Part shown: in pieces, positions 1-64,000 of the stretch
Numbering within the stretch: the stretch's first letter is position 1
How the letters are laid out: every line of letters begins with the position of its first letter
Notes under the pieces: generated by a model
The model's database searches: none
What the model was told of the DNA's origin: nothing
The model's input: the letters and a program-made list of their open reading frames with translations, nothing else
Position numbers and translations under genes: made by a program
IMG/VR virus record: IMGVR_UViG_3300009182_000063
Span: 571-64,570 of that record
Reading direction: 5' to 3' (one strand)
DNA: 64,000 nucleotides
Origin: a virus
Taxonomy: Duplodnaviria > Caudoviricetes

Positions 1-330
1 ACTTTTATGGATCCAACTGAGTTGGCAAGTGGTGATGAAGAAAAGATGGTTGAGATTCTAAACAAATCTTACAAGTTGTCTGAGTTCTTAGATCGTAAAA
101 ACTTCAAATCTTTTGAAGAACTGACTAAAAAACTGTCAGATGTGTTAGATGGTGAAGGAACACCTGTTAAGTCAGCTGCTTCTTTGTCTGAAGACGACAA
201 CTATGTTGCTCCAAAGTCAACTGCCACTACTGTAGCATCAAAGCCAGTAACAGTTTCTAAAGCAGCTGAAGTTAATGATGATGACGAAGATGTCATGTCT
301 TACTTTCAGAAAATTGCTGACGAAGCATAA
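1..330 (+). CDS. gp32: ssDNA-binding protein gp32, C-terminal part (gene starts before the window)
   Basis: Frame open from base 1; acidic C-terminal tail ending DDDEDVMSYFQKIADEA, as in gp32 of cyanophage-type T4-like phages; FKSFEELTKKL motif. Confidence 0.85.
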   Translation, partial: TFMDPTELASGDEEKMVEILNKSYKLSEFLDRKNFKSFEELTKKLSDVLDGEGTPVKSAASLSEDDNYVAPKSTATTVASKPVTVSKAAEVNDDDEDVMSYFQKIADEA

Positions 331-348
331 TTAGTTTTAAACTAAAAG

Positions 349-374
349 AAAAGGGATCTTCGGATCCCTTTTTT
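349..374. terminator. Bidirectional intrinsic terminator with C(UUCG)G tetraloop
   Basis: AAAAGGGATC-TTCG-GATCCCTTTT perfect stem with A-tract before and T-tract after, between convergent genes; UUCG loops are typical of T4-like terminators. Confidence 0.92.
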
Positions 375-376
375 CA

Positions 377-2431
377 TTAGTAGCGTGCATCAATATACTT
401 ACTTACGCTTGAGTCTTGATTTCTTGGTGGAGTTCTAATATCAGTTTTCCCTCCACCATTATTGTTAATTGTTGTTGATGGAGCATTAACAACATTTGTA
501 TTGGCACCAGATTTAGCTGTCTTTAATTCTTCATTGCCTTTAGATGCAGTTTGTAAATTTTCACCACTGCTTGATGGACCAGGAGTTACTGTACTGGCCA
601 TTCCTTTCTTTAGACCCTCATTTTGTTTCTGATCTATCGCACGATCTATCAACTCAAGTTTGCTTTGAAACATTTCTTCTGAATCTGAATCGCCTGGAAT
701 TGATGGACCATCTTTTACTGTCTGTTTTTTAAATTTTTGTAAGTCATCAAGAGACATCTTTTTAATCTCATCAGGTTTGACTTCATCTTTTTTCTTGTCA
801 TCTCCGCCACCGAAGAAACCTTTGATTGATTTGTATCCTGAGGTAAGTGCACCACCAACTTTTTCTCCGACTTTACTACCACCATAGTATCCTAAAGCAC
901 CACCAATCAGACCACCAACAGCAGTACCAACGATAGGTACTACTGAACCAATCGCTGCTCCTGCAGCAGCACCAGCAAGAGCACCACCTGCTCCACCGAC
1001 ACCACCTCCAACTGCTTCACCTTTCTTAACATCGGTCTTATCGCTGACTTCTGCTTTCATTTTCTTGGCATCGGCTTCGCTAATCTCACCTTTGGCAACT
1101 CTAGCATCAATTGCTTGATTTTGTTCACCCTCAGCAGCATTCGCATCTTGCCATCCTGAGTATGCTTCGTACGCACCCATACCAACAGCAGCCACTGAAC
1201 CAAGCAATCTTCCACCGCCACCCTTTAAGAATCTTGCTGCTTTACTGCCTAGACTCTTTCCTCCTGCTTTTCCTGCAGCCTTACCACCTTCTTTTCCAGG
1301 TAAGTTATCTGCGATATCTAGAGCAGTGTCAACAACACTTGGACCACCAGCATCTGAACCACCACCAGCACCACCAGACTCTGACATTTTAGTCAAAGCA
1401 GCAAGTTGTTGTTTTTGTATGTCTAGGGAAAGAGCAAGTGTTTTTCCAATTTCGTGTTCAGCATTTACTTGTTCAACATTTCCTTTAATATTTTCTGCTG
1501 ATACTTTTGAAGATTTTTCTTTTTCTTCTTCAATTTGTGTATGTGGAACTTCTTTCGATTTAATGTCTATAACATTATTTTCTATTTCTTTCTTAGTAGC
1601 TCTGCGAGGTTTAGTTGTAACATCTTTCGCCTCAACATCTATAACATTATCTTTTATTTCTTTCTTAGTAGCTCTGCGAGGTTTTTTCGTATCTACTGCT
1701 GGTTCTTCTTTTATTGCTGCTTGTAATCTTGTATCAACTTTAACAAGTTCACCAGTTTTTTTGTCTAGATCTTCCTGGTCTTTCTTTAGCGGAGCAAACC
1801 CAGCTGCTTTAGCATCTTCAATTTTCTCATGCACTTTTGTTACAGCTGCTTCTTTTTCTTTGATTGTGTCGAATCTTTTCTCAGCTTCAGCTTTGGCAAT
1901 TGCTCTGCCTTCAGGTGTTTTCATTCCACCAGCGAAGTTTGCTTTTCTTGCATAAATTGTTGGATCATGCTTCATAGCATCTTCAACAAATGCCTTCTTT
2001 TCTTCTTTTAATGCTTTTTTATCTTCACGCTTTTTTAATTGGTTACTAATAAAACCAGTAAATCCAGTAACACTTGTACTTTGAACTTCTTCGTGGCTCT
2101 TTCCACCAAGAAGGAACTGTCTGAGCCCACTATTTGCTCCAGCACCCTTTGATCTTAGTTCATCATCATTTTTAATTTTATTTCCAACGGCAGCACCGAG
2201 ACCATTCTTAATTGCTTCTTTAAGTGTGGCATTTAACTTAGTTAAACTCTCAGTTACTTGTTCTTCACGTTTCTTTTTAAATTCTTCATCATTTGCTGCT
2301 TTAACATTTTGCTCAGATAACTTCTTAACATCAAGGGATAAATTTTGAGTTGCCTGTGTATGTACCTGAAGAGCAGACGTATTTTTCTTTGTCTGCTCAG
2401 CTTGTATCTTAAGAAGTTCTTGCATTGTCAT
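377..2431 (-). CDS. Putative tape-measure / baseplate hub protein (gp29-like), 684 aa
   Basis: Long helical K/E/A-rich N-half; glycine-zipper segment GGALAGAAAGAAIGSVVPIVGTAVGGLIGGALG typical of tape measures; lies directly downstream of gp26/gp51-like genes. Confidence 0.55.
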   Translation of the reverse strand: MTMQELLKIQAEQTKKNTSALQVHTQATQNLSLDVKKLSEQNVKAANDEEFKKKREEQVTESLTKLNATLKEAIKNGLGAAVGNKIKNDDELRSKGAGANSGLRQFLLGGKSHEEVQSTSVTGFTGFISNQLKKREDKKALKEEKKAFVEDAMKHDPTIYARKANFAGGMKTPEGRAIAKAEAEKRFDTIKEKEAAVTKVHEKIEDAKAAGFAPLKKDQEDLDKKTGELVKVDTRLQAAIKEEPAVDTKKPRRATKKEIKDNVIDVEAKDVTTKPRRATKKEIENNVIDIKSKEVPHTQIEEEKEKSSKVSAENIKGNVEQVNAEHEIGKTLALSLDIQKQQLAALTKMSESGGAGGGSDAGGPSVVDTALDIADNLPGKEGGKAAGKAGGKSLGSKAARFLKGGGGRLLGSVAAVGMGAYEAYSGWQDANAAEGEQNQAIDARVAKGEISEADAKKMKAEVSDKTDVKKGEAVGGGVGGAGGALAGAAAGAAIGSVVPIVGTAVGGLIGGALGYYGGSKVGEKVGGALTSGYKSIKGFFGGGDDKKKDEVKPDEIKKMSLDDLQKFKKQTVKDGPSIPGDSDSEEMFQSKLELIDRAIDQKQNEGLKKGMASTVTPGPSSSGENLQTASKGNEELKTAKSGANTNVVNAPSTTINNNGGGKTDIRTPPRNQDSSVSKYIDARY
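1569..1684. repeat. 72-bp-period tandem duplication inside the tape-measure-like gene
   Basis: ATAACATTAT..T.TATTTCTTTCTTAGTAGCTCTGCGAGGTTT at about 1569 and 1641; encodes KPRRATKKEI(K/E)(D/N)NVID twice. Confidence 0.85.
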
Positions 2432-2432
2432 G

Positions 2433-2612
2433 TTACTGTTTTCTCTCTAATCTTTGTTTTTCTTCTTCTAAGAATTCAACCAGCAAGGCAACATAAATCT
2501 CCCTTTCGAAAGGGATCATATCTTCAATCTCAGTCAGAGAATATTTGTGATATTGCATCAGGGCGAAGTTGGTTTTATAGTAATTACCCAACGACTCGTG
2601 ACTGAGATTTAC
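2433..2612 (-). CDS. gp51: gp51-like baseplate hub assembly protein (short form, missing from the ORF track); first ATG at 2558, frame open back through the gp26 stop
   Basis: Manual translation: VNLSHESLGNYYKTNFALMQYHKYSLTEIEDMIPFEREIYVALLVEFLEEEKQRLERKQ*; matches the short gp51 form of cyanophage-type T4-likes. Confidence 0.85.
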   Translation of the reverse strand, partial: VNLSHESLGNYYKTNFALMQYHKYSLTEIEDMIPFEREIYVALLVEFLEEEKQRLERKQ

Positions 2613-3322
2613 TAAAAAAAACTGGCTGTTCCCTCCAGAGTTGTTTTATTATGTGCTTTACAAGCAGGACAGTCGTATTCAATATCTTTTTTAAACTTTG
2701 GAATACTAACAAAGAACTCTTCAATCTTGTCGAATTGTTCTTTTGTTAAGTTTAATATAAACTCTTCAAGTTCTTGTCTTGTCTGTTCTTTGGCATAAAA
2801 CATCTCATCGCCATTGTAAATTGAATCAATACAATCAATTATAACTTCCATAATTGCATTAATATCTTCTTCCATACCTTCTGCCTTGTTAAAGGTGTCA
2901 AGATTAGGATAGTGCATAATTACACCACACTCATCAAAAAGATGTATTTTATTTGAGTGGGCTGGATCTTTAATAACATCAATAGTAGTTAAATCAATTC
3001 CAAGTTTTACTTTATTCTTTTCTTGATCACAGTGCATGCAAGTAAAAATTAAGTCAACAGTTTCACCAACTGACTTGGCTCTAATTTGTGTGAACAGATA
3101 ATCAATATCAAAAATTGCCAAGGAATTAACATTAATTTCTTCTTGAACACAATTAGATATAATTTCTTTTAGTGTGCGTACCATAACTTCAGAGTTTTCG
3201 CTCTGCTGCGCAAGTAGTAGTGCTTTTTCTTCTCTAACCAAAAATGGTCTGAATGATACTTTCTTTTCTGTAGAAGGAATCTTTACAGAGTATAGTGCGG
3301 TTTTCATCATAGGTAATGACAT
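2612..3322 (-). CDS. gp26: Baseplate hub assembly protein gp26
   Basis: RPFLVREEKALLLA, FDIDYLFTQIRAKSVGE, two CxxC pairs, C-terminal LEGTASFF. Confidence 0.9.
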   Translation of the reverse strand: MSLPMMKTALYSVKIPSTEKKVSFRPFLVREEKALLLAQQSENSEVMVRTLKEIISNCVQEEINVNSLAIFDIDYLFTQIRAKSVGETVDLIFTCMHCDQEKNKVKLGIDLTTIDVIKDPAHSNKIHLFDECGVIMHYPNLDTFNKAEGMEEDINAIMEVIIDCIDSIYNGDEMFYAKEQTRQELEEFILNLTKEQFDKIEEFFVSIPKFKKDIEYDCPACKAHNKTTLEGTASFF

Positions 3323-3325
3323 AGT

Positions 3326-3742
3326 TCAATCTCCTTTATTCATTTTATCGATTAATTTGTTCAATTCACTTGTGCTACCAACAAAGATAGCATTGTTTGT
3401 TACATTTTTAGCAGTAACTTTTGGTTCATCAATTTTCTGTTTCTGTTGATGTAGATCCATCAACTGACTATTGATATCTGCCACCTGTTTCATTAAGTTT
3501 CCAACTACCTCAAATGCTCTTGGGTGTTCAGATTGTTTTGCCACCGCAAGAGCATTTGTTAAAGCATCTTCACCTTTTGTCAACAAGTTTAAAAGATTGG
3601 CTCTGGTTTTATCGTAATCAGATTCAATCTTTTGTTCTTGTGATTCTATAATTTCTCCAGTTTCGGCAACTATCAATTCACCTGTTACCTTTTCAATTGG
3701 AGTCATATTAAAGATCTCACTCAAGTTATCATCAATTTTCAT
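3326..3742 (-). CDS. gp16: Terminase small subunit gp16 (start re-assigned to MKIDDNL)
   Basis: DYDKTRANL, SEHPRAFEVVGNLMKQVAD, TNNAIFVGSTSELNKL are hallmark motifs of cyanophage-type gp16. Confidence 0.85.
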   Translation of the reverse strand: MKIDDNLSEIFNMTPIEKVTGELIVAETGEIIESQEQKIESDYDKTRANLLNLLTKGEDALTNALAVAKQSEHPRAFEVVGNLMKQVADINSQLMDLHQQKQKIDEPKVTAKNVTNNAIFVGSTSELNKLIDKMNKGD

Positions 3743-3746
3743 TTTA

Positions 3747-4388
3747 TTATATTGTACCTTCAGAGTCGATTCCATCGCTTCTAGTATTTCTAGTAGGTGG
3801 ATCATCAGGGTGTAAACCTAAGTCTACTGATGGGTTGGCAGCTGTGTTGGTAACTGGCGCAGCCATTGCTGCTGGACTAGTTGCGCCTTGGCTGAAAGGT
3901 GCTGGACTTGCTCCGAAACTACCTGCGCCTGGAGTTGGTGAACTAAAACCACCACCTGCGAATCCTCCTGTTTGAGGTGCGCTAAATGCTGGTGCGCTGC
4001 CCATTGGTGAATTGAATCCGACATTTCCTGCTCCTCCAAATCCACCTGTTGACATACCAGCTCCCATTCCTGATGGAACACCAGTCATATTGGTATTTGT
4101 AGTTTGTGTAGTTGCTGTTGGATTAGCAGCTGTTCCTGCTAATTTTTCTTGAGTGCGACCGAACGCAGCGATACCAAGAACAGCACCCATGGCGATATGG
4201 AATAAACCAGCACCTTGAAGTGTTAGTGGATTCCACTGCACTAATTGTTGATGTGAAAGAGATTGAATTAATGCCCAAAGAATTGGGAAAATAACCATAT
4301 CAAAGAAACATACTATCATGTACATCCATCCCATGGCTGGACGCCATTTCTTTTGCATCCAATCTTCGTCTTTTTTAATTTCTGCCAT
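3747..4388 (-). CDS. Holin-like membrane protein (GTA 3TM holin-like) with a long G/A/P/S low-complexity tail
   Basis: WRPAMGWMYMIVCFFD and GLFHIAMGAVLGIAAFGRTQEK hydrophobic segments; start MAEIKK has an AAGGAA RBS. Confidence 0.6.
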   Translation of the reverse strand: MAEIKKDEDWMQKKWRPAMGWMYMIVCFFDMVIFPILWALIQSLSHQQLVQWNPLTLQGAGLFHIAMGAVLGIAAFGRTQEKLAGTAANPTATTQTTNTNMTGVPSGMGAGMSTGGFGGAGNVGFNSPMGSAPAFSAPQTGGFAGGGFSSPTPGAGSFGASPAPFSQGATSPAAMAAPVTNTAANPSVDLGLHPDDPPTRNTRSDGIDSEGTI

Positions 4389-4398
4389 TTTGGTTCCT

Positions 4399-5235
4399 TT
4401 AAGAGAAATCGTTCCAAACATCAGTTAAAACATTTTGTGTTGTACCACGCAATGTGTTTAACCCCTCATCTCTTTTCGAGTTTATACTTGACATTAAATT
4501 CTGTTGAGCATTTGCTTGAAACGAATTAATATCAGAAAAGTATTCCTGTGGTATTTGTTGTATTTTGTAGATATCTGGTTGAATCGCTGCCATTTGATTT
4601 AATCCTCTACCAACAGCATCTGCTTGTTGTATTGGCTGACCATCTGCGCCTATTTGTTGCGCTGGTTGTAAACCAGATAGCAGAGTATTTTCATTACCAA
4701 CAGGCGCATCAATTGCTACGTAATTCCAATACTTATACTGTAGAGTTACAGACAGTTTCATAATATCTTTTCCAGCATAATCTAATTGTATTGAACCAAC
4801 ATTTTTTGGCCATACTTCATATAACGTAACTTGGTATCTTGATTGATCTAAAGTGTCTTGAACAAGAATCTGCATTTGTTTACATACATACTCATCATAG
4901 TATTTAAATGTTCTTTCGTTTCCATTCTGTATACTTGTAATCCAATTATCAAACCAAGACTTAACATGCATCTTTTGGTCTACATAAAACGATAGTGTTA
5001 CTGGTTCATAATTGAACTCTGTAGGTGTTTCGCGAACCTCTCCAAAAATTCTAATTGGAGTAGCGTTGACTTGTAGTCCAGGAAGAGATGCCTGGTCACA
5101 GAATAACAGTAAAGTTTTAAATGGAGTAATACCATTAACTGCTCTTGCAGATGAAGGTATGTCCATAACTACCGAGAACCTATTTGTTCTGGCCATTCCC
5201 GATGACATCGACGAAACGAAGTCGCTAATTTTCAT
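4399..5235 (-). CDS. Tail-tube-fold baseplate protein (gp54-like tube initiator)
   Basis: GMARTNRFSV, CDQASLPG, VTLYEVWPKNVGSIQLDY, LSVTLQYKYW: gp19/gp54 superfamily pattern. Confidence 0.7.
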   Translation of the reverse strand: MKISDFVSSMSSGMARTNRFSVVMDIPSSARAVNGITPFKTLLLFCDQASLPGLQVNATPIRIFGEVRETPTEFNYEPVTLSFYVDQKMHVKSWFDNWITSIQNGNERTFKYYDEYVCKQMQILVQDTLDQSRYQVTLYEVWPKNVGSIQLDYAGKDIMKLSVTLQYKYWNYVAIDAPVGNENTLLSGLQPAQQIGADGQPIQQADAVGRGLNQMAAIQPDIYKIQQIPQEYFSDINSFQANAQQNLMSSINSKRDEGLNTLRGTTQNVLTDVWNDFS

Positions 5236-5831
5236 ATCTTTTTCCTAGATTCTGACCAGACATATTCTTTAGATGCCTTAGTAAATCTCTCTACAGGTAA
5301 CATCATTGCTGTTGTCCAATCATCTGCTGGTACATTTACCATTGGAGATTTTAAGTGATTTGTTAGATATCTCTTTACACATGGTTTGGCTAAATTGAAT
5401 TTAGACACACCATCTATCAGTGACCATGAATAACGCAACTTTGTTGTGGTATCCATTTTATCGTTGTTTGCGAATACCATTAATCTATCCATTAAAATTA
5501 TTCTTAATCTGTGTGGAAGATAGTGCATATTCAAACCAATAAATCCATCTTCAGTTTTCCTGAAAGGAAATACCAGAGGAAATTTGTCATAGTATGGTAA
5601 CTCTTTCTTTAACTTTGGATCATACAAAAACATGTATAATTTTCCTGGAGTTAAAGAGTTTGGACTCTTAACATTGGCTGGATCATTGTTAATGATCATT
5701 TGTGGCGTGATCCGCTTCTTGCTCAGAAGCAGTGCCTGTTGTTCAAACCATGTCTTAGACTTTTTCGCTATCGAAGGATCGTAGCGATACTTGTCAAAGA
5801 TATCCTGTAACTGTGATTTATTAGTAGCCAT
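5232..5831 (-). CDS. gp2: DNA end protector protein gp2
   Basis: PGKLYMFLYDPKLKKELPYYDKFPLVF, GFIGLNMHYLP, CVKRYL, VWSESR. Confidence 0.92.
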   Translation of the reverse strand: MATNKSQLQDIFDKYRYDPSIAKKSKTWFEQQALLLSKKRITPQMIINNDPANVKSPNSLTPGKLYMFLYDPKLKKELPYYDKFPLVFPFRKTEDGFIGLNMHYLPHRLRIILMDRLMVFANNDKMDTTTKLRYSWSLIDGVSKFNLAKPCVKRYLTNHLKSPMVNVPADDWTTAMMLPVERFTKASKEYVWSESRKKI

Positions 5832-5836
5832 AAGTA

Positions 5837-5844
5837 TATTTATA
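5837..5844 (-). promoter_or_regulatory. T4-type late promoter TATAAATA, 5 nt upstream of the gp2 ATG
   Basis: TATTTATA on the + strand, exact consensus on the - strand. Confidence 0.7.
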
Positions 5845-6274
5845 GTCCTAATTCATGTTCGGTCAGCTTTATAAACTCCCAACCTCTTTCTTTGGCATAC
5901 TGTGTGGCAGCAGTCCACTTAGATTGATTTTTGATATAGGCAAATGACTCTTGAAGATAACGCTGAGTCTGCTTTCCAGGATATACAGGTGGGATTGTTT
6001 GTTTGTAAGGTTTAATCTCTACAAGGTATGTTTTTACATTTCCTGTAGTTTCTTTAACCTGTATCTTAAAATCAACAAAATAACGATGAATCTGATTATC
6101 CGTTCCACAACGATACGGAATAATGGTTTCCTCTGAGACCCACTTAATTACACTTGGATTTACATCGCACCAGTTGGCAAATCTCGTCTCCCAACTGGAT
6201 CTCATAATGATATTTGTTGGATCACCAGAGTATTTTTGTGGGGTTGTAGGTGTAAACTTTCTTTTATGGAACAT
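5840..6274 (-). CDS. gp4: Head completion nuclease gp4 (start re-assigned to MFHKRKF)
   Basis: KYSGDPTNIIMRSSWE, WVSEETIIPY, HRYFVDF, LVEIKP, NQSKW, LTEHEL (TnsA-like PD-(D/E)XK fold). Confidence 0.92.
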   Translation of the reverse strand: MFHKRKFTPTTPQKYSGDPTNIIMRSSWETRFANWCDVNPSVIKWVSEETIIPYRCGTDNQIHRYFVDFKIQVKETTGNVKTYLVEIKPYKQTIPPVYPGKQTQRYLQESFAYIKNQSKWTAATQYAKERGWEFIKLTEHELGL

Positions 6275-6307
6275 AAATATACTATAACAATCTAATTCAC
6301 TATTTAG
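6272..6307. promoter_or_regulatory. Divergent late-promoter-like elements between gp4 and gp48
   Basis: CATAAATA at 6272-6279 (+) and CTAAATA on the - strand at 6301-6307. Confidence 0.55.
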
Positions 6308-6315
6308 AGAAAAAC

Positions 6316-7545
6316 ATGGCAGATAATTTGCAACCAAATAAACTGAATCCAACGATTGGCGCACCAAAAGACTTTTTGGCCAGTGCTTATAAAATCGATC
6401 AGTTTCAATACCCACAAGACCTATACTCAAATAATCGAGAGTATGGTGGGAATTATGTTATTTTCTATATCAATGTGGCTGAGGATTCAAGAATATTGAA
6501 AGTTAATAATGAACCGACTGTAGATCCTTCTCTAGTTCCACCAAGATATCGTGGCGATATTGCCGCAAGCGACTATAATTATCTTCAAACAGTTGCTGGC
6601 ACTGCTGGTATGGCAGTGGCAACTGGAGCAGTTGCTGGTCTCGGTGCTGGTATTCTTAATGCTGGTTCAGCAGCAACAGCTGCCGCTGCCAATGCCCATG
6701 CCACAAATGCTGCAAACAAAAGAGCAGGAATTAGAAATGTATCTAAACAAAGTGGAACAAGAGCAGCCCTTGGAGCTGCTGCTCGTAGTGTTGTTGGTGG
6801 AACACTGAAAGGTGCTGCAGCAGTTGCGGGAACTGTTGGTGTGGCAGGCGCAATCGGTACTACGGCAGTTAGTGCCATGGTTGGTGGAAAACTTGGTCGT
6901 CAACAGAAAAGATTACAAAAAGCAATTGCACTTCATGTTCCGAATCAATTAAGTGTTAGATATACAATGGATTGGTCGGCAGAAGATACTGCTGAATATC
7001 AAATGGGTGCCAGTGGTATAACTGATATGGTAAAAGCAGCTACTGGTGGTGGTATTGCCATGGCCACGGGAACTGTCGGTGCTATTATTGGAGCACTTGC
7101 ACTAACTAAAGGTCCAGGCGCAGCAGGTCTTTCAGCTGCTTCTGGCTTGGCAGCAAATCCAAAGAAAGAAAATCTATTCAAGTCTGTTCAGTTTAGATCG
7201 TTTACTTTTGATTATAAATTCTTTCCAAGAAATTCGTCAGAAGCACAAAATGTTCTAAACATTATTCAGGAATTTAAAATGCATATGCACCCTGAATATA
7301 AAGACAGCAACAGTTTCGTGTTTATTTTTCCGTCTGAGTTTGATATTTCTTACTATAATGGTGGAACAGAAAACATGAAATTACATCGCCATACTTCTTG
7401 TGTCTTAACAGATATGAATGTAAACTATACACCAAATAGTATGTTTAATGCATTTGATGATGGAATGCCAACTCAAATTGATGTTCAGTTATCATTTAAA
7501 GAAATGGCTATTCTTACCAAACAACAAATTCAGGATGGATTCTAA
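6316..7545 (+). CDS. gp48: Baseplate tail tube cap gp48
   Basis: QYPQDL, IALHVPNQL, NPKKENLFKSVQFRSFTFDYKFFPRN..EA, FIFPSEFDI, CVLTDMNVNYTP, LSFKEM. Confidence 0.88.
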   Translation: MADNLQPNKLNPTIGAPKDFLASAYKIDQFQYPQDLYSNNREYGGNYVIFYINVAEDSRILKVNNEPTVDPSLVPPRYRGDIAASDYNYLQTVAGTAGMAVATGAVAGLGAGILNAGSAATAAAANAHATNAANKRAGIRNVSKQSGTRAALGAAARSVVGGTLKGAAAVAGTVGVAGAIGTTAVSAMVGGKLGRQQKRLQKAIALHVPNQLSVRYTMDWSAEDTAEYQMGASGITDMVKAATGGGIAMATGTVGAIIGALALTKGPGAAGLSAASGLAANPKKENLFKSVQFRSFTFDYKFFPRNSSEAQNVLNIIQEFKMHMHPEYKDSNSFVFIFPSEFDISYYNGGTENMKLHRHTSCVLTDMNVNYTPNSMFNAFDDGMPTQIDVQLSFKEMAILTKQQIQDGF

Positions 7546-8045
7546 TGTACTTCGCAAGGATGCCCTTAATCTATTACGATTTCCAAGACAAAGATGGAAA
7601 TCCAGTTGTAAGAGTCTTAAAAGATATTACAACAAATGTTCGTATTATTAAACAAGAATTACAAAACATTTCCGTATATGACACATATGATATTGTTGAC
7701 GACGAAACACCTGAAATAATTTCAACTAAAGTTTATGGTACTCCAAAGTATCACTGGGTTCTTATGATTATGAATGATATCTATGATTACAGAAACGACC
7801 TACCATTAAATTACAACACTCTTACACAGTATGTTACAGACAAGTATGGTTCTGGTAATGCTTACGCAATCCATCATTGGATTAATTCTGATGAGATGAT
7901 TGTAAATTCTACTTATCCAGGCGCAACTTCTGTATCAAACTTTCAGTATGAAGAAAGTGTAAACGAATCTAAACGAAGAATAAGACTTTTATCTAAACCT
8001 GTCTTAGATACTGTAGTAAGACAATATAGTGCGATGTTTGCTTAA
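7545..8045 (+). CDS. gp53: Baseplate wedge subunit gp53
   Basis: MYFARMPLIYY, ETPEIISTKVYG..YHWVLMIMNDI, YEESVNESKRRIRLL. Confidence 0.9.
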   Translation: MYFARMPLIYYDFQDKDGNPVVRVLKDITTNVRIIKQELQNISVYDTYDIVDDETPEIISTKVYGTPKYHWVLMIMNDIYDYRNDLPLNYNTLTQYVTDKYGSGNAYAIHHWINSDEMIVNSTYPGATSVSNFQYEESVNESKRRIRLLSKPVLDTVVRQYSAMFA

Positions 8046-9373
8046 TGGAAAAAGAATTTGACAATCCATCATCTGCCCAGATAAGGTTTGCAGGTGATGT
8101 AAATATTGAAAAAGTTGAGATGTACTCACTTGCGAGTGGTGCAGCGTTTGACATTAAAAACCAAGTTCTCGCAATACAAATTTATGAAGATCTGTTTAGT
8201 CCATTTATTACAGGATCAATAATTGTAAAAGATTCTTTGGACTTGATTAATAACTTACCCTTTGCTGGCCAAGAGTATGTTAATCTAAAAGTATTTACAC
8301 CAACACTTGATATATCCTCACCAGAGGCTGGTGTCATTCAAGGAAATTTCTATGTATTTAAAATTTCCGATAGAGAGTACGTTGCTGAAAAATCTGTTAT
8401 CTACAAGATTCACTTCATATCGACAGAAGCAGTTGTAGATTTAAACATGGCACAAAGTCGTGCCTTTGCTGGTAAAATTTCTGACATCGTTGGAATGTTA
8501 ATGAAAGATCAAAATTTTATCGGAACAGAAAAAGATGTAACTGTTGAGACAACTAAAAACGAAACAAAATTTATCTCTAACTTTTGGTCTCCGATTAAGT
8601 GTATAAATTATCTCTTACAACAAGCAACAAATCCCAATGGAAGCACGACCTATTTGTTTTTTGAAAACAGATCAGGATTTAACTTTGTTTCTTTGGATTA
8701 TCTAAACGAAAAAGATGTTCATCAATCTTTTTCTTTTGGAGCTGCAACCAATGATATCAAAAAACATGGTGGTTCAACTCGTGTTCTTGACAGAGATTTT
8801 GGTAAAATTGTAGAGATTAATGTTCCGAACTCTTTTGATTATATTGATAGAGTTAGACATGGAACATACGCTTCAAAATTAACTGTACACGATTTTACGA
8901 CAAAGAGATATAAAACTACTCACTATGATTATCTTAGAAAGTTTCTTGAAGGTAAAGAAGCGAGATTAAATAACTTTCCAATTACCACAGATACAGTTGC
9001 TGCTAGTATTAATGCCTTGGGTCTTGTAAATGAAACATCGAATCAGTTGTTCACTGGATATGGTGTTGTTGATGCTACAAGAGCAATTCAAGATAGAATA
9101 TCCCGAATGAAACAGGCTGAATCATTTAAGGTAACGATAAAAGTAAAGGGTAGAACAGATTATACAGTTGGACAAGTTGTTTACTTAGATATCAATACAC
9201 CATCTCCAACTCAAACTGATGATACTCCAGAAACTATGGTTGATAAAATGTTCAGTGGAAATTACTTAGTCGCTGCAATTAACCACTATATTGATAGAGA
9301 AATGCATGAGTGTACAATGGAATTAATTAAAGATAGTTTAATATTTGATTTGACGACAGGTAAAACAGCATGA
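8045..9373 (+). CDS. Putative baseplate hub protein (gp27-like)
   Basis: Between gp53 and gp5; IYEDLFSPFITGSI, YLFFEN..GFNFVSL, SGNYLVAAINH; size and position fit a hub protein. Confidence 0.6.
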   Translation: MEKEFDNPSSAQIRFAGDVNIEKVEMYSLASGAAFDIKNQVLAIQIYEDLFSPFITGSIIVKDSLDLINNLPFAGQEYVNLKVFTPTLDISSPEAGVIQGNFYVFKISDREYVAEKSVIYKIHFISTEAVVDLNMAQSRAFAGKISDIVGMLMKDQNFIGTEKDVTVETTKNETKFISNFWSPIKCINYLLQQATNPNGSTTYLFFENRSGFNFVSLDYLNEKDVHQSFSFGAATNDIKKHGGSTRVLDRDFGKIVEINVPNSFDYIDRVRHGTYASKLTVHDFTTKRYKTTHYDYLRKFLEGKEARLNNFPITTDTVAASINALGLVNETSNQLFTGYGVVDATRAIQDRISRMKQAESFKVTIKVKGRTDYTVGQVVYLDINTPSPTQTDDTPETMVDKMFSGNYLVAAINHYIDREMHECTMELIKDSLIFDLTTGKTA

Positions 9374-12180
9374 TAAGTTCAAATTTTTATACAGGTGTAG
9401 TTGAAAGTAGAGATGATCCATTAAAGATTGGTCGTTGTCAAGTTCGTATTGTTGGAATTCATACTGAAGATAAAACAAAATTAGCAACAGAAGATTTGCC
9501 TTGGGCAAGTCCTGTTCAATCTATTACCTCTGCTTCTATGAATGGTATTGGCTGGACACCTGTCGGTCCAGTAAATGGAACATGGGTTCTTGTTGTGTTC
9601 ACTGATAAAGATCAACAACAACCTATTATGCTTGGTACTCTTGGTGGTATTCCTCAAAGTAAAGCAGCATCTATTGCTGTTGAAGAATCTGACAGCGATA
9701 TGATTGCCACTGATGGTGGTGTTCTAGTTGATTCATCGGGAACAGAAGTAACCAATACTTCTGGTATTCCTATTACTGTTGGATCTTCTGACGCACAAGC
9801 AAAACCAACTACATCATCAACTCCTTCAACTGAAGCAAGTCAACCAAATTTAACAGAACAGAAAACTCCAAATAAACCTGCAGATACTGTTCTTAAACAA
9901 GATATACCAACTGATCCACCAAAGGGATCAACATCTAATCCCACTGTTGCTAAACAGAATATTCAGTATCTAATAGATGCTTGTGATAAAGTTGGATTAA
10001 CAAGCAAGTATGCTAAGAGTGCTGTTCTTGGTATTTGTGGCGGAGAATCTTCTTGGTTGTGTGTTGAAGAAGGTTCATACTACACAAAAGCAAGTTCACT
10101 ATCTGCAATCTTTAAGAGAACATTTCCAACAGAAGAATCTGCTGTACCTTATACTAAGTGGGCAGGTAGTAAAGCAGATTTCTTTAGAAAAATTTATAGT
10201 CCTACAGGTAATGGTGCTTTACTTGGGCATAAAGATGCTAATGATGGTGCTCTTTATTATGGTCGTGGTTTTAACCAGATAACAGGTAAATCTCTGTATA
10301 TACAATTACAAAATTATCTAAAAGGTAAAGGTGTTGTTGTAGACTTTGTTAATAATCCAGGATCTTTAGTTTCTGACCCAGCAACTTCTGCTTTGGCCAC
10401 TGCTGCTTTCTATGCGCTTAATGTTAAACACGATCAAAATGATCCAGGATATTTCATTGCTGCTTTGAAACGAACAGGTGCTGATGCCAACGGCACTGGT
10501 TATGCAAAGAAACAAAAGTTTTATGAGTATTTCCTTGGCACTGCAGTTGCTGTAAATTCAACTAATAAACCTGCTGCCGATGATCAGAGAGTTTATACGA
10601 AAGAAGAAGTAAAAGATCTTTCACCTGCAAAACAAGCAGCACTACTTGAAGATCGTTCTGGTAATGCTACCATGGGATTTACTGATCCAAAGGGTAAATA
10701 TCCACTACGTAATCTACTAGATGAACCAGATACTAATCGTTTGGCACGTGGTGTTATAAAAGAAACAGCCATTGAGTTTAAAGATTCTGTACGAACTAAT
10801 GGAATTACTGCAGCGAATGGTGATGATTCGTGGAATCAACCTTTGGCACCGTTCGGTGGTATGTATCCATACAGTAAAGTTTTTGAATCTGAATCTGGTC
10901 ACTTATTTGTTCTCGATGACACACCTGAAAACGAAACAGTAAGTTTATATCACAAAAGTGGATCCTTTCTTGATATAGATGCTAATGGAACACAGGTAAA
11001 TAAAATTATTGGTGATGGCTACACAATTTATGACAGGAACGGATTAATATACATTACTGGTAAAGCAAACCTAACTGTTGGTAATGGTATAAACATTTAT
11101 GTACAAGGTGCCGCAGATATTCAAGTAGATGGAGCTGCAACTATTAATCTAAATAATAATGCCGATATTGGTGTTGGTGGTGATTTAAATCTTGCAGTTG
11201 GTGGTGATTTTAATCTCAAAACAGGTGGATTGTTTAATGTTTCTGTCGGCGATAAATTTGCTGTTCAAGCAGGTGCTGAAGCAAGTATTAAGTCAGGTGC
11301 TGAGATGTTCTTGGGTTCTGATGGCACCATGCATATTGCTTCTTCTGGAAATGTTAATGTCGATGGCGCAGAGTTTCATGGTCAAGAAGGTGCGGCAAGT
11401 TCAGCGCCAGCAGTTTCAACTGGATTAACTGCCCCTGATTTTCAAGCAGGTCGTTCTAACCAGTTTAACTATCTAACAACACCTGTTAGACCTTCGCCAC
11501 CTGTTCAAGTTAAGTACGCAATCGAAGAAGAAAACAATTCTTTAGTTGAAGATTACATTAATAATCCAGACAAATATAAAAATCCTGAAGCAGCTGAAGG
11601 TGGTGTAAAAGAAAACTACGCTGGAACACCGAAAGACGATGGACAAGGTAAGAGTTTAATTGCAAGTAATACAACTGGTGATATTTACCTATTCTTACAG
11701 AAACAAGTACAGTTGGCTCAGTCTGGATATTGGTCAGAAACAGGTATGGGTGGTAAACCTTCAAATGCTAATATTACTCGTATTTGGGCAGACCTTGGAT
11801 ATCCAAAATCTGGTTTATGGTTAACCGACCAAACTGCATGGTGTATGGGATTTGTTAACTGGACATTGAAACAGTGTGGGTATCGTTATGTTCAGACTGC
11901 TTCCGCAGCTGAAATAACAACAAACACTGCTCGTTGGAATGCAACCAAAATATCAAATCTAGCAGATGCTCAACCTGGAGATATTGCTTTCTGGAGTTAT
12001 CGCCATGTTAACTTTGTTTATACAAATAACAATGGTAAATTGACATTCGTCGGTGGAAACCAAGCAGATAAAGCAGCGAACAATCCTTCTGGTGGTACAG
12101 TTAATAATTCTTGGCCATCTGGATATACTGTTCCAGGAAATGGTTCTTTAGTGGCAATATACAGACCGAGTAAGACATAA
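9370..12180 (+). CDS. gp5: Baseplate central spike gp5 with GH19-like glycosidase and C-terminal CHAP/NlpC-P60-like domain
   Basis: OB-fold N-terminus (GVVESRDDPLKIGRCQVRIVG, LPWA), YYGRGFNQITGK, YPYSKVFESESGHLFVLDDTP, beta-helix repeats, AWCMGFVNW...HVNFV...VGGNQ. Confidence 0.9.
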   Translation: MISSNFYTGVVESRDDPLKIGRCQVRIVGIHTEDKTKLATEDLPWASPVQSITSASMNGIGWTPVGPVNGTWVLVVFTDKDQQQPIMLGTLGGIPQSKAASIAVEESDSDMIATDGGVLVDSSGTEVTNTSGIPITVGSSDAQAKPTTSSTPSTEASQPNLTEQKTPNKPADTVLKQDIPTDPPKGSTSNPTVAKQNIQYLIDACDKVGLTSKYAKSAVLGICGGESSWLCVEEGSYYTKASSLSAIFKRTFPTEESAVPYTKWAGSKADFFRKIYSPTGNGALLGHKDANDGALYYGRGFNQITGKSLYIQLQNYLKGKGVVVDFVNNPGSLVSDPATSALATAAFYALNVKHDQNDPGYFIAALKRTGADANGTGYAKKQKFYEYFLGTAVAVNSTNKPAADDQRVYTKEEVKDLSPAKQAALLEDRSGNATMGFTDPKGKYPLRNLLDEPDTNRLARGVIKETAIEFKDSVRTNGITAANGDDSWNQPLAPFGGMYPYSKVFESESGHLFVLDDTPENETVSLYHKSGSFLDIDANGTQVNKIIGDGYTIYDRNGLIYITGKANLTVGNGINIYVQGAADIQVDGAATINLNNNADIGVGGDLNLAVGGDFNLKTGGLFNVSVGDKFAVQAGAEASIKSGAEMFLGSDGTMHIASSGNVNVDGAEFHGQEGAASSAPAVSTGLTAPDFQAGRSNQFNYLTTPVRPSPPVQVKYAIEEENNSLVEDYINNPDKYKNPEAAEGGVKENYAGTPKDDGQGKSLIASNTTGDIYLFLQKQVQLAQSGYWSETGMGGKPSNANITRIWADLGYPKSGLWLTDQTAWCMGFVNWTLKQCGYRYVQTASAAEITTNTARWNATKISNLADAQPGDIAFWSYRHVNFVYTNNNGKLTFVGGNQADKAANNPSGGTVNNSWPSGYTVPGNGSLVAIYRPSKT

Positions 12181-12482
12181 TGCCGAAAATAATGCGTAAG
12201 GGAGATTTAAGTCGGGGATCTGATGGTGGAGCAGCGACTCCTTTGACTGCCTTAAACCAAGCCACTAAATCTTACTGGGGTGGACAATTGGTCGGTTTGG
12301 TTGGAGATCAATTTCAATCTCATGTAGTTCCAATAGCAGTGGTTCACTCTGGATCACAGAGACAAATAACAGCTGGATCTTCTACCATGTTTTTTGAAGG
12401 CAAGGCAGTTGCCAGAACTGGAGATCCTATTGCCGATGGTGATAGATGCGCCGAAGGATTAACTACAGCATTTGCTGGATAA
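12180..12482 (+). CDS. PAAR-like spike tip protein (gp5.4-like)
   Basis: 100 aa directly after gp5; RKGD, VGDQF.SH, GSSTMFFEGKAVARTGDPIADGD. Confidence 0.8.
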   Translation: MPKIMRKGDLSRGSDGGAATPLTALNQATKSYWGGQLVGLVGDQFQSHVVPIAVVHSGSQRQITAGSSTMFFEGKAVARTGDPIADGDRCAEGLTTAFAG

Positions 12483-12484
12483 CA

Positions 12485-12492
12485 TATAAATA
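12485..12492 (+). promoter_or_regulatory. T4-type late promoter TATAAATA, 6 nt upstream of the gp25 ATG
   Basis: Exact consensus in the short intergenic gap. Confidence 0.75.
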
Positions 12493-12498
12493 GTAGAT

Positions 12499-13119
12499 AT
12501 GGCAAGAAACGCAAGAACATTCTCGGATCTGGATCTAAACTTTACCCCTTCACCAATCTCTTTGGTGGTAAACACAGGTAATGGGCTGCTGACCACATCA
12601 ACAACAAGCGATATTATTGTTGGAACAAACACCACATTCTCAGCTGCAGATTTACTTTATCGTAATATATTTGTTCTTGGAACTTTTGTTGGTAAAGTAA
12701 AAGAAACAATTGACGCAACTCATTTAAGGTTGTATCATAAGGCAAATACTACCTTTACTACAGCAAGTAGTTTTACCTATTCTAATCCAGCTGATTTGGT
12801 TAAAAGGTATGATGAGAACGCAATTAAAGCATCTGTTAGAAACCTTATTTTAACAACAAATTATGAACGAAAATTTCACCCTGAAATTGGATCTCAGGTA
12901 AGAGGATTGATGTTCGAACCAGCAACCCCTATGTTGGGTGCTGTTCTTGAACGAGCAATTAGACAAACAATAGACAACTTTGAGCCGAGAGTAACATTAG
13001 ATCAAGTAGATTGTAAGATTAACCCAGACAACAACAGTGTTAGTGTTTCAATTTATTTTACTATTCTAAACACTCAAACACCTCAATTTCTTAATCTAGT
13101 ATTAGAGAGAACACGATAA
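12499..13119 (+). CDS. gp25: Baseplate wedge subunit gp25 with an inserted domain
   Basis: FSDLDLNF ... DENAIKASVRNLILTTNYERKFHPEIGS, IDNFEPRV, LERTR. Confidence 0.9.
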   Translation: MARNARTFSDLDLNFTPSPISLVVNTGNGLLTTSTTSDIIVGTNTTFSAADLLYRNIFVLGTFVGKVKETIDATHLRLYHKANTTFTTASSFTYSNPADLVKRYDENAIKASVRNLILTTNYERKFHPEIGSQVRGLMFEPATPMLGAVLERAIRQTIDNFEPRVTLDQVDCKINPDNNSVSVSIYFTILNTQTPQFLNLVLERTR

Positions 13120-14957
13120 TGGCACTTACCAGCAACCGAATTAATGTAGCGGAATTAGATTTCGATAATATCAAAGAAAACTTAAAAAACTTTTTTCGTG
13201 GTCAAGATCAGTTTAAAGACTACGACTTTGAAGGTGCTGGATTAAGTATTCTATTAGACGTTCTTGCTTATAATACTCACTATAATAATCTGTATACAAA
13301 TCTTGCTGTAAATGAGATGTTTCTTGATTCAGCAGCAAAGCGTTCCAGTGTAGTTTCTCTTGCTAAAATGCTTGGTTATGTTCCTCGCTCTGCAACTTGT
13401 GCTCGCGCAATTGTTGATGTAAAAATAATCAACCCAACATCTACACCATCAATTACAACTCTACCAACATATCAACCATTTACAACAACTGTTGATGGTA
13501 TCAATTTTACCTTTTATAATGTCGGTGATTATAGTACAAGAAATGGTGCTCTTGGATATGTTTTTTCAAATGTTACTTTGATTGAAGGTAATCCTTTAAC
13601 ATATAGTTATACTGTTACTGCTGGATCTAGATATGTTATTCCAAACGCAAATGTTGATTTATCAACAGTTCGTGTAACTGTGCAAGACTCAGCAAATCTT
13701 GGTAATTTTACAACATATACTTATGCCAATAACATAATTTCAGCAATAGATTTAAACAGTAAAGTCTTTTTTATAAAAGAGATAGAAGGAAACTTGTTTG
13801 AGATATACTTTGGTGATGGTGTTCTTGGTACACAATTATTAAGTGGTAATGTTGTTACTATTGATTACTTTGTTTCGAATTTAGCTGCACCAAATGGTGC
13901 TCGTTTGTTTAATTATACAGGTATTTCTTTGCTTGGTGGTTCAACAAATGTGTCAACAAAACTTGTAGCAACAGGTGGCGGTGAGCCAGAGGATATTGAG
14001 AGTATTCGATACAATGCACCAAGATCATATGCTGCTCAAAATCGTGCAGTTACTCCTGATGATTATAGATCATTAATTCTTCAAGGATTTCCTCAGGCAC
14101 GATCAGTTTCTGTTTGGGGTGGTGAAGTAAATTCTCCTCCAATTTATGGTAAAGTTTATCTTTGTATTCTACCAACTGATGCAGATAAATTAACAACTAT
14201 ACAAAAGACATACATTTTAAATGAGATTCTGACAAATAAAAATATGGTTTCTATTATTCCAGAAATTATAGATCCAGAATATATCAGTATAGCATTGAAT
14301 GTAACTTCTAATTATGATCCAACAACAACAAAGAAAACTCCGAATCAACTACAACAGATTGTTACTGGTACAGTTGTAAGTTATAACGAAGCTGATTTGA
14401 AAAGATTTGATGGAGTGTTTAGACATTCTAAGTTATCTCGTTTAATTGACACTGCTGATGTTTCTCTTGTAAATAACACAATTACAGTTCTATTAAAAAG
14501 AAAAATTATTGTTAAATATAATATTTCTGCTCAATATGTTATAAACATGATTAATCCACTATATTCTTCTGGTCAGGCTGATGGAAGTATTTACTCAAAT
14601 GGATTTTATGTTAAAGGAAGTACTGATATTAATTATCTAGATGATGATGGACTTGGTTCAATTCGTTTATATACATTAGACAGTAATTATCAAAAAAACA
14701 TTGTTAATCCAAGTATTGGAACTGTTAACTATGATACTGGATATATACAAATTAGTAATCTTTATATAACATCTCTTGTTGGTACATATTTTGAAATTTC
14801 AATGAAACCAAAATCGAATGATGTTGTATCAGCACTGCATCAGATTGCTCAAGTTGATTTGGATAATTTAACTGTAAATGTTGTTGCCGATAAATCTGCT
14901 TCTGGAGATTTAAGCGCAGGATTTAATTATCAATTCTCTGATCTAAGACCAGCATAA
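13119..14957 (+). CDS. gp6: Baseplate wedge subunit gp6
   Basis: ELDFDNIKENLK, DYDFEGAGLSILLDVLAYNTHY, FGDGVLG, AQNRAVTPDDY. Confidence 0.95.
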   Translation: MALTSNRINVAELDFDNIKENLKNFFRGQDQFKDYDFEGAGLSILLDVLAYNTHYNNLYTNLAVNEMFLDSAAKRSSVVSLAKMLGYVPRSATCARAIVDVKIINPTSTPSITTLPTYQPFTTTVDGINFTFYNVGDYSTRNGALGYVFSNVTLIEGNPLTYSYTVTAGSRYVIPNANVDLSTVRVTVQDSANLGNFTTYTYANNIISAIDLNSKVFFIKEIEGNLFEIYFGDGVLGTQLLSGNVVTIDYFVSNLAAPNGARLFNYTGISLLGGSTNVSTKLVATGGGEPEDIESIRYNAPRSYAAQNRAVTPDDYRSLILQGFPQARSVSVWGGEVNSPPIYGKVYLCILPTDADKLTTIQKTYILNEILTNKNMVSIIPEIIDPEYISIALNVTSNYDPTTTKKTPNQLQQIVTGTVVSYNEADLKRFDGVFRHSKLSRLIDTADVSLVNNTITVLLKRKIIVKYNISAQYVINMINPLYSSGQADGSIYSNGFYVKGSTDINYLDDDGLGSIRLYTLDSNYQKNIVNPSIGTVNYDTGYIQISNLYITSLVGTYFEISMKPKSNDVVSALHQIAQVDLDNLTVNVVADKSASGDLSAGFNYQFSDLRPA

Positions 14958-14958
14958 T

Positions 14959-16779
14959 ATGCGTGCTTCAACGTCATCTTTAATTTCTTCTCAAGTTCCT
15001 GAATTCGTCAGGGCAGATTATCCAACATTCGTTGCTTTTGTTGAAGCATATTATGAGTATTTGGATTCAAATGGTGTTGATTTAGAATCACTAAGAGATT
15101 TAGACACAACTCTTGACGATTTTGTTAAATATTTCAAGAAAGAACTGGCAGCAAATATGCCAGCCGATTTGCAAGTTGATGATAGATTTTTGCTGGAACA
15201 CATCAAGAATCATTACTTAGCAAAGGGTAGTCAACAATCATTTAAATTATTATTCAAACTTCTGTATAACAAGAATGTTGAACTTGTATATCCAGGAACT
15301 CAGATGCTTAGAGCATCTGATGGTAGATGGCAACAGGATACTTCTCTATTCATTAAAGTTTCCTCTGGATCACCAACAATGATTGAAGGTAAATTTGTAG
15401 ATGTTATAAAACCAAATACAAACGCATCGTTCAAACTTTTAGTTAATCGTAGACAGGATGTTGAAATTGAAGTTGATCGTATTGTTCAATTGAGTTCTGA
15501 TACCTATGAAATTTTTATTGATAGAAAATACTATGGAAATCTTGAAGTAGGTGATGTAATTAGATATGTAGATTTTTCTGGAACTATCGTTTCTACAACA
15601 TCAAAAGTTTCAATTGTTTCAGGTGGAACAGGATTTAAAGCTGGTCAACTGTTTGAAATTAAAAATGGATCAGGTGTTAGATCTACATTAAAAATAACTC
15701 GTGTCAATTCAGTTGGAACTATTCTTGCCTGTGAATTTATTAAATTCGGAGTTGGATATCAAACTGATTTTACTCTTTCTATAAATTCTTCTCAAGATTA
15801 TTTTGCAACTTCAACACAACCTTTACTTTCCACTGTTCTTGTAAATGATAAAAACATAACCATCACAGAAACAACAAATGGAATGGCTGAACAGGGTTAT
15901 ATCTCTAGGTATGACTATGCGTATACTTTTGATAATAGCAATGTTCAACAAATATACATGGATGGAACTTATGTCGGTGCAGCACTTGGAACTTTTACAA
16001 CTCAGGCGATTAGTCAGATTGTATCTTCTGTAGGTAAAGTTGCTGCAGTTTTAAAAATTAATCTTGGACCTCAGGCAAATTATCCAGGATACTATACATC
16101 AAACGCAGGGTTTCTGAGCGATTCAATTTATATTCAGGATAGTAAATACTATCAAGCGTTTTCATATGTTTTAAAAATTGATGAACGTCTTGATTCTTAC
16201 AAAACTGCTGTAAGAACTATGGTGCATCCTGCAGGAACTGCGTTATTTGGCGAGTATCAAGTATCAAATTACTTTAATGTAGGTGCTGCTTTACAATCTC
16301 TCATAAAGATTTTGGCAGTAAGTTTGGCAGATTTAGTATTAACTTCTGACACTTCAATAATTTTTGATATATCAAAGGCATTAACTGAATCAGTGTTAAT
16401 GTCAGAATCACCAACTTTTGCTATATCAAAAGCATTAACGGATTCTATCAATGCTCCAACTGATGCAGTATCCGCCATAGATTTCGGTAAAGCATTAACT
16501 GATTCAGTTAGTTCATCAGAGTCAATATCCAAATTTGATATTACTAAATTACTATCCGATTCAACTGCGCCGACAGATTCTACGACTCTTGCTTCTAGTA
16601 AAGCATTAACTGAATCCGTCACTTCTTCTGATTCTTCTTCACTACTTACCACTAAATATCTTATAGAAACACTTACTGGCTCAGATTATGGTGTAGTGTT
16701 TAAAAATCCTTACAGTCAAGGTACATATTTTGATTATACCTCGACTATTTACTCCGATGAAGTCGTTCAAACATTCTAA
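14959..16779 (+). CDS. Baseplate wedge protein, gp7-like
   Basis: Follows gp6; QVPEFVRADYP.FV.F..AYYEY, YLAKGS..SFKLLFKLLY, IQDSKYYQAFSYVLK, VHPAG. Confidence 0.7.
   Translation: MRASTSSLISSQVPEFVRADYPTFVAFVEAYYEYLDSNGVDLESLRDLDTTLDDFVKYFKKELAANMPADLQVDDRFLLEHIKNHYLAKGSQQSFKLLFKLLYNKNVELVYPGTQMLRASDGRWQQDTSLFIKVSSGSPTMIEGKFVDVIKPNTNASFKLLVNRRQDVEIEVDRIVQLSSDTYEIFIDRKYYGNLEVGDVIRYVDFSGTIVSTTSKVSIVSGGTGFKAGQLFEIKNGSGVRSTLKITRVNSVGTILACEFIKFGVGYQTDFTLSINSSQDYFATSTQPLLSTVLVNDKNITITETTNGMAEQGYISRYDYAYTFDNSNVQQIYMDGTYVGAALGTFTTQAISQIVSSVGKVAAVLKINLGPQANYPGYYTSNAGFLSDSIYIQDSKYYQAFSYVLKIDERLDSYKTAVRTMVHPAGTALFGEYQVSNYFNVGAALQSLIKILAVSLADLVLTSDTSIIFDISKALTESVLMSESPTFAISKALTDSINAPTDAVSAIDFGKALTDSVSSSESISKFDITKLLSDSTAPTDSTTLASSKALTESVTSSDSSSLLTTKYLIETLTGSDYGVVFKNPYSQGTYFDYTSTIYSDEVVQTF
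16363..16660 (+). repeat. About six degenerate 18-21 aa repeats (..SKALT(D/E)SV..SD) at the C-terminus of the gp7-like protein
   Basis: AAAGCATTAACTGA-like cores recur at about 16375, 16430, 16490 and 16600. Confidence 0.75.
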
Positions 16780-16820
16780 TTCGACTCATTATTTCTTAAC
16801 TTATAGGAGATTTCATTAAA

Positions 16821-17276
16821 ATGAATATTCAAGAAAATTTAAAACCAACTGGGATGGTTTCCATCTCTCACTTCAATTCTAAAGGAGAACTTCTTAATCA
16901 ATTTGAAGTACCAAATTTAGTAGTTACCACAGGTAAAAACTATATTGCTTCAAGGATTAAAGATACAACTTTCGCTGCAATGACACATATGGCTGTTGGT
17001 ACATCATCAACTGCAGCATCGGCAACTGATACAACTTTGGTGGCAGAAACTGGCACTCGTGCTACTTTGTCTGCAACAACTGTTTCTACTAACACAATTA
17101 CTTATACTGCTACTTTTGCAGCTGGTAATGCAACCTCAACTTCTCCTGGTATTCAAGAAGCAGGTATTCTAAACCAATCTACTGGTGGAACATTATTGTG
17201 CCGTACAGTGTTTCCATCAGTTGCTAAAGCAGCTGGAGATTCGATTGCAATTACTTGGGTTGTAACAGTATCTTAA
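16821..17276 (+). CDS. Conserved virion/baseplate-associated protein, 151 aa
   Basis: NLVVTTGK, MTHMAVGT, EAGILN..GTLLCRTVF..V.K..GDSIAITW; GGAG RBS. Confidence 0.6.
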   Translation: MNIQENLKPTGMVSISHFNSKGELLNQFEVPNLVVTTGKNYIASRIKDTTFAAMTHMAVGTSSTAASATDTTLVAETGTRATLSATTVSTNTITYTATFAAGNATSTSPGIQEAGILNQSTGGTLLCRTVFPSVAKAAGDSIAITWVVTVS

Positions 17277-17290
17277 TTTTCGGATAAAAA

Positions 17291-20200
17291 ATGGCGACAT
17301 CATCTTCTCTAATAAAATCTCTTTTACATAAATCCATTGCGGAAGGTGTGTATAAAGAGATTCTGTCTAACTCATCAAGATATTACTATTTTTTAGGTAA
17401 GACGCTATCTTGGTCAGATGAAGCGTCGCCACCTTATCCAACAGATAGTCTAGCGTACGAGAGGGACACTCGTAACAATATTATTACATTTAAACAAATT
17501 CAACAAAATGATGTGGCATTTATTGTGCCAAGAATTGATTGGAAAAGTGGAAATGTTTATGATATTTACGATGATCAATATTCAACTTCAGTTCTCGGTG
17601 TAAATATTACAGCTGGAGGAACAAATTATTTGGTTGCTCCTACAGTTACTATTGACCCACCTGATCTTCCAAATGGTATTCAAGCAACAGCTGTTGCTAA
17701 TTTATATAATACTTCCATTGGTTCAATAACTATGGTAAACAATGGCTCTGGTTATACAAATCATCCGAATGTTACCTTTACTGCTGCACAAGGTTCTGGT
17801 GCTGCAGCAGTTGGTGTTATTGGTATGTCTGCAACTGGAGCAGCATCAATCGAACAGTCTCAGTTTTATGTTATGACAGATGAGTATAATGTATACAAAT
17901 GTCTAGACAATAATAATGAAGCACTTTCTACAGCAAAACCAATCGGTTCTCAAGTTCTTCCAATATCAATGTCCGATGGTTATGTTTGGAAGTATATGTT
18001 TAACGTGCCTTTGGCTTTAAGAACAAAGTTTTTAAATGATGAGTATTTTCCAATCGTAACTGCCTTGAGCCAACAATTCTATTCAAATGGTGGAATTGAA
18101 GCAGTTAAAATAAACTCTCGCGGAACAGGTTACTCTGCGATGACATTAAATGTTGATGGTGATGGTTACTTAGCAAGCGATCCTGTTTATCTGGGATCTG
18201 TTAATTTGTTTACTCGTGGTTATGGTTATACAGATGGAGATACAATATCCATCGTTCCTCCATATACTGCCGATGCATATTGGACAGCATCAAGTGCTGT
18301 CTTCCTTGGAAGCATCGTTTCAACATCAACAGGTAAATTATATAATGTCGTTCAGGCTGGAACAACAGGTGTTTCTGAACCTTCTTTTAGAAGCGGAACA
18401 GTTTCTGATGGTACTTGTGCTTTAGAATTTATCGGAGAAACTGCTAAGGCATATCCTTCTTTTAATTCCTTCACTGTTGCTGGAACAATTGCAATTACTG
18501 GAACTGCAGGTCAATTTTCCTGCGATGCTTCTTCCTTAGTAGTCGGAGATACTATAAAAGTAACTGGAACAAAAGGTGGGACTTCTACCTTTACTGGTTA
18601 TCTAACAGGAAATATCTATAAGGTTTCTGCTGTTACTGGTACTTCGCCAAACGTAACTGCCTTTACACTTACAACTACAACAGGAGCTGCACTAAGCACA
18701 GTTGCTGGAACATTGACAGGATTAACTTTTTCCTCTGGAGCAATAACTGCAGTGAATACTGTTGGTGGTATTAGAGAAATTACTCTAAACTCTTTTGGTT
18801 CTGGTTACACATCAAATCCAACAATTAATTTTACTGCTCCTACTATTACCTTTACCGCAACAGCAACTTATGTTAATACTACAACAGAAGTTATAACCAT
18901 AGGATCTCACTGGTTCGCAACAGGAGATAAGGTGGTTTATTCAACAGGTGGTGGAACTGCAATTACTGGGTTGGTTAATAACACTAACTACTATATTATT
19001 AAATCTTCTTCTACTGCAGTTAAGTTGGCTTCTTCTTACGCCAATGCGACTGCTGGTACTGCAATTAATTTAACTGCAGCTGGTGTTGGTACTGCCCATA
19101 CTCTTGCGAATGCTTTAGATTTACCTACAGCAAGTGCTGTTCTCTCATCAACTGGTGTTGTTCAAAGAATTAAAATTACTGATTCTGGAGCAAACTTTCC
19201 AACAGCACCGACAGTAACTATCGGAACAGCTCTACCACTGTCAACTGCAGTAACACTTGGTCAACAATATTTTGTTTCTTCGAAACTATATACAGTGACA
19301 ACTGCAGGAACAACTGCTGCTTCTAATCCAACTACAACAGCTCTTGGTGATATAGTTACCAGTGGAACTGCTGCTCTTCAATGGGTAGGTTCAGCAGCTA
19401 CTGGATCAGCAGTGTTAAGGTATGGTTATGGTTACTCAGGAAATCCAACGATTTCTATTACTACTACAACTGGAACTGGTTTCTCTGCATCATTTCAATC
19501 AACTAAAACTAATGCTAAACTAATTCCACAGTTAGAGAATGGTCAGCTGGTCGGTGTTCAAATTGATGATCCAGGAATTGGTTATAGTTCTGCTTCAATC
19601 AGTGTGACTGGTGATGGAACTGGTTGCAGCGTTGCTCCTGATATTTCTCTTGGTAATATTAATAGTTTACAAGCAAATAATGAACTACTCACAGTCGCAG
19701 GAACAATCAATAACATTCAAGTAGTTAGTGGTGGTTATGGTTATGGTGTCGCAACCATTGGTATAGCTGGTGACGGAACTGGCGCAACTGCAACTGCAAC
19801 TGTATCAAATGGTGCTTTACAAAAGATTACAATAACAAATCAAGGGCAAGGTTATACTTACGCAGATATTACTATTACTGGTAATGGAACTGCTGCTTCG
19901 GCAAGAGCAATCATTTCTCCCCATAATGGTCACGGAAAAGATTCCTTTGATGAGTTATATGCAAACACTTTAATGTTTTACAGTAATGTGTCAAGGGATA
20001 AGAATCAAGGATTTGATGTAAATAATGACTATCGTCAGGTTGGTATTTTAAAGAATCCAAGATACTATAACGCAACTACAAGATATTCTGAACCACTGGG
20101 ATCAGGTTGTTTTACAATTTCTGCTACTTTCAGTACAGTTAATTTTGTGAAAGATATGATTCTTACCATTCCAAGAACAGTTGATAATAATGCCGAATTA

Positions 20201-20446
20201 AAAAGATACTATGTTGTTTCAGTAAACAGCACTGGAACATCTATGTTGGTACAATCAATTGATGGTGATACTCCACTCGTTGGTGATCAAATGACAAATA
20301 TTAATAGTCAGTTTTTTAGTGTAGCTGCAGTGGGTAATCCAACTGTTGATAAATATTCTGGAGATATATTGTTTATAGACAATAAAGCTGGTTTTACACC
20401 ATCTGCTCAAGAAACAGTTACACTAAGAACTATTATAACATTCTAA
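17291..20446 (+). CDS. gp8: Baseplate wedge subunit gp8, greatly enlarged by inserted domains (1051 aa)
   Basis: VPRIDWKSG.VYDIY, FYVMTDEYNVYKCLDNN, DGYVWKYMF, GHGKD, NDYRQVGILKNP, KYSGDILFIDN. Confidence 0.85.
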   Translation: MATSSSLIKSLLHKSIAEGVYKEILSNSSRYYYFLGKTLSWSDEASPPYPTDSLAYERDTRNNIITFKQIQQNDVAFIVPRIDWKSGNVYDIYDDQYSTSVLGVNITAGGTNYLVAPTVTIDPPDLPNGIQATAVANLYNTSIGSITMVNNGSGYTNHPNVTFTAAQGSGAAAVGVIGMSATGAASIEQSQFYVMTDEYNVYKCLDNNNEALSTAKPIGSQVLPISMSDGYVWKYMFNVPLALRTKFLNDEYFPIVTALSQQFYSNGGIEAVKINSRGTGYSAMTLNVDGDGYLASDPVYLGSVNLFTRGYGYTDGDTISIVPPYTADAYWTASSAVFLGSIVSTSTGKLYNVVQAGTTGVSEPSFRSGTVSDGTCALEFIGETAKAYPSFNSFTVAGTIAITGTAGQFSCDASSLVVGDTIKVTGTKGGTSTFTGYLTGNIYKVSAVTGTSPNVTAFTLTTTTGAALSTVAGTLTGLTFSSGAITAVNTVGGIREITLNSFGSGYTSNPTINFTAPTITFTATATYVNTTTEVITIGSHWFATGDKVVYSTGGGTAITGLVNNTNYYIIKSSSTAVKLASSYANATAGTAINLTAAGVGTAHTLANALDLPTASAVLSSTGVVQRIKITDSGANFPTAPTVTIGTALPLSTAVTLGQQYFVSSKLYTVTTAGTTAASNPTTTALGDIVTSGTAALQWVGSAATGSAVLRYGYGYSGNPTISITTTTGTGFSASFQSTKTNAKLIPQLENGQLVGVQIDDPGIGYSSASISVTGDGTGCSVAPDISLGNINSLQANNELLTVAGTINNIQVVSGGYGYGVATIGIAGDGTGATATATVSNGALQKITITNQGQGYTYADITITGNGTAASARAIISPHNGHGKDSFDELYANTLMFYSNVSRDKNQGFDVNNDYRQVGILKNPRYYNATTRYSEPLGSGCFTISATFSTVNFVKDMILTIPRTVDNNAELKRYYVVSVNSTGTSMLVQSIDGDTPLVGDQMTNINSQFFSVAAVGNPTVDKYSGDILFIDNKAGFTPSAQETVTLRTIITF

Positions 20447-20453
20447 CTAAATA
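20447..20453 (+). promoter_or_regulatory. Late-promoter-like CTAAATA upstream of the VrlC-like gene
   Basis: Intergenic, 25 nt before the ATG; variant of the TATAAATA consensus that recurs in this window. Confidence 0.55.
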
Positions 20454-20478
20454 GTTAAGATTATAGAGAAGAGTAAAA

Positions 20479-23400
20479 ATGCTAGATTTCAATACCGAAC
20501 CATACAATGATGACTACAGCGAAGATAGTAAATTCTATCGCATTTTGTTTCGCCCATCATTTGCGGTCCAAGCCAGAGAATTAACCCAACTACAGACTAT
20601 TCTACAAAATCAGATTAGTCGTCAAGGTGGAGCACTTTATAAACAAGGTTCAATGGTTATTCCTGGTCAAGTATCAATAGATACAAACGCCAAATATGTC
20701 AAATTAGTTGCTGTATACAGTGGCGCATCTACTGAATCTTATATTACCTCTACAGCGTCAACTGGTAAATTTATTACTGGATCTAGTGGTGTCCAGGCTC
20801 AAATTATTAAAGTTGTTTCCGCAACTACATCAGATCCAACAACAATCTATGTTCGTTATCGTTCTTCAGACACTACTGCTGGGACGCAAAAAGTATTTGC
20901 CGATGGTGAAGTAATAACTTTTGACGATGGTAGCGGAACAACTCAAGCAGCTGCTTCTTCTGCAACTGGAACTGGTTCTTTGGCAACTGTACAGCGTGGT
21001 GTTTACTACGTAAATGGTTTCTTTGTTCTTTGTGCAGATGCTCATAGTGCAGCTGATCAAACAATTGATCTAGACAAATATACAAATACACCATCGTATC
21101 GTGTTGGTTTAAGTATTCTAGAAACAACAATTACACCAGAAGATGATACAACATTACTGGATAATGCGCAGACTTCATATAACTATGCTGCTCCAGGTGC
21201 TCATCGTTATCATATAGATTTAGTTCTTACTAAACTTCCACTTACCAGTGTTGATGATCAAAATTTTATTGAACTGTTAAAAGTTAGCAGTGGTACTATT
21301 ATTCGTATCGTTAACAAAACAGAATATTCAGAATTAGAAAAAGAACTGGCTCGTCGTACTTATGACGAATCTGGAAACTATACAGTTCGCCCATTCAATG
21401 TTGATGTTCGTGAGGCAAGAAATAATAGTCGTGGAACTTGGACAACAACACCTACCTCTTATTTGATTGGTGATGTTATTTTATATAGCGGAAAAACTTA
21501 CACCGCAAAAAATACTGCAACTTCTGCTTCCTCTGTTCCACCGACTCATACTACTGGAACTGTTTTTGATGGATCAGGAAATACTGGTGTTAAGTGGGAA
21601 TACACACCATATCCAGTATATAATCGTGGTATCAGTTTAACTGGTTCCGATGATCAGCTTGCCATTGCTCTTGATCCAGGTAAAGCATATGTTCAGGGAC
21701 ATGAGATTGAAAAAGTTTCAACTGAATATGTTTATGTCAATAAGTGTAGAGATTCTTCTCATCAAGTTCAAGTTATAAATGCTTTCTTACCAGCGACAGT
21801 TGGTAACTATGTTCTTGTTAACTCAGTAAATGCTGCACCTTTTGTAGATACTTTTGTTCAGGTTGCACTATACAATCAATTTACAACAACTGGCGTTGCT
21901 TCTCCTGTTCCTGGAACTGGTGTTGGCACTCAAGTTGGTACTGCTCGTGTTCGTTTTATTGAGTTAGACAGTGGGACTCAGTATAAAATTGGATTGTTTG
22001 ATATTCAGATGTTTTCTGGATACGACTTCAAACGCAATGTAAAATCTTTTTACTATAACAATCCAGCTGGTGGTGCTGTTGTTGACTTCTCTGCTGATAT
22101 TGCTCCAGTGGCAACTCGTTTAGTCGGTGCTGCTACAGCATCTGCTTCTACAACGATCACTGGTACTGGTACTTCTTTTCAAACTGATTTGCTTGTTGGT
22201 GATTATATTTCTCTCGGTGGAACATATCGTCGTGTAACTGCTATCGCATCACAGAACTCTATAACTGTTGACCAATCAACATCAGTAACTGGTGTTACTA
22301 TTGATAGAGTTTCTACACAAATTCTTGAACCAGAAAATGAATCATTAATCTTTAGATTGCCTTACTATGCAATCAAATCACTAAGATCTTCTGATTCTAC
22401 AAACAGAACTACATACTACGCATATCAGAAATTTACAGCAACAGCTGGTGCAACAGGAAGTGGTGGTACTGGATATTGTACACTAACAGTTTCCGCTGCT
22501 TCTGGAACAATGGCTCCATCTGCTCAAACAAATAATTATCAATTAGTTGATAGTACAACTGGTAGTACGATTTCCTATGTTTCTGCTTCAATCTCTGGTT
22601 CTTCTGCTACTTTTACTTTATCAAATACTTACGCTTCAAGAGCATTTACGGTAATTGGTACTGTTGTAAAAACTCTTTCTTCAAGTACCGAAAAAACTAA
22701 AACTCTGACAACTGCCACTGTGACTTTTACAACTCAAGCAGCTGCTCAAGCACTGGCATTAAGTCTTGGAAAAGCCGATGGATATAGAGTTACCAGCGTA
22801 TTAATGGATGCTGGTTCTTTTGCATCAGCAGCTGGAACATATACTCTTGATATCAGTGATCGATATAACTTCAATGATGGCCAAACTTCATCATTCTATG
22901 GTCTTGCTAAGTTAGAATTAAAACCTTCCTACACTGTACCAAGTGGTCCAGTTCAGGTTACCTTTGAGTATTTTACTCATGGTATTGGAGATTACTTCTC
23001 TGTTAATTCTTATGCTGATGTTGACTATAAAAAGATTCCTTTCTTTAACTCTATATCTTTAAGAGATTCTATTGACTTCCGTCCAAGAGTTGATGATACT
23101 GGTGTAACATTCTCTGGATCAGGTGGTTCTACTTCTTTGATTCCTAAGCGTGGTCAAGAAATTCAAACAGACTTTATTTACTATTTGGCAAGAACAGATA
23201 AGATTGCCATTGATGTTAATGGTAAGTTTTTCCAGATTGCAGGAAATCCATCATTAAATCCAGGAGATCCACCTGAGCCAAAACAAGGTATGGTTCTTTA
23301 CACATTAAATCTTGAACCATATACATTCAGTACAACTTCTAACAGTGTTGCAGTTACTAAAGTCGAAAACAAGCGTTATACAATGCGTGACATTGGAACT

Positions 23401-26400
23401 CTTGAGAGAAGAATTACTAATCTTGAATACTACACTTCGTTGTCTTTATTAGAACAACAAACTGAAGCATTGACAATTACTGACTCAACAACTGGTTTAA
23501 ATCGTTTCAAGAATGGTTTTGTTGTAGACAATTTCAGTGGACATAATGTTGGTGATGTTACCAGCGTAGATTATTACTGTTCTATTGATATGGGTGCAAA
23601 TGAGTTGCGTGCGTTTTATTCAATGAAACATATCGGATTGATTGAAAAAGTTTCAACTGATGCTGCTCGTTCTTCTTCAAATTATAAACTAACTGGTGAG
23701 TTGATTACTCTTCCAATAATTGCAACACCTGCTCTTATTACACAACCATATGCATCTCGTTTGGAAAATATTAATCCATTCGCTATTTTTACTTTCCTTG
23801 GTCAAGTTAATTTAAACCCACCAAATGATACTTGGTTTGAAACTGATCGTCGTCCAGATATTGTTCAAAACCAAGAAGGCGATTTCAATACTATCGCAAC
23901 ACTGGCTGAAAAAGCAGGTGTTCTTGGAACTGTTTGGAACGCATGGCAAACTCAATGGACAGGCGAACCAGTAACATCTACTCAAACATATGTCGGTGAC
24001 CAACGTGGACTTGGAACTGTAGGTTGGAGAGATGGTCTCGCTGCCAATACTCCTGCTGATCAATTGAATGCAATGTTCGGAGATGTTCAAGGACAAGGTT
24101 GGGCACATCGTGTTGTTACGGCACAAACTTCAGCTGTTACTTCTGGTCTATCAAGAACTGGTATTAATACTCAGGTCGTTGCTAAAATTGACACACAGTT
24201 GGTTGAAGATCGTGTTCTTTCAACTGCTGTTATTCCTTATATTCGTTCAAGAAATATTCTTATTCAAGCAACAGGATTAAAACCAAACACAACATTCTAC
24301 CCATTCTTTGATAATGTTAATGTTGCTGCCTACTGTACTCCTGCAACTAAGATTACCTTTACTGGTGCTGTAAATTTTGATTCTACATCAAATGTTGGAG
24401 CCAATACAACTCAAACTGCTCGTTTAATTAATGGTGATTCTCAGAGTTGTTTAAGTAGCGGAGATGTAATAACTGGTGCTTCTTCTGGAGCAACTGCTAT
24501 TTGTGTTGGATCTGAACAGGTATTAAATACAAGCGGTGTTGTATCAACAAGAAACCTTTATGTTGTTAACATCAAGGGAACTTTTACAAATGGTGAATCA
24601 ATTTCTGGTTCAATCAGTGGAGTAACTGCAGTAATTTCTGCAATTGAAACTACTCAGACTGCTGGCGGTTCTCTTGGAACTGATGTCAACGGTAAAGTTC
24701 AATTATTGTTTGCTGTTCCAAATAGCGACACCGCAAGATTCCGTATTGGTCAGCGTCAATTCACTCTTACAGACTCTACAACTAATGATGCAACTTTTAC
24801 TTCTAGAGGTAATGGACAGTATTTTGCTCAAGGTGTTCTTGAAACTAAACAAGCGACATATATGTCTACCAGAAATGGTATCCTTGTTCAGAATCAAGTT
24901 GACCCACAGTTTAAAACAATCACACAAACATCATCTCGTGTAGTTTCTGATACTGGTTGGTATGATCCACTTGCTCAAACCTTTATGGTAAATTCAAGAG
25001 GTGGTGCATTCTTGACAGCAGTTGATTTATTCTTTGCTACCAAGGATAGAAGTATTCCTGTTCATATTGAGATTAGAGAAGTTGTTAATGGTAATCCAGG
25101 AAAAACAATTCTACCCTTCTCTCAGGTTGCATTGAATCCTGAGCAGGTAAATATTTCAACAAGTACTGTTACACTTCCTGATGGAACTATCGTTCCAAGT
25201 TATGACACAGCAACTACCTTTACTTTCCCATCTCCTGTTTATGTTCAGGATGCCACTGAGTATGCTTTAGTTGTTGCTTCTGATTCTAATGGATATAAAA
25301 CATGGATCTCTAACATGGGAGATGCTATTCCAGGATCAAACAGAACTATTTCTGACCAACCATATGCTGGTGTGTTATTTAAATCGCAGAACGGATCTAC
25401 TTGGACTGCTGATCAAGATCAAGACTTGAAGTTTACAATTTATCGTGCTCAGTTTGATGTAAATGCAGTGGGAACTGTTCAATTTGTTAATACTATTATT
25501 CCAAAGGTAACTCTTGATAAGGATCCCTTTGAGACAAATATTGGATCAGCTTTTGTTCGTGTCTTCCATAGAAACCATGGACTTTCAACAAACTCATATG
25601 TAACAATTTCTAACTCTGATACTACAAAGATTTATGGATCTACTCCAACATCTGGAACTATAACATGTTCAACAGGTAGTGTAACTGTTACTGGTTCGTC
25701 AACTGTGTTTAATACAGATATTGGAACAACGACAGTTGGCCAAGGTGCTGTTCTTTATACTAATGAAGCAACTCCAAGATATATTGGTGTAGTTGCATCA
25801 GTAGCAAGTAATACTTCTTTAACTTTAGTTGCAAATGCTGCGATCACTTTGAGTTCAGCAACTACTTTTACAATCGCACCTTCGATTAATGGTATACCAG
25901 TTACAGAGATTTATAAGTTATCAACTGTAACAACAGTGACTGATAACGATTCTTATGTATTGACAACAACTACAACTGGTAAGAAATTTGGTTACGCAGG
26001 TGGTCAAACTGCAACTGCCATTGGAAATTATCAGTATAATGCTTTACAACCAATCGCGCAAGTTCAAACTTTTGCTGATACAAATGCTTTGTTCTCTCTT
26101 AAGACAACAACTGGTAAATCAATAAATGGTTCAGAAACTCCGTATACACTAGACTCTAGTTTCTCTGGTGCAGTTGCAAATGATACCAATTATTTCTCAG
26201 CACCAAGAGTTGTTGCATCTCAACAGAATGAAAACACTTTAATGAGTGGAAATAAATCAGTTACCATTCAATGTCAAATGACAACTACGAATGATGCGGT
26301 TTCTCCAGTTCTTGATTCTAAAAGAATGGGACTTGTTGCTATTAGTAATACATTGAACGCACCAAGCGAAACAGTTATTAATTACGGTAGTTTGGATCAA

Positions 26401-27039
26401 ATTACTTTGACTTCAGCAAATACTAATATTGCTTTTACAAGCACTGGTATAGCATCAGCTGATGGTCCAACTAAAGCACTATTGGCAACTCTACAGGTTG
26501 GTAAATATATTACCATTTCTGGTTCTGGTACTGCCACAAACAACGGAACATATTTAATTACTGGTGTTGCTTCTGATGGCGCAACAGTGACAATCGCTAA
26601 CACAAATGGTTCGACAATTGTTTCTGCAGGAACTGCAATTACCATAGTGTTTAGAAACTCTTACATTGATGAGATTTCTCCGTCGGGTAGCTCTACTCAC
26701 AGTAAGTACGTTACTAAACAGATTAGTTTGGCAACACCAGCTACTTCAATGAAGATTCGTCTTTCAATAAATTCACCAACAGCATCTAATGTTGCAGTTT
26801 ATTATAGAACTTCTCCAGTTGGATCTAAGAACTCTTATGGAACAATTAATTATATTCTTGCAACTCAAGATGGTGTGTTCCCTAAAGTTCAATATGGTGA
26901 TAATTCCTTCAAAGATGTTGACTATACAATAACTGGTTTGACTGCTTTTGATTCCTTTAATGTTAAGTTGGTATTTACTTCAACCAACACATCGGAAGTT
27001 ACTAGAGTTAAAGACCTTAGAGTTATAGCAACAACATAA
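20479..27039 (+). CDS. Large VrlC-like (DUF4815-type) virion structural protein, 2186 aa
   Basis: PYNDDY...FYRILFRP..AVQARELTQLQ, APGAHRY, LARRTYDESGNY, RYTMRDIG.LE.RI.NLEYYTSLSLLE, WYDPLAQTF, LFKSQNGSTW. Confidence 0.85.
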   Translation: MLDFNTEPYNDDYSEDSKFYRILFRPSFAVQARELTQLQTILQNQISRQGGALYKQGSMVIPGQVSIDTNAKYVKLVAVYSGASTESYITSTASTGKFITGSSGVQAQIIKVVSATTSDPTTIYVRYRSSDTTAGTQKVFADGEVITFDDGSGTTQAAASSATGTGSLATVQRGVYYVNGFFVLCADAHSAADQTIDLDKYTNTPSYRVGLSILETTITPEDDTTLLDNAQTSYNYAAPGAHRYHIDLVLTKLPLTSVDDQNFIELLKVSSGTIIRIVNKTEYSELEKELARRTYDESGNYTVRPFNVDVREARNNSRGTWTTTPTSYLIGDVILYSGKTYTAKNTATSASSVPPTHTTGTVFDGSGNTGVKWEYTPYPVYNRGISLTGSDDQLAIALDPGKAYVQGHEIEKVSTEYVYVNKCRDSSHQVQVINAFLPATVGNYVLVNSVNAAPFVDTFVQVALYNQFTTTGVASPVPGTGVGTQVGTARVRFIELDSGTQYKIGLFDIQMFSGYDFKRNVKSFYYNNPAGGAVVDFSADIAPVATRLVGAATASASTTITGTGTSFQTDLLVGDYISLGGTYRRVTAIASQNSITVDQSTSVTGVTIDRVSTQILEPENESLIFRLPYYAIKSLRSSDSTNRTTYYAYQKFTATAGATGSGGTGYCTLTVSAASGTMAPSAQTNNYQLVDSTTGSTISYVSASISGSSATFTLSNTYASRAFTVIGTVVKTLSSSTEKTKTLTTATVTFTTQAAAQALALSLGKADGYRVTSVLMDAGSFASAAGTYTLDISDRYNFNDGQTSSFYGLAKLELKPSYTVPSGPVQVTFEYFTHGIGDYFSVNSYADVDYKKIPFFNSISLRDSIDFRPRVDDTGVTFSGSGGSTSLIPKRGQEIQTDFIYYLARTDKIAIDVNGKFFQIAGNPSLNPGDPPEPKQGMVLYTLNLEPYTFSTTSNSVAVTKVENKRYTMRDIGTLERRITNLEYYTSLSLLEQQTEALTITDSTTGLNRFKNGFVVDNFSGHNVGDVTSVDYYCSIDMGANELRAFYSMKHIGLIEKVSTDAARSSSNYKLTGELITLPIIATPALITQPYASRLENINPFAIFTFLGQVNLNPPNDTWFETDRRPDIVQNQEGDFNTIATLAEKAGVLGTVWNAWQTQWTGEPVTSTQTYVGDQRGLGTVGWRDGLAANTPADQLNAMFGDVQGQGWAHRVVTAQTSAVTSGLSRTGINTQVVAKIDTQLVEDRVLSTAVIPYIRSRNILIQATGLKPNTTFYPFFDNVNVAAYCTPATKITFTGAVNFDSTSNVGANTTQTARLINGDSQSCLSSGDVITGASSGATAICVGSEQVLNTSGVVSTRNLYVVNIKGTFTNGESISGSISGVTAVISAIETTQTAGGSLGTDVNGKVQLLFAVPNSDTARFRIGQRQFTLTDSTTNDATFTSRGNGQYFAQGVLETKQATYMSTRNGILVQNQVDPQFKTITQTSSRVVSDTGWYDPLAQTFMVNSRGGAFLTAVDLFFATKDRSIPVHIEIREVVNGNPGKTILPFSQVALNPEQVNISTSTVTLPDGTIVPSYDTATTFTFPSPVYVQDATEYALVVASDSNGYKTWISNMGDAIPGSNRTISDQPYAGVLFKSQNGSTWTADQDQDLKFTIYRAQFDVNAVGTVQFVNTIIPKVTLDKDPFETNIGSAFVRVFHRNHGLSTNSYVTISNSDTTKIYGSTPTSGTITCSTGSVTVTGSSTVFNTDIGTTTVGQGAVLYTNEATPRYIGVVASVASNTSLTLVANAAITLSSATTFTIAPSINGIPVTEIYKLSTVTTVTDNDSYVLTTTTTGKKFGYAGGQTATAIGNYQYNALQPIAQVQTFADTNALFSLKTTTGKSINGSETPYTLDSSFSGAVANDTNYFSAPRVVASQQNENTLMSGNKSVTIQCQMTTTNDAVSPVLDSKRMGLVAISNTLNAPSETVINYGSLDQITLTSANTNIAFTSTGIASADGPTKALLATLQVGKYITISGSGTATNNGTYLITGVASDGATVTIANTNGSTIVSAGTAITIVFRNSYIDEISPSGSSTHSKYVTKQISLATPATSMKIRLSINSPTASNVAVYYRTSPVGSKNSYGTINYILATQDGVFPKVQYGDNSFKDVDYTITGLTAFDSFNVKLVFTSTNTSEVTRVKDLRVIATT

Positions 27040-27269
27040 TGGAAAATATATTACAGGTTGAAGGAAATCCATCTCTAGTACGAGACTTGGCATCTAACGC
27101 AATTATTAATACGAATATATCAGAGTTTGAAACCTATCTTAGAAATAGAGATATTATGTCTGCTAGAGTTAATCAATTACAGACTCAGAACGAAAAGATA
27201 AATAGACTTGAAAATGATATCAACGACATAAAAACTATGTTACAACTGTTGATCAATAAGGAAAATTAA
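27039..27269 (+). CDS. Conserved small coiled-coil protein following the VrlC-like gene
   Basis: VEGNPSLVRD..SNAIINTN, INRLENDINDIKTMLQLL; coupled by TAATG overlaps. Confidence 0.7.
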   Translation: MENILQVEGNPSLVRDLASNAIINTNISEFETYLRNRDIMSARVNQLQTQNEKINRLENDINDIKTMLQLLINKEN

Positions 27270-28567
27270 TGGCATCTATCACGCTACGCACTGTTAAAGG
27301 AAGTCCTCTTACCAATCAAGAGATGGACGACAACCTTAATAATATCAATGCTCAATTAAATCTTACTTTACCTGCAGCGTCATATACCGCAGCCGATGTG
27401 CTAACGAAACTTAAAACAGTTGACGGAGTTGGTTCTGGTTTAGATGCAGATTTGTTGGATGGTTATAATTCAGCAACAACTGCAACGGCAAACACAATTG
27501 TTCTTAGAGATGCCAATACAGATATTGCCGCAGGAGTGGTTCGTGCCACAACAGTAATTGCCAATGTAACAGGTAATGTCACAGGTAATGTAACAGGAAC
27601 TCTTACTGGAAATGCAACCAATGTTTCTGGCACTGTTGCTATTAATAATGGTGGCACTGGTGGTAGTGATGCAACTTCTGCTCGCTCAAACCTTGGACTT
27701 GGATCAATGGCAACTCAGAATAATTCTGGTGTTACTATTGTCGGTGGAACTATTACTGGTTTAACAACTGCATTACCAATTGCATCTGGCGGTACAGGCG
27801 CAACATCAGCAACTGCAGTAAGAACAAACCTTGGTCTTGCCATTGGTACTGATGTTCAGCCTTTCTCAAACGAATTAACAGGTATCGCAGCAGCAACTAA
27901 CACTGGTATCTATGTTCGTATTGGTGCTGCTTCAGTTACACAAAGATCAGTAGTTACTAATGGAAATGGTATAGTTGTTACAAATGGCAGCGGAGTCGGT
28001 GGTAATATTTCAGTTGACTTACCTAGTTCTGGTTCAGTAACACTTTCATCTCTACAACTTAATGCTGGTTTAACTGTTGGAACAACAGGAACTTTCTCTG
28101 GCGCTGTTACACTTCCATCTATTTCAAAATCTGGTGGTAATGGTTCAGGTGATATTGGCCAAGACGGAAATCGTTTCGGAACAATTTTTGGAACAGCTTC
28201 TACTGCTAAGTATGCCGACTTGGCAGAAAAATATCTTGCCGACGATACCTATGAAACAGGAACTGTTATTGTAGTTGGTGGCGAAAAAGAAGTTACTCAA
28301 TCTTTCTTTGGAGACAAAGCAATCGGTGTTGTTTCTGCTGCTCCTGCTTACTGTATGAATGATGAGTTGAAAGACGGAACAAAGATAGCACTAAAAGGTC
28401 GTGTCCCAGTTAAAGTTGTTGGAGCAATTACCAAAGGCAAAAGTATTACTGCTGGTGATAATGGAACTGCTGTTCAATGTGAACATCACTTCTATGGAGC
28501 GTTTGGCGTGGCTCTTGAATCCAGCGATACTGAAACTGTTAAATTAATTGAATGTGTGATTTTATAA
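27269..28567 (+). CDS. Tail fibre protein with C-terminal autocleaving chaperone (Peptidase G2-like)
   Basis: KGSPLTNQEMDDN anchor, GSGLDADLLDG, GGTG repeats, AKYADLAEKY...IGVVS..PAY.MN...IALKGRVPVKV. Confidence 0.75.
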   Translation: MASITLRTVKGSPLTNQEMDDNLNNINAQLNLTLPAASYTAADVLTKLKTVDGVGSGLDADLLDGYNSATTATANTIVLRDANTDIAAGVVRATTVIANVTGNVTGNVTGTLTGNATNVSGTVAINNGGTGGSDATSARSNLGLGSMATQNNSGVTIVGGTITGLTTALPIASGGTGATSATAVRTNLGLAIGTDVQPFSNELTGIAAATNTGIYVRIGAASVTQRSVVTNGNGIVVTNGSGVGGNISVDLPSSGSVTLSSLQLNAGLTVGTTGTFSGAVTLPSISKSGGNGSGDIGQDGNRFGTIFGTASTAKYADLAEKYLADDTYETGTVIVVGGEKEVTQSFFGDKAIGVVSAAPAYCMNDELKDGTKIALKGRVPVKVVGAITKGKSITAGDNGTAVQCEHHFYGAFGVALESSDTETVKLIECVIL

Positions 28568-28576
28568 TGTTTTTTG

Positions 28577-29653
28577 ATGCATGTACAGCCGATAACATTC
28601 TATAAGACAGCAGCTGTCTCTAGTATACTCAAACCAAAAGATTTAGTAGTCTATCTAAAGACAACTGAAACTTGCCAACTCAACTGCAAACACTGTTTCA
28701 CTAATGGTGTCAACGGCAGAAAAGTTTACTTCAATCCCCAAGCAACAATAGACTGGTTTCACAAACTCCATGCGGAATGTGAAACATTTGGATCAGGCGC
28801 AATTATATTTCATGGTGGAGAACCTTTTCTTGCACCACTTGAAGATATGTATAAAGTTTGGGAAGAAGTATCACCCCTTTGGCCAAATCTTGGTTGGTCA
28901 TGTTCAACGAATCTCTGTTTCGCACTGACAGAGGAACATTTAAAATTCTTCTCAACTGTATTAAAGAATGGTTTCTGCACCAGCTGGGACAAGAACATTC
29001 GTTTTGAAAATGATAAACAAGAAGCACTTTGGAGAAAGAACCTTAGAACTCTTGTTGATCTTGGTCACAATATAACTTTGAACATTAGTCTAAACAAAGA
29101 CTTGATGAAAATGGATACTCTTGAGTTGGTTACTTGGTTAAACACTCTTGGTGTAAACTATGTTCAGTTTGAGCGACTTACCCATGATGGAAGCGCAAAT
29201 ATAAACACTGACATCTTTCCCGAGAATAAAGAGATAGATGATTGGTTTCTTAGAATGCATGAAACTTATCAATCAGTAAAGCCAGAGTACCATGATGTTT
29301 TGTTGGAAGGTGTATATTCCTCTGTCCTAAAAGGTGTTCATGGTGGTGTTCGTTGCAGAGACTGTGAGCAAAAGATCTTTACAATCAATGGCGATGGAAC
29401 AATATCAGGTTGCCCAAATTCCGCTGTTGGTAACAGTTTTGGGGATATTGGGCAGTCTATAAATAGTTTATTAAGTGCTCCAGGAAGAATAAATAATATT
29501 ACATGTGAGGTAGCTCGCGATCCTCGTTGTTACACCTGTAATGTTTTTGACATCTGTAATAGCGACTGTCACCAATTGAGTTGGCAAGGCGATGTTTGTG
29601 CAGCACCAAGAACACTAATGCAAAGGTTAAAACATGACAACAGCTGGAACTAA
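28577..29653 (+). CDS. Radical SAM / SPASM-domain enzyme 1
   Basis: CQLNCKHC (CxxxCxxC), FHGGEP, Cys-rich C-terminus CRDC...GCPN...CYTCNVFDICNSDC...C. Confidence 0.9.
   Translation: MHVQPITFYKTAAVSSILKPKDLVVYLKTTETCQLNCKHCFTNGVNGRKVYFNPQATIDWFHKLHAECETFGSGAIIFHGGEPFLAPLEDMYKVWEEVSPLWPNLGWSCSTNLCFALTEEHLKFFSTVLKNGFCTSWDKNIRFENDKQEALWRKNLRTLVDLGHNITLNISLNKDLMKMDTLELVTWLNTLGVNYVQFERLTHDGSANINTDIFPENKEIDDWFLRMHETYQSVKPEYHDVLLEGVYSSVLKGVHGGVRCRDCEQKIFTINGDGTISGCPNSAVGNSFGDIGQSINSLLSAPGRINNITCEVARDPRCYTCNVFDICNSDCHQLSWQGDVCAAPRTLMQRLKHDNSWN
29458..29465 (+). promoter_or_regulatory. Exact late promoter TATAAATA inside rSAM gene 1, upstream of the CHSN-repeat gene
   Basis: Exact consensus 168 nt upstream of the 29634 ATG; an 8-mer in AT-rich DNA can occur by chance. 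Confidence 0.45.
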
Positions 29654-30152
29654 TATAACAAAGGCAAACATCGTTGCCTCAATGGAAGCAGTTAGAAATA
29701 CCTACAACTCAGGTATTGTTTGGGGTAGCAATGCTCAACCATTTCAATCAGATATTACTGGTGGATCCACTTCTGGATATTCTACTCAATCTTTTGCTGG
29801 TGATATTTCCGACACAAACATAACTGCATCTACAATAACAAATAACTTTAGATCCTATGCTACCCTGCTATCGAGGATTCGTAATGTTCGTTTATTGAAG
29901 TGGTATCAGATTCAAGGCGATGTAAGAAATAGATTAGATTACGATGCCACAAATCTTACAAACTTAAATTCAAATTACCAGTGGAATGCTGATAACAGCG
30001 TTAACTCTGGAGAAACTGTTAATGCTGGAAATCTTGATGCCTTTGTAAACTATCTGTCAGCTAACATTAGTTCATACAGACAAACAACAGTGACAGTTGA
30101 AGAATTCTACTGCCATAGTAACTGCCATAGTAACTGCCACGGAAGTATTTGA
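29634..30152 (+). CDS. 172-aa protein with C-terminal Cys/His repeat (YCHSNCHSNCHGSI); candidate rSAM substrate
   Basis: T/N/S-rich body with no Cys or His until the last 13 residues; overlaps rSAM gene 1; AAGG RBS-like element upstream. Confidence 0.75.
   Translation: MTTAGTNITKANIVASMEAVRNTYNSGIVWGSNAQPFQSDITGGSTSGYSTQSFAGDISDTNITASTITNNFRSYATLLSRIRNVRLLKWYQIQGDVRNRLDYDATNLTNLNSNYQWNADNSVNSGETVNAGNLDAFVNYLSANISSYRQTTVTVEEFYCHSNCHSNCHGSI
30109..30140 (+). repeat. 12-bp tandem repeat ACTGCCATAGTA x2.6 encoding the CHSN units
   Basis: ACTGCCATAGTA ACTGCCATAGTA ACTGCCAC. Confidence 0.9.
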
Positions 30153-30913
30153 TGTATACTGTACCATTTGATTCTGATACTTTGAAGAAAATTATAGTTG
30201 GAGAAATAACTTCTCCTGATATTGATTATGTTCAATCAAAGATCAAGGGTAAAAACTTCATAACATATCTCAGCAATCTCAAGTATGAGAATCTTAATAT
30301 CGATTTCTCAGATGTATCGCTTGATGAAAGAATAGAATTAGTTTCTGAGTATATTAGACACAATTCAACTTGTCACATTGAGCAGTTGGAAGCAACAGTT
30401 ATTAAAGCACTGTTTCACTACAGAGGATATGAGTTATCTCTGGTTGACCAATCAGAAGATGACAAACCATTTTTACACAAGTCTATATTATCGAATGATG
30501 AAATACAAGAGTTCGTTAAGATTGATATCAAATTAATTAAACAACTTGCAGATTTACTTGATGGTGTTCTTTTGTATGCAATTAAAAATCTAAACGATTA
30601 CAAAGAAGAACTTGGCGATTTTGTAACGACCAATGTTATTGTAGAGAAACAAGAAGTTGGAAAAACTTTTGTAAACTTCTTTGATAATCCAACATTTAAT
30701 TGTCACTACTATGGAGCGATCCCTAAATTTGATGACATCAAGTATTTTGACCATTACTTTGACAGACCAATTTACTCTGGTAGAACATTGATTAGTTACA
30801 TAACAGTACCACAGTGTGTTATATTTCCACTATTGAAAATGATTATAGATGTAAAATTTACACCTGAACAATTAAACTCAATATTCAAAGAAGCCGATGC
30901 TACACTTATTTAA
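30152..30913 (+). CDS. Hypothetical protein of the rSAM island (253 aa)
   Basis: ATG overlaps the TGA of the CHSN gene; no motif recognised. Confidence 0.75.
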   Translation: MYTVPFDSDTLKKIIVGEITSPDIDYVQSKIKGKNFITYLSNLKYENLNIDFSDVSLDERIELVSEYIRHNSTCHIEQLEATVIKALFHYRGYELSLVDQSEDDKPFLHKSILSNDEIQEFVKIDIKLIKQLADLLDGVLLYAIKNLNDYKEELGDFVTTNVIVEKQEVGKTFVNFFDNPTFNCHYYGAIPKFDDIKYFDHYFDRPIYSGRTLISYITVPQCVIFPLLKMIIDVKFTPEQLNSIFKEADATLI

Positions 30914-31763
30914 TTCTTGCTATGTATATCCGTACATATTGTTTGATCCAACAAATAATTATTTGGTGGTAGGTGAAGACCATCTGAATCATCAGATAAT
31001 TTCAAATAGTTTTTTCTACAATAATTCTACACCAAGAGAACCTTTTGCCAGATTAGATTCTTTTGAAACCTTTGCTGGATGTAACTTGCTAGATGCAACT
31101 GTCAACAACAAAGATAGATTTTTGATTTATACCGATGATGATAATTTCATTAAATTCTTCACGGCAAAAATGAAAACTCAAGTGGCAAACTTGAGCGAAG
31201 ACTTCTTTCTTACAACGGCAAAGTTGTTTGCAGTTAAATTAAAAACAAGGGCAAAGTTACTTGCAACTGATGACGCAAAACTAGAATTAAATAATCTTGC
31301 CGATAAATTCTTGGCACTAACTTCAATACCAGAAGTTGATGCTTTCTCACTCACACGTGCATGGGTCACTGCCAATGCTGGTATTGAGTGGAAATTTGCC
31401 AATGGTATTCTTGATAATATTCATGACATTGTTAATCGTAATGTGTACTCGTACTTTGATGAAGCAAAGGCACTTTATCTTTCCAGAAAACAAGGTGGCT
31501 GGGCTCTTGAAGAAACCAATCAGAAATATAAAACTTGTGCATCTATTGAAGATCTTTATTCGCAGATGCGTAAAGAGATTATGATATTCACGGATTCTCT
31601 AATTTTACAGTACTACTACGATAGAGAAATGTTTAAGGATCCAAAGTTCTTACTACTACTTGCATCCAATAAAGACATGGGTGATAAGATTGACCTTTGG
31701 TTGATTAGATGGTTTATGAAAATGTCTCAAGAACAAATTAAAGAATTGGACATAGTAGCATGA
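30897..31763 (+). CDS. Hypothetical protein of the rSAM island (288 aa)
   Basis: Overlapping operon gene; N-terminus MLHLFNSCY and IYTDDDNF resemble the next gene. Confidence 0.75.
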   Translation: MLHLFNSCYVYPYILFDPTNNYLVVGEDHLNHQIISNSFFYNNSTPREPFARLDSFETFAGCNLLDATVNNKDRFLIYTDDDNFIKFFTAKMKTQVANLSEDFFLTTAKLFAVKLKTRAKLLATDDAKLELNNLADKFLALTSIPEVDAFSLTRAWVTANAGIEWKFANGILDNIHDIVNRNVYSYFDEAKALYLSRKQGGWALEETNQKYKTCASIEDLYSQMRKEIMIFTDSLILQYYYDREMFKDPKFLLLLASNKDMGDKIDLWLIRWFMKMSQEQIKELDIVA

Positions 31764-32713
31764 TATATCTTTTCGATAACTGTTATCTGTCAACAAAAAA
31801 CATAATAGTTGAAACTGCCAAGCAAGTATGGATCGGTTCTTTTGAGAATTTTGATGAGAAGTCTCTTGACATTTACAAAACATATACCGATATTACTCCA
31901 AAGAAATTAGACGACTTGTTTGCAGATATTCATAAGAATTTCTCAGATAAGAAAACTATTATATACTGTGATGTTGATTATTTCCAGTATGTATATTCTA
32001 TTTTCTTCAATGGTATTTTCAGTAAGGCAACTGTTCTTGAGTTGTATCAATACGATGCTCTCAAGGAAAACTATGGTCTTGCCGATACATATGGTCTGGT
32101 TGTAACTGGGCTCAGAGATATTAATCGTGTTACTTTGCCAGAAGAATTAAATTGGACCAGTGGTTCTTCAAAGTTCTCTGCTGATCTTGATACTCAAAGA
32201 GTTGAGATAGCATTTGCCAATGCGATTCAAGGTAACAAAAAGTCTTTGGCATTTTGTGTTGACAGAATTGATCAAATGTATGATGGCACTCCAGGATTCT
32301 GGTCTAAGTTTGCAGAGCAAACTCTCCCTGGAATTATGTCCGATGAAGAATATACTATCGAGCATTTATTGGACACCGAGTATATGGAAACATACCTTGA
32401 TCAATTTAAGGTAAACGAGTTCCTTCCAAACAAGATTGTTCCAATCATCAATGATAAGTTTGGATATGATTATCATAAGCATTTCTTCACTGTTTTAAAT
32501 AATGATGAAAACTATGAGGAATTCTTAAAACCTATACTAAAGATGAGCAAGAAACAGTTTATCGAGAAACGAATCCTAGATCCAAAGATTGCGGTAAATT
32601 ACAACTTCATCTTTCCAAACATTTCCAACTTTGATTCTGTGAATCCAATTTTCTGGAATGCGATATTAAAGAACCAAGACAATATAGAATGGCTCAAAAA
32701 GTATAAAGTGTAA
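31760..32713 (+). CDS. Hypothetical protein of the rSAM island (317 aa), probable distant paralogue of the preceding gene
   Basis: ATGA overlap; MIYLFDNCY and IYCDVDYF. Confidence 0.75.
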   Translation: MIYLFDNCYLSTKNIIVETAKQVWIGSFENFDEKSLDIYKTYTDITPKKLDDLFADIHKNFSDKKTIIYCDVDYFQYVYSIFFNGIFSKATVLELYQYDALKENYGLADTYGLVVTGLRDINRVTLPEELNWTSGSSKFSADLDTQRVEIAFANAIQGNKKSLAFCVDRIDQMYDGTPGFWSKFAEQTLPGIMSDEEYTIEHLLDTEYMETYLDQFKVNEFLPNKIVPIINDKFGYDYHKHFFTVLNNDENYEEFLKPILKMSKKQFIEKRILDPKIAVNYNFIFPNISNFDSVNPIFWNAILKNQDNIEWLKKYKV

Positions 32714-33765
32714 TGGAATTAATAATTAAACCAACTGAACTTTGTAATTTTAAATGTACCTTTTGCTCATCAACTAAACTTGTAGAAGATAGTGCCAGCA
32801 CTCTTGACTTACAGCATGTTTTTGATTTTCTAAAGAGATTTCCAAATACAAATACAATAATTGTCAATGGTGGAGATCCACTAATGATGAAACCAGAGTA
32901 TTACTTTAATATTCTTGCGTACATTGAAGAACACAAACTCCCAACAACTCTTGGATTCACAACTAACCTTTGGGCATTCTACAAGAAACCAGAGATGTGG
33001 ACTCCGCTGTTTAGACACCCAAGAGTTGGTGTTACTACAAGTTTTCAGTATGGGTTCGGTCGCAAGATTAATGAAAACAGAGTTTATACTGAAGCCGACT
33101 TTTGGAAAGTCAGTGATTTGTTTCTCAAAGAAGTTGGTTATCGTCCAGGGTTTATTGCTGTTATCTCTGAAGAGAATGAACATCATGCAATTAAACATGT
33201 TGAACTTGCCAAGAAAATGGATGTTCAGTGTAAGTTAAACTATGCCATGGCTTCTGGCGAACAGGATAAACCATATCGCCTAAGTAAGATATATGAAGCA
33301 TACCTAGAAGTGTATGAGAGAGACCTTTGGCACTGGGAATTTAACACAAAGCAGATGATGAGTCGTTTGAATAACATTGCCAATGTTTGTCCTCAAGCAA
33401 GAAACTGCGATGATCATATAAGAGCATTGAACCCAGAGGGAGATTACTACTCCTGTGGTTCTATGGGTGATGACAGAGAATATCCAATTAACTTTGTAAA
33501 GGAAGTTAAAGAAGGTGGTTTCTCTACTCCACTTCAAGATGCTCCAGAATTATATTCGCTGAAAGATGAGTGTATTGGTTGCCCAATGTTTGCGATTTGT
33601 AATGGGTGTAAGAAAACAATTAAAGATTTAAAGAAACATGATATGGTTGAAGAGCACTGCTCACATATGAAGCAGTTGGCTCCAAGAATTATTAAGATAA
33701 ACAGTGAAATAGATTATGTCGAAGCAACTCAAAGAATCCATCAAATTCTCGTTCCTGAATATTGA
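32713..33765 (+). CDS. Radical SAM / SPASM-domain enzyme 2
   Basis: IKPTELCNFKCTFC, NGGDPL, C-terminal CPQARNC...YSCG...CIGCPMFAICNGC...C. Confidence 0.9.
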   Translation: MELIIKPTELCNFKCTFCSSTKLVEDSASTLDLQHVFDFLKRFPNTNTIIVNGGDPLMMKPEYYFNILAYIEEHKLPTTLGFTTNLWAFYKKPEMWTPLFRHPRVGVTTSFQYGFGRKINENRVYTEADFWKVSDLFLKEVGYRPGFIAVISEENEHHAIKHVELAKKMDVQCKLNYAMASGEQDKPYRLSKIYEAYLEVYERDLWHWEFNTKQMMSRLNNIANVCPQARNCDDHIRALNPEGDYYSCGSMGDDREYPINFVKEVKEGGFSTPLQDAPELYSLKDECIGCPMFAICNGCKKTIKDLKKHDMVEEHCSHMKQLAPRIIKINSEIDYVEATQRIHQILVPEY

Positions 33766-35608
33766 TCTTCGTGTACCGATTCAAAGGTTACCAATTAATT
33801 GGTTGAACTTTAAGAATTACTACACGAAACATGGTAAATATTCAGACCGAGTAGTTTGGCAGAAACCAATTCTCAATCTAGAAGGTTGGACATTTGAACA
33901 GATTGTGACTTACTATGACGAGCAGGATTCTGACATCTATGCTTTCTCTAGTTATCTCTGGAGTCACATGGCTATTATGGCAGTTGCTCAAGAATTAAAA
34001 AAGCGTAATCCAAACAGAATTATTTTACTTGGTGGTCCACATCTTAATATTACTCATAATAATCTAGGATGGTTCATTAAGAATAAGTTTATCGATGCGA
34101 TTTGCGAACCTACAAGTTATGGTGAGTGGTTCATTACTGATATTTTGAATCAGTTTGTAGAGGGTGATATAAACTACAAAGAAGTTTCCTTTGCGATCTA
34201 TAAAAGTGGACGTGGCACAAGTCCTAATAAGATTGGGTTTGACTTTCCTGCAAGTTTAATTGCTGGCAATGAAGATATACTGTTTGAGTGCAAGAACATA
34301 GCACTTGACAGAAATGTACCTTTGGTTTTACCAATTGAGTTAACTCGTGGTTGTCCCTATGAGTGTGTCTTTTGCGAGTGGGGTGGTGGTATTGGTGGTA
34401 AGGTTATTCGTAAACCACTAGATATGATCAAGGAAGATCTAGACTGGATACCGCAGATCGGTATTGAGCAAGTTCAAATTCTTGATGCAAATTACGGAAT
34501 ATATCTGGAAGATGAGGATGTTTCCAAATATATAGAAACGATCAAAGATTATTCAGGTTTACCAAACCATGTAGAGATATATGGAATGACAAAGTCCAAG
34601 CAAGAAAGACGCTGGGCAACCATTGAACCACTGGCACGAGCAAAGGTAGTTGAGCGATACAAGTTAAGTTTACAAACACTGAACAATGAAGTGTTAAAGA
34701 ATATTAAACGAACAGATATTCCTCGCGAAAAAGACTTTGAGTTTGCTCAGTATCTGTTTGATACCTATGGTATTCGTTCTGACTTTGAATTTATGATGGG
34801 ACTGCCTGGATATACCAGACAAGACTTCTATGATGAAGTAGATATACAGTACGAGTATGGTTATAACCTTGAGAGATATCTTTGGTTATTCCTACCAGAC
34901 TCACCTGCCTACTCACCTGACTATATCAAAGAACATAATATTAAAACTGAAAAGATATGTATCGGTAAGTCAAGAATGAATAGTTATGCTTTTGATGACG
35001 TAAATCTTTTCGGTGATTATCATATTTCCTCTGATCCAGCTTTTACCTCAGATGTTGAGTTTGTTGTTGAAGCCAATGGGTTTACAAGAAAAGACTTTAC
35101 TGAGTTCTTTTTTATGAATTACTGGATCGTGAACAATATTGTTGAAGTTACCTTTACCGATGATATTATAAAGCATAATGTAAATACTGGTAAACTTAAA
35201 ACTCCATCTTTGGTGTTTAAGAAAATCTACGAAAAGATAAGTGAGCCAACAGAAAATAAATATGTGTTGGCAATGCAAGACTTAAATGCTCAGATGTATG
35301 ATTTAATTGCTGGAAACAGAAAAGAAGTTGCAGACTACAAAGAATTTAATCTACCTAATACAACAGTATCAGTGGATTTTAAATATATTTACAAGTCTTG
35401 TATATATGTTTTTGAACAGGAATATATTGATTTTCTTTGTTCAGTCGGTGAGGAGTTGGGACTTGAGATTCCAAACGATATCGTTGAACAATTTACAACT
35501 GTTCTAAATAAGTACAGAGAATCTATTTCTCCAAAGTATGATAAGACCTATCAGATAAGAACCTACTACGAAAATTTTATTAATGAGAAATATACAACAG
35601 TTACTTGA
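33716..35608 (+). CDS. Cobalamin-binding (class B-type) radical SAM enzyme
   Basis: N-terminal B12-binding-like region (FSSYLWS, ILLGGPH), ELTRGCPYECVFCEWG, DANYG, LKNIKR, FMMGLPG. Confidence 0.82.
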   Translation: MSKQLKESIKFSFLNIDLRVPIQRLPINWLNFKNYYTKHGKYSDRVVWQKPILNLEGWTFEQIVTYYDEQDSDIYAFSSYLWSHMAIMAVAQELKKRNPNRIILLGGPHLNITHNNLGWFIKNKFIDAICEPTSYGEWFITDILNQFVEGDINYKEVSFAIYKSGRGTSPNKIGFDFPASLIAGNEDILFECKNIALDRNVPLVLPIELTRGCPYECVFCEWGGGIGGKVIRKPLDMIKEDLDWIPQIGIEQVQILDANYGIYLEDEDVSKYIETIKDYSGLPNHVEIYGMTKSKQERRWATIEPLARAKVVERYKLSLQTLNNEVLKNIKRTDIPREKDFEFAQYLFDTYGIRSDFEFMMGLPGYTRQDFYDEVDIQYEYGYNLERYLWLFLPDSPAYSPDYIKEHNIKTEKICIGKSRMNSYAFDDVNLFGDYHISSDPAFTSDVEFVVEANGFTRKDFTEFFFMNYWIVNNIVEVTFTDDIIKHNVNTGKLKTPSLVFKKIYEKISEPTENKYVLAMQDLNAQMYDLIAGNRKEVADYKEFNLPNTTVSVDFKYIYKSCIYVFEQEYIDFLCSVGEELGLEIPNDIVEQFTTVLNKYRESISPKYDKTYQIRTYYENFINEKYTTVT

Positions 35609-36296
35609 ACACGTAAATAGAATTCCCCATCTGCCATTAAATTTTAACTATGACGCAGAAAGAATTGAACGTGAAGTTCGTGAGTGTCCCTTTCCGCTTA
35701 TGCCCTATGAAGCAACCATGCAAGAAAATCATGGACATGAAAAGAGTAAGTGGAACAACTTGTCACTGTTCAGCTACAATGGTGAAATCTTTTGCGATCG
35801 TTTAGAAGGTGCTGGTCCAGGAGAACTAGAAAGAATTTGGGGCAAAGTTCAACAGACTGGATTGTCTGAGTATATGCCCTATACCTATGAGGTTCTTGAA
35901 CACCTTGGTGGTGGTAAAGCACTGGCAAGGATTGAAGAAATACTTCCTGGAACTGTGATGGGTTGGCATAATCATGTGTTTGAATTGTTTCATCCAGAAA
36001 CAATGATGATTGTTCAGTTGCCCATAACTATACCTCAAAAATTTAAATACTCTGTGATGGCAAACAAAGATTACAGAGGAATGGACTTTGGACTTTATAC
36101 ACCAAAGGTATATGAGTCTACTTACAATCCAGGAACACCAGTTATTTTTAATGCGTATCACTATCATAATGTGTTTAACTTTGACAAAACAGGTGTTCGT
36201 TTAACGATTCGTTTCTTTGCTGATTTAAGAGATGATAGAGTATATGATTTAGTACAGGATGCAGTGAATAATTATAAGGGAGATTACATTGAATAA
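35583..36296 (+). CDS. Asp/Asn beta-hydroxylase-like cupin oxygenase 1
   Basis: WNNLSL, ARIEEILPG..MGWHNH, VIFNAYHYHNVFN...RLTI. Confidence 0.65.
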   Translation: MRNIQQLLEHVNRIPHLPLNFNYDAERIEREVRECPFPLMPYEATMQENHGHEKSKWNNLSLFSYNGEIFCDRLEGAGPGELERIWGKVQQTGLSEYMPYTYEVLEHLGGGKALARIEEILPGTVMGWHNHVFELFHPETMMIVQLPITIPQKFKYSVMANKDYRGMDFGLYTPKVYESTYNPGTPVIFNAYHYHNVFNFDKTGVRLTIRFFADLRDDRVYDLVQDAVNNYKGDYIE

Positions 36297-36987
36297 TATT
36301 GCACATCTTCCTCTTGGTATAGATTTTGATCATAAAAAAATTCTAACAGAGATAGAGAATTTACCTCATTCGCTACGCAAATATCGTAGTGCACTATCAA
36401 ATGGTAAAACCATGGAAATTCATGATGAGGAAAGATGGGATTCGTTGGCACTTTATAGCATTGACGGAAAATCTGAATCTAATCCTGCAGAACCATGGAC
36501 AGGGGACTTTATTAAAACTGAAGCACTTTATATGTGTCCTTACTTGGACAGTGTTTTACACTCTGTCGGTGGTGGTAAATTACTTGGAAGAATTGAGATA
36601 TTTAACAAGAATGGATCTGCTGGCTGGCACAGTCATGTTATGGAAGCGGGACAACCAGAGTGGATCTCTGTTTGGAATCTTCCACTTATTATGCCCAAGG
36701 AATCTAAGTTTAGTGTGCTTTCCTACATGGATTACAGAGGTTCAGATTACAACAAACCGATTAAAATATATGAGCAGTGGTATGAACCTGGAAAGATGTA
36801 CTGTTTAAACAGTTATCACTATCATAATGCCTTTAATTATGGTGATATGTCAATGATTATGATTCGATTCTATGTTGATACAAGAGACGAAAAAGTTAAA
36901 GAAATATTACAAAAAGCCATGGATAACTACACTGGAGAGTACATTCAGTCTTATGAAGAGTATATAATCTCCACTGCAGTTACCTAA
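36289..36987 (+). CDS. Asp/Asn beta-hydroxylase-like cupin oxygenase 2 (TTG start, paralogue of the preceding gene)
   Basis: AGGGAG RBS before TTG; HLPL..D..I, GGGK.L.RIE, GWHSH, DYRG.D, NSYHYHNAFN, IRF..D.RD all shared with oxygenase 1. Confidence 0.65.
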   Translation: MNNIAHLPLGIDFDHKKILTEIENLPHSLRKYRSALSNGKTMEIHDEERWDSLALYSIDGKSESNPAEPWTGDFIKTEALYMCPYLDSVLHSVGGGKLLGRIEIFNKNGSAGWHSHVMEAGQPEWISVWNLPLIMPKESKFSVLSYMDYRGSDYNKPIKIYEQWYEPGKMYCLNSYHYHNAFNYGDMSMIMIRFYVDTRDEKVKEILQKAMDNYTGEYIQSYEEYIISTAVT

Positions 36988-36997
36988 ATAATAAATA
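36984..36997 (+). promoter_or_regulatory. Late-promoter-like CTAAATA/ATAAATA elements at the right border of the rSAM island
   Basis: CTAAATAATAAATA immediately before the resumed structural genes. Confidence 0.55.
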
Positions 36998-37018
36998 TAG
37001 CTGATAATAGGAACGTAA

Positions 37019-37645
37019 ATGACCACAGCACTCACTACCAGAGTTTCCACCAACGCAACATTTGCTCCCACAGTAAAGGGATCGCCGATTTCAAGCGCAG
37101 AAATTGATAACAACTTTATCAGTTTGGCCACAAACAAACTAGAAATTGCCAATAACCTTGCTGATTTACAGGATCCACCAACAGCAGCTACTAACCTTAG
37201 TGTTGGAACTTCTTCTCAGGCGCAGTTTGGATCGCTTGGTGTTGGTACTACAGGTTCTGCAACAACTGGTGAGATTAGAGCAACCAATCAAATTACTTCT
37301 TACTACTCTGATGCTCGTTTAAAAACAAACATCAAAACAATCCCCAATGCTTTAGAAAAAGTAATGCAAATTACAGGTGTTACCTACACAGGTAACAAAC
37401 TGGCAGAATCTTTTGGGTTTGATCCAAACCAAAAACAAGTCGGTGTTCTTTCTCACGAAATTGAGGCAGTACTGCCTGAAGCAGTGAAGTCGGCACCCTT
37501 TGATATTATGCTTTTTGAACACACTGAGATGTCAAAATCTGGTCAAAATTTTAAAACTGTTCAATACGAGAAGCTGGTTCCTCTTCTTATAGAGGCAATA
37601 AAAGAACTAAATATAGAAGTAAAGAAATTAAAGGAGATTAAATAA
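37019..37645 (+). CDS. Short fibre protein with C-terminal Peptidase S74-type intramolecular chaperone
   Basis: TVKGSPISSAEIDNNF anchor; YYSDARLKTNI...VGVLSHEIEAVLPEAV...VQYEKLVPLLIEAIKEL. Confidence 0.8.
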   Translation: MTTALTTRVSTNATFAPTVKGSPISSAEIDNNFISLATNKLEIANNLADLQDPPTAATNLSVGTSSQAQFGSLGVGTTGSATTGEIRATNQITSYYSDARLKTNIKTIPNALEKVMQITGVTYTGNKLAESFGFDPNQKQVGVLSHEIEAVLPEAVKSAPFDIMLFEHTEMSKSGQNFKTVQYEKLVPLLIEAIKELNIEVKKLKEIK

Positions 37646-37842
37646 TGGCAACAGATGGCTCCCTACTAGGGCAGAAAGCGGTAACGCTACCCTCTGACAC
37701 CACTGCGAACAGACCAACTGCTGTTCAAGGTATGTTTAGATTTAATACATCACTAAATCAACTAGAGTACTATGATGGTACAGCCTGGACTCAGCTTGAT
37801 GCTGGTGGTACAGCTGTTGCGTTATCAGTTGCGCTGGGTTAA
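37645..37842 (+). CDS. Small virion protein (fibre-joint motif)
   Basis: LPSDTTANRP...GMFRFNTSLNQLEYYDGTAW; ends AVALSVALG. Confidence 0.65.
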   Translation: MATDGSLLGQKAVTLPSDTTANRPTAVQGMFRFNTSLNQLEYYDGTAWTQLDAGGTAVALSVALG

Positions 37843-37853
37843 AGGAAAACTAA

Positions 37854-38180
37854 ATGGCAAATACATTCACTCGATATGTCGCTAAAGGTGTAGGAACTTC
37901 TGCTTCTACTCTGCTAACAGCTGGCGCATCTACTCAAACTACTGTTATTGGTTTAACAGTGGCAAACACTACATCCTCACCGATCAGCGTTAGCGTACTT
38001 GTTACTGCTTCTGCCGTTGACTACTATATTGTTAGTCAGGCAACTGTTCCTGTCGGCGGATCCTTGGCATTATTTGGAGGAGACGGTAAACTTGTGTTAA
38101 ACACCAGTGATGCATTTAAAGTTCTTTCCAGTGTAGCTTCTTCGGCAGATGCCATTGTATCAGTGCTGCAAATTACATAA
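37854..38180 (+). CDS. Conserved small virion protein, 108 aa
   Basis: MANTF, TTVIGLTVAN, VPVGGSL...GKLVL..SD; AAGGAA RBS. Confidence 0.65.
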   Translation: MANTFTRYVAKGVGTSASTLLTAGASTQTTVIGLTVANTTSSPISVSVLVTASAVDYYIVSQATVPVGGSLALFGGDGKLVLNTSDAFKVLSSVASSADAIVSVLQIT

Positions 38181-38190
38181 GGAGTAGACC

Positions 38191-39480
38191 ATGGCTTACC
38201 TTGGTAATACACCAACTTCGCAAAGTTTTACTTCCAATATAGATTACTACAGTGGAACAGGTTCAGCTACAGCGTTTACACTGTCACGTTCAGTGGCCAC
38301 GATCAATGATATTTTGGTTGTTGTTGATAACGTGGTTCAACGACCAACTGATGCTTATACACTGAGCGGAAGTGTTATCACCTTTACTTCTGCTCCACTG
38401 AGCGGAACTAACAATATCTATGTTCGTTATATGGCAACAACTACTCAGGTTGTTGCTCCTGCCGCAAACAGCGTTTCCTATTCTTCTTTGACCTCAGATA
38501 TGCAAAGTAATATCTATGGGTTCAAGAATCGTATTATGAATGGTGGTATGGGTATTTGGCAAAGAGGTACTAGTTTTACTGTCGCTGGTTCTACTTTTGC
38601 ATATACTGCAGATCGCTGGGTTGTATATTCTGCAAATAGTTCAACTACGGTATCAAGAAATTCAAGCATTCCAACTGGTACTGGATTTCCATATAGCGCA
38701 CAAGTACAGCGCACTGCTTCAAACACAGGAACAAGTGCTGTATTTTTCCAACAAATAATTGAATCAAATAATATGCTTGATCTAGCAGGTCAAACAATAA
38801 CATTAACATTCTGGGCAAAAGCAGGTGCCAATTTTTCATCAGGAAGCACTGGTGTATACATTAATACAGGAACTGTTGCTGATCAAGGAACCGCAGCTTC
38901 TCTTGGTAGTTGGACTGGATACACTTCTGCTGCTACATATACTTTTACGCCAACAACAACTTGGACAAAATATACTGTAACTGCTAATTTAAGTTCAATT
39001 GCTTTAGAATTATCAACATTATTTTTCTATAACCCAACAGGTACTGCTGGAGCAGATGATTCTCTTTATATCACTGGTCTTCAGTTAGAAAAAGGCGCAA
39101 CAGCAACTAACTTTGATTACAGACCTTATGGTGCTGAAAAACTTTTGTGTATGAGATATTATGAAAAAACATATCAAGATGATGAAGCACCTAATAGAGT
39201 TAATCCAAATACAGCTAATGCATTAACTGGTGTTGCAACAAGTACTACTAACATTGCTTGTCATTGGAAATTTTCAGTACCTAAGAGAACATCAGCAACA
39301 GTACAATATTATTCTTGGAATGGAACTGGTGCTGGTAAGTGGGCAAATTTAAGTAATACTGATGTTACAGTTTCAACACCGTGGGGTGCTGGTTATACTG
39401 GATTTGCTAGACTCGATAGTACGGGTCTTACTGCTGGTGCTTTTTATTGGGGCTTTGCGGCTGCAGATGCGGAGTTATAA
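38191..39480 (+). CDS. Fibre/receptor-binding protein, AEL family copy 1
   Basis: N-terminal G.GS.TAFTL domain; KNRIMNG..IWQRG core; QLEKG..AT.FDYRPYG.E...C.RYY; ends DAEL. Confidence 0.7.
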   Translation: MAYLGNTPTSQSFTSNIDYYSGTGSATAFTLSRSVATINDILVVVDNVVQRPTDAYTLSGSVITFTSAPLSGTNNIYVRYMATTTQVVAPAANSVSYSSLTSDMQSNIYGFKNRIMNGGMGIWQRGTSFTVAGSTFAYTADRWVVYSANSSTTVSRNSSIPTGTGFPYSAQVQRTASNTGTSAVFFQQIIESNNMLDLAGQTITLTFWAKAGANFSSGSTGVYINTGTVADQGTAASLGSWTGYTSAATYTFTPTTTWTKYTVTANLSSIALELSTLFFYNPTGTAGADDSLYITGLQLEKGATATNFDYRPYGAEKLLCMRYYEKTYQDDEAPNRVNPNTANALTGVATSTTNIACHWKFSVPKRTSATVQYYSWNGTGAGKWANLSNTDVTVSTPWGAGYTGFARLDSTGLTAGAFYWGFAAADAEL

Positions 39481-39482
39481 AA

Positions 39483-39644
39483 ATGTATAAATTATCAACA
39501 CCTTGGAATGGTAAGTCTCTAGTTATTATTAGACTTAGTGACAATGCTTGTATTCCTATTGACAATAATAACAGAGATTATAGGGAATACCTTAAATGGC
39601 TTGCTGAAGGTAATACACCACTCCCAGCAGATACGGAGAAATAA
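39483..39644 (+). CDS. Small partner protein of AEL copy 1
   Basis: MYKL...IP.D..NRDY.EYLKW...GNTPLPAD; SD lies in the upstream gene end. Confidence 0.7.
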   Translation: MYKLSTPWNGKSLVIIRLSDNACIPIDNNNRDYREYLKWLAEGNTPLPADTEK

Positions 39645-40816
39645 TGGCAGTTACACAACTTGGTTCCAATGGACTTGCCGATAGCGCAATAACAACTACA
39701 AAGATTGCGTCAAGTGCAGTGGCAACTGCTTCACATGCTGATGCCAGTATTACTCCAGCCAAGATGGCAAACTCTGGTAGAGAGTTGGGTATGCGCAATA
39801 TGTTTATCAATGGCAACTTTGATATTTGGCAACGTGGAACATCCTACACATATCCAGGTGGTATTTGGCTTTATGGTCATGCTGATCGTTGGGGTGGTCA
39901 CTTTGATGCTAGCATTGCTGGATCTTGGTCAAGAAGTACCAATGTGCCGAATAGTAATTCTACATACTCAATGCGTGTTGCTGGACAAACAAGTGGATCT
40001 TCTGCGTATCTAGATCAAAGAGTTGAGGCTGTTAATGGTAGAGCAGCACTTGCCGCTGGTTCCATAACTGTAAGTGGTTGGATTAAACGAACAGGAAATG
40101 CTGCTTCTTCAGTTTCTTTAAATTTAATTACACCAACTGCTCTTGATAACTACGCATCCTATAATTCGCTCGGTGCTATTTTCACTGCAAATAATACTAT
40201 CAGTGGTAATGGTACTGCATCTGCCAGCACTTTAACACTTACAACAGCAGATACATGGTACTACTTTACTTTGACTGATACCAGCTGGGCATCGAGAACT
40301 GGTGTTGCCAATGGTGCTCAGGTTTTCTTTTCTTTTGGTGGACTATCAACTACTGGCAGCTACTACGAAGTTTCTCAGATGCAACTAGAAGCTGGTCCAA
40401 CAGCAACTCCTTTTGAGTATCGTTCATATGGTGCTGAGTTGGTACTATGTCAGAGGTATTATTCAAAATCTTATAACGACAATGTTGTTCCAGGCACAGC
40501 AACACAAGTTGGAATGGAAGTTGCTGGATTTCAAGGTGCTTCTGGACTTGGTGGTGCTTATGGAAATGTTAAATTTCCTGTTAAAATGAGAACAACTCCA
40601 GGAACAATTAATATTTGGGATGGCGCAGGAACAGCAAATACACATTCATACACATATGGTGGTGCTGGTTCAGCGCAAGGAATTTCTAATGGAGGTAGTT
40701 GGTGGGGTTCTGGTACACCATTTAATACAAGTCATAGTGGTTTTTTTATGCGGCCAACAGGCAGCCAAGCAAGTGCTTGGAATTATGTTCACTATACGGC
40801 TGATGCGGAGTTATAA
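39644..40816 (+). CDS. Fibre/receptor-binding protein, AEL family copy 2
   Basis: ITPAKMANSG.E.GMRN, INGNFDIWQRG, QLEAG.TATPFEYRSYG.EL.LCQRYY, DAEL. Confidence 0.7.
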   Translation: MAVTQLGSNGLADSAITTTKIASSAVATASHADASITPAKMANSGRELGMRNMFINGNFDIWQRGTSYTYPGGIWLYGHADRWGGHFDASIAGSWSRSTNVPNSNSTYSMRVAGQTSGSSAYLDQRVEAVNGRAALAAGSITVSGWIKRTGNAASSVSLNLITPTALDNYASYNSLGAIFTANNTISGNGTASASTLTLTTADTWYYFTLTDTSWASRTGVANGAQVFFSFGGLSTTGSYYEVSQMQLEAGPTATPFEYRSYGAELVLCQRYYSKSYNDNVVPGTATQVGMEVAGFQGASGLGGAYGNVKFPVKMRTTPGTINIWDGAGTANTHSYTYGGAGSAQGISNGGSWWGSGTPFNTSHSGFFMRPTGSQASAWNYVHYTADAEL

Positions 40817-41011
40817 ATGTATAAATTAATAGGATATTATGATTACGATAACCACTTAAATAAAGTTGGTGAACTTAAAGTGGAAAAAAATGCTGTTCTC
40901 AGATTAAGAGACACCGCATATGTGTACTTCAATGAAGATAGTAAAGATTATCAAGCATACCTAACATGGGTCGAAGCAGGCAACGATCCTGAACCAGCGG
41001 ACGAGGAATAA
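40817..41011 (+). CDS. Small partner protein of AEL copy 2
   Basis: MYKL...KDYQAYLTWVEAGNDPEPAD. Confidence 0.7.
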   Translation: MYKLIGYYDYDNHLNKVGELKVEKNAVLRLRDTAYVYFNEDSKDYQAYLTWVEAGNDPEPADEE

Positions 41012-41012
41012 T

Positions 41013-42038
41013 ATGGCAATCTCAACAATAGGTACTAATGCTCTTGCCGATGGTACAGTTGGCACTGCTGATATTCAAGACACAAGTATCACTCCAGCAA
41101 AGATGGCAAATAGTGGTGCAGAGTTTGGAATGCGCAATCGCCTTATCAATGGTGCGATTGGAATTTGGCAGAGAGGCACTTCTTTTACAAGTAGCGGTGT
41201 TTCAACATATACAGCCGATAGATTTTATGGTAATGCATCTTCAGGAACAATAACACGTTCTACTGATGTTCCAGCGGGATTTACATATTCATTTAGCAAT
41301 GCTGCTTCGTCTACCGCATATCCTGGAATTACTCAACGCATTGAGTCTGTCAATATTGCAGACTGCGCTAGTCAGGCAATAACTGTTTCATTTTATGTAA
41401 AACAAACTTCTGGTACTTCTAGTGCGCTTAATATTAATTTGGCTTATCCAACTGCAGTGGACAATTATACATCTAGCACAACTATTGTTGAAACAAATGT
41501 TGTCGCCACCATGCCTGCATCATGGACTCGTTACACATTTACATACACATTACCTTCTAATGTTACAAATGGAATGTCAATTGTTTTATTCATACCGTCT
41601 GCTTCGGTAACAGCAACATTCTTAATTACAGGAATACAACTAGAAAAAGGCAGTACCGCAACACCCTTTGAGTATCGTCCTTACGGTACTGAGTTGGCTT
41701 TGTGTCAGAGGTATTATTGGAAAACAACTGGTGGTTATGGAATTCCTTCAGTAGGAGCTGGAATGGCATATAATTCTTATACAGCAAGAATTCACATACA
41801 AAATCCTGTTCAAATGAGAGCTTCTCCTTCTTATAGTTTTTCAGGAAATTTATACATATTGCAAAGTAATGCGAACGGAATATTATTGAATGCTTTAGCT
41901 ACAACTTATGCTGGATTATTATCATCAATGATTGATGTTAATGTTAGCGGCACTGGTTATTTTAATGCTGGATATGCAACTCTCCTTTGTGTAGATAATT
42001 CAGGTAGTTATTATTTTGCTGGTTCTGCGGAGTTATAA
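41013..42038 (+). CDS. Fibre/receptor-binding protein, AEL family copy 3
   Basis: ITPAKMANSGAEFGMRNRLING, QLEKGSTATPFEYRPYGTELALCQRYY, SAEL. Confidence 0.7.
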   Translation: MAISTIGTNALADGTVGTADIQDTSITPAKMANSGAEFGMRNRLINGAIGIWQRGTSFTSSGVSTYTADRFYGNASSGTITRSTDVPAGFTYSFSNAASSTAYPGITQRIESVNIADCASQAITVSFYVKQTSGTSSALNINLAYPTAVDNYTSSTTIVETNVVATMPASWTRYTFTYTLPSNVTNGMSIVLFIPSASVTATFLITGIQLEKGSTATPFEYRPYGTELALCQRYYWKTTGGYGIPSVGAGMAYNSYTARIHIQNPVQMRASPSYSFSGNLYILQSNANGILLNALATTYAGLLSSMIDVNVSGTGYFNAGYATLLCVDNSGSYYFAGSAEL

Positions 42039-42039
42039 A

Positions 42040-42195
42040 ATGACATATAAATTATATAAAGATTTTTTGGGAAATGAATGTTGTGTTGTATTAGATGGAA
42101 AAATGTCCATTCCATTTGACCCAGCTAACACTGATTACCAAGCATACCTAGCATGGGTTGCAGAAGGTAATGAACCACTTCCTGCCGACGAATAA
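42040..42195 (+). CDS. Small partner protein of AEL copy 3 (51 aa, missing from the ORF track)
   Basis: Manual translation MTYKLYKDFLGNECCVVLDGKMSIPFDPANTDYQAYLAWVAEGNEPLPADE*. Confidence 0.75.
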   Translation: MTYKLYKDFLGNECCVVLDGKMSIPFDPANTDYQAYLAWVAEGNEPLPADE

Positions 42196-42223
42196 ATACT
42201 AAAGAAACCTAAAGAGACTATCA

Positions 42224-43585
42224 ATGGCATATATTGGCTCAAGTCCAACCTCTACAGCATTCGTTACGGATTCCTTTAATGGTAATGCGTCAACCACAGT
42301 ATTCACAATGTCTGTGGCACCTGCCAATCCTTCCTCTGCGCTTGTTGCTATCTCAGGTGTTCTTCAGGATCCAACAACCTATGCTGTTAGCGGAACATCA
42401 CTGACATTCTCTTCAGCACCACCACTTGGTACTGGTAATATTTCTGTTCGTTATCTAGGCATACCTGCTTCTGGTATAACAACAACAGCGTACCGAACTC
42501 TTACTGAGTTCACTGCCACTGCTGGTCAAACAACTTTCTCACCACCATCTTACACTGTTGGATACATTAATGTGTATCGCAATGGGTCACGACTTGGCAC
42601 TGCTGACTTTACAGCAACCAATGGAACTTCTGTTGTGCTGAACAACGCAGCAGGTGTCAGCGATTTAGTTGCCATTGAATCTTTCTATATAACTTCAGTT
42701 ACTAATGCGTTACCACAAACTGGTGGTGTAATTAATGCACCTTCAGGTGCTGTTGCGCTACAAGTTCAAAGCAATAGTGCTGTTGGTATATATCAAGACT
42801 CAAGTGCCAATGTGGGTATTGGTACTGCTTCACCTTTACAGAAACTTCATGTTGCAAGTGCTGCAAGTGCAGGTAATGTTTATCAATTAATTGATAGTAG
42901 TGCAACCACCAATGGATATAATGCTGCCACTCTATATAAGAACTCAGATCGTATGTTTAGGGTCGGTGCTCTTGGTGGTGTTCAAGGATTTACTGGTGGA
43001 TACTTTGTTATCTATGATGAAACTGCTGGCGCATGGCGCATGGTTATTGATAACAGTGGTCGAATGCTTGTTGGATTGAATTCAGCAAATGCTAGTGGTT
43101 CAAACTTTCAAGTTTCCCAAGGTGTTACATTCCCAGCTACTCAATCTGCATCTGCTGATGCGAATACGCTAGATGATTATGAAGAAGGTACATGGACACC
43201 ATTTTGGAGTCCTGCGACAACTAATTTTGGTTCTATAACATATGCAGCAGACACTGGTGGAAGATACACAAAAATAGGAAGAATGGTATATGTTCAGTTT
43301 TTTATTCAAGTATCTGCTTATTCTGGTGGAAGCGGGTTTTTAAGACTGCAAGGATTTCCATTCAATACAGATGGTGTGTCAAATCAAAATCAAGGAGTTA
43401 CTGTTCATTTGGCAGGGTCATGGGGAACTAATACAATTAACAGTTTAGACCTTGGTGGTACATCAGCTAATGCTAAATATCGTACTGCTGCAAATGGTAC
43501 TCTTGATAATGGTAATTTAAATGTAACTGATATGGCAACTAATTGTTTCGTGAGAGCATGTTTTTGCTATCAAACATCAACTTAA
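42224..43585 (+). CDS. Tail fibre protein (pair with 43907-45595)
   Basis: MAYIGSSP anchor, TATAGQTTF, NVGIGTASP, ANTLDDYEEGTWTP, GRYTKIGRMVY tip domain. Confidence 0.75.
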   Translation: MAYIGSSPTSTAFVTDSFNGNASTTVFTMSVAPANPSSALVAISGVLQDPTTYAVSGTSLTFSSAPPLGTGNISVRYLGIPASGITTTAYRTLTEFTATAGQTTFSPPSYTVGYINVYRNGSRLGTADFTATNGTSVVLNNAAGVSDLVAIESFYITSVTNALPQTGGVINAPSGAVALQVQSNSAVGIYQDSSANVGIGTASPLQKLHVASAASAGNVYQLIDSSATTNGYNAATLYKNSDRMFRVGALGGVQGFTGGYFVIYDETAGAWRMVIDNSGRMLVGLNSANASGSNFQVSQGVTFPATQSASADANTLDDYEEGTWTPFWSPATTNFGSITYAADTGGRYTKIGRMVYVQFFIQVSAYSGGSGFLRLQGFPFNTDGVSNQNQGVTVHLAGSWGTNTINSLDLGGTSANAKYRTAANGTLDNGNLNVTDMATNCFVRACFCYQTST

Positions 43586-43630
43586 ATTAACTAATCTGGA
43601 TTGATTAGTCGGACACAAAAGGAAAATGAA

Positions 43631-43882
43631 ATGAGTTTAACAAAAGAACAAGCAATTGATAAAATCGAAATTGTGGAAAATGGTATTCTACAAGTTCGTG
43701 AAATAACACGCATCATGGAAGATGGTAAGCAATTATCTTCTTCCTATCATCGCTGGTCATTCGCTCCAGGTAGCGATGTTTCATCAATGCCAGCAAATGT
43801 TCAAGCGATTGCTGCAGCTGCATGGACTACAGAAGTCATCGCTGCCTATGAAGCACAGGTTGCTGAACAAGCACCTAAATAA
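43631..43882 (+). CDS. Small partner protein of the preceding fibre (start re-assigned to MSLTKEQ)
   Basis: DKIEIVENG..QVRE.T...EDG...S.SYHR....PG.D......VQAIA.A.WT; AAGGAA RBS. Confidence 0.7.
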   Translation: MSLTKEQAIDKIEIVENGILQVREITRIMEDGKQLSSSYHRWSFAPGSDVSSMPANVQAIAAAAWTTEVIAAYEAQVAEQAPK

Positions 43883-43906
43883 TAGAGAATAATAAAGAGA
43901 CCATAA

Positions 43907-45595
43907 ATGTCATATATTGGATCAAGTCCGACTACCGCTGCATTCGTAACTGATTCTTTCAGCGGAAATGCTTCAACCACAGCATTTACAATGTCGGTTG
44001 CTCCAGCAAACACTTCATCGGCACTTGTTGCTATCTCTGGTGTTCTTCAGGATCCAACAACATACGCAGTTAATGGAACAACACTTACCTTTTCATCGGC
44101 ACCTCCGCTGGGCACTGGTAATATTTCCATTCGTTACCTTGGCATACCTGCTTCTGGTGTAACAACCACTGCTTATCGTACAGTGACTGAGTTCACTGCT
44201 ACACAAAACCAAACAACTTTCTCAACTCCATCCTATACTGTTGGTTACATTAATGTATACCGCAATGGTATTCGTTTGGCCAGCGGAGACTACACAGCAT
44301 CAAGCGGAACTTCTGTTATACTAAACAACTCTTGCTCACTAAGCGATCTAGTAACTGTTGAGTCGCTATCAGTTAGTTCTGTGAGCAATGCGATTCCGCA
44401 AACTGGTGGTATCATTAACTCGCCATCTGGTGCGACACCACTACAAGTTCAAAGTAATAATATTCTTGGACTGTATCAAGATGCCAGTGCCAATATTGGT
44501 ATCGGCACTGCTTCACCATCGTCAAAATTGCATGTTGCTGGTGGTGCTGGTTCTACTATTAGAAATACAGCATCTTCTGGATCATCGTGGTTTGTTGGTA
44601 GTAATGTAGATTCATATATTTTACATAATGAATCAAATACACCAATGGTACTTACAACTAATGCCACAGAACGTATGCGTATCACTGCTGCTGGTAATGT
44701 TGGAATTAATTCCGCTGCACCTGGCAGAAGATTTGTAACTAATTCACCTTCTGCAATGAAATTATCCACTGCGCAAGGTGGATTATTTGCTGACGTAGGA
44801 AATGATGGTGGTGTATTAATTGGTAGTGATTTCGCTGTTGGTAGTATTCAAGGTTGTAACGCAGCAGGAACATCTGCCAAGAATTTAATGCTTCAACCAG
44901 AAGGTGGTGGTGTATTAATTGGTACAACTACATTATCTGGTAAATTCACTGTGGTTGGTGGTCGTTCATTCTTTGCCGCTTCCAGTGAAGTTTATGCTGT
45001 TGGTGCTAGATATTCTGAAAGTGGTGGAACAGTATATTTTGGTGCGACAGATGCAACCTCCACACCTGGAGTTCAGATATCTTCTGCTGGCGGTGGTGCT
45101 CTTGTATCAATTCTCGCTACTGGTCAAATTGGCATGGGTGCCGCAAGTCCAGGTACAGGAAACACTCTAAAGGTATTTGGAATCGGTACTGATAATGCAG
45201 TTCAGTTTGGAAATGCTTCTTCTGGTGTTTACTTACCATATGCATCACCAACATCATGGTCTTCATATTCAGACGCAAGATTAAAAGATATTGTTGGTGA
45301 TTACGAAAATCCACTGGATCATATTTTACAACTTAATCCTGTTAAGTATACTTTTAAATCTGATGAAAATAAAAAAGTTCACATAGGTCTTTTGGCGCAA
45401 AATGTTTTAGAAGTTATTCCTGAGATTGTTGACGAGAATACTTTACCAGATGATAGCGTTGATAAAACTAAGTATCTTGCTTTAAGATACACTGATATTA
45501 TTCCAGTATTAATTGGCGCAATCAAAGAACTCAAAGCAGACCTTGACGCAACCAAAGCAGAATTAGCTGCTCTTAAAACTAAGGTAGGTAACTAA
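43907..45595 (+). CDS. Tail fibre protein with C-terminal Peptidase S74-type chaperone
   Basis: First ~200 aa nearly identical to the 42224 protein; TERMRI/NVGI repeats; YSDARLKDI...GLLAQ...LIGAIKEL. Confidence 0.8.
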   Translation: MSYIGSSPTTAAFVTDSFSGNASTTAFTMSVAPANTSSALVAISGVLQDPTTYAVNGTTLTFSSAPPLGTGNISIRYLGIPASGVTTTAYRTVTEFTATQNQTTFSTPSYTVGYINVYRNGIRLASGDYTASSGTSVILNNSCSLSDLVTVESLSVSSVSNAIPQTGGIINSPSGATPLQVQSNNILGLYQDASANIGIGTASPSSKLHVAGGAGSTIRNTASSGSSWFVGSNVDSYILHNESNTPMVLTTNATERMRITAAGNVGINSAAPGRRFVTNSPSAMKLSTAQGGLFADVGNDGGVLIGSDFAVGSIQGCNAAGTSAKNLMLQPEGGGVLIGTTTLSGKFTVVGGRSFFAASSEVYAVGARYSESGGTVYFGATDATSTPGVQISSAGGGALVSILATGQIGMGAASPGTGNTLKVFGIGTDNAVQFGNASSGVYLPYASPTSWSSYSDARLKDIVGDYENPLDHILQLNPVKYTFKSDENKKVHIGLLAQNVLEVIPEIVDENTLPDDSVDKTKYLALRYTDIIPVLIGAIKELKADLDATKAELAALKTKVGN

Positions 45596-46716
45596 TGACA
45601 CAAGCAGTTGTTACAGCGCAAAATGGTGGAGCAGATTACTCTGGCACCTTTCGTAACAAAATAATCAATGGTGACATGCGTATTGATCAGCGCAATGCTG
45701 GTGCAAGTATTTCAGCTGGTTTAAGCACTTTCACTGTTGATAGATGGCCAGTGTATGCTTCGGTAGCAAGCAAAGGAACAGCAGGTCAAAACCTCAACGC
45801 AGTTACACCACCAACTGGTTTTTCAAATTATCTTGGATTTCAAACTGGTGGCAGTGCATATAGTGTAACAAGTAGCGACCTGTTCTTTTTCTATCAAAAC
45901 ATTGAAGGATATAACACTTCTGAATTAAATTATGGAACTGCAAATGCTAAAACAGTTACAGTATCCTTTTGGGTAAATAGTTCATTAACTGGAACATTTG
46001 GTGCGCTATTAACAAACAGTGCATACAATAGAGCATATGGATTTACTTATACTATTTCTGCTGCCAATACTTGGACATATATTTCTGTTCCAGTTCCTGG
46101 AGATACAAGCGGAACATGGGTCGGTGGTACCAATGGTATAGGAATGACATTAAGAATTAATCTTGGTTGTGGTTCTAGTTCTAATGTGACAGCTGGTTCT
46201 TGGCAATCTGCTTCTGCTTCTGGTGTAACAGGAACAGTTAGCGTTTTAGGAACAGCCAATGCTACTTTCTACTTTACTGGTGTTCAGTTAGAAGTCGGAA
46301 CTCAAGCAACACCCTTTGAGCGTCGTCCTTACGGTATGGAGTTGGCACAGTGCCAAAGATATTACTATAGAACACCAGCGCAAGGAGATGGTGCTCAACA
46401 CTACAACATAATGGGTCGTATAACAGGATTAAATCAAAGTGTTTTCACTTCAAATTTACCTGTTAGTATGAGGACATATCCTGCAATATCATTAACTCCA
46501 GCATATAATACTGGATCGGGGTGGCAAACTAATTTAGCAGGAGTCTCCAATGCAGCTTGGACAAGTGCTCCTACTCAGTTGTCTCCAGAGTTAAATAAGT
46601 TTTGTTTTTATGTTGGTACAGCAACATGGTCTGGTACATATGTAGGTACATCTGTTCAACCATATACACCTACTGGTGTCGCTGCCAACTACATAGAATT
46701 AAATGCGGAGTTATAA
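45595..46716 (+). CDS. Fibre/receptor-binding protein, AEL family copy 4
   Basis: FRNKIINGDMRIDQRNAG, GVQLEVG..ATPFERRPYG.EL..CQRYY, NAEL. Confidence 0.7.
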   Translation: MTQAVVTAQNGGADYSGTFRNKIINGDMRIDQRNAGASISAGLSTFTVDRWPVYASVASKGTAGQNLNAVTPPTGFSNYLGFQTGGSAYSVTSSDLFFFYQNIEGYNTSELNYGTANAKTVTVSFWVNSSLTGTFGALLTNSAYNRAYGFTYTISAANTWTYISVPVPGDTSGTWVGGTNGIGMTLRINLGCGSSSNVTAGSWQSASASGVTGTVSVLGTANATFYFTGVQLEVGTQATPFERRPYGMELAQCQRYYYRTPAQGDGAQHYNIMGRITGLNQSVFTSNLPVSMRTYPAISLTPAYNTGSGWQTNLAGVSNAAWTSAPTQLSPELNKFCFYVGTATWSGTYVGTSVQPYTPTGVAANYIELNAEL

Positions 46717-46717
46717 A

Positions 46718-46951
46718 GTGAATACATATAAAATTCAATTAGAACCAGATAGAGCTGATGGTGGTGTTAGACAACCATGTGCTGTTTTGCGTTCCGATGG
46801 TTGGAGTATTCCACTACATCCAGACAATACTGACTTTCAAACTTTTGTAAAAGAATTAACAGTTGACTTTACAATACTTCAGGATGCTGATGGTAAGCAA
46901 GCTGATCAAGGAACTATCAAAGCAATATTAAAGATTAGGAATAATCAATGA
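46718..46951 (+). CDS. Small partner protein of AEL copy 4 (GTG start)
   Basis: VLRSDGWSIPLHPDNTDFQ; GGAG SD in the upstream gene end. Confidence 0.65.
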   Translation: MNTYKIQLEPDRADGGVRQPCAVLRSDGWSIPLHPDNTDFQTFVKELTVDFTILQDADGKQADQGTIKAILKIRNNQ

Positions 46952-48066
46952 CACAATCAGCTGTTATAGCCCAGCAAGGTGCATCAGATTACTCTGGCAC
47001 CTTCAGAAATAAAATAATCAATGGCGATATGCGTATCGACCAAAGGAATGCTGGCGCATCTGTAACTAACACAAGTGATGCAATTTACTGTATTGATAGA
47101 TGGCAGATGTATGGCTATCCTCAAAACACAAGTGCTATTTCTGCGCAGCAAGTTTCCACCCCAACACTTTCTGGATATACTAATTCGGTAAAAATAACTT
47201 CACTTGCTGCAGCAACTGTTGGTTCTTTATCGTATACAAGTTTATGTCAACAAATTGAAGGATATAATATTCATGATTTGGCATGGGGAACAGCTTCTGC
47301 TAAAACAGTTACACTATCTTTCTGGGTTTACTCATCAATAACAGGTGTGTTTGGTGGGTCTTTACAAAATAGTGCAAGAAATCGTTGTTATCCATTCACT
47401 TATACTATTTCTTCTGCTAATACTTGGACTTATATTTCTTTAAGTATTCCTGGTTGTACTGATGGAACATGGTTAGTAAATAATGCAGTTGGTATTCAAC
47501 TTGCATTTCAACTAGGAATAGGTTCAACATATTCTGGAACTGCTGGTTCTTGGTCTACCAGTAATCTTTGGGGTGCAACTGGCGCAACCAATATTATAAC
47601 AACCAATGGCGCAACATGGTATGTTACTGGTGTTCAGTTAGAAACTGGATCATCGGCAACTGCGTTTGAGCGTCGTCCTTTTGGTTTAGAATTATCGCTG
47701 TGTCAACGATATTACATAAAATCATATAACATAGAAACTGCTCCAGGAACAAATCAAAGTGGTGCTGGTATAGGTAACACATCATATAGAAACCAAGATT
47801 ATAGTAGTACTAGATCAACATTTTCTTCTCCTGTTTATTTTCCAGTACAAATGAGAGCAACGCCCACTGTAACAATATATTCTCTCCCTGGGACTTCTGG
47901 AAATTATAGCATTGGATCTCAACCACAATTGAATGATGGTACTGGTTCTGCTGCAGCAACAACAATTTACTCTACAGGAACAAGAGGGTTTGCTGGAGTT
48001 GAAACTGGCGGTATTACTGCTGGGCAATTTTTTAATTTCCACTATACTGCAGTGTCGGAGTTATAA
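46948..48066 (+). CDS. Fibre/receptor-binding protein, AEL family copy 5
   Basis: Same N-terminus as copy 4 (MTQ..V.AQ.G..DYSGTFRNKIING); LCQRYY; ends VSEL. Confidence 0.7.
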   Translation: MTQSAVIAQQGASDYSGTFRNKIINGDMRIDQRNAGASVTNTSDAIYCIDRWQMYGYPQNTSAISAQQVSTPTLSGYTNSVKITSLAAATVGSLSYTSLCQQIEGYNIHDLAWGTASAKTVTLSFWVYSSITGVFGGSLQNSARNRCYPFTYTISSANTWTYISLSIPGCTDGTWLVNNAVGIQLAFQLGIGSTYSGTAGSWSTSNLWGATGATNIITTNGATWYVTGVQLETGSSATAFERRPFGLELSLCQRYYIKSYNIETAPGTNQSGAGIGNTSYRNQDYSSTRSTFSSPVYFPVQMRATPTVTIYSLPGTSGNYSIGSQPQLNDGTGSAAATTIYSTGTRGFAGVETGGITAGQFFNFHYTAVSEL

Positions 48067-48067
48067 C

Positions 48068-48364
48068 ATGTATAAATTAATAGAAATAACAAAAGAAGAC
48101 GGATCAAAATATAAAGTTACTGATTCTGTTCAAAGAATATCTGATTTAGCATTTATTCCTTTCGATCCATCTAATAGAGACTTTCAAGAATTCATCAGAC
48201 TGCTTCATGAGTCAAGAGTAAATAAAGCAACTGGTAAAGCAGACAATGGATTTAAACTTTTCAATGCCGATGATGACACAGAAGTTGATATAGATATACT
48301 GAAGCAGTTAGAACAAAAATATTTCTTAGGTCCACGTGAGTGGGTCAATGCTCAACAATTTTAA
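48068..48364 (+). CDS. Small partner protein of AEL copy 5
   Basis: MYKL...RISDLAFIPFDPSNRDFQEF. Confidence 0.7.
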   Translation: MYKLIEITKEDGSKYKVTDSVQRISDLAFIPFDPSNRDFQEFIRLLHESRVNKATGKADNGFKLFNADDDTEVDIDILKQLEQKYFLGPREWVNAQQF

Positions 48365-48376
48365 AGGAAAAAAGAT

Positions 48377-48556
48377 ATGGCAATTTTAAAAGTTCAACCA
48401 GCAATGAACGCTGGTCCATTCTTTGAGAATATTCAAACTATTAGCACCAGCTACACAATTAGTGCTAATAGCAACGCAGTTTCCGCTGGTCCAGTGACAA
48501 TTGCCTCAGGCATTACTGTTACTATTCCATCGGGCAGTCGTTGGATTATTCTATAA
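48377..48556 (+). CDS. 59-aa virion protein (missing from the ORF track)
   Basis: MAILKVQPAMNAGPFFENIQTISTSYTISANSNAVSAGPVTIASGITVTIPSGSRWIIL*; motif seen at the ends of phage fibre proteins; AAGGAA RBS. Confidence 0.7.
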   Translation: MAILKVQPAMNAGPFFENIQTISTSYTISANSNAVSAGPVTIASGITVTIPSGSRWIIL

Positions 48557-48559
48557 ATA
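48552..48559 (+). promoter_or_regulatory. T4-type late promoter TATAAATA
   Basis: Exact consensus 23 nt upstream of the 48583 ATG. Confidence 0.7.
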
Positions 48560-48582
48560 GAAAAAGATAAGGATAAACTATA

Positions 48583-49113
48583 ATGGCTGTGACTATCAAT
48601 GCCACCACAACGCAAGGTTTACTGGTAACACCAGATAACAGTGGACTACTTCAATTTCAATTGAATGGTGTTAATCTACCACAACCAACTGTTATGCCAT
48701 GTTTCAGTGTTACTAGATCCGCTGATCAAAGTGTTACTCAAAATGCATACACAAGAATAAACTGGGATGTAAAAAACTTTGACACAAATAATAATTTTGA
48801 TGCATCTACAAATTATAGATATACTCCAACTGTAGCTGGATATTATATATTTCACTGTGGGTTTTTCAATAATCCAGGTGGAGCGGGACAGTTTGTTACA
48901 GCAGTTAGAAAGAATGGTGGCAATCAATCCCCAGTTGGAAATTTGGTGATTGGTGGTACAGCAGTCGGTGGCGGTACAATGGTATCAACGACTGTTTTAC
49001 TATTTGCAAATGGAAGTACTGATTATTTTGATACTGCAATTTATGCATCAACTGCATCGCCAACTATCCAAGCATCTTCTACATTCTATGGTTATTTTGT
49101 GAGAGGTGTATAA
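48583..49113 (+). CDS. C1q-like globular-domain fibre protein 1
   Basis: PCFSV, FDTNNNFD, RYTPTVAGYY.F, NGSTDYF, TFYGY. Confidence 0.65.
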   Translation: MAVTINATTTQGLLVTPDNSGLLQFQLNGVNLPQPTVMPCFSVTRSADQSVTQNAYTRINWDVKNFDTNNNFDASTNYRYTPTVAGYYIFHCGFFNNPGGAGQFVTAVRKNGGNQSPVGNLVIGGTAVGGGTMVSTTVLLFANGSTDYFDTAIYASTASPTIQASSTFYGYFVRGV

Positions 49114-49292
49114 TGACATTATACCAAAAAATTATTAGACTATACCCAGAACTTGAGACATATGATTTTGCTTTTGGTGCTATTCGTTTAGAAAACAACT
49201 CTGATGGTGATGGTGAGTTCATTGCCAAGTGGGAACACCCAACTTTAAAACAACCAACTCGTGCGCAATTAAATGCGGTTAAGGATAAGTAA
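49113..49292 (+). CDS. XkdW-like small partner 1 (59 aa, missing from the ORF track)
   Basis: MTLYQKIIRLYPEL...LENNSDGDGEFIAKWEHPTLKQPTRAQL; TAATG coupling on both sides. Confidence 0.7.
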   Translation: MTLYQKIIRLYPELETYDFAFGAIRLENNSDGDGEFIAKWEHPTLKQPTRAQLNAVKDK

Positions 49293-49843
49293 TGGCTGTA
49301 ACTTTTAATGCTACAACAACTCAGGGAATGATTGTTACTCCAGATAACAGCGGAACATTTCAGTTTCAGTCTAATGGCGCAAACATCGCAACACTCACTG
49401 CTGCTCCTGCGTTTAGTGCTTATTCATCATCGACTCAAATTGTTTCTTCTGGGGTAACCACAAAAGTAATTTTTGGTACAGAGTCATATGACACCAACTC
49501 TAATTACGACACCACATTATCTAGATTTACACCAACTGTAGCGGGTTATTACCAAATGAATGTTTCAATTGCAACGGCTGCAGATACTAGTATTTCCAGT
49601 TCTAGATTTTATATAGCAAAGAACGGCTCTGGTCAATATGTCCCCTCAATTGAAAATACAGGATTGACTGGTACTGGATATTACACACCAGCATTTGCTG
49701 CTCTAGTTTATGCAAATGGAACAACTGATTATTTTGAAGTTTATGGTTTTGTTGAAGGTACTGGGACAAACAGATACTTTTTTTCTTCTAGTACTGGAAT
49801 ACACGCAACAGTATTTCAAGGTATATTGGTAAGGAGCGCATAA
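49292..49843 (+). CDS. C1q-like globular-domain fibre protein 2
   Basis: Same N-terminus as 48583 (MAVT.NATTTQG..VTPDNSG); PAFSAY, YDTNSNYD, RFTPTVAGYYQ, NGTTDYFE. Confidence 0.65.
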   Translation: MAVTFNATTTQGMIVTPDNSGTFQFQSNGANIATLTAAPAFSAYSSSTQIVSSGVTTKVIFGTESYDTNSNYDTTLSRFTPTVAGYYQMNVSIATAADTSISSSRFYIAKNGSGQYVPSIENTGLTGTGYYTPAFAALVYANGTTDYFEVYGFVEGTGTNRYFFSSSTGIHATVFQGILVRSA

Positions 49844-49844
49844 C

Positions 49845-50027
49845 ATGACATTGCCAGAAAAAATTAAAGCACTTTATCCAGAATTAGTAGATGCTGATTT
49901 TATGGGACGAAACGCAACCATACATCTTCAAAACGATTCAGACGGAAAAGGCGACTACATCGCTGAGTGGAAACACCCTACCTTGGCCAAGCCAACACAA
50001 GAACAATTAGATGCAGTTAAGGAATAA
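49845..50027 (+). CDS. XkdW-like small partner 2
   Basis: MTLPEKIKALYPEL...LQNDSDGKGDYIAEWKHPTLAKPTQEQL. Confidence 0.7.
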   Translation: MTLPEKIKALYPELVDADFMGRNATIHLQNDSDGKGDYIAEWKHPTLAKPTQEQLDAVKE

Positions 50028-50030
50028 TAA

Positions 50031-51161
50031 ATGCTAGTACTAAGCGGTAATGACAATGTTGTAACTGTTCCAGCACTATCTGGTAGTACTGGTGGTACAA
50101 CAACTGGTCTGTACTATCCAACAAGCAATCAAGTAGCACTGGCCACTAATGGTTCAGAAGCAATACGCATCGATAACAATCAAAATGTATTGGTTGGGTC
50201 TGGAAGCAGTAATCCATTCAATAGCAAATTTTATCTAACTGGAACACCCACTGCAAATGCACCTATTGCTAGTTTTTATAGTCAAGGTAATTCAAGCACA
50301 GCAGGTATTGGTTTATATAACGATTCAGCAAGCGTTGGAATTTGGTCATCCTCTGGAAATTTAATATTTAGAACAAATGGAAATTTAGCGTCTGGCTCAG
50401 AAACAATGCGTATCGACTCCTCAGGTTTTGTTGGTATCGGCACAAATTCTCCATCTAGTTATGGAAAATTATCAGTTACTGGAACAACATCATTGGGTGT
50501 TGATCAAACCAGTTTCATATCTGTACTCGGTGGTGGTGGAACTGCAAGACTTGAAGGAAATGGTTCTGATACAAACATTAATGTTTCCTTATCTACAAAA
50601 GGTACTGGTGCACATTATTTTTGGCGTGGTGGTTATGGTGGAAGTATTACAGCACTTTTTGATGGTAGTGGTAAAGTAGGAATCGGTACAACAAACACCA
50701 CTGCCAGTGTTCACTTATTTAACTCAAGTTCCGCTGGTTTTAGAATGACTGGTGGTATTGCTGATAGTGATATCTGGCAAAGACAAGTTGTTCAGTTCGT
50801 GAATGTATTTACTTGGGCAACTGTTCTTTCCATAACTCCATCCACTGCAGGTAATACTTGGATGCGTGGGTATGTGAAGGCAAGTATTTCTGGACACAAC
50901 TCTGGTAACTATAATGCAGCTTTAATTGATGCCATTTGGTATCTAGATTTAAATGGCGGTTCTGGTGCAACTTCAGCGCAGGTTTCTGCAGGTACGGCAA
51001 CTGGAGGTGGTACTCCTGGATTTAGAGTAAATATGTCTGGTAATGTGTGGCAGATTCAAGTGCAGGCTCCTGTTACAGCACAACGATATGATGGCTGCGT
51101 TGCTCTTGAAATTGTACTATCACATGGTGCTGGTACTACCGCAACATTCACTATCGCTTAA
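50031..51161 (+). CDS. Tail fibre protein, 376 aa
   Basis: TTGLYYP, TNGSEAIRID, ETMRIDSSGFVGIGT, GKVGIGTT repeats. Confidence 0.7.
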   Translation: MLVLSGNDNVVTVPALSGSTGGTTTGLYYPTSNQVALATNGSEAIRIDNNQNVLVGSGSSNPFNSKFYLTGTPTANAPIASFYSQGNSSTAGIGLYNDSASVGIWSSSGNLIFRTNGNLASGSETMRIDSSGFVGIGTNSPSSYGKLSVTGTTSLGVDQTSFISVLGGGGTARLEGNGSDTNINVSLSTKGTGAHYFWRGGYGGSITALFDGSGKVGIGTTNTTASVHLFNSSSAGFRMTGGIADSDIWQRQVVQFVNVFTWATVLSITPSTAGNTWMRGYVKASISGHNSGNYNAALIDAIWYLDLNGGSGATSAQVSAGTATGGGTPGFRVNMSGNVWQIQVQAPVTAQRYDGCVALEIVLSHGAGTTATFTIA

Positions 51162-51168
51162 GGAAATT

Positions 51169-51378
51169 ATGGAATATAATTTATCCCCAGAACAAGTCCT
51201 ATTCAGTAAGTGGATGGATATTCGTCGACAAAGAAATCGTTTGTTGGCAGAAACAGATTGGTGGGCAGTATCTGACAGAGTTATGTCTGACGATGAAAAA
51301 CAATATCGTCAGGATCTAAGAGATTTGCCAAGCAAGTTTAATACTCCTGAAGATGTAGTGTTTCCTGAAAACCCTTAA
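51169..51378 (+). CDS. Tail fibre assembly chaperone-like protein
   Basis: W.DIRRQRNRLLAETDW....D......YRQDLRDLP.......FPENP; AAGGAA RBS. Confidence 0.75.
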   Translation: MEYNLSPEQVLFSKWMDIRRQRNRLLAETDWWAVSDRVMSDDEKQYRQDLRDLPSKFNTPEDVVFPENP

Positions 51379-51397
51379 TATAAAGTAGAGAAAATAA

Positions 51398-52012
51398 ATG
51401 GCAATCATACTAGACGGATCACTGGGAGAATCCAATGCTTCTTGGACAACTTCAGGTCGCCCATCAAGTCCATCAGCTGGGCAGATGGGTTTCAATACGA
51501 CACTGGGTGCCATTGAAACATATAATGGCAGTGCTTGGTATCAGGCAGGTAGAGCAGGGAATGTAATACAGGTAGTTCAATATTCTACTGGTTCAAGTTA
51601 TTCAGTCACCTCTACAACTTTTACAGCTACTGGATGGACGGGATCAATTACTCCACAGTTTTCAACTAGTAAAATTCTAGTTAGTATTAGTGCTGGTCAA
51701 TGGAGAATTACTACAAATGCCCTTCAAGAAGGATGGGCTCAATTGTGGAGAAGTATTGGTGGTGGGGCATATTCAGCACTAGGTCAAACTGGTGGAGCTG
51801 CTGGTGGTAGTGGTGATATCCACGAGATTCTAATACCGCCTGCTAATAATCCATTTGCAGTTTCTCATAGTGTTTTGTATTTAGATAGTCCAAATACAAC
51901 TTCTCAAGTAACTTACCAACCATATGCTAAAACTAATAGTAGTGGTACGACAATTTATTATAACATGTCCAGCCCTGTTATGCTTATGACTTTAATGGAG
52001 ATTGCAGCATGA
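51398..52012 (+). CDS. Fibre-associated protein, 204 aa
   Basis: WTTSGRPSSP..GQMGFNT, GNVIQVV, ITPQFSTSKILV, YLDSPNTTS.VTY, TLMEIAA. Confidence 0.65.
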   Translation: MAIILDGSLGESNASWTTSGRPSSPSAGQMGFNTTLGAIETYNGSAWYQAGRAGNVIQVVQYSTGSSYSVTSTTFTATGWTGSITPQFSTSKILVSISAGQWRITTNALQEGWAQLWRSIGGGAYSALGQTGGAAGGSGDIHEILIPPANNPFAVSHSVLYLDSPNTTSQVTYQPYAKTNSSGTTIYYNMSSPVMLMTLMEIAA

Positions 52013-52272
52013 TTCTTAAACATGAAGCGATTTATGCAACACATCCTAATGTGGTTAATATCCGTGGCGATGTTGCGTATGACCAAAACGAAAATATCGT
52101 TGAATATGATGAGGCAGTTGTTCAAGCACATATCGACGCAAATGAATATAAAGAACTTCGCCGAGCAGAATATCCATCCTACGCAGATCAATTTGATACA
52201 ATTTTCCATGACGGAATTGATGCGTGGAAAGCAAAGATTCAAGCAGTGAAAACTAAATATCCAAAAGGATAA
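52009..52272 (+). CDS. Small partner protein, 87 aa
   Basis: ATGA overlap; YKELRRAEYPSYADQFD.IFH.G...WK..I.AVK.KYPK. Confidence 0.7.
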   Translation: MILKHEAIYATHPNVVNIRGDVAYDQNENIVEYDEAVVQAHIDANEYKELRRAEYPSYADQFDTIFHDGIDAWKAKIQAVKTKYPKG

Positions 52273-52275
52273 TAA

Positions 52276-53343
52276 ATGGCATACGGTAATCTAGCAGTTG
52301 ACACAATAACAACAAGTACGGGACAAATCATTGGTGCTTCTTCATCAGCCACGATGAAGAATCGTATCATCAATGGTGATATGCGTATTGATCAAAGATA
52401 TGCTGGCTCTGCAACTGCCAACAGTATTAATTCATATACTGTTGATAGATGGGAAGTGTGGCAAACTACAACTGGAAAACTTGTGGCACAACAAGTTACT
52501 GATGCGCCAACTGGTTTTATAAATTCGTTGAAAGTCACATCACAATCAGCATATTCAATGTCTACTGGTGAATTGTTTAGAATATTACAATTTATTGAGG
52601 GTTATAATGTCGCCGATTTCGCCTATGGAACTGCCTCTGCTGTAACAGTTACATTATCATTTTGGGCTAAATCGTCTTTAACTGGAACATTCGGTGGCGC
52701 ATATGGTAGAAATGATGGTCTAAGAACTTACCCATTCGTTTATACAATAAATCAAGCAAATACTTGGGAATATAAAACTATTGTAATTCCTGGCGATACA
52801 TCAGGAACATACGCTAAAGATAATACTGCAGCAATTGCTTTACAATTTTGTTTAGGTATTGGTACTGCTGCTATTGGCGGAACTGCATTTACATGGGGTA
52901 CTTCAGCAGTTGGTGCTTCTGTGGTAGGAACATCAGTTGTCGGTACATCTGGTGCTACATATCAAATAACTGGTGTTCAGTTAGAAGTTGGTTCAACTGC
53001 AACTACTTTTGACTATCGTCACTATGGTCAAGAGTTACAGTTGTGTCAACGCTACTATCAGTCTCTAGGAAATGTTGGTCTATCATCTTATAATGCTTCA
53101 GGAGTAATTGGGTTTGTTTTTCCAACTGCAATGAGAGCAACACCAACAATTACATGGAGTTATAACGGCACAAGTAATGCAATTTATAGATTTGCCGATG
53201 CTGTAGTATCAACACTATCATCGCCTACTGTAATTGCTACTAATACTGGAATGCAAACTATGTACGCTTTTAGTCCAGCAAGTTGGGCAGGGGCATCTGG
53301 ATATGGATATCAAGCAGCATTTGTTCTTAATGCGGAGTTATAA
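52276..53343 (+). CDS. Fibre/receptor-binding protein, AEL family copy 6
   Basis: MAYGNLAVDTI anchor; KNRIINGDMRIDQR core; FDYRHYGQELQLCQRYY; NAEL. Confidence 0.7.
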   Translation: MAYGNLAVDTITTSTGQIIGASSSATMKNRIINGDMRIDQRYAGSATANSINSYTVDRWEVWQTTTGKLVAQQVTDAPTGFINSLKVTSQSAYSMSTGELFRILQFIEGYNVADFAYGTASAVTVTLSFWAKSSLTGTFGGAYGRNDGLRTYPFVYTINQANTWEYKTIVIPGDTSGTYAKDNTAAIALQFCLGIGTAAIGGTAFTWGTSAVGASVVGTSVVGTSGATYQITGVQLEVGSTATTFDYRHYGQELQLCQRYYQSLGNVGLSSYNASGVIGFVFPTAMRATPTITWSYNGTSNAIYRFADAVVSTLSSPTVIATNTGMQTMYAFSPASWAGASGYGYQAAFVLNAEL

Positions 53344-53344
53344 A

Positions 53345-53542
53345 ATGACAAATTATGTTTCAGGTCCAATGTATAAAATAGTTTTAGGTAGAATTGAAAA
53401 AAATATCTGTGGTATTATTAGATTAACAGATGATGCGTTTATTCCAATGGATCCAGCAAACAGAGATTATGCAGAGTATTTAAAGTGGATCGACGCAGGA
53501 AATGTGCCACAGTTACCTGACCTTCCTCAAGAAAACACATAG
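53345..53542 (+). CDS. Small partner protein of AEL copy 6
   Basis: IIRLTDDAFIPMDPANRDYAEYLKWIDAGNVP. Confidence 0.7.
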   Translation: MTNYVSGPMYKIVLGRIEKNICGIIRLTDDAFIPMDPANRDYAEYLKWIDAGNVPQLPDLPQENT

Positions 53543-53551
53543 GAATAATAA

Positions 53552-54532
53552 ATGGCATACGGTAATTTAGCAGTTGATACGATAACAACCAGCACTGGTC
53601 AAGTGGTCGGTGCATCTTCTGCTTCTAGCATGAAGAATCGTCTTATCAATGGCGCCATGACATTTTGGCAGCGTGGTACAAGTTCATCTTCGACAGGTTA
53701 TCTTGCTGATCGTTGGAATTTCTATGCTGACTCATCAAGAACTTTTGCTCGTTCAACTGATGTACCATCTGGATTTCAATATTCTTCTTCCTTGACTGGA
53801 ACAGGTAGCACTGGACTTACACAATACATTGAGTCTGTTAACTGTGCCGATCTTGGTGCGCAAACAATCACTGTTTCTTTTTGGTTGAAACAAACTTCAG
53901 GCGCAGGTACTAACGCAATCGCACTAAACCTTTACTACGCAAGCACTACAGATGCTACCTATTCAACTAGAATCGGCACTCAGCAACAATTCAATACAAC
54001 TTCTTCATGGCAACAATATAGTGCTACTTTCACAGCACTTCCATCTTCTGTTGCCAATGGTATTCAGGTAACAATAGTAACAACAAGTGGATCGGCAGTG
54101 ACTTTCCTTGTTACTGGTGTTCAGGTAGAACTCGGTGCTTCGCCAACTTCCTATGAGTACAGACACTATGGACAAGAGTTGAGATTATGTCTAAGATACT
54201 ATGAGATTATGAATGATCAATATTATCCACTACATATTCCTTATGGATATTCACTATATGCTGCTGGATATTGGAGATTTTTAGAACCAAAAAGAGCAAC
54301 ACCAACAGTATCAGATGCAAGAAGTGTAACTGGTACAACATTTGCTAGTGCTGTTGATCAATTTGGTCAAGGATCTTTTACACCGACCAGCATGCAAATT
54401 GATAGTCCTACACAATATGGTTGTCGCATTGCTTTAATTTTTACTGGTTCTCTTGGAACAGCAGGAACTACCCATGGTGATATGATTAATATACAAAAAT
54501 CTGGTTTCTTCCAAGCAAGTGCGGAGTTATAA
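53552..54532 (+). CDS. Fibre/receptor-binding protein, AEL family copy 7
   Basis: MAYGNLAVDTI anchor; KNRLINGAMTFWQRG core; YEYRHYGQELRLCLRYY; SAEL. Confidence 0.7.
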   Translation: MAYGNLAVDTITTSTGQVVGASSASSMKNRLINGAMTFWQRGTSSSSTGYLADRWNFYADSSRTFARSTDVPSGFQYSSSLTGTGSTGLTQYIESVNCADLGAQTITVSFWLKQTSGAGTNAIALNLYYASTTDATYSTRIGTQQQFNTTSSWQQYSATFTALPSSVANGIQVTIVTTSGSAVTFLVTGVQVELGASPTSYEYRHYGQELRLCLRYYEIMNDQYYPLHIPYGYSLYAAGYWRFLEPKRATPTVSDARSVTGTTFASAVDQFGQGSFTPTSMQIDSPTQYGCRIALIFTGSLGTAGTTHGDMINIQKSGFFQASAEL

Positions 54533-54717
54533 TGTACAAATTTTACAAAAAGATGGATAGTACAATTGATGATACTGGTATCATTCGTATGTTCAATTCG
54601 TGGAATGAACCAACACCGAACCCTGCTTATGTTCCCTTTGATCCAAAGAACAGAGACTATCAAGAGTATCTTAAGTGGCTTGCCATTGGAAATACACCAC
54701 TTCCTGCTGATGATTAA
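54532..54717 (+). CDS. Small partner protein of AEL copy 7
   Basis: MYKF...VPFDPKNRDYQEYLKWLAIGNTPLPADD. Confidence 0.7.
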   Translation: MYKFYKKMDSTIDDTGIIRMFNSWNEPTPNPAYVPFDPKNRDYQEYLKWLAIGNTPLPADD

Positions 54718-54722
54718 TTAGA

Positions 54723-54746
54723 GACCCCACTGCGGTGGGGTTTTAT
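54723..54746 (+). terminator. Intrinsic terminator closing the fibre-cassette array
   Basis: ACCCCAC-TGCG-GTGGGGT stem-loop followed by TTTATCTTT. Confidence 0.85.
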
Positions 54747-54764
54747 CTTTGCATTCTCCAGTTT

Positions 54765-54772
54765 TATAAATA
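54765..54772 (+). promoter_or_regulatory. T4-type late promoter TATAAATA
   Basis: Exact consensus just after the terminator and 25 nt before the 54798 ATG. Confidence 0.8.
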
Positions 54773-54797
54773 TAGATATAACAGTCTGAGGATATTG

Positions 54798-55133
54798 ATG
54801 GCGACAATAAGTAATTTAGTGGTTGATCAAGGTACTACCTTTAGTAGCATCATTTCGCTCACAAATCAAGATGGAACAGCAATGAATTTGACAAGTTACA
54901 CTGTTAAGTCGCAGTTCCGTAAGTCGTATCAATCTTCATCAGCAACAAATTTTACAGCATCTGTTTTTAATGCCACAGCTGGACAGATTAGATTACAACT
55001 TAGTCCGACAGATACTTCTGGTCTTCAAGCAGGTAGATACTTGTACGATATTGAGTTAACTTCACCGACAGGCGAGAAATCTCGTGCGTTGGAAGGGTTA
55101 GTTATACTTACTCCAGAAATTACTAAGACATGA
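54798..55133 (+). CDS. Conserved virion protein (start re-assigned to MATISNL)
   Basis: NLVVDQGTTFS, NLTSYT..SQFRKSY, T..L.AGRYLYDIE, RALEG....PEIT; GAGG RBS. Confidence 0.7.
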   Translation: MATISNLVVDQGTTFSSIISLTNQDGTAMNLTSYTVKSQFRKSYQSSSATNFTASVFNATAGQIRLQLSPTDTSGLQAGRYLYDIELTSPTGEKSRALEGLVILTPEITKT

Positions 55134-55381
55134 GTGATATAACAGCAACTGTAATTACTGGTTCAAATATCAATGCGTCAATTGATGTGCAATCGATACC
55201 AACTGTATATGCGGTTGGTATCCAAGGTCTATCCGCAACACAAATTGGCATTGCTGGAATAGCTGATGTTGATGCGCTTGGTGCCAGCGATGGATCAGTT
55301 TTGGTTTATAAAGCAGCAACAAATAAATGGACAGCAACCACAGTACTAGACTCTCAAGATGTAACTGGTGGACAATATTAA
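55130..55381 (+). CDS. Small virion protein, 83 aa
   Basis: ATGA overlap; ADVD....DGSVLVY.A.T.KW.AT, ends TGGQY. Confidence 0.65.
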   Translation: MSDITATVITGSNINASIDVQSIPTVYAVGIQGLSATQIGIAGIADVDALGASDGSVLVYKAATNKWTATTVLDSQDVTGGQY

Positions 55382-55399
55382 TATTCGGAGAAATAAAAG

Positions 55400-58189
55400 A
55401 TGGCATCAATAATTAGAATAAAGCGTTCACCAAGTGCTGGTAATCCAACAACACTGGGTGCTGGTGAATTAGCGTATTCTGCGCTGACAGGCACCCAATC
55501 GAATGGTGGTGATCGTTTATATATTGGTTTCGGTACGGAGACCTCAGGTGATGCAGCTAACCACTATATTATCGGTGGTAAATATTTCACTGACATGTTG
55601 GATCATGTCACTGGTACACTGACAGCAAGTTCTGCTATTCTTGTAGATTCAAATAGTAAAATTGATGTTCTTAAAACAACGAATTTACAAATTGGTGGTT
55701 CAGGTGTAACGAACTATATTCAATCTACTGATACCAATGGTAATATTGTTTTAGATCCAAATGGCACTGGTTATGTTTCAATTATTGGAACTAATGCTTT
55801 AGTAATTCCATCGGGAACAACTGCTCAACAAGCACCTTCAGTTACTGGTGCTATTCGTTTCAATAGTGATAACACTGCCTTTGAGGGTTATAATGGCAGT
55901 GCTTGGACATCTCTTGGTGGCGTTCGTTCTGTTGATGGTTTAACATATATTCGTGCTGAATCTTCTTCTGGTGCATCTAATGACGAATTAGAATTCTTTG
56001 CTGCAGCAGCAGATAATACAACTTCCACAAAGTACCTTGGTTTAAACAGAACTCGTTTAGCAGTTCTTCCAACAACTACTTCAACAAGCACTTCTACTGG
56101 TGCTTTAGTTGTTAGTGGTGGCGCAGGTATCGCAGAAAACTTATGGGTCGGTGGTACTACTAACCTTGCTGGTGCATTAACTTATGGTGGTGTCACTTTA
56201 AGTAATGCTGTCACTGGTACAGGTAATATGGTATTAAGTGCTTCTCCAACATTCACTGGTACTATTGTTGCTCCTAACGCAAATAGTATTTCTGTTGGAA
56301 CTCCTGCTCTGGGTACGCTAACTGGCGCTGCGACATTTACTACATCAACTAGCGTAACTGACGGAATCGCAATCTTGAACCAAGTACTAAGCAAACTCGT
56401 TCCTGCTCAACCAAACAGTTTCCCTAATGCAGTTTCTCTAACAGTAAGTGGTACGGCTTCTTATCGTATTGCTGTTGTTCAAGCATCTCAAACACTTAAT
56501 AGTAACACTGGTCTTCAGGTTGCCGCTGGTTCTACTGTCTCAACGCTAAGAGCAGCGACTTTCTCAACTAATACTTTCTCAACGATGGGTCCAGGCGACT
56601 CTGGTACAGTTAGTGTTTATAGAAATACTTCACTGGCAACTAGCCATGTGATGACTGTTGGTAATACGACAGCCACTGTTGTTACTGCAACTGTTACTGC
56701 TACTACTAATACTAGCGCAACAGTTACTATTTCTGCTGTTACTGGTGTTGTTCAGGCTGGTCATAAATTCTTGGCATCTGGTACTGGTTTTGGTGGTTTA
56801 ACTTCTGGTTCTTACTACTATGTTCAGTCAATTGCTGGAACTCAAGCAGTGTTAAAATTATACGATAACACAACTGGTGTTATTGGAGCAAACTTTGCTG
56901 CAACATCTACTGCCACTGGCACTGTAACATTCACTGCTTCTAGTGATGCGGGTACTTATACTGCAAACAATACTTCTTTAGTAATTGCCAACAATATTGC
57001 TTACCCAACTGGCACTCCAGGATTCTGGGAAACAGTTGATATTTCAGCAAGCGGAACTTCTGTTCCAGCTGGTTGGAACACTGTTCAAATTCAACATAGT
57101 GGCGCAAGTAATACTGGTACCACTGCTTGGTACTATGACTCAAGTGCTCCAGGAACTCCTGTTGTTACTCCAACTGCTATTACTGCGCCAGTATCTCCTA
57201 CTTACAAATATAGTAGTACTATTCCTCACTATGATGGAAGTGCTGCCAACGCATTTACACTATCAGCAACTGCTACTCGTTTGAGTGGTGACTGCTATCC
57301 AACTTCTGACACTTTCGCGACTGGTACTGCTGGTGGCGCATTTGCTGCTCCTGCTTCAGTAACATACTCTGGCGCAAGTGTAACAACTCCTCTGGCAGCT
57401 AACTTATATGTTGCTTCTGGTAGCGCAACTATTCCTACTACTTCACAGATTATTACTGGTTTCGGTTCTAGTGCAACTGGTCCAACACTAACTGTGGCAA
57501 ACAGTTATGCCAACGGATCTTCAGCGTTTACTACACTACTCGCAGCCACTGTTCTTTATAAGTCAACTACAACTGGTTCTACCACTGTTCTTGACGAAGG
57601 TAGTATCTTCTTTAACAGTGCTGTTGGTGGTTCAACAACTGCTGGTTATCGTGTTCCAAATCCAGGATCTGCTGATACTCCTGCTTTCACTGCTGGTCAG
57701 ACTGCATTTAATAGCCAGTCTGGAACTTTACAAACCTACGATGCTAAAGTCGTAGCGAACATACTTAAATATGATGTAACAAATTACTCCACTGGATATT
57801 TACCAGCTGGTCCTAATTTCTCGTCTCATGGTGCTAGTCAGTATTTCACTTTTGTGTTTATTAGAACTGGCGTATCCAAATTTAATATTACATATACCAC
57901 TTCGACTGGAATTGCTGGTATGTGGGTTGCGATGCCAGGAACTGGCGGAACAAGCGGAACAACTTCTACACTGAATAAGTGGCTGAACCTTGCTATCGAT
58001 AACTCGTTGGCGGATGGTGCTGCTCTCGGTGGAAACTTAGCCATTGCTACTACTGGCACTGTTTCTCAGAATGCTTCTTTCGGCACTTTAAGTTCTACTA
58101 ATTCAACTAATAATGAAATTTGGGTCAGAATCAAGTTAACAAGTGCACAATCAATCAGTGCCTTATATCTTGGTGCCTCTACAGTCTAA
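55400..58189 (+). CDS. Long fibre protein, 929 aa
   Basis: MASIIRIKRS...P..L.AGELAY N-terminal fibre motif; IPSGTTAQ...GAIRFN; STSTGALVVSGGAGI; T/S/G/A-rich beta domains. Confidence 0.7.
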   Translation: MASIIRIKRSPSAGNPTTLGAGELAYSALTGTQSNGGDRLYIGFGTETSGDAANHYIIGGKYFTDMLDHVTGTLTASSAILVDSNSKIDVLKTTNLQIGGSGVTNYIQSTDTNGNIVLDPNGTGYVSIIGTNALVIPSGTTAQQAPSVTGAIRFNSDNTAFEGYNGSAWTSLGGVRSVDGLTYIRAESSSGASNDELEFFAAAADNTTSTKYLGLNRTRLAVLPTTTSTSTSTGALVVSGGAGIAENLWVGGTTNLAGALTYGGVTLSNAVTGTGNMVLSASPTFTGTIVAPNANSISVGTPALGTLTGAATFTTSTSVTDGIAILNQVLSKLVPAQPNSFPNAVSLTVSGTASYRIAVVQASQTLNSNTGLQVAAGSTVSTLRAATFSTNTFSTMGPGDSGTVSVYRNTSLATSHVMTVGNTTATVVTATVTATTNTSATVTISAVTGVVQAGHKFLASGTGFGGLTSGSYYYVQSIAGTQAVLKLYDNTTGVIGANFAATSTATGTVTFTASSDAGTYTANNTSLVIANNIAYPTGTPGFWETVDISASGTSVPAGWNTVQIQHSGASNTGTTAWYYDSSAPGTPVVTPTAITAPVSPTYKYSSTIPHYDGSAANAFTLSATATRLSGDCYPTSDTFATGTAGGAFAAPASVTYSGASVTTPLAANLYVASGSATIPTTSQIITGFGSSATGPTLTVANSYANGSSAFTTLLAATVLYKSTTTGSTTVLDEGSIFFNSAVGGSTTAGYRVPNPGSADTPAFTAGQTAFNSQSGTLQTYDAKVVANILKYDVTNYSTGYLPAGPNFSSHGASQYFTFVFIRTGVSKFNITYTTSTGIAGMWVAMPGTGGTSGTTSTLNKWLNLAIDNSLADGAALGGNLAIATTGTVSQNASFGTLSSTNSTNNEIWVRIKLTSAQSISALYLGASTV

Positions 58190-58213
58190 TTAAAATAATA
58201 ATAGGAATAACAA

Positions 58214-61200
58214 ATGGCAATTTCAGACTCAATCAAAACAGACTTACTTTATAAGAAGCTGTTTGGTGTTACCAAGACTGACACGGCAGCAAATAAAAGT
58301 CCATCAAACGAAGCTACTGCAAGCCCATTCTTAAATCGTGGTGATAAAACTTGGACTCAGGCAAGTTTAATTCCAACTACTGCAGCTGCTGTTACTGGTG
58401 TTGTTCAAGCATATACAACTACTTCTAAAATAGAAACTACTGGAGATGCCACTACAACTAAAATTGGTGGAACTGCATATCCTACTTGGAACACTGGTTT
58501 AACTGATTGGATTCCACCCGAATTTGATACAGCCAACGTATCTAACACTTATCGTGTTCAAGTTTACTATGGTTTAACAGGTGTTTCTAATCCTGCTTCT
58601 ACTGGTGGTACTCAGATTTTTGCTGACGGATCTGGTGGTACTGGCGAATGGTATTTTGATTATCAGTCTGGTGTTCTAAACTTTATCGGTGGTACTCTAC
58701 CGAGTGGTATGACATCATCAAGTGTAATCTATATCTACGGATATCGTTACATTGGTACCAAAGGTTTTGCTGGCTCCACTGTTCCAGTTAACGCACTTAG
58801 AACTGCTTATACAACTACTGCCACTGCAGCTGGTACAACTACTCTAACTGCAACAAGCACTCAGAATCAATTCTTCACTGGTACAACAACTCAAACTGTT
58901 GTTCTTCCTGTTGCCAGCACTCTGGTTCTTGGTGATCGATACTATATTCAAAATAACAGTACTGGTATCGTAACTGTTCAATCATCTGGGGCAAATACTG
59001 TTCTGGCAATTGCCGCTGGAACATCGGCAGAATTTACTTGTATTCTTGCTTCTGGTACTACCGCTGCATCATGGGATGCAGATTATGTTGGCTTCGCTGC
59101 AATCAGCGGTACTGGTGCTGTTATTCTAGCCACTGGTGCAACACTTAACCAACCATCGTTTGCTGGTCCAAGTTTTTCTTCTATCTCAAACAGTGGTGTA
59201 CTAACACTACCAAATGGTAGTAATGATACTTTAGTTGCTAGAAATACAACTGATACTCTTACTAATAAAACACTTACTAGCCCAGTATTAACAACTCCAA
59301 CATTGGGTGTTGCTTCTGCCACTAGTATTAACAAGGTAGCAATTACTGCTCCAGCAACAGGTTCTACTTTAACCATTGCTGATGGTAAAACACTTACTGC
59401 TTCTAATACATTAACCTTCACTGGCACTGATTCTTCTTCAGTAGCATTCGGTGCTGGTGGTACTGTTCTTTATTCTGGTGGTGCTCTTGGAACACCATCT
59501 TCAGCTACCTTAACTAACGCTACTGGTCTTCCAGTTGCAACTGGTATCTCTGGTCTTGGAACTGGTGTTGCCACTGCTCTTGCTGTAAATATTGGTTCTG
59601 CTGGTGCTTTTGTTACATTCAATGGCGCATTAGGAACTCCTTCTTCTGGAACACTTACTAATGCCACTGGTCTTCCAGTTGCAACTGGTATCTCTGGTCT
59701 TGGCACTGGTATTGCTACATTCTTGGCAACTCCAAACTCAGCAAACTTTGCTGCTGCTTTGACTGATGAAACTGGTTCTAGTACTATTGTATTTTCGAAC
59801 AGTCCAACTCTTGTAACACCTACTCTTGGTGCTGCAACAATAACCAGCATCACTGGTTCTACTGGTAACTTTGTTGTCACTGCTGCAGCTGGTAATAATA
59901 GTATTTCTCTTACTCCAACAGGCACTGGTACTGTTGATGTTAATAGTAAGAGAATTACTTCTGTTGCTGATCCTACTCAAGCACAAGACGCTGCAACTAA
60001 AGCATATGTTGACTCTGTAAAAACTGGTTTAGATCCTAAAGATTCAGTTCGTGCTGCAACTACTGCTGCATTAACTGTTACATATTCTAATGGCACTTCT
60101 GGTGTTGGAGCCACTCTTACCAATGCTGGCGCACAAGCTGCAATTACTCTTGATGGTATTACTCTTGTTTCTGGAGATCGTGTCCTTGTTAAAGATCAAG
60201 CCACTGCTTTACAGAATGGTATTTACTCTGTAACTACTGTTGGTAGCGTTTCTACTAACTGGGTATTGACTCGTACAGTTGATGCTGACCAAGCATCCGA
60301 AGTTACTACTGGCGCATTTACTTTTGTTGAAGAAGGTACTGCTAACGGTAGCAATGGTTTTGTGTGTACAACTATTATGCCGATTACTATCGGCACTACT
60401 TCAATCAGCTGGGTTCAGTTCTCTGGTGCTGGACAAGTTATTGCTGGTGCTGGTTTAACTAAAACTGGTAATACACTTGACGTAGTTGGTACCACTAATA
60501 GAATTTTAGTTAATGCTGACTCTATCGACATTTCTGCAAGTTATGTTGGTCAGTCTTCAATTACTACTCTTGGTACTATCGGTACTGGTACTTGGAATGG
60601 TTCATTAATTGGTGCTACTTATGGTGGTACTGGTGTAAACAACGGATCGAATACTATCACTCTTGGTGGTAATATTTCTACTTCTGGCGCAGTTACTCAC
60701 GCTGGTTCGTTTACTCAAACATTTACTGCTACTGGTAATACTTCTGTTACTCTGCCAACTACTGGTACTCTAGCAACACTTGCTGGTTCTGAAGCATTAA
60801 CAAATAAAACAGTTAATGGTTTAACAATTTCATCTACAACTGGTACTTTAACTCTTGTAAACGGATCTACATTAGCAACTGCTGGTGCTTACAGTACAAC
60901 TCTTACTGCTACTGGTGCTACTAACGTAACATTACCAACTACTGGCACTCTTGCTACTTTAGCTGGAACAGAAACTCTTACTAACAAAACAATTAACTTA
61001 GCGAACAATACGCTAACTGCAACTTCTGCTCAACTGGCTACTGCTATTTCTGACGAAACTGGTACTGGTGTTTTAGTATTCGGTACTGCTCCAACGATTT
61101 CTTTACCAGTTATCGATAACATTAAGATGGGTTACAGTACAACTGTAACTGCAGCTGGTACTACTACTCTAACTGCTTCAAGTAACTATCGTCAATTCTT

Positions 61201-61927
61201 TACTGGTACAACTACTCAAACTATTCAGCTACCAGTAACCAGCACTTTAGTTGTTGGTATGGCTTATGAGATTGAGAATAATTCAACAGGATTATTAACA
61301 GTTAACTCTTCAGGTGGTAATGCAGTAGGAACAATTCCTGCAGGTGTTAGTGCCCATGTGATTTGTATTGGAACAACACTAACTACTGCTGCAGATTGGG
61401 ACTGGGATTATATCTCTTTCAATGCAATCACTGGTACTGGTTCTGCTGTTCTTGCCACTAGCCCAACTCTTGTTACACCAGTATTAGGTGTTGCAACTGC
61501 CACTAGTATTAATGGTTTAACAGTAACAACTACAACTGGCATTTTAACTCTTGCAAATAGTTCTACTTTAGCAACTTCTGGTGCTAATAGTATTACATTA
61601 ACTTCTACTGGTTCAACCAACGTAACATTACCAACTACTGGCACTCTTGCTACTTTAGCTGGTTCTGAAACATTCACTAACAAGACTTTAACAACACCAA
61701 CTATTAATGGTGCATCACTATCAGGAACATTCTCTGGTGCTCACACTATGTCTGGTGTTGCAACATTCTCCAATACGACTGATGCAACTAGCACTTCTGC
61801 TGCTGCTGTTATTTTGTCTGGTGGTTTTGCTGTTGCAAAAACAATCTATGTTGGACTAAATATCACAGGTGCTGGTGCAGCAACTTCAACTTTGGATGGA
61901 TTCCAGATTGATGGTGGTACTTACTAA
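58214..61927 (+). CDS. Long repetitive fibre protein, 1237 aa
   Basis: TLTNKT, LPTTGTLATLAG and DETG repeats; DAATKAYVD; GDRVLVKDQ..A.QNGIY; ends IDGGTY. Confidence 0.75.
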   Translation: MAISDSIKTDLLYKKLFGVTKTDTAANKSPSNEATASPFLNRGDKTWTQASLIPTTAAAVTGVVQAYTTTSKIETTGDATTTKIGGTAYPTWNTGLTDWIPPEFDTANVSNTYRVQVYYGLTGVSNPASTGGTQIFADGSGGTGEWYFDYQSGVLNFIGGTLPSGMTSSSVIYIYGYRYIGTKGFAGSTVPVNALRTAYTTTATAAGTTTLTATSTQNQFFTGTTTQTVVLPVASTLVLGDRYYIQNNSTGIVTVQSSGANTVLAIAAGTSAEFTCILASGTTAASWDADYVGFAAISGTGAVILATGATLNQPSFAGPSFSSISNSGVLTLPNGSNDTLVARNTTDTLTNKTLTSPVLTTPTLGVASATSINKVAITAPATGSTLTIADGKTLTASNTLTFTGTDSSSVAFGAGGTVLYSGGALGTPSSATLTNATGLPVATGISGLGTGVATALAVNIGSAGAFVTFNGALGTPSSGTLTNATGLPVATGISGLGTGIATFLATPNSANFAAALTDETGSSTIVFSNSPTLVTPTLGAATITSITGSTGNFVVTAAAGNNSISLTPTGTGTVDVNSKRITSVADPTQAQDAATKAYVDSVKTGLDPKDSVRAATTAALTVTYSNGTSGVGATLTNAGAQAAITLDGITLVSGDRVLVKDQATALQNGIYSVTTVGSVSTNWVLTRTVDADQASEVTTGAFTFVEEGTANGSNGFVCTTIMPITIGTTSISWVQFSGAGQVIAGAGLTKTGNTLDVVGTTNRILVNADSIDISASYVGQSSITTLGTIGTGTWNGSLIGATYGGTGVNNGSNTITLGGNISTSGAVTHAGSFTQTFTATGNTSVTLPTTGTLATLAGSEALTNKTVNGLTISSTTGTLTLVNGSTLATAGAYSTTLTATGATNVTLPTTGTLATLAGTETLTNKTINLANNTLTATSAQLATAISDETGTGVLVFGTAPTISLPVIDNIKMGYSTTVTAAGTTTLTASSNYRQFFTGTTTQTIQLPVTSTLVVGMAYEIENNSTGLLTVNSSGGNAVGTIPAGVSAHVICIGTTLTTAADWDWDYISFNAITGTGSAVLATSPTLVTPVLGVATATSINGLTVTTTTGILTLANSSTLATSGANSITLTSTGSTNVTLPTTGTLATLAGSETFTNKTLTTPTINGASLSGTFSGAHTMSGVATFSNTTDATSTSAAAVILSGGFAVAKTIYVGLNITGAGAATSTLDGFQIDGGTY
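59480..59712 (+). repeat. 144-bp-period internal duplication in the 1237-aa fibre
   Basis: CTGGTCTTCCAGTTGCAACTGGTATCTCTGGTCTTGG identical at about 59523 and 59667 (GALGTPSS.TLTNATGLPVATGISGLGTG x2). Confidence 0.85.
60923..61663 (+). repeat. Dispersed identical ~44-bp repeat pair in the 1237-aa fibre
   Basis: AACGTAACATTACCAACTACTGGCACTCTTGCTACTTTAGCTGG at about 60923 and 61619. Confidence 0.8.
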
Positions 61928-61990
61928 AATGAACTAAATACATGAGTCGCTGGGATTCTTATCTCAGCTTTAACCTTTTTAGGAATATGA

Positions 61991-62422
61991 ATGAGTAATC
62001 AAGTTCTACTCAAGAAATCATCAGTTGGCGCAAGAGTCCCTCAGACAACTGACTTGGCATATGGCGAAGTCGCATTAAATTATGCTGATGGATTACTGTA
62101 TTTCAAAGATTCCTCGAACGTCATTCGGTCTTTTGCTTCCTTAAATGCGACAGCAACTGAAACAAATAAAACATTAACATCACCTACTATTAATAGTGGT
62201 GCATTGTCTGGCACTTTTACAGGTGCTCCAACTCTTTCTGATACAACAGCTTCTACATCTAGCACTACTGGTTCATTAAAACTTGGTGGTGGATTGGGTG
62301 TTGTTGGTAACATTTATGTTGGCTCAGCAAGCAAAGTAGGTTTCGTAAACGCAAGTAACGTAAGCGCAGTATATCAAGTATATAATTCTACTACAAATAG
62401 TTTAGATACAATTTTTGGATAA
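61991..62422 (+). CDS. Short fibre-like protein, 143 aa
   Basis: LLKKSSV..RVP...DLAYGEVALNYADG.LYFK; STSSTTGSL.LGGGLGV; CTAAATA at 61934 upstream. Confidence 0.7.
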   Translation: MSNQVLLKKSSVGARVPQTTDLAYGEVALNYADGLLYFKDSSNVIRSFASLNATATETNKTLTSPTINSGALSGTFTGAPTLSDTTASTSSTTGSLKLGGGLGVVGNIYVGSASKVGFVNASNVSAVYQVYNSTTNSLDTIFG

Positions 62423-62428
62423 CAAATT

Positions 62429-63964
62429 ATGGCACCAGCAGCAGGCGTAACCCTTACTTCAGTTCCTACCAGTATCACAAAAGGCTCTACAGGAACATTT
62501 AATACCAGCTCAACTGGTTCATTAGCAAATGGTACCCTGTACTGGGTCATCAACAATGGCACCACCACCAACAGCAATTTCTCTGCGGTCACTGGATCAT
62601 ACACAGCCACAGGCGGCACTGGTTCATTCTCAATTGTCACCGTAACAGATGGCATTTCACAAGCTGATTTGACTTTTACTGTTAGTATATGGACTGGAGC
62701 AGGCGGTACTGGGCTACTTAAAACCACCAGTAGTACAGTAAATTTGGCCAGCCCCTCAAGATATTGGGTAGGAGGCACAGGTGACTGGGATGGAGTTTCC
62801 ACTGCAAATTGGTCAACCACATCTGGTGGTTCTTCTGGTGCGTCTGTTCCGACGACGGGCGACAAGGTGTTTTTTGATGCCAACTCTGGTGGTGGTACGG
62901 TCACAATCACCTACAACTATACAGGTGTCACCCCACAGTGTGCCAACTTAACCTGCACAGGTTTTACGGGTACATTAGGCGGTAGTTATGTTTTACAAGT
63001 CTATGGAAATGTCACACTATCATCGGGCGGTAATTATACTGGTTTATCTTTATTTGTAGCAAGTGGAACTTGCACTCTGACATCTGTTGGAAAATCAATA
63101 CAGGACTTGTATGTTGTTGACCCAGGAGCAACAGTTACTCTTGCCGATGCTGCAAACCTAACAGTAGATGGTTATCTCGAAATCTACGGAACTTTTACCA
63201 CAAATAATTTTAGTGTAACTTCTGGTTTTGTCGATATTTACGACACAACAGGAACATTAAACATGGGGTCAAGCACGTTTACTGTCAATGGTGGGGGATG
63301 GTATGCGGATCCTCTTTCAACCATAAATGCTGGCACATCTACTATCAATATTTCAGGTAGTCCAAGTTTTCCTTGTGAATTTTACGGTGGCGGCAAAACC
63401 TATTACAATTTAAACATAGGCAGCTCGCTCGACATATACGACAGCAACACGTTCAACACCATTTCAAACAGTGCGCAGCCTATCACGTTGAGGTTTGATT
63501 CAGGGAAAACTCAAACAGTAACCAACTTCACAGTGTCAGGCACTGCTGGCAACCTAGTCACTTTGAATCGCCTTGGTGCTACAAACTGGATTTTGTCCAA
63601 AGCATCAGGTACTGTGAGTAGAGATTATCTAAGTATACAATATTCAATCGCCACGGGTGGTGCTGCTTGGTATGCTGGTGCACACTCAACCAACGGTGTC
63701 GGCAACACAGGGTGGATATTCACAGCACCGTCTGCTGGTAGTGTAATAGCATCAAGAATTACATCAACAGGTGTATTATCAATATCTGGACAGTTAGACG
63801 AAGTTACTCAGGCTACAATTAGTCTTACACCAAATTTTTTATACTCTAGTGAGTTTGATGAGTATACATTACAAGGCGCTGGTGGAGGTTTAGTCAAAAA
63901 AGAAACATCAACTGGAAAAATCCAAGTTACTGGATATTTTGATGAATATGTTAAACCTACTTAA
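62429..63964 (+). CDS. Adhesin-like beta-helical virion protein, 511 aa
   Basis: RYWVGGTGDWD....WSTTSGGSSGASVP...D.VFFDANSG; beta-helix-like repeats; C-terminal LDEV/FDEY repeats. Confidence 0.6.
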   Translation: MAPAAGVTLTSVPTSITKGSTGTFNTSSTGSLANGTLYWVINNGTTTNSNFSAVTGSYTATGGTGSFSIVTVTDGISQADLTFTVSIWTGAGGTGLLKTTSSTVNLASPSRYWVGGTGDWDGVSTANWSTTSGGSSGASVPTTGDKVFFDANSGGGTVTITYNYTGVTPQCANLTCTGFTGTLGGSYVLQVYGNVTLSSGGNYTGLSLFVASGTCTLTSVGKSIQDLYVVDPGATVTLADAANLTVDGYLEIYGTFTTNNFSVTSGFVDIYDTTGTLNMGSSTFTVNGGGWYADPLSTINAGTSTINISGSPSFPCEFYGGGKTYYNLNIGSSLDIYDSNTFNTISNSAQPITLRFDSGKTQTVTNFTVSGTAGNLVTLNRLGATNWILSKASGTVSRDYLSIQYSIATGGAAWYAGAHSTNGVGNTGWIFTAPSAGSVIASRITSTGVLSISGQLDEVTQATISLTPNFLYSSEFDEYTLQGAGGGLVKKETSTGKIQVTGYFDEYVKPT

Positions 63965-63974
63965 ATAGAAAACT

Positions 63975-64000
63975 ATGGCTAAACTACTATCTGGCACAAG
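63975..64000 (+). CDS. Start of the next gene (MAKLLSGT..., truncated by the window edge)
   Basis: ATG after TTAAATA; only 8 codons visible. Confidence 0.45.

Follow-up and report, generated by a model that had tools for sequence, protein, structure and literature searches.

In proteusin (polytheonamide-like) pathways, radical-SAM enzymes, B12 radical-SAM C-methyltransferases and Fe/2OG hydroxylases act on one large-leader precursor. Among the Cys-directed SPASM maturases (anSME, PapB, QhpD), the QhpD substrate QhpC shows by precedent that a whole protein subunit, and not just a peptide, can be cross-linked, and PapA has an Asp/Glu acceptor at +4. The triceptide or three-residue cyclophane maturases (YhhB, FxsB, GrrM, HaaB, HtkB) are SPASM-type enzymes whose precursors have aromatic-x-x repeats with Ser/Asn in third place, and His can be the ring donor, as the accessible part of one report describes for HtkB, which forms a HisC2-LysC-beta link (PMC11499958). 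In the bacterial HXS system (HxsA/B/C/D; Li et al., Nat Commun 2026), HxsB and HxsC mature the HxS-repeat protein HxsA, and the system is 99.7% Pseudomonadota, according to the accessible part of that report (PMC13128918).

The locus studied here lies in a window of 64,000 nucleotides (the whole stretch of viral DNA analysed) from a freshwater T4-like phage, within the tail-fibre region, and is a reduced member of a large, widespread and undescribed gene cassette, probably for protein maturation, no description of which was found in the literature. Its nearest relatives are the bacterial HXS defence and the triceptide maturases, but membership of either fails. As in HXS, two radical-SAM enzymes would act on a whole protein with tandem His-x-Ser units, the product would be a modified protein and not a cleaved peptide, and there are small accessory partners; enzyme 2 weakly matches HxsC, and an orthologue of enzyme 1 weakly matches HxsB. 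Unlike in HXS, each unit opens with an invariant Cys, the units occupy the very end of the C-terminus, neither the HxsA nor the HxsD model matches, a peptidoglycan-binding domain is lacking, further families are present (unkA, f9, f3, f11, the B12 radical-SAM enzyme and cupin/2OG oxygenases), and the hosts are phages and Bdellovibrionota. The triceptide precursors resemble the cassette tail, which has a natural His-to-Phe variant, but against the triceptide models the cassette enzymes reach 18-35 bits where the cut-offs are 310-445, and the candidate substrate is a folded protein where theirs is a short peptide, and its conserved Cys has no counterpart. Over the full length, the enzymes align best with the Cys-directed maturases, solved anSME chains among them, and Cys-containing repeats are another shared feature; however, scores are again far under the cut-offs, there is no sulfatase C/S-x-P-x-R motif, and the +4 Asp/Glu acceptor of PapA is lacking. 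Proteusin pathways combine similar enzymes on one precursor, but the cassette has no nitrile-hydratase-like or Nif11 leader and no protease, and its core would be just 13-16 residues or so.

The nine-gene region and its enzymes

Nine same-strand ORFs occupy positions 28574-36987, where an earlier note on this DNA had placed them, and neighbouring ORFs overlap by 1-50 nt at each junction (all features are on the plus strand). The ORF list and Pfam and PHROG matches confirm that these genes lie between two fibre genes. Directly upstream is a fibre-like protein of 432 aa (27269..28567), the C-terminal 130 aa of which resemble tail-fibre PHROGs (1e-13 to 1e-14), and directly downstream is a short fibre protein with an S74 intramolecular-chaperone domain (37019..37645; Peptidase_S74 1.6e-14, many tail-fibre PHROGs). 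In 39 of 66 loci a member of the upstream fibre family is the gene immediately next to the cassette; 27 of the 66, from several viral lineages, have no recognisable fibre gene beside it. Further upstream lies a VrlC-like giant structural protein of 2186 aa (20479..27039; phrog_358, E=0, full length), whose family is present in 28 of the 67 loci that have the tail protein, often upstream of the cassette. In pelagimyophage, the accessible part of one report places radical-SAM cassettes within the host-recognition cluster, and tail-fibre genes downstream of VrlC (PMC7029224). In agreement with the earlier note, a consensus scan placed no terminator-like site at either border, but the scan as a whole says little (13 sites against 9.8 expected).

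The assignment of two SPASM radical-SAM genes and a B12-type one is borne out by phrog_1802, conserved cysteines and Pfam, with enzyme 1 and the B12-binding domain below cut-off. Enzyme 1 (359 aa, 28574..29653; TTG start, ATG at 28577; phrog_1802 2.1e-55) scores 18.9 bits against the Radical_SAM cut-off of 29.5, and its best NCBIfam match is DynA (32.9 bits against 450). It shares with 38 orthologues an invariant C34/C38/C41 (CxxxCxxC) and the SPASM cysteines C261, C264, C280, C319, C322, C328, C332 and C342, and in the window-type arrangement it is always directly upstream of the tail protein. Enzyme 2 (350 aa, 32713..33765; Radical_SAM 36.2 bits against 29.5; phrog_1802 5.5e-55) shares 49.7-60.6% identity with genes in 15 phage records, and viral contigs hold 330 relatives of the two SPASM enzymes. 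The third enzyme, of the B12-binding (class B) type (630 aa, 33716..35608; Radical_SAM 46.9 bits, B12-binding domain 25.2 against 32.1), resembles the KedN5 subfamily (5.6e-35), although its 120.6 bits fall well short of the 700 required, and is probably a methyltransferase; its family occurs in 42 of the 67 loci, and the enzyme had no match in isolated phages. The earlier note had named a grouping with cofactor or nucleotide families as evidence against its reading, and alignments of the SPASM enzymes to QueE, NrdG and MoaA cover the N-terminal core only, whereas the full-length matches are peptide or protein maturases (DynA, anSME, PapB and CbpB, and weakly HxsB/HxsC, a CXXX-repeat maturase and the YhhB/FxsB cyclophane synthases). 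Among solved chains, 8vpo, anSME and ChlB come closest. None of the scores against curated families comes near its cut-off, so the chemistry is not readable from homology. Radical-SAM enzymes require anoxic, reduced conditions, which is an odd fit with an oxic freshwater host.

The last two genes encode cupin-like metalloproteins of 237 aa (35583..36296) and 232 aa (36289..36987). Both had been called paralogous cupin oxygenases; the paralogy stands (38% identity), but the label of Asp/Asn hydroxylase is weak, as it applies to cupin 1 only and there below threshold (Asp_Arg_Hydrox 20.6 bits against 22.6). Cupin 1 has the invariant motifs W-H-x-H-x2-E and H-Y-H-N and no PDB sequence match; cupin 2 has no Pfam match, and among the loci its family is restricted to the window's clade (8/8). 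Three proteins previously listed as unknown are actually one conserved family and two paralogues of a second. The former, unkA (254 aa, 30149..30913; phrog_20767 1.9e-29), is present in all 67 loci with the tail protein and gives a confident AF2 model (pLDDT 89.2, pTM 0.87; best structural Z = 3.1), and none of its His, Asp, Cys, Glu or Lys residues is invariant. The latter, unkB (288 aa, 30897..31763) and unkC (317 aa, 31760..32713), are remote paralogues of family f9 (hhalign probability 98.5, and 97.6 over 300 columns) and have no Pfam, NCBIfam or PHROG match, nor unkC a usable Atlas match. Pfam scans revealed no RiPP recognition element, protease or exporter in any cassette family.

The carrier protein and its C-terminal tail

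The carrier or precursor protein (172 aa, 29634..30152) consists of an alpha/beta domain and a C-terminal tail and ends YCHSNCHSNCHGSI. The tail, CHSNCHSNCHGSI (30111..30149), comprises three C-H-x-S/N units that recur in homologues, and is the proposed modification site. An AF2 model (pLDDT 80.9, pTM 0.75) predicts a disordered tail on a confidently folded and conserved N-domain of about 150 aa, with an invariant Arg and a fold that has no match among solved structures. No NCBIfam model, that of HxsA included, matches the carrier, and phage and predator carrier proteins alike lack a signal peptide. A profile search yielded 867 representatives at 50% identity, and clusters at 90% number 342, with no named member among either. 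In the best 150 of the 867 representatives, C-terminal C-H-x-S/N tandem repeats occur in 146 and number exactly three in 143 (rarely two or four), and 100 have no Cys outside the tail; C-terminal repeats are likewise present in 120 of 120 carrier homologues among the matches listed. The C-terminal motif is family-defining and beyond chance. Its invariant residues are Cys and His, and the fourth position of the unit is occupied by Ser in 134, 112 and 130 of 144. Some variants lose one Cys with H-x-S/N retained (…CHSSCHSSHSS…, CHSNHANTCH…) and a natural variant replaces His by Phe (CHYSCFTSSCHFS), so that an aromatic-x-Ser cross-link unit fits better than a metal site. Many relatives' tails end in basic RGRR, and the window version has no basic end. 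Carriers range from about 170 to 290 aa, and one locus has two short precursors in tandem (126 and 128 aa).

Within the cassette, the tail-protein gene alone has a T4-type late-promoter-like motif. In the window this is TATAAATA (29458..29465), 176 nt before the carrier start and inside the enzyme-1 gene, a site that also codes for a conserved I-N-S peptide and whose exact octamer is absent from the window's nearest relatives. Of 62 tail-protein genes, 44 have such a motif in the 200 nt that precede them, compared with 0-6% of other cassette genes (unkA 0/67, f3 0/69, SPASM 14/220).

Co-occurrence and distribution

A tail ORF adjoins the SPASM genes in 67 of 84 loci. Of the 17 loci where none was called, 16 run into a contig end on the side where it would lie, and the other, RSF1, is an ORF-picker miss, the tail protein being present on direct view. 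Thus in all viral loci uncut by a contig end the tail protein adjoins the SPASM radical-SAM genes, and enzyme clusters without a Cys/His-repeat protein, which would have spoken against the earlier proposal, were sought in the 84 loci with none among the uncut ones. The cassette is hosted by T4-like phages, jumbo phages (RSL2/RSF1, Atu_ph07, DT01) and the chromosomes of predatory Bdellovibrionota, where pilin-like S74-domain genes lie 0-2.3 kb from it in eight loci; to regard it as an oddity of a T4-like phage was too narrow. In RSF1 it is interrupted by dihydrofolate reductase and HNH genes. Tails ending RxRR (59 loci) are accompanied by families f8, f3 and f6 in 54, 57 and 53 loci, and I/L tails (eight loci) in none, all eight having the cupins; this correlation is confined to a single clade and so represents one evolutionary event. 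Four to five families found in most relatives are missing from the window's clade, and it is unlikely that the pathway is complete, as had been proposed.

Proposed role and competing readings

What has been observed is the gene content, a motif that defines the family, strict co-occurrence and conservation of the neighbourhoods; the best explanation overall, to which we give a probability of about one half, is that the enzymes cross-link and decorate the carrier tail and the carrier then serves a cell-attack apparatus. The cytoplasmic SPASM enzymes would act on the unstructured C-H-x-S/N tail and, most likely, form small cross-links within each unit, either His-x-Ser-type aromatic-to-C-beta cyclophanes, Cys thioethers or both. 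In this phage, tailoring by the B12-type methyltransferase and the two cupin metalloenzymes would follow, while unkA and the f9-like proteins, which lack a catalytic signature, may hold or present the substrate. The product is probably retained on the carrier, because no protease or exporter is present, and the mature carrier would be a virion-associated or assembly component. Co-occurrence makes it likely that the tail is the enzymes' substrate and, together with the full-length maturase matches, supports the modification pathway around a Cys/His-repeat protein envisaged earlier. Cyclophane-type chemistry on the tail is a more tentative proposal, somewhat short of even odds.

A free RiPP-like product or peptide-derived cofactor, with the folded N-domain as an oversized leader, appears unlikely. 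On that view a protease of the host, or one that escaped recognition, would free the modified tail of 13-16 residues, and the peptide would serve as a metallophore, toxin or signal once lysis or the predator released it. The enzyme mix of radical-SAMs, a B12 radical-SAM and many 2OG/cupin oxygenases does recall heavily tailored RiPP pathways, some relatives have a Trp-halogenase-like enzyme (1.1e-72), one locus has the tandem short precursors, three Cys and three His with a cationic RGRR end would lend themselves to binding metal or a membrane, and a strong promoter dedicated to the precursor is typical for RiPP loci. Yet protease, exporter and recognition element are absent from all cassette families, neither phage nor predator proteins have a signal peptide, and a conserved 150-aa domain with an invariant Arg exceeds what a leader needs. 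Neither such a signal peptide nor a peptidoglycan-binding domain was found, which also speaks against a phage-exclusion device akin to HXS, in which the matured repeat protein would block DNA entry by competing phages (defence in predators, superinfection exclusion in phages). Such a device is quite improbable, although in HXS, as far as the accessible text goes, paired radical-SAMs process an effector with HxS repeats that keeps DNA from entering (PMC13128918), the tail has H-x-S/N units and often the RGRR end, HxsB and HxsC match weakly, and the cassette is chromosomal in bacteria. Those matches reach only 33.8 bits against 370 (HxsB) and 30.7 against 267.9 (HxsC), the HxsA model does not match, PADLOC was negative except for weak viperin-core matches, and the window carrier lacks the basic end. 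Known exclusion genes such as T4 imm and sp are early genes, unlike a gene with a late-promoter motif in a fibre module.

It is very improbable that the Cys/His tail instead forms a metal or Fe-S site within a redox or scaffold protein that assists the radical-SAM enzymes, their true substrate being a metabolite, DNA or a fibre protein. The invariant tail residues are Cys and His, many radical-SAM enzymes require a reductant, the RSF1 cassette contains DHFR genes, and marine T4-like genomes rich in radical-SAM genes also have Fe-S assembly genes in the accessible part of one survey (PMC5332604). However, Ser/Asn at position 4 is conserved as far as the Cys/His positions allow, variants drop Cys or exchange His for Phe with the x-S spacing kept, the tail is terminal and predicted to be disordered, and the carrier's own promoter suggests stoichiometric rather than catalytic amounts. 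As to DNA, the known DNA-modifying radical-SAM enzymes of phages are photolyase-like and not SPASM in the part of the source available (PMC8989533), and Pfam scans gave no hypermodification kinase or transferase.

Returning to a modified carrier that stays in the particle or its assembly, its own putative late promoter and its position in the host-recognition module make action with the fibre or attack apparatus the most likely role. The earlier idea of a modified virion protein is thus plausible, with the late-promoter motif and the conserved fibre-gene neighbourhood pointing to it, but a fibre or virion role is if anything slightly more doubtful than the proposed chemistry. For FLC6, cassette genes are absent from the list, in the accessible part of the report, of 16 proteins that 'seemed to be' structural (PMC8066314). 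In the RefSeq records of RSF1 and Atu_ph07, the carrier homologue is annotated as 'hypothetical' and adjoining genes as 'virion structural protein'.

The nine-gene region of the window phage

The window makes up nearly the whole of a virus record of 64.6 kb. It belongs to a freshwater T4-like phage, with genes for baseplate, tube and fibres and a gp6-like protein that shares ~40% identity with its counterparts in pelagi- and methylophilales-myophages; freshwater and lake metagenome runs contain its DNA. A DNA similarity search found nothing near-identical in isolated phages. The ORF list contains, just as the earlier note had claimed, nine overlapping plus-strand genes, flanked on one side by a fibre-like gene (27269-28567) and on the other by a short fibre gene with a Peptidase_S74 (S74) chaperone domain (37019-37645). 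In order, these encode SPASM enzyme 1 (28574..29653), a 172-aa protein that we call the carrier (29634..30152, +) and that ends in CHSNCHSNCHGSI, three proteins of no family, SPASM enzyme 2 (32713..33765), a B12-type radical-SAM enzyme and two paralogous cupin-like proteins (35583..36296 and 36289..36987). Scans of the window for sigma-70 promoters and terminators gave results at chance level.

Some of the enzyme names proposed in that note are less secure than it took them to be, with enzyme 1 and the B12-binding domain scoring under Pfam cut-offs. Both SPASM-type proteins have the CxxxCxxC motif and a C-terminal multi-cysteine auxiliary-cluster motif, with cysteines that are invariant in both orthologue groups; the SPASM model TIGR04085 gave 21.6 and 23.4 bits for the window proteins, below 27, and 35.6 bits for one orthologue. 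Their full-length relatives are DynA, anSME, PapB and CbpB, matches to HxsB/HxsC and to cyclophane synthases being weak, and their relatives among solved structures are 8vpo, anSME and ChlB. The B12-type enzyme passes for Radical_SAM (46.9 bits), falls short for B12-binding (25.2 against a cut-off of 32.1) and for the KedN5 subfamily (120.6 against 700), and had no match among isolated phages. The label of Asp/Asn hydroxylase is weak, as a single cupin touches the aspartyl/asparaginyl beta-hydroxylase model PF05118 and does so below its gathering score (cupin 1, 20.6 against 22.6 bits; cupin 2, no match); this family is carried by one of 120 homologues among the matches listed. The cupin-type H-x-H-x2-E ... 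H-x-H-N motif is invariant. PADLOC defence models gave nothing except weak viperin-core matches.

The N-terminal part of the carrier is a conserved alpha/beta domain with a confident model (pLDDT 80.9), followed by a disordered tail. Foldseek against the PDB gave nothing at E<=1e-3, the best VIA Z was 4.8 and IglD/TssK-like rows scored 4.2-4.7, which is under any useful level, and a viral structure library returned the carrier's own family alone. The 254-aa conserved partner encoded next, unkA, is modelled better still (pLDDT 89.2), with no invariant catalytic-type residue and no structural relative (best Z 3.1). The carrier domain and unkA are two confident predicted folds without a solved relative. 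A protein-atlas lead to unkA as 'Upx-like' (score 0.93, 165 shared features) was set aside, as neither PADLOC nor Pfam supported it. Complex prediction of enzyme 1 with unkA, three 4Fe-4S clusters and the carrier scored 0.02 in both runs (mark 0.32), and tells neither way.

A Cys/His-tailed carrier in a widespread viral cassette

Genes 50-61% identical to that of enzyme 2 occur in 15 phage records, namely the Ralstonia/Burkholderia RSL2-RSF1-FLC group, Agrobacterium Atu_ph07, Sinorhizobium Phosso and Pseudomonas pPa_SNUABM_DT01. In three records inspected, the order of cupin, SPASM enzyme, small protein, unknowns, more radical-SAM enzymes and 2OG oxygenases is repeated, and the small proteins end in CHTSCHTSCHSARGRR, CHSSCHSSCHGSRGRR and CHSSCHASCHNSRSRR. 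A scan of viral contigs gave 330 relatives of the SPASM enzymes, and the loci of the best 80 were examined. Clustering of all ORFs of 83 loci and the window revealed a usual layout, in which an upstream block of a giant VrlC-like protein, a 76-aa protein and a fibre protein is followed by f8 (a JmjC-like cupin family in which H-x-D...H is invariant), SPASM-1, the tail protein that is the carrier, unkA, family f9, another SPASM enzyme, the B12 radical-SAM enzyme, 2OG oxygenases, SPASM-2, f3 (radical-SAM enzymes of a different type), family f6 and a 2OG oxygenase. Some loci have additional paralogues, and radical-SAM genes number up to ~ten per locus. The window belongs to a clade of 8 loci with a trimmed variant that is without f8, f3 and f6, has the B12 enzyme and clade-specific cupins, and ends its tails in Ile/Leu in place of RxRR. 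The second and third unknown genes of the window encode two remote f9 paralogues (hhalign probabilities 98.5 and 97.6), the latter of which had no match in the protein atlas.

The tail ORF is visible in 67 of the 84 loci; 16 of the other 17 are cut by the contig end on the gene's expected side, and in the last, RSF1, the gene is present and was missed by the ORF picker. A profile built from 47 tail proteins matched 342 clusters at 90% identity, none of which has a name, and the 120 listed of these 342 all have CHxxCHxxCH with an xS[IL] or xSRxRR end. At 50% identity the same profile matched 867 representatives; in the best 150 of these, at least two tandem C-terminal CHxx units are found in 146 (exactly three in 143), and cysteine is absent outside the tail in 100. 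Position 4 of the unit is mostly Ser, then Asn (over the three units, 134, 112 and 130 of 144 tails have Ser), and rare variants lose a Cys with H-x-S/N kept or replace His by Phe. No fused or longer forms of the carrier were found, which is weak evidence. This is a large family with a sharp putative substrate motif, and we read the system as a widespread new form of protein or peptide maturation by radical-SAM enzymes. Our full-text literature searches returned no description of either the CHxS motif or the cassette. Those parts of earlier reports that were accessible mention radical-SAM genes of jumbo phages at the level of annotation (PMC5468394, PMC8066314, PMC8541153), and a marine T4-like genome with 12 of them (PMC5332604).

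Several lineages depart from this layout. Some have two tandem short precursors (~125-140 aa) with the same tail, and in others the precursor is on the opposite strand, separated from the main SPASM pair by ~10 kb and by five paralogous radical-SAM genes of family f11, which has CxxxCxxC and four C-terminal cysteines (L055:585-1354; the far end of L020-L025; L101, L111 and L128). The RSF1 cassette is interrupted midway by two genes for dihydrofolate reductase and one for an HNH endonuclease (L002:8861-9977), for which a link to folate or methyl metabolism and a mobile insertion are both possible. Five cassettes (L034:13118-14458, L039, L043, L068 and L073) contain a gene resembling flavin-dependent tryptophan halogenases (Pfam 1.1e-72) and an AAA_28 protein; the halogenase-like sequence hints at more tailoring, though the tail is without Trp.

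The octamer TATAAATA, which we take to be the T4 late-promoter consensus, is found in the 200 nt 5' of 44 of 62 tail-protein genes, against 0 of 67 for unkA, 0 of 69 for f3, 0 of 49 for the B12 enzyme and 14 of 220 for SPASM enzymes. It is a strong statistical signal and not a mapped promoter. In the window it occurs at 29458-29465 inside the enzyme-1 gene, where it also codes for a conserved I-N-S peptide, and the exact octamer is absent in the closest relatives of the window. Its window-wide count is at chance level. Exact copies at 12485-12492, 48552-48559 and 5837-5844 (-) closely precede ORFs that start at 12499, 48583 and 5831 (-), which would fit T4-type late promoters in the phage. The motif also precedes 19 of 27 members of f15, a family of 110-130 aa encoded downstream of many cassettes (e.g. 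L063:14235-14624), whose gene is followed by one for 80 aa and one for ~2000 aa; together these may form another structural module. In three metatranscriptome libraries, short contigs match both cassette and fibre genes without error; they carry no information on level or strand and may include DNA carry-over.

Cassette loci of predatory bacteria

A degenerate DNA pattern of the RxRR-type tail, scanned against prokaryotic contigs with one genome per species, matched 47 places. At 37 of these at least two cassette families are present, at two more the tail protein stands alone, and the remaining eight are without a cassette family and chance-like. Bdellovibrionota is the label of 27 of the 39 places with cassette or tail; the cassette has an unexpected distribution common to phages and predatory bacteria. 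The five such genomes inspected (2.5-3.7 Mb) have a single copy each, as a compact 11-13-kb cluster or, in two genomes, a looser cassette region. The flanking genes there are housekeeping (serine dehydratase, YchF, PRPP synthetase, PBP1, SMC, CarB), as are those of other bacterial loci (NusB, NrdR, GreA, LolA, LspA), and the locus is therefore chromosomal rather than prophage-like.

At eight loci, nine proteins of 334-476 aa with the S74 domain are encoded 0-2.3 kb from the cassette (L137:9765-11006 (-), L143:14655-15692 (-), L088:5955-7142 (-), L097:448-1575 (-) and L129:284-1525 (+), among others). Read by eye, eight of the nine have a type-IV-pilin-like N-terminus, and one gives a Pfam N_methyl match. 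We found no description of such a pilin-fibre hybrid protein. The accessible text of one report has Bdellovibrio prey invasion employing phage-like S74 fibres, and mentions there neither this locus nor radical-SAM enzymes (PMC10769870). For predator biology, this is an unstudied locus beside pilin-like S74 proteins. The pilin-S74 gene usually precedes one for a conserved ~200-aa protein ending ...GRHWVKVK; homology of this protein to the phage fibre C-terminus was rejected (hhalign probability 5%).

Proposed modification and role of the carrier

Strict linkage, a terminal disordered motif and the relatives of the enzymes together point to the tail as the SPASM substrate. In the pathway that we propose, the SPASM enzymes would act on the carrier tail, with a methylating role for the B12 enzyme and an oxidising one for the cupins. 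We infer the bond type by analogy: the H-x-S/N units, with a His-to-Phe variant that occurs in nature, are similar to the aromatic-x-x units found in triceptides and to the HxS units that HxsA carries. The invariant cysteines suggest added thioethers, or a metal site formed later. In triceptides such a unit has an aromatic C to C-beta cross-link, which the motif of the tail would fit; the enzymes are outside the curated cyclophane-synthase families YhhB, FxsB, GrrM and AmcB (18-35 bits against cut-offs of 310-445). Absence of a protease and an exporter indicates that the product probably stays a modified protein. The earlier note had seen here a modification pathway, more probably for a virion protein than for a secreted peptide; its observation is confirmed and its interpretation supported in part. 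The likeliest function is one alongside the fibres or attack apparatus, given the late-promoter motif, the conserved place of the cassette within the host-recognition module and the S74 proteins encoded beside it in predators, and we give this a probability of about 0.35-0.4. Counted against a virion role, the homologues in RSF1 and Atu_ph07 are not annotated as virion proteins; the homologue of Atu_ph07 bears RefSeq number 170, and the text available for that phage has its virion-protein cluster spanning 'CDS 170-215' (PMC6102473).

There are three alternatives. The carrier might yield a released RiPP-like product, which is improbable: in contrast to a classical RiPP cluster, profile libraries found no leader-removing protease, recognition element or exporter in the nine window proteins or the proteins of 27 relatives, a search that a novel type could escape. 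Rather less probable is an exclusion device like the HXS anti-phage system, which by the accessible part of its description is the nearest characterised relative (PMC13128918). Its tandem His-x-Ser repeats are matched by three H-x-S/N units, each preceded by a Cys that HxS does not require. Unlike HxsA, the carrier matches neither the effector model nor a peptidoglycan-binding domain, it and three relatives have neither a Pfam nor an NCBIfam family, and its fold matched OmpA-like rows insignificantly (TM 0.12-0.15); the radical-SAM pair is under the cut-offs (enzyme 2, 30.7 of 267.9 bits for HxsC; an enzyme-1 orthologue, 33.8 of 370 for HxsB). Least favoured is a metal or redox accessory protein, in which the Cys/His tail would itself form the site. 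The cassette also differs from phage DNA hypermodification, as far as the accounts accessible to us extend, in having no nucleobase kinase or transferase Pfam family and in enzymes that are SPASM-type and not photolyase-like.

The system would explain the 'radical SAM cassettes' noted, and left uninterpreted, in host-recognition clusters of aquatic T4-like phages and in several jumbo phages. It also suggests that chemical cross-links may exist in virion or assembly proteins. More tentatively, and on balance doubtful, phages and predatory Bdellovibrionota might share an 'invader kit': a small carrier, its Cys/His tail cross-linked three times over by radical-SAM enzymes, would be part of their S74-type fibres or pili or be required for assembling them, and with these appendages Gram-negative cells would be recognised and breached. 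If true, it would be the first case of a virion or predator appendage modified by radical-SAM enzymes, and would connect viral with bacterial predation at the molecular level.

Beyond the cassette, the window has at least seven paralogous tail-fibre genes at 38191-54532 (phrog_4492, C-termini ...AEL). Two that were read (39447-39644 and 40817-41011) are each followed by a ~65-aa ORF, and these share a Y..YL.W...GN.P.PAD.E motif and are possibly fibre-assembly chaperones.

Follow-up and report, generated by a model that had tools for sequence, protein, structure and literature searches.

A repeated Cys-His tail on a phage protein encoded beside radical-SAM enzymes, their predicted substrate

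Gene content of the locus and the Cys-His-tailed protein

The window (the whole stretch of DNA that was analysed, 64,000 nucleotides) contains a cassette of radical-SAM (rSAM) and accessory genes that follows a series of virion genes. The features considered here are:

20479..28567, plus strand: upstream virion genes, encoding a 2186-aa structural protein, a 76-aa virion protein and a 432-aa tail-fibre protein
28574..29653, plus strand: rSAM1, a radical-SAM/SPASM enzyme (motifs; phrog_1802, 2e-55)
29634..30152, plus strand: gene of the 172-aa Cys-His-tailed protein (ORF; homologues; AF2 model)
30111..30146, plus strand: codons of the three C-H-x-[S/N] units (CHSN, CHSN, CHGS), units 1 and 2 being an exact 12-bp tandem
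30149..30913, plus strand: 254-aa protein, of all neighbours the one most constantly linked to the tailed protein (phrog_20767, 2e-29)
30897..31763, plus strand: 288-aa protein (12 loci, close clade only; no family match)
31760..32713, plus strand: 317-aa protein (8 loci, close clade only; no family match)
32713..33765, plus strand: rSAM2, a radical-SAM enzyme with a SPASM-like C-terminus (Pfam Radical_SAM; phrog_1802, 5.5e-55)
33716..35608, plus strand: B12-binding radical-SAM enzyme, a putative C-methyltransferase (Pfam Radical_SAM, 4.6e-12)
35583..36296, plus strand: Asp/Asn beta-hydroxylase-like protein (PF05118, 4.3e-4; 20.6 bits, below the cut-off of 22.6)
36289..36987, plus strand: 232-aa protein, closing the cassette in the close clade (BLAST, L014 and L020-L022; profile, 6 loci)

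The upstream virion genes matched phrog_358, phrog_473 (virion structural protein) and tail-fibre PHROGs, and their order was shared with the 23 close loci and several distant ones. The last 20 bases of the rSAM1 gene overlap the start of the tailed-protein gene. Additional rSAM and oxygenase genes were found nearby, within tail-fibre or baseplate modules. The 288-aa and 317-aa ORFs were considered as possible paralogues and rejected as such, their BLASTP likeness being limited to 10 N-terminal residues (E 0.11). No family match was obtained for the 288-aa and 317-aa proteins in Pfam, PHROGs or NCBIfam, for the 232-aa protein in PHROGs or NCBIfam, or for the 254-aa protein in Pfam, NCBIfam or PADLOC.

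The tailed protein ends in FY-CHSN-CHSN-CHGS-I (TVEEFYCHSNCHSNCHGSI). It contains exactly three Cys and three His, at positions 160/161, 164/165 and 168/169, and translation of the ORF confirmed the sequence-only reading, which had placed all of them in the last 13 residues with a Cx3Cx3C spacing. The probability that six residues randomly placed in 172 would all land in the last 13 is 5e-8. The exact 12-bp DNA tandem reported to lie under the tail was also found, as two copies of 12 bp: in the originally described register, ACTGCCATAGTA occupies 30109-30120 and 30121-30132, and in the codon register, TGCCATAGTAAC occupies 30111-30122 and 30123-30134 and is followed by TGCCACGGAAGT at 30135-30146. 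Units 3 and 2 are identical at 7 of 12 bases. When all six frames of the window were scanned for Cx3Cx3C or Hx3Hx3H, the tailed protein was the single match in an ORF read as a gene; the remaining 27 matches all lay in frames not read as genes.

The body of the protein proved to be rich in Thr, Asn and Ser, as had been claimed, with a composition like that of fibre proteins and unlike that of enzymes. The T+N+S fraction of the body was 0.37 and the charged fraction 0.13; the corresponding values were 0.26-0.33 and 0.10-0.19 for the neighbouring fibre and virion proteins, and 0.14-0.21 and 0.21-0.26 for the enzyme genes and the three uncharacterised ORFs of the cluster. The AF2 model had a pLDDT of 84.2, with averages of 58 and 41 for the last two 10-residue blocks, and predicts a folded alpha/beta body with a flexible C-terminal tail. 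The tailed protein had no family match in Pfam, NCBIfam, PHROGs or PADLOC. For neither model did a Foldseek search of the PDB with the body yield a match at E<=1e-3, and the best Z values obtained with VIA-align against 48,161 chains, 4.4 and 5.6, were below the noise level stated for the tool. TssK, IglD and a baseplate chain of phage Milano, which were among the top VIA-align rows, were tied with unrelated proteins. Matches to the body in BFVD were to uncharacterised phage proteins only.

Conservation, portability and virion presence

The viral loci were found with the peptide patterns CHSNCH[GS] and RIRxV[RN]LxK[WY], so that conservation of the tail among them is partly built in. The family profile search is free of this pattern bias, yet it also scores the tail. 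The system is widespread: the profile search assigned 344 clusters at 50% identity to the tailed-protein family, and a linked rSAM gene occurs in cultured phages of five host genera (Agrobacterium, Ralstonia, Burkholderia, Sinorhizobium and Pseudomonas). Homologues of the tailed protein numbered 263 at E<=1e-3. A cellular search with one genome per species yielded 7 homologue loci, all on contigs of metagenome bins, 4 of them labelled Bdellovibrio-like.

All 120 close homologues listed have three CHxx units followed by Ile or Leu at the end, and three CH pairs within the last 30 residues were present in 119 of the best 150 of the 344 clusters. Alignment of a chosen set of 102 family members showed that C160, H161, C164, H165 and H169 are invariant and C168 nearly so; the C-terminal motif singled out in the sequence-only reading is thus kept in homologues. 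Across the family, the unit is C-H-x-[S/N]. Position 4 of the 914 units was Ser in 625, Asn in 262, Ala in 16 and never Gly, all of its residues being S, N, A, D, Q, T or R, and position 3 was Gly in 373. The third Cys is dispensable in 22 of the best 150 representatives, in which H-S-S is kept. A terminal RxRR is present in most members and absent from the clade of the window. The Cys and His codons differ synonymously among 43 related loci. Unit numbers of 2, 4 or 6 were encountered only in very distant branches, and one member (P0259) has a tail with neither Cys nor His in which a terminal GRGRR is still present. The body is conserved along its full length, and in the close clade its N-terminus is invariant; the identity of the window protein to the distant homologue of phage DT01 is about 30%.

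A SPASM rSAM gene lies directly upstream of the tailed-protein gene in 42 of 45 viral loci. The 254-aa protein is encoded directly downstream in 41 of the 45 (iterated profile), the other four contigs ending at that point, and an rSAM2 homologue follows downstream in 28, the remaining 17 loci ending less than 3 kb downstream. The beta-hydroxylase-like protein is conserved in 6 close-clade loci. The adjacency of the tailed-protein and rSAM genes is retained down to 21-37% identity, and Pseudomonas phage DT01, Agrobacterium phage Atu_ph07 and Ralstonia phage RSL2 have their genes arranged in the same way. Across unrelated phages, the cassette is located within structural modules, and some phages carry up to seven rSAM genes.

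The tail was also found on other bodies. Three loci (L040, L044 and L045) match the query over the last 17-18 residues only, and the 254-aa partner and rSAM genes are nevertheless present in them. On plasmid pQBR103, a 124-aa protein whose body is unrelated to that of the window protein ends in GYCHSACHGACHGACHGARGWR; its gene comes after three rSAM genes, behind type IV pilus genes. The rSAM clusters are termed functionally undetermined in the plasmid preprint. The tail is thus portable, and the enzymes are kept with it.

Virion proteomics of Atu_ph07 includes the homologue of the tailed protein, gp170, for which the listing gives 8 unique peptides, a coverage of 35% and a mass of 31.89 kDa (Supplementary Table S5, PMC6102473). 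The translated Atu_ph07 homologue has a mass of 31.89 kDa, which confirms the identity. The protein gp170 was detected in gel slices 1-9, with the highest abundance in slice 1, the top of the gel, and gp165, gp168, gp169 and gp171 are missing from the virion table (PMC6102473). The tailed-protein homologue of Atu_ph07 is therefore a virion protein and the neighbouring enzymes are not; this detection concerns a distant homologue and not the window protein, which belongs to an uncultured phage. The structural-looking body that had been proposed for the window protein fits this result, because its Atu_ph07 homologue is a virion protein.

The radical-SAM enzymes and the closest known systems

The CX3CX2C motif of rSAM1 (CQLNCKHC) begins at residue 34, and C34, C38 and C41 are invariant in 25 homologues. 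The seven-Cys SPASM pattern is CX9-15GX4C ... CX2CX5CX3C ... C. It is complete in rSAM1 (CX9-15GX4C at 261-280, CX2CX5CX3C at 319-332 and C342) and invariant in the same number of homologues, 25, although the score against the TIGR04085 SPASM model, 21.6 bits, is under the cut-off of 27. The nearest solved relatives of rSAM1 were 8vpo, ChlB (matched over the first 100 positions only), anSME and CteB, which act on peptides or proteins. In rSAM2, the CX3CX2C motif is at residue 11 and the Pfam Radical_SAM match (8.7e-9, 36.2 bits) is above the 29.5-bit cut-off. With the motifs starting at residues 34 and 11, neither enzyme has room for an N-terminal peptide-recognition domain. The B12-binding rSAM protein matched the Pfam B12-binding domain at 1.6e-5, below its cut-off, and scored 120.6 bits with the KedN5 family of NCBIfam (5.6e-35; cut-off 700).

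All matches of the rSAM genes to named maturase families in NCBIfam were far below the cut-offs. Among the cyclophane maturase models, YhhB gave 21.7 bits (cut-off 445), FxsB 18.7 (370) and AmcB 20 (425); among the thioether maturase models, the values were 25.1 for PapB (340), 21.2 for RumMC (720) and 19 for StsB (625). The chemistry of the enzymes is therefore not readable from homology. Prediction of a complex of rSAM1 with the tailed protein scored 0.02 against a mark of 0.32, and the output of the program was "no answer."

Several known systems resemble the locus in part. In the HXS antiphage system, HxsA is matured by the rSAM enzymes HxsB and HxsC with HxsD, and a change in mass was localised to a single H-x-S unit of HxsA (Li et al., Nat Commun 2026, PMC13128918). 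As presented in the available text of that report, the likeness consists in a protein-sized target, tandem His-x-Ser units, and two rSAM genes with a small partner alongside; however, the units of HxsA as given there lack Cys, and HxsA, which has a peptidoglycan-binding domain, serves bacteria as a defence effector in the periplasm, whereas in the window a phage protein carries C-H-x-[S/N] units at its extreme C-terminus. The tailed protein had no match to the NCBIfam HxsA models even at E<=10. rSAM2 scored 30.7 bits against the HxsC model TIGR03977 (cut-off 267.9), and rSAM1 had no listed HxsB or HxsC match.

Triceptide synthases act on His motifs, namely HaaB on HAA, HtkB on HTK and YhhB on HNR, and the maturases, which are of the SPASM type, bond C2 of His to the third residue at its beta-carbon in precursors with two to three Hxx motifs (Phan and Morinaka, 2024, PMC11499958). 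The tail shares the aromatic-x-x motif with a beta-carbon on the third residue: H-x-[S/N] occurs in it three times, and Gly is never found at the third position. The precursors described in the available part of that source are short peptides with leaders, whereas the window protein is a predicted folded protein of 172 aa with Cys before each His.

A fixed short Cys spacing beside a SPASM rSAM gene is the feature shared with the thioether-forming enzymes PapB, CteB and CrpC, and CteB is among the nearest solved relatives of rSAM1. PapB acts on CX3D repeats. Whole proteins can also receive thioether links, since CrpC acts on the Cys-rich protein CrpA (Dieter et al., 2026, PMC13692751). Unlike in these systems, the third Cys of the family is dispensable in the representatives mentioned above, and the His residues are invariant, which thioether chemistry alone leaves unexplained. 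The families TIGR04117 (Syntroph_Cxxx) and PF27846 (tSAM_targ_Cxxx_rpt), both "Cxxx repeat radical SAM target" families existing as annotations only, embody the same idea of a Cxxx repeat as a predicted rSAM target. The automatic label PF27846 is carried by 25-40% of the members of Atlas clusters near the tailed protein, which are 67-82% viral. The tailed protein had no match to TIGR04117, and a six-unit relative scored 14.5 bits against a cut-off of 50.

Full-text literature searches retrieved no paper that describes the tail or gives a function to these phage rSAM genes. The available text of phage genome papers merely lists rSAM and oxygenase genes as accessory, and the term "radical SAM" is absent from a review of jumbo phages (PMC7824862).

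Candidate modification of the tail and competing explanations

The tail is probably modified on a structural protein, since the conserved units travel with rSAM genes and a relative is present in virions. The best reading, which we consider probable, is that the neighbouring rSAM enzymes cross-link the tail of a virion protein. The earlier proposal that the tailed protein is a likely target of these enzymes is accordingly supported by genomic context, both by the deep conservation of the adjacency and by the plasmid tail beside rSAM genes. We infer that the phage's own radical-SAM/SPASM enzymes act on the tail; rSAM1, encoded by the gene that runs into the start of the tailed-protein gene, would be one candidate, probably together with rSAM2. 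In this clade, the B12-dependent rSAM methyltransferase and the hydroxylase-like oxygenase may contribute further changes. The likeliest chemistry would be radical cross-linking within each four-residue unit, either with the His ring bonded to the beta-carbon of the Ser or Asn two residues on, as in triceptides, or with a Cys-sulfur thioether, as in ranthipeptides and sactipeptides, and both types of bond may coexist. The unit statistics fit an H-x-[S/N] cross-link, because the absence of Gly at position 4 together with its frequency at position 3 is consistent with side-chain chemistry at position 4. The product would be a protein with a rigid, polycyclic knob at its C-terminus, later built into the tail or baseplate region of the particle.

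Cys and His are classic metal ligands, and their conservation could reflect metal binding alone. The tail might be an unmodified Zn, Fe or Cu site, perhaps between virion-protein subunits, with the rSAM enzymes acting elsewhere. Three Cys and three His within 10 residues would suit such a site. T4 fibres have metal sites made of His motifs, which speaks for the same explanation, as does the gel migration of the Atu_ph07 homologue, which runs well above the mass of its monomer, a behaviour that would also be accounted for by an SDS-stable oligomer. However, a metal site leaves unexplained why position 4 is Ser or Asn and never Gly while position 3 is free, and why rSAM neighbours are kept with the tail on three different bodies and on phage and plasmid replicons; moreover, the window offers no other Cys- or His-repeat candidate as a substrate. 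We therefore regard the metal site as unlikely.

The adjoining SPASM rSAM genes and the C-terminal position of the repeated motif also recall RiPP precursors, in which case the 159-residue body would be a long leader and the modified 13-residue tail would be released as a bioactive peptide. Yet the nine cluster proteins include no protease or exporter family in Pfam, PHROGs, NCBIfam or PADLOC; the body is conserved throughout, up to the invariant N-terminus in the close clade, and folds confidently in the AF2 model; peptides covering 35% of the Atu_ph07 homologue were recovered from purified virions; and the cassette is placed in structural modules of unrelated phages. This makes a released peptide quite improbable. 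Ligation of Fe-S clusters by Cys and His is common, and the demand for clusters is high in phages that carry up to seven rSAM genes, so the tailed protein might serve the enzymes as an accessory, an Fe-S carrier or electron donor acting via the Cx3Cx3C tail. Such a role is very improbable, given the loss of the third Cys with retention of His in 22 of the best 150 representatives, the presence of the homologue and not of the enzymes in virions, and the fibre-like composition of the body.

The suggestion that unit number could change by slippage did not hold, and a contingency locus that varies the tail in this way is scarcely credible: the two identical 12-bp units of the window are the only exact repeat among 44 sequences compared, units 1 and 2 agree at just 5-11 of 12 bases in the 43 other loci, three units occur in 120 of the 120 close homologues listed, and a DNA run (X4, record 16, 29731-30182) spans the site without inserted or deleted letters.

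Returning to cross-linking by the rSAM enzymes, a wider form of this reading is possible, although rather doubtful: large phages would cross-link the Cys-His tail of a tail or baseplate protein by means of rSAM enzymes, some of the links perhaps reaching other virion proteins, and the same modified tail would occur in type IV pilus operons of Pseudomonas megaplasmids. Links to other virion proteins would explain the abundance of the 31.9-kDa Atu_ph07 homologue in the top gel slice. If true, extracellular filaments would share an enzyme-made "hardened tip," a kind of virion maturation not described so far, and phage tails and plasmid pilus operons would be linked via one chemical module. Radical-SAM modification is known for small peptides and a few cellular proteins, and its action on a protein of the phage particle would constitute a new step of virion assembly. 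It would also raise the puzzle of oxygen-sensitive enzymes serving phages of aerobic freshwater hosts. These predictions are directly testable in Atu_ph07 and plasmid pQBR103, which are in culture, the Atu_ph07 homologue being already known in virions.

The source of the window is a freshwater T4-like phage. The T4 late promoter motif is TATAAATA; it was seen 5 times in the window, against 5.6 expected by chance. Contigs that match parts of the tailed-protein gene exactly are present in lake-water libraries from two studies (X7 and X22), which are labelled as metatranscriptomes and may contain DNA.

Gene context of the tailed protein

The viral record is 64.6 kb long and about 41% complete by estimate, and the window, which covers most of it, carries the gene content of the tail, baseplate and fibre region of a T4-like myovirus. 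Sequencing runs containing this DNA carry freshwater or lake-water labels. The gene of interest lies within the following cassette.

Cassette around the tailed gene, in gene order
28574–29653, +: rSAM1, whose SPASM pattern is complete; its 3' end and the start of the tailed gene share 20 bases
29634–30152, +: tailed gene, an ORF of 172 residues with the C-terminus FY-CHSN-CHSN-CHGS-I
30149–30913, +: gene of the 254-aa protein
between the 254-aa protein gene and rSAM2: two further ORFs
32713–33765, +: rSAM2
after rSAM2: B12-binding rSAM, kin to C-methyltransferases
after the B12-binding rSAM: Asp/Asn-hydroxylase-like protein (weak likeness)

Translation of the ORF and comparison of its bases confirmed the sequence-only reading that all Cys and His residues of the protein are confined to the CHSN-CHSN-CHGS tail and that an exact 12-bp tandem encodes units 1 and 2; unit 3 agrees at 7/12 bases. 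The body has a high share of Thr, Asn and Ser and few charged residues. Its resemblance to neighbouring virion proteins, also proposed earlier, was borne out, since the composition is like that of the neighbouring fibre proteins and unlike that of the neighbouring enzymes. AlphaFold2 with a deep alignment predicted the alpha/beta body with confidence (mean pLDDT 84.2, pTM 0.77), and the C-terminal tail is predicted to be flexible, with means of 58 and 41 for the final two blocks of 10 residues. None of the solved structures compared with the models of the tailed protein matched above noise.

Among 45 viral loci, located by peptide patterns to which the tail itself contributes, rSAM1 was immediately upstream of the tailed gene in 42, and the 254-aa protein was immediately downstream in 41, the remaining four contigs stopping there. 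An rSAM2 homologue followed in 28 loci; the other 17 stop less than 3 kb downstream. This arrangement persists at tailed-protein identities as low as 21–37%, and the cassette enzymes are better conserved than the tailed protein: rSAM2 identity is 88–92% in the close clade and mostly 50–63% in distant loci that keep the body. Distant cassettes also hold cupin, 2OG-Fe(II) oxygenase and extra rSAM genes.

The 254-aa protein is a more faithful companion of the tailed gene than any enzyme (41/45 loci). It lies near bacterial Atlas clusters automatically named “Anti-phage protein Upx-like” (scores 0.89–0.93, few shared features), a weak lead to its identity. Among seven matches in species genomes, four (L050, L052, L053 and L056) are on Bdellovibrio or Bdellovibrionales-labelled metagenome-bin contigs, either cellular or mis-binned phage; L050 carries an rSAM gene, the tailed protein and then more genes, including another rSAM.

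Unit number and grammar of the tail

A word-based search with the tailed protein yielded 263 homologues at E<=1e-3, and tails were inspected in the 120 listed. The earlier suggestion that the unit number could change by slippage did not hold among these: all 120 end in three CHxx units and one Ile or Leu, with Cys and His fixed and the unit number steady. Complete ends were available for 43 related viral loci; in these, just 5–11 of 12 bases agree between units 1 and 2, and TGC/TGT and CAT/CAC interchange freely while Cys and His are constant. As the three units in all listed homologues and the free synonymous codon change indicate, the repeat is maintained through protein-level selection and not by DNA slippage. 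Because units 1 and 2 differ in the other loci, the exact tandem is a local event in the window lineage: unit 2 seems to have been copied from unit 1, the unit number being unaltered.

A profile search against 1.84 billion representatives extended the family to 344 clusters at E<=1e-3.

CH pairs within the last 30 residues, best 150 of 344 clusters
6 CH pairs: 3 representatives
4 CH pairs: 3 representatives
3 CH pairs: 119 representatives
2 CH pairs: 22 representatives
1 CH pair: 2 representatives
0 CH pairs: 1 representative

Most of the 22 two-pair representatives lack the third Cys yet keep H-S-S. A C-terminal R-x-R-R is present in most members (RGRR in 82 of the best 150); in the window clade, Ile or Leu has taken its place. 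A count over 914 units (307 distinct sequences) gave S (625), N (262), A (16), D (5), Q (4), T (1) and R (1) but never Gly at position 4, whereas position 3 was unconstrained (Gly 373 times). An alignment of 102 members, excluding fragments, fused forms and the sole member without Cys or His, showed C160, H161, C164, H165 and H169 to be invariant and W30, P36, R83 and C168 nearly so.

Several relatives depart from this pattern. The tail of P0259 has no Cys or His and retains a C-terminal GGRGRR; therefore, the Arg-rich end can persist without the repeat. Tails are expanded in the distant members P0187, P0241 and P0192: two of them have six CHxx units in succession, and P0192 (14 Cys in total) has multiple CHxx blocks with short spacers, for example NVPV and NVV, between them. 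Two forms are fused, P0214 with an N-terminal Gly_rich_2 domain (PF21722, 7e-11) before the body and tail, and P0232 with a Gly-rich insert inside the body. In P0204, an insert of ~140 residues interrupts the Cys-His repeat: ...YCHSS is followed by the insert, which begins CVSGNTLL and finishes ...LISN, and then by CHSSCHGSRSRR. By eye, the insert shows block motifs resembling those of inteins; Pfam returned no match at E<=0.01.

Three loci align with the query over its last 17–18 residues only and nevertheless keep the 254-aa partner and rSAM genes; the tail is thus portable between bodies. Relatives of rSAM1 (27–29% identical) occur on 132 plasmids, of which Pseudomonas accounts for 128. On pQBR103, the plasmid whose gene neighbourhood was examined, type IV pilus genes are followed by three rSAM genes, a tailed 124-aa protein (L057:8386-8760, C-terminus GYCHSACHGACHGACHGARGWR) and two more rSAM genes. 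The 124-aa protein combines a hydrophobic N-terminal segment with a four-unit tail, CHSACHGACHGACHGARGWR, with Ala at position 4 of every unit.

Presence in virions and putative modification

The tailed gene and an rSAM gene occur as a pair in three cultured phages: Pseudomonas phage pPa_SNUABM_DT01 (tail CHTSCHTSCHSARGRR), Ralstonia phage RSL2 (ORF068) and Agrobacterium phage Atu_ph07 (gp170). Published proteomics of purified Atu_ph07 particles includes gp170 (“Structural proteins”, Supplementary Table S5; PMC6102473), so occurrence in virions is shown for this homologue of the window protein. The table gives gp170 31.89 kDa, 8 unique peptides and 35% coverage, in slices 1–9 with slice 1 most abundant (PMC6102473). 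The homologue translated from the record has the same mass, 31.89 kDa, and gp176 and gp177 likewise have their tabulated masses; thus, the protein numbering agrees. Other 29–32 kDa proteins in Table S5 peak in slices 7–8, and those peaking in slice 1 are mostly of 76–139 kDa (PMC6102473). Since its slice-1 peak is unlike that of other proteins of its size, gp170 runs as an SDS-surviving high-mass species. The adjacent rSAM proteins gp171, gp168 and gp165, as well as gp169, are absent from virion Table S5 (PMC6102473).

The best reading of these data is that the tailed protein is a virion protein with a tail putatively modified by the neighbouring rSAM/SPASM enzymes, in line with the earlier proposal of an rSAM substrate; the main rival is that the unmodified tail binds metal. 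For a modified tail, the H-x-[S/N] grammar, with Gly absent from the last unit position and H-S-S surviving without Cys, fits linkage between the His ring and a beta-carbon. Such links are described for HAA, HTK and HNR motifs (PMC11499958). The regularly spaced Cys fit thioether formation, now also reported on a whole protein, CrpA (PMC13692751). In logic, the nearest described system is HXS, a bacterial defence system whose H-x-S-repeat protein is matured by rSAM enzymes (PMC13128918). No cassette protein reached the cut-off of the models for these named enzyme or target families, so the tailed system belongs to none of these. Atlas clusters near the tailed protein bear a Pfam 38.1 family named after Cxxx-repeat rSAM targets; therefore, related tails have already been seen by database curators.

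Fibre genes of the window

A series of tail-fibre genes occupies 38191–46716 and has the appearance of a repertoire of alternative fibre tips.

PHROGs families shared among the fibre genes
phrog_4492 (C-terminal family): 38191–39480, 39644–40816, 41013–42038, 45595–46716
phrog_18673 (N-terminal family): 38191–39480, 42224–43585, 43907–45595

At 27565–27599, within the repetitive part of the 432-aa fibre gene, a contig of DNA sequencing run X4 steps back by 35 bases, 13 other letters lying between, which suggests that the repeat length varies between strains.
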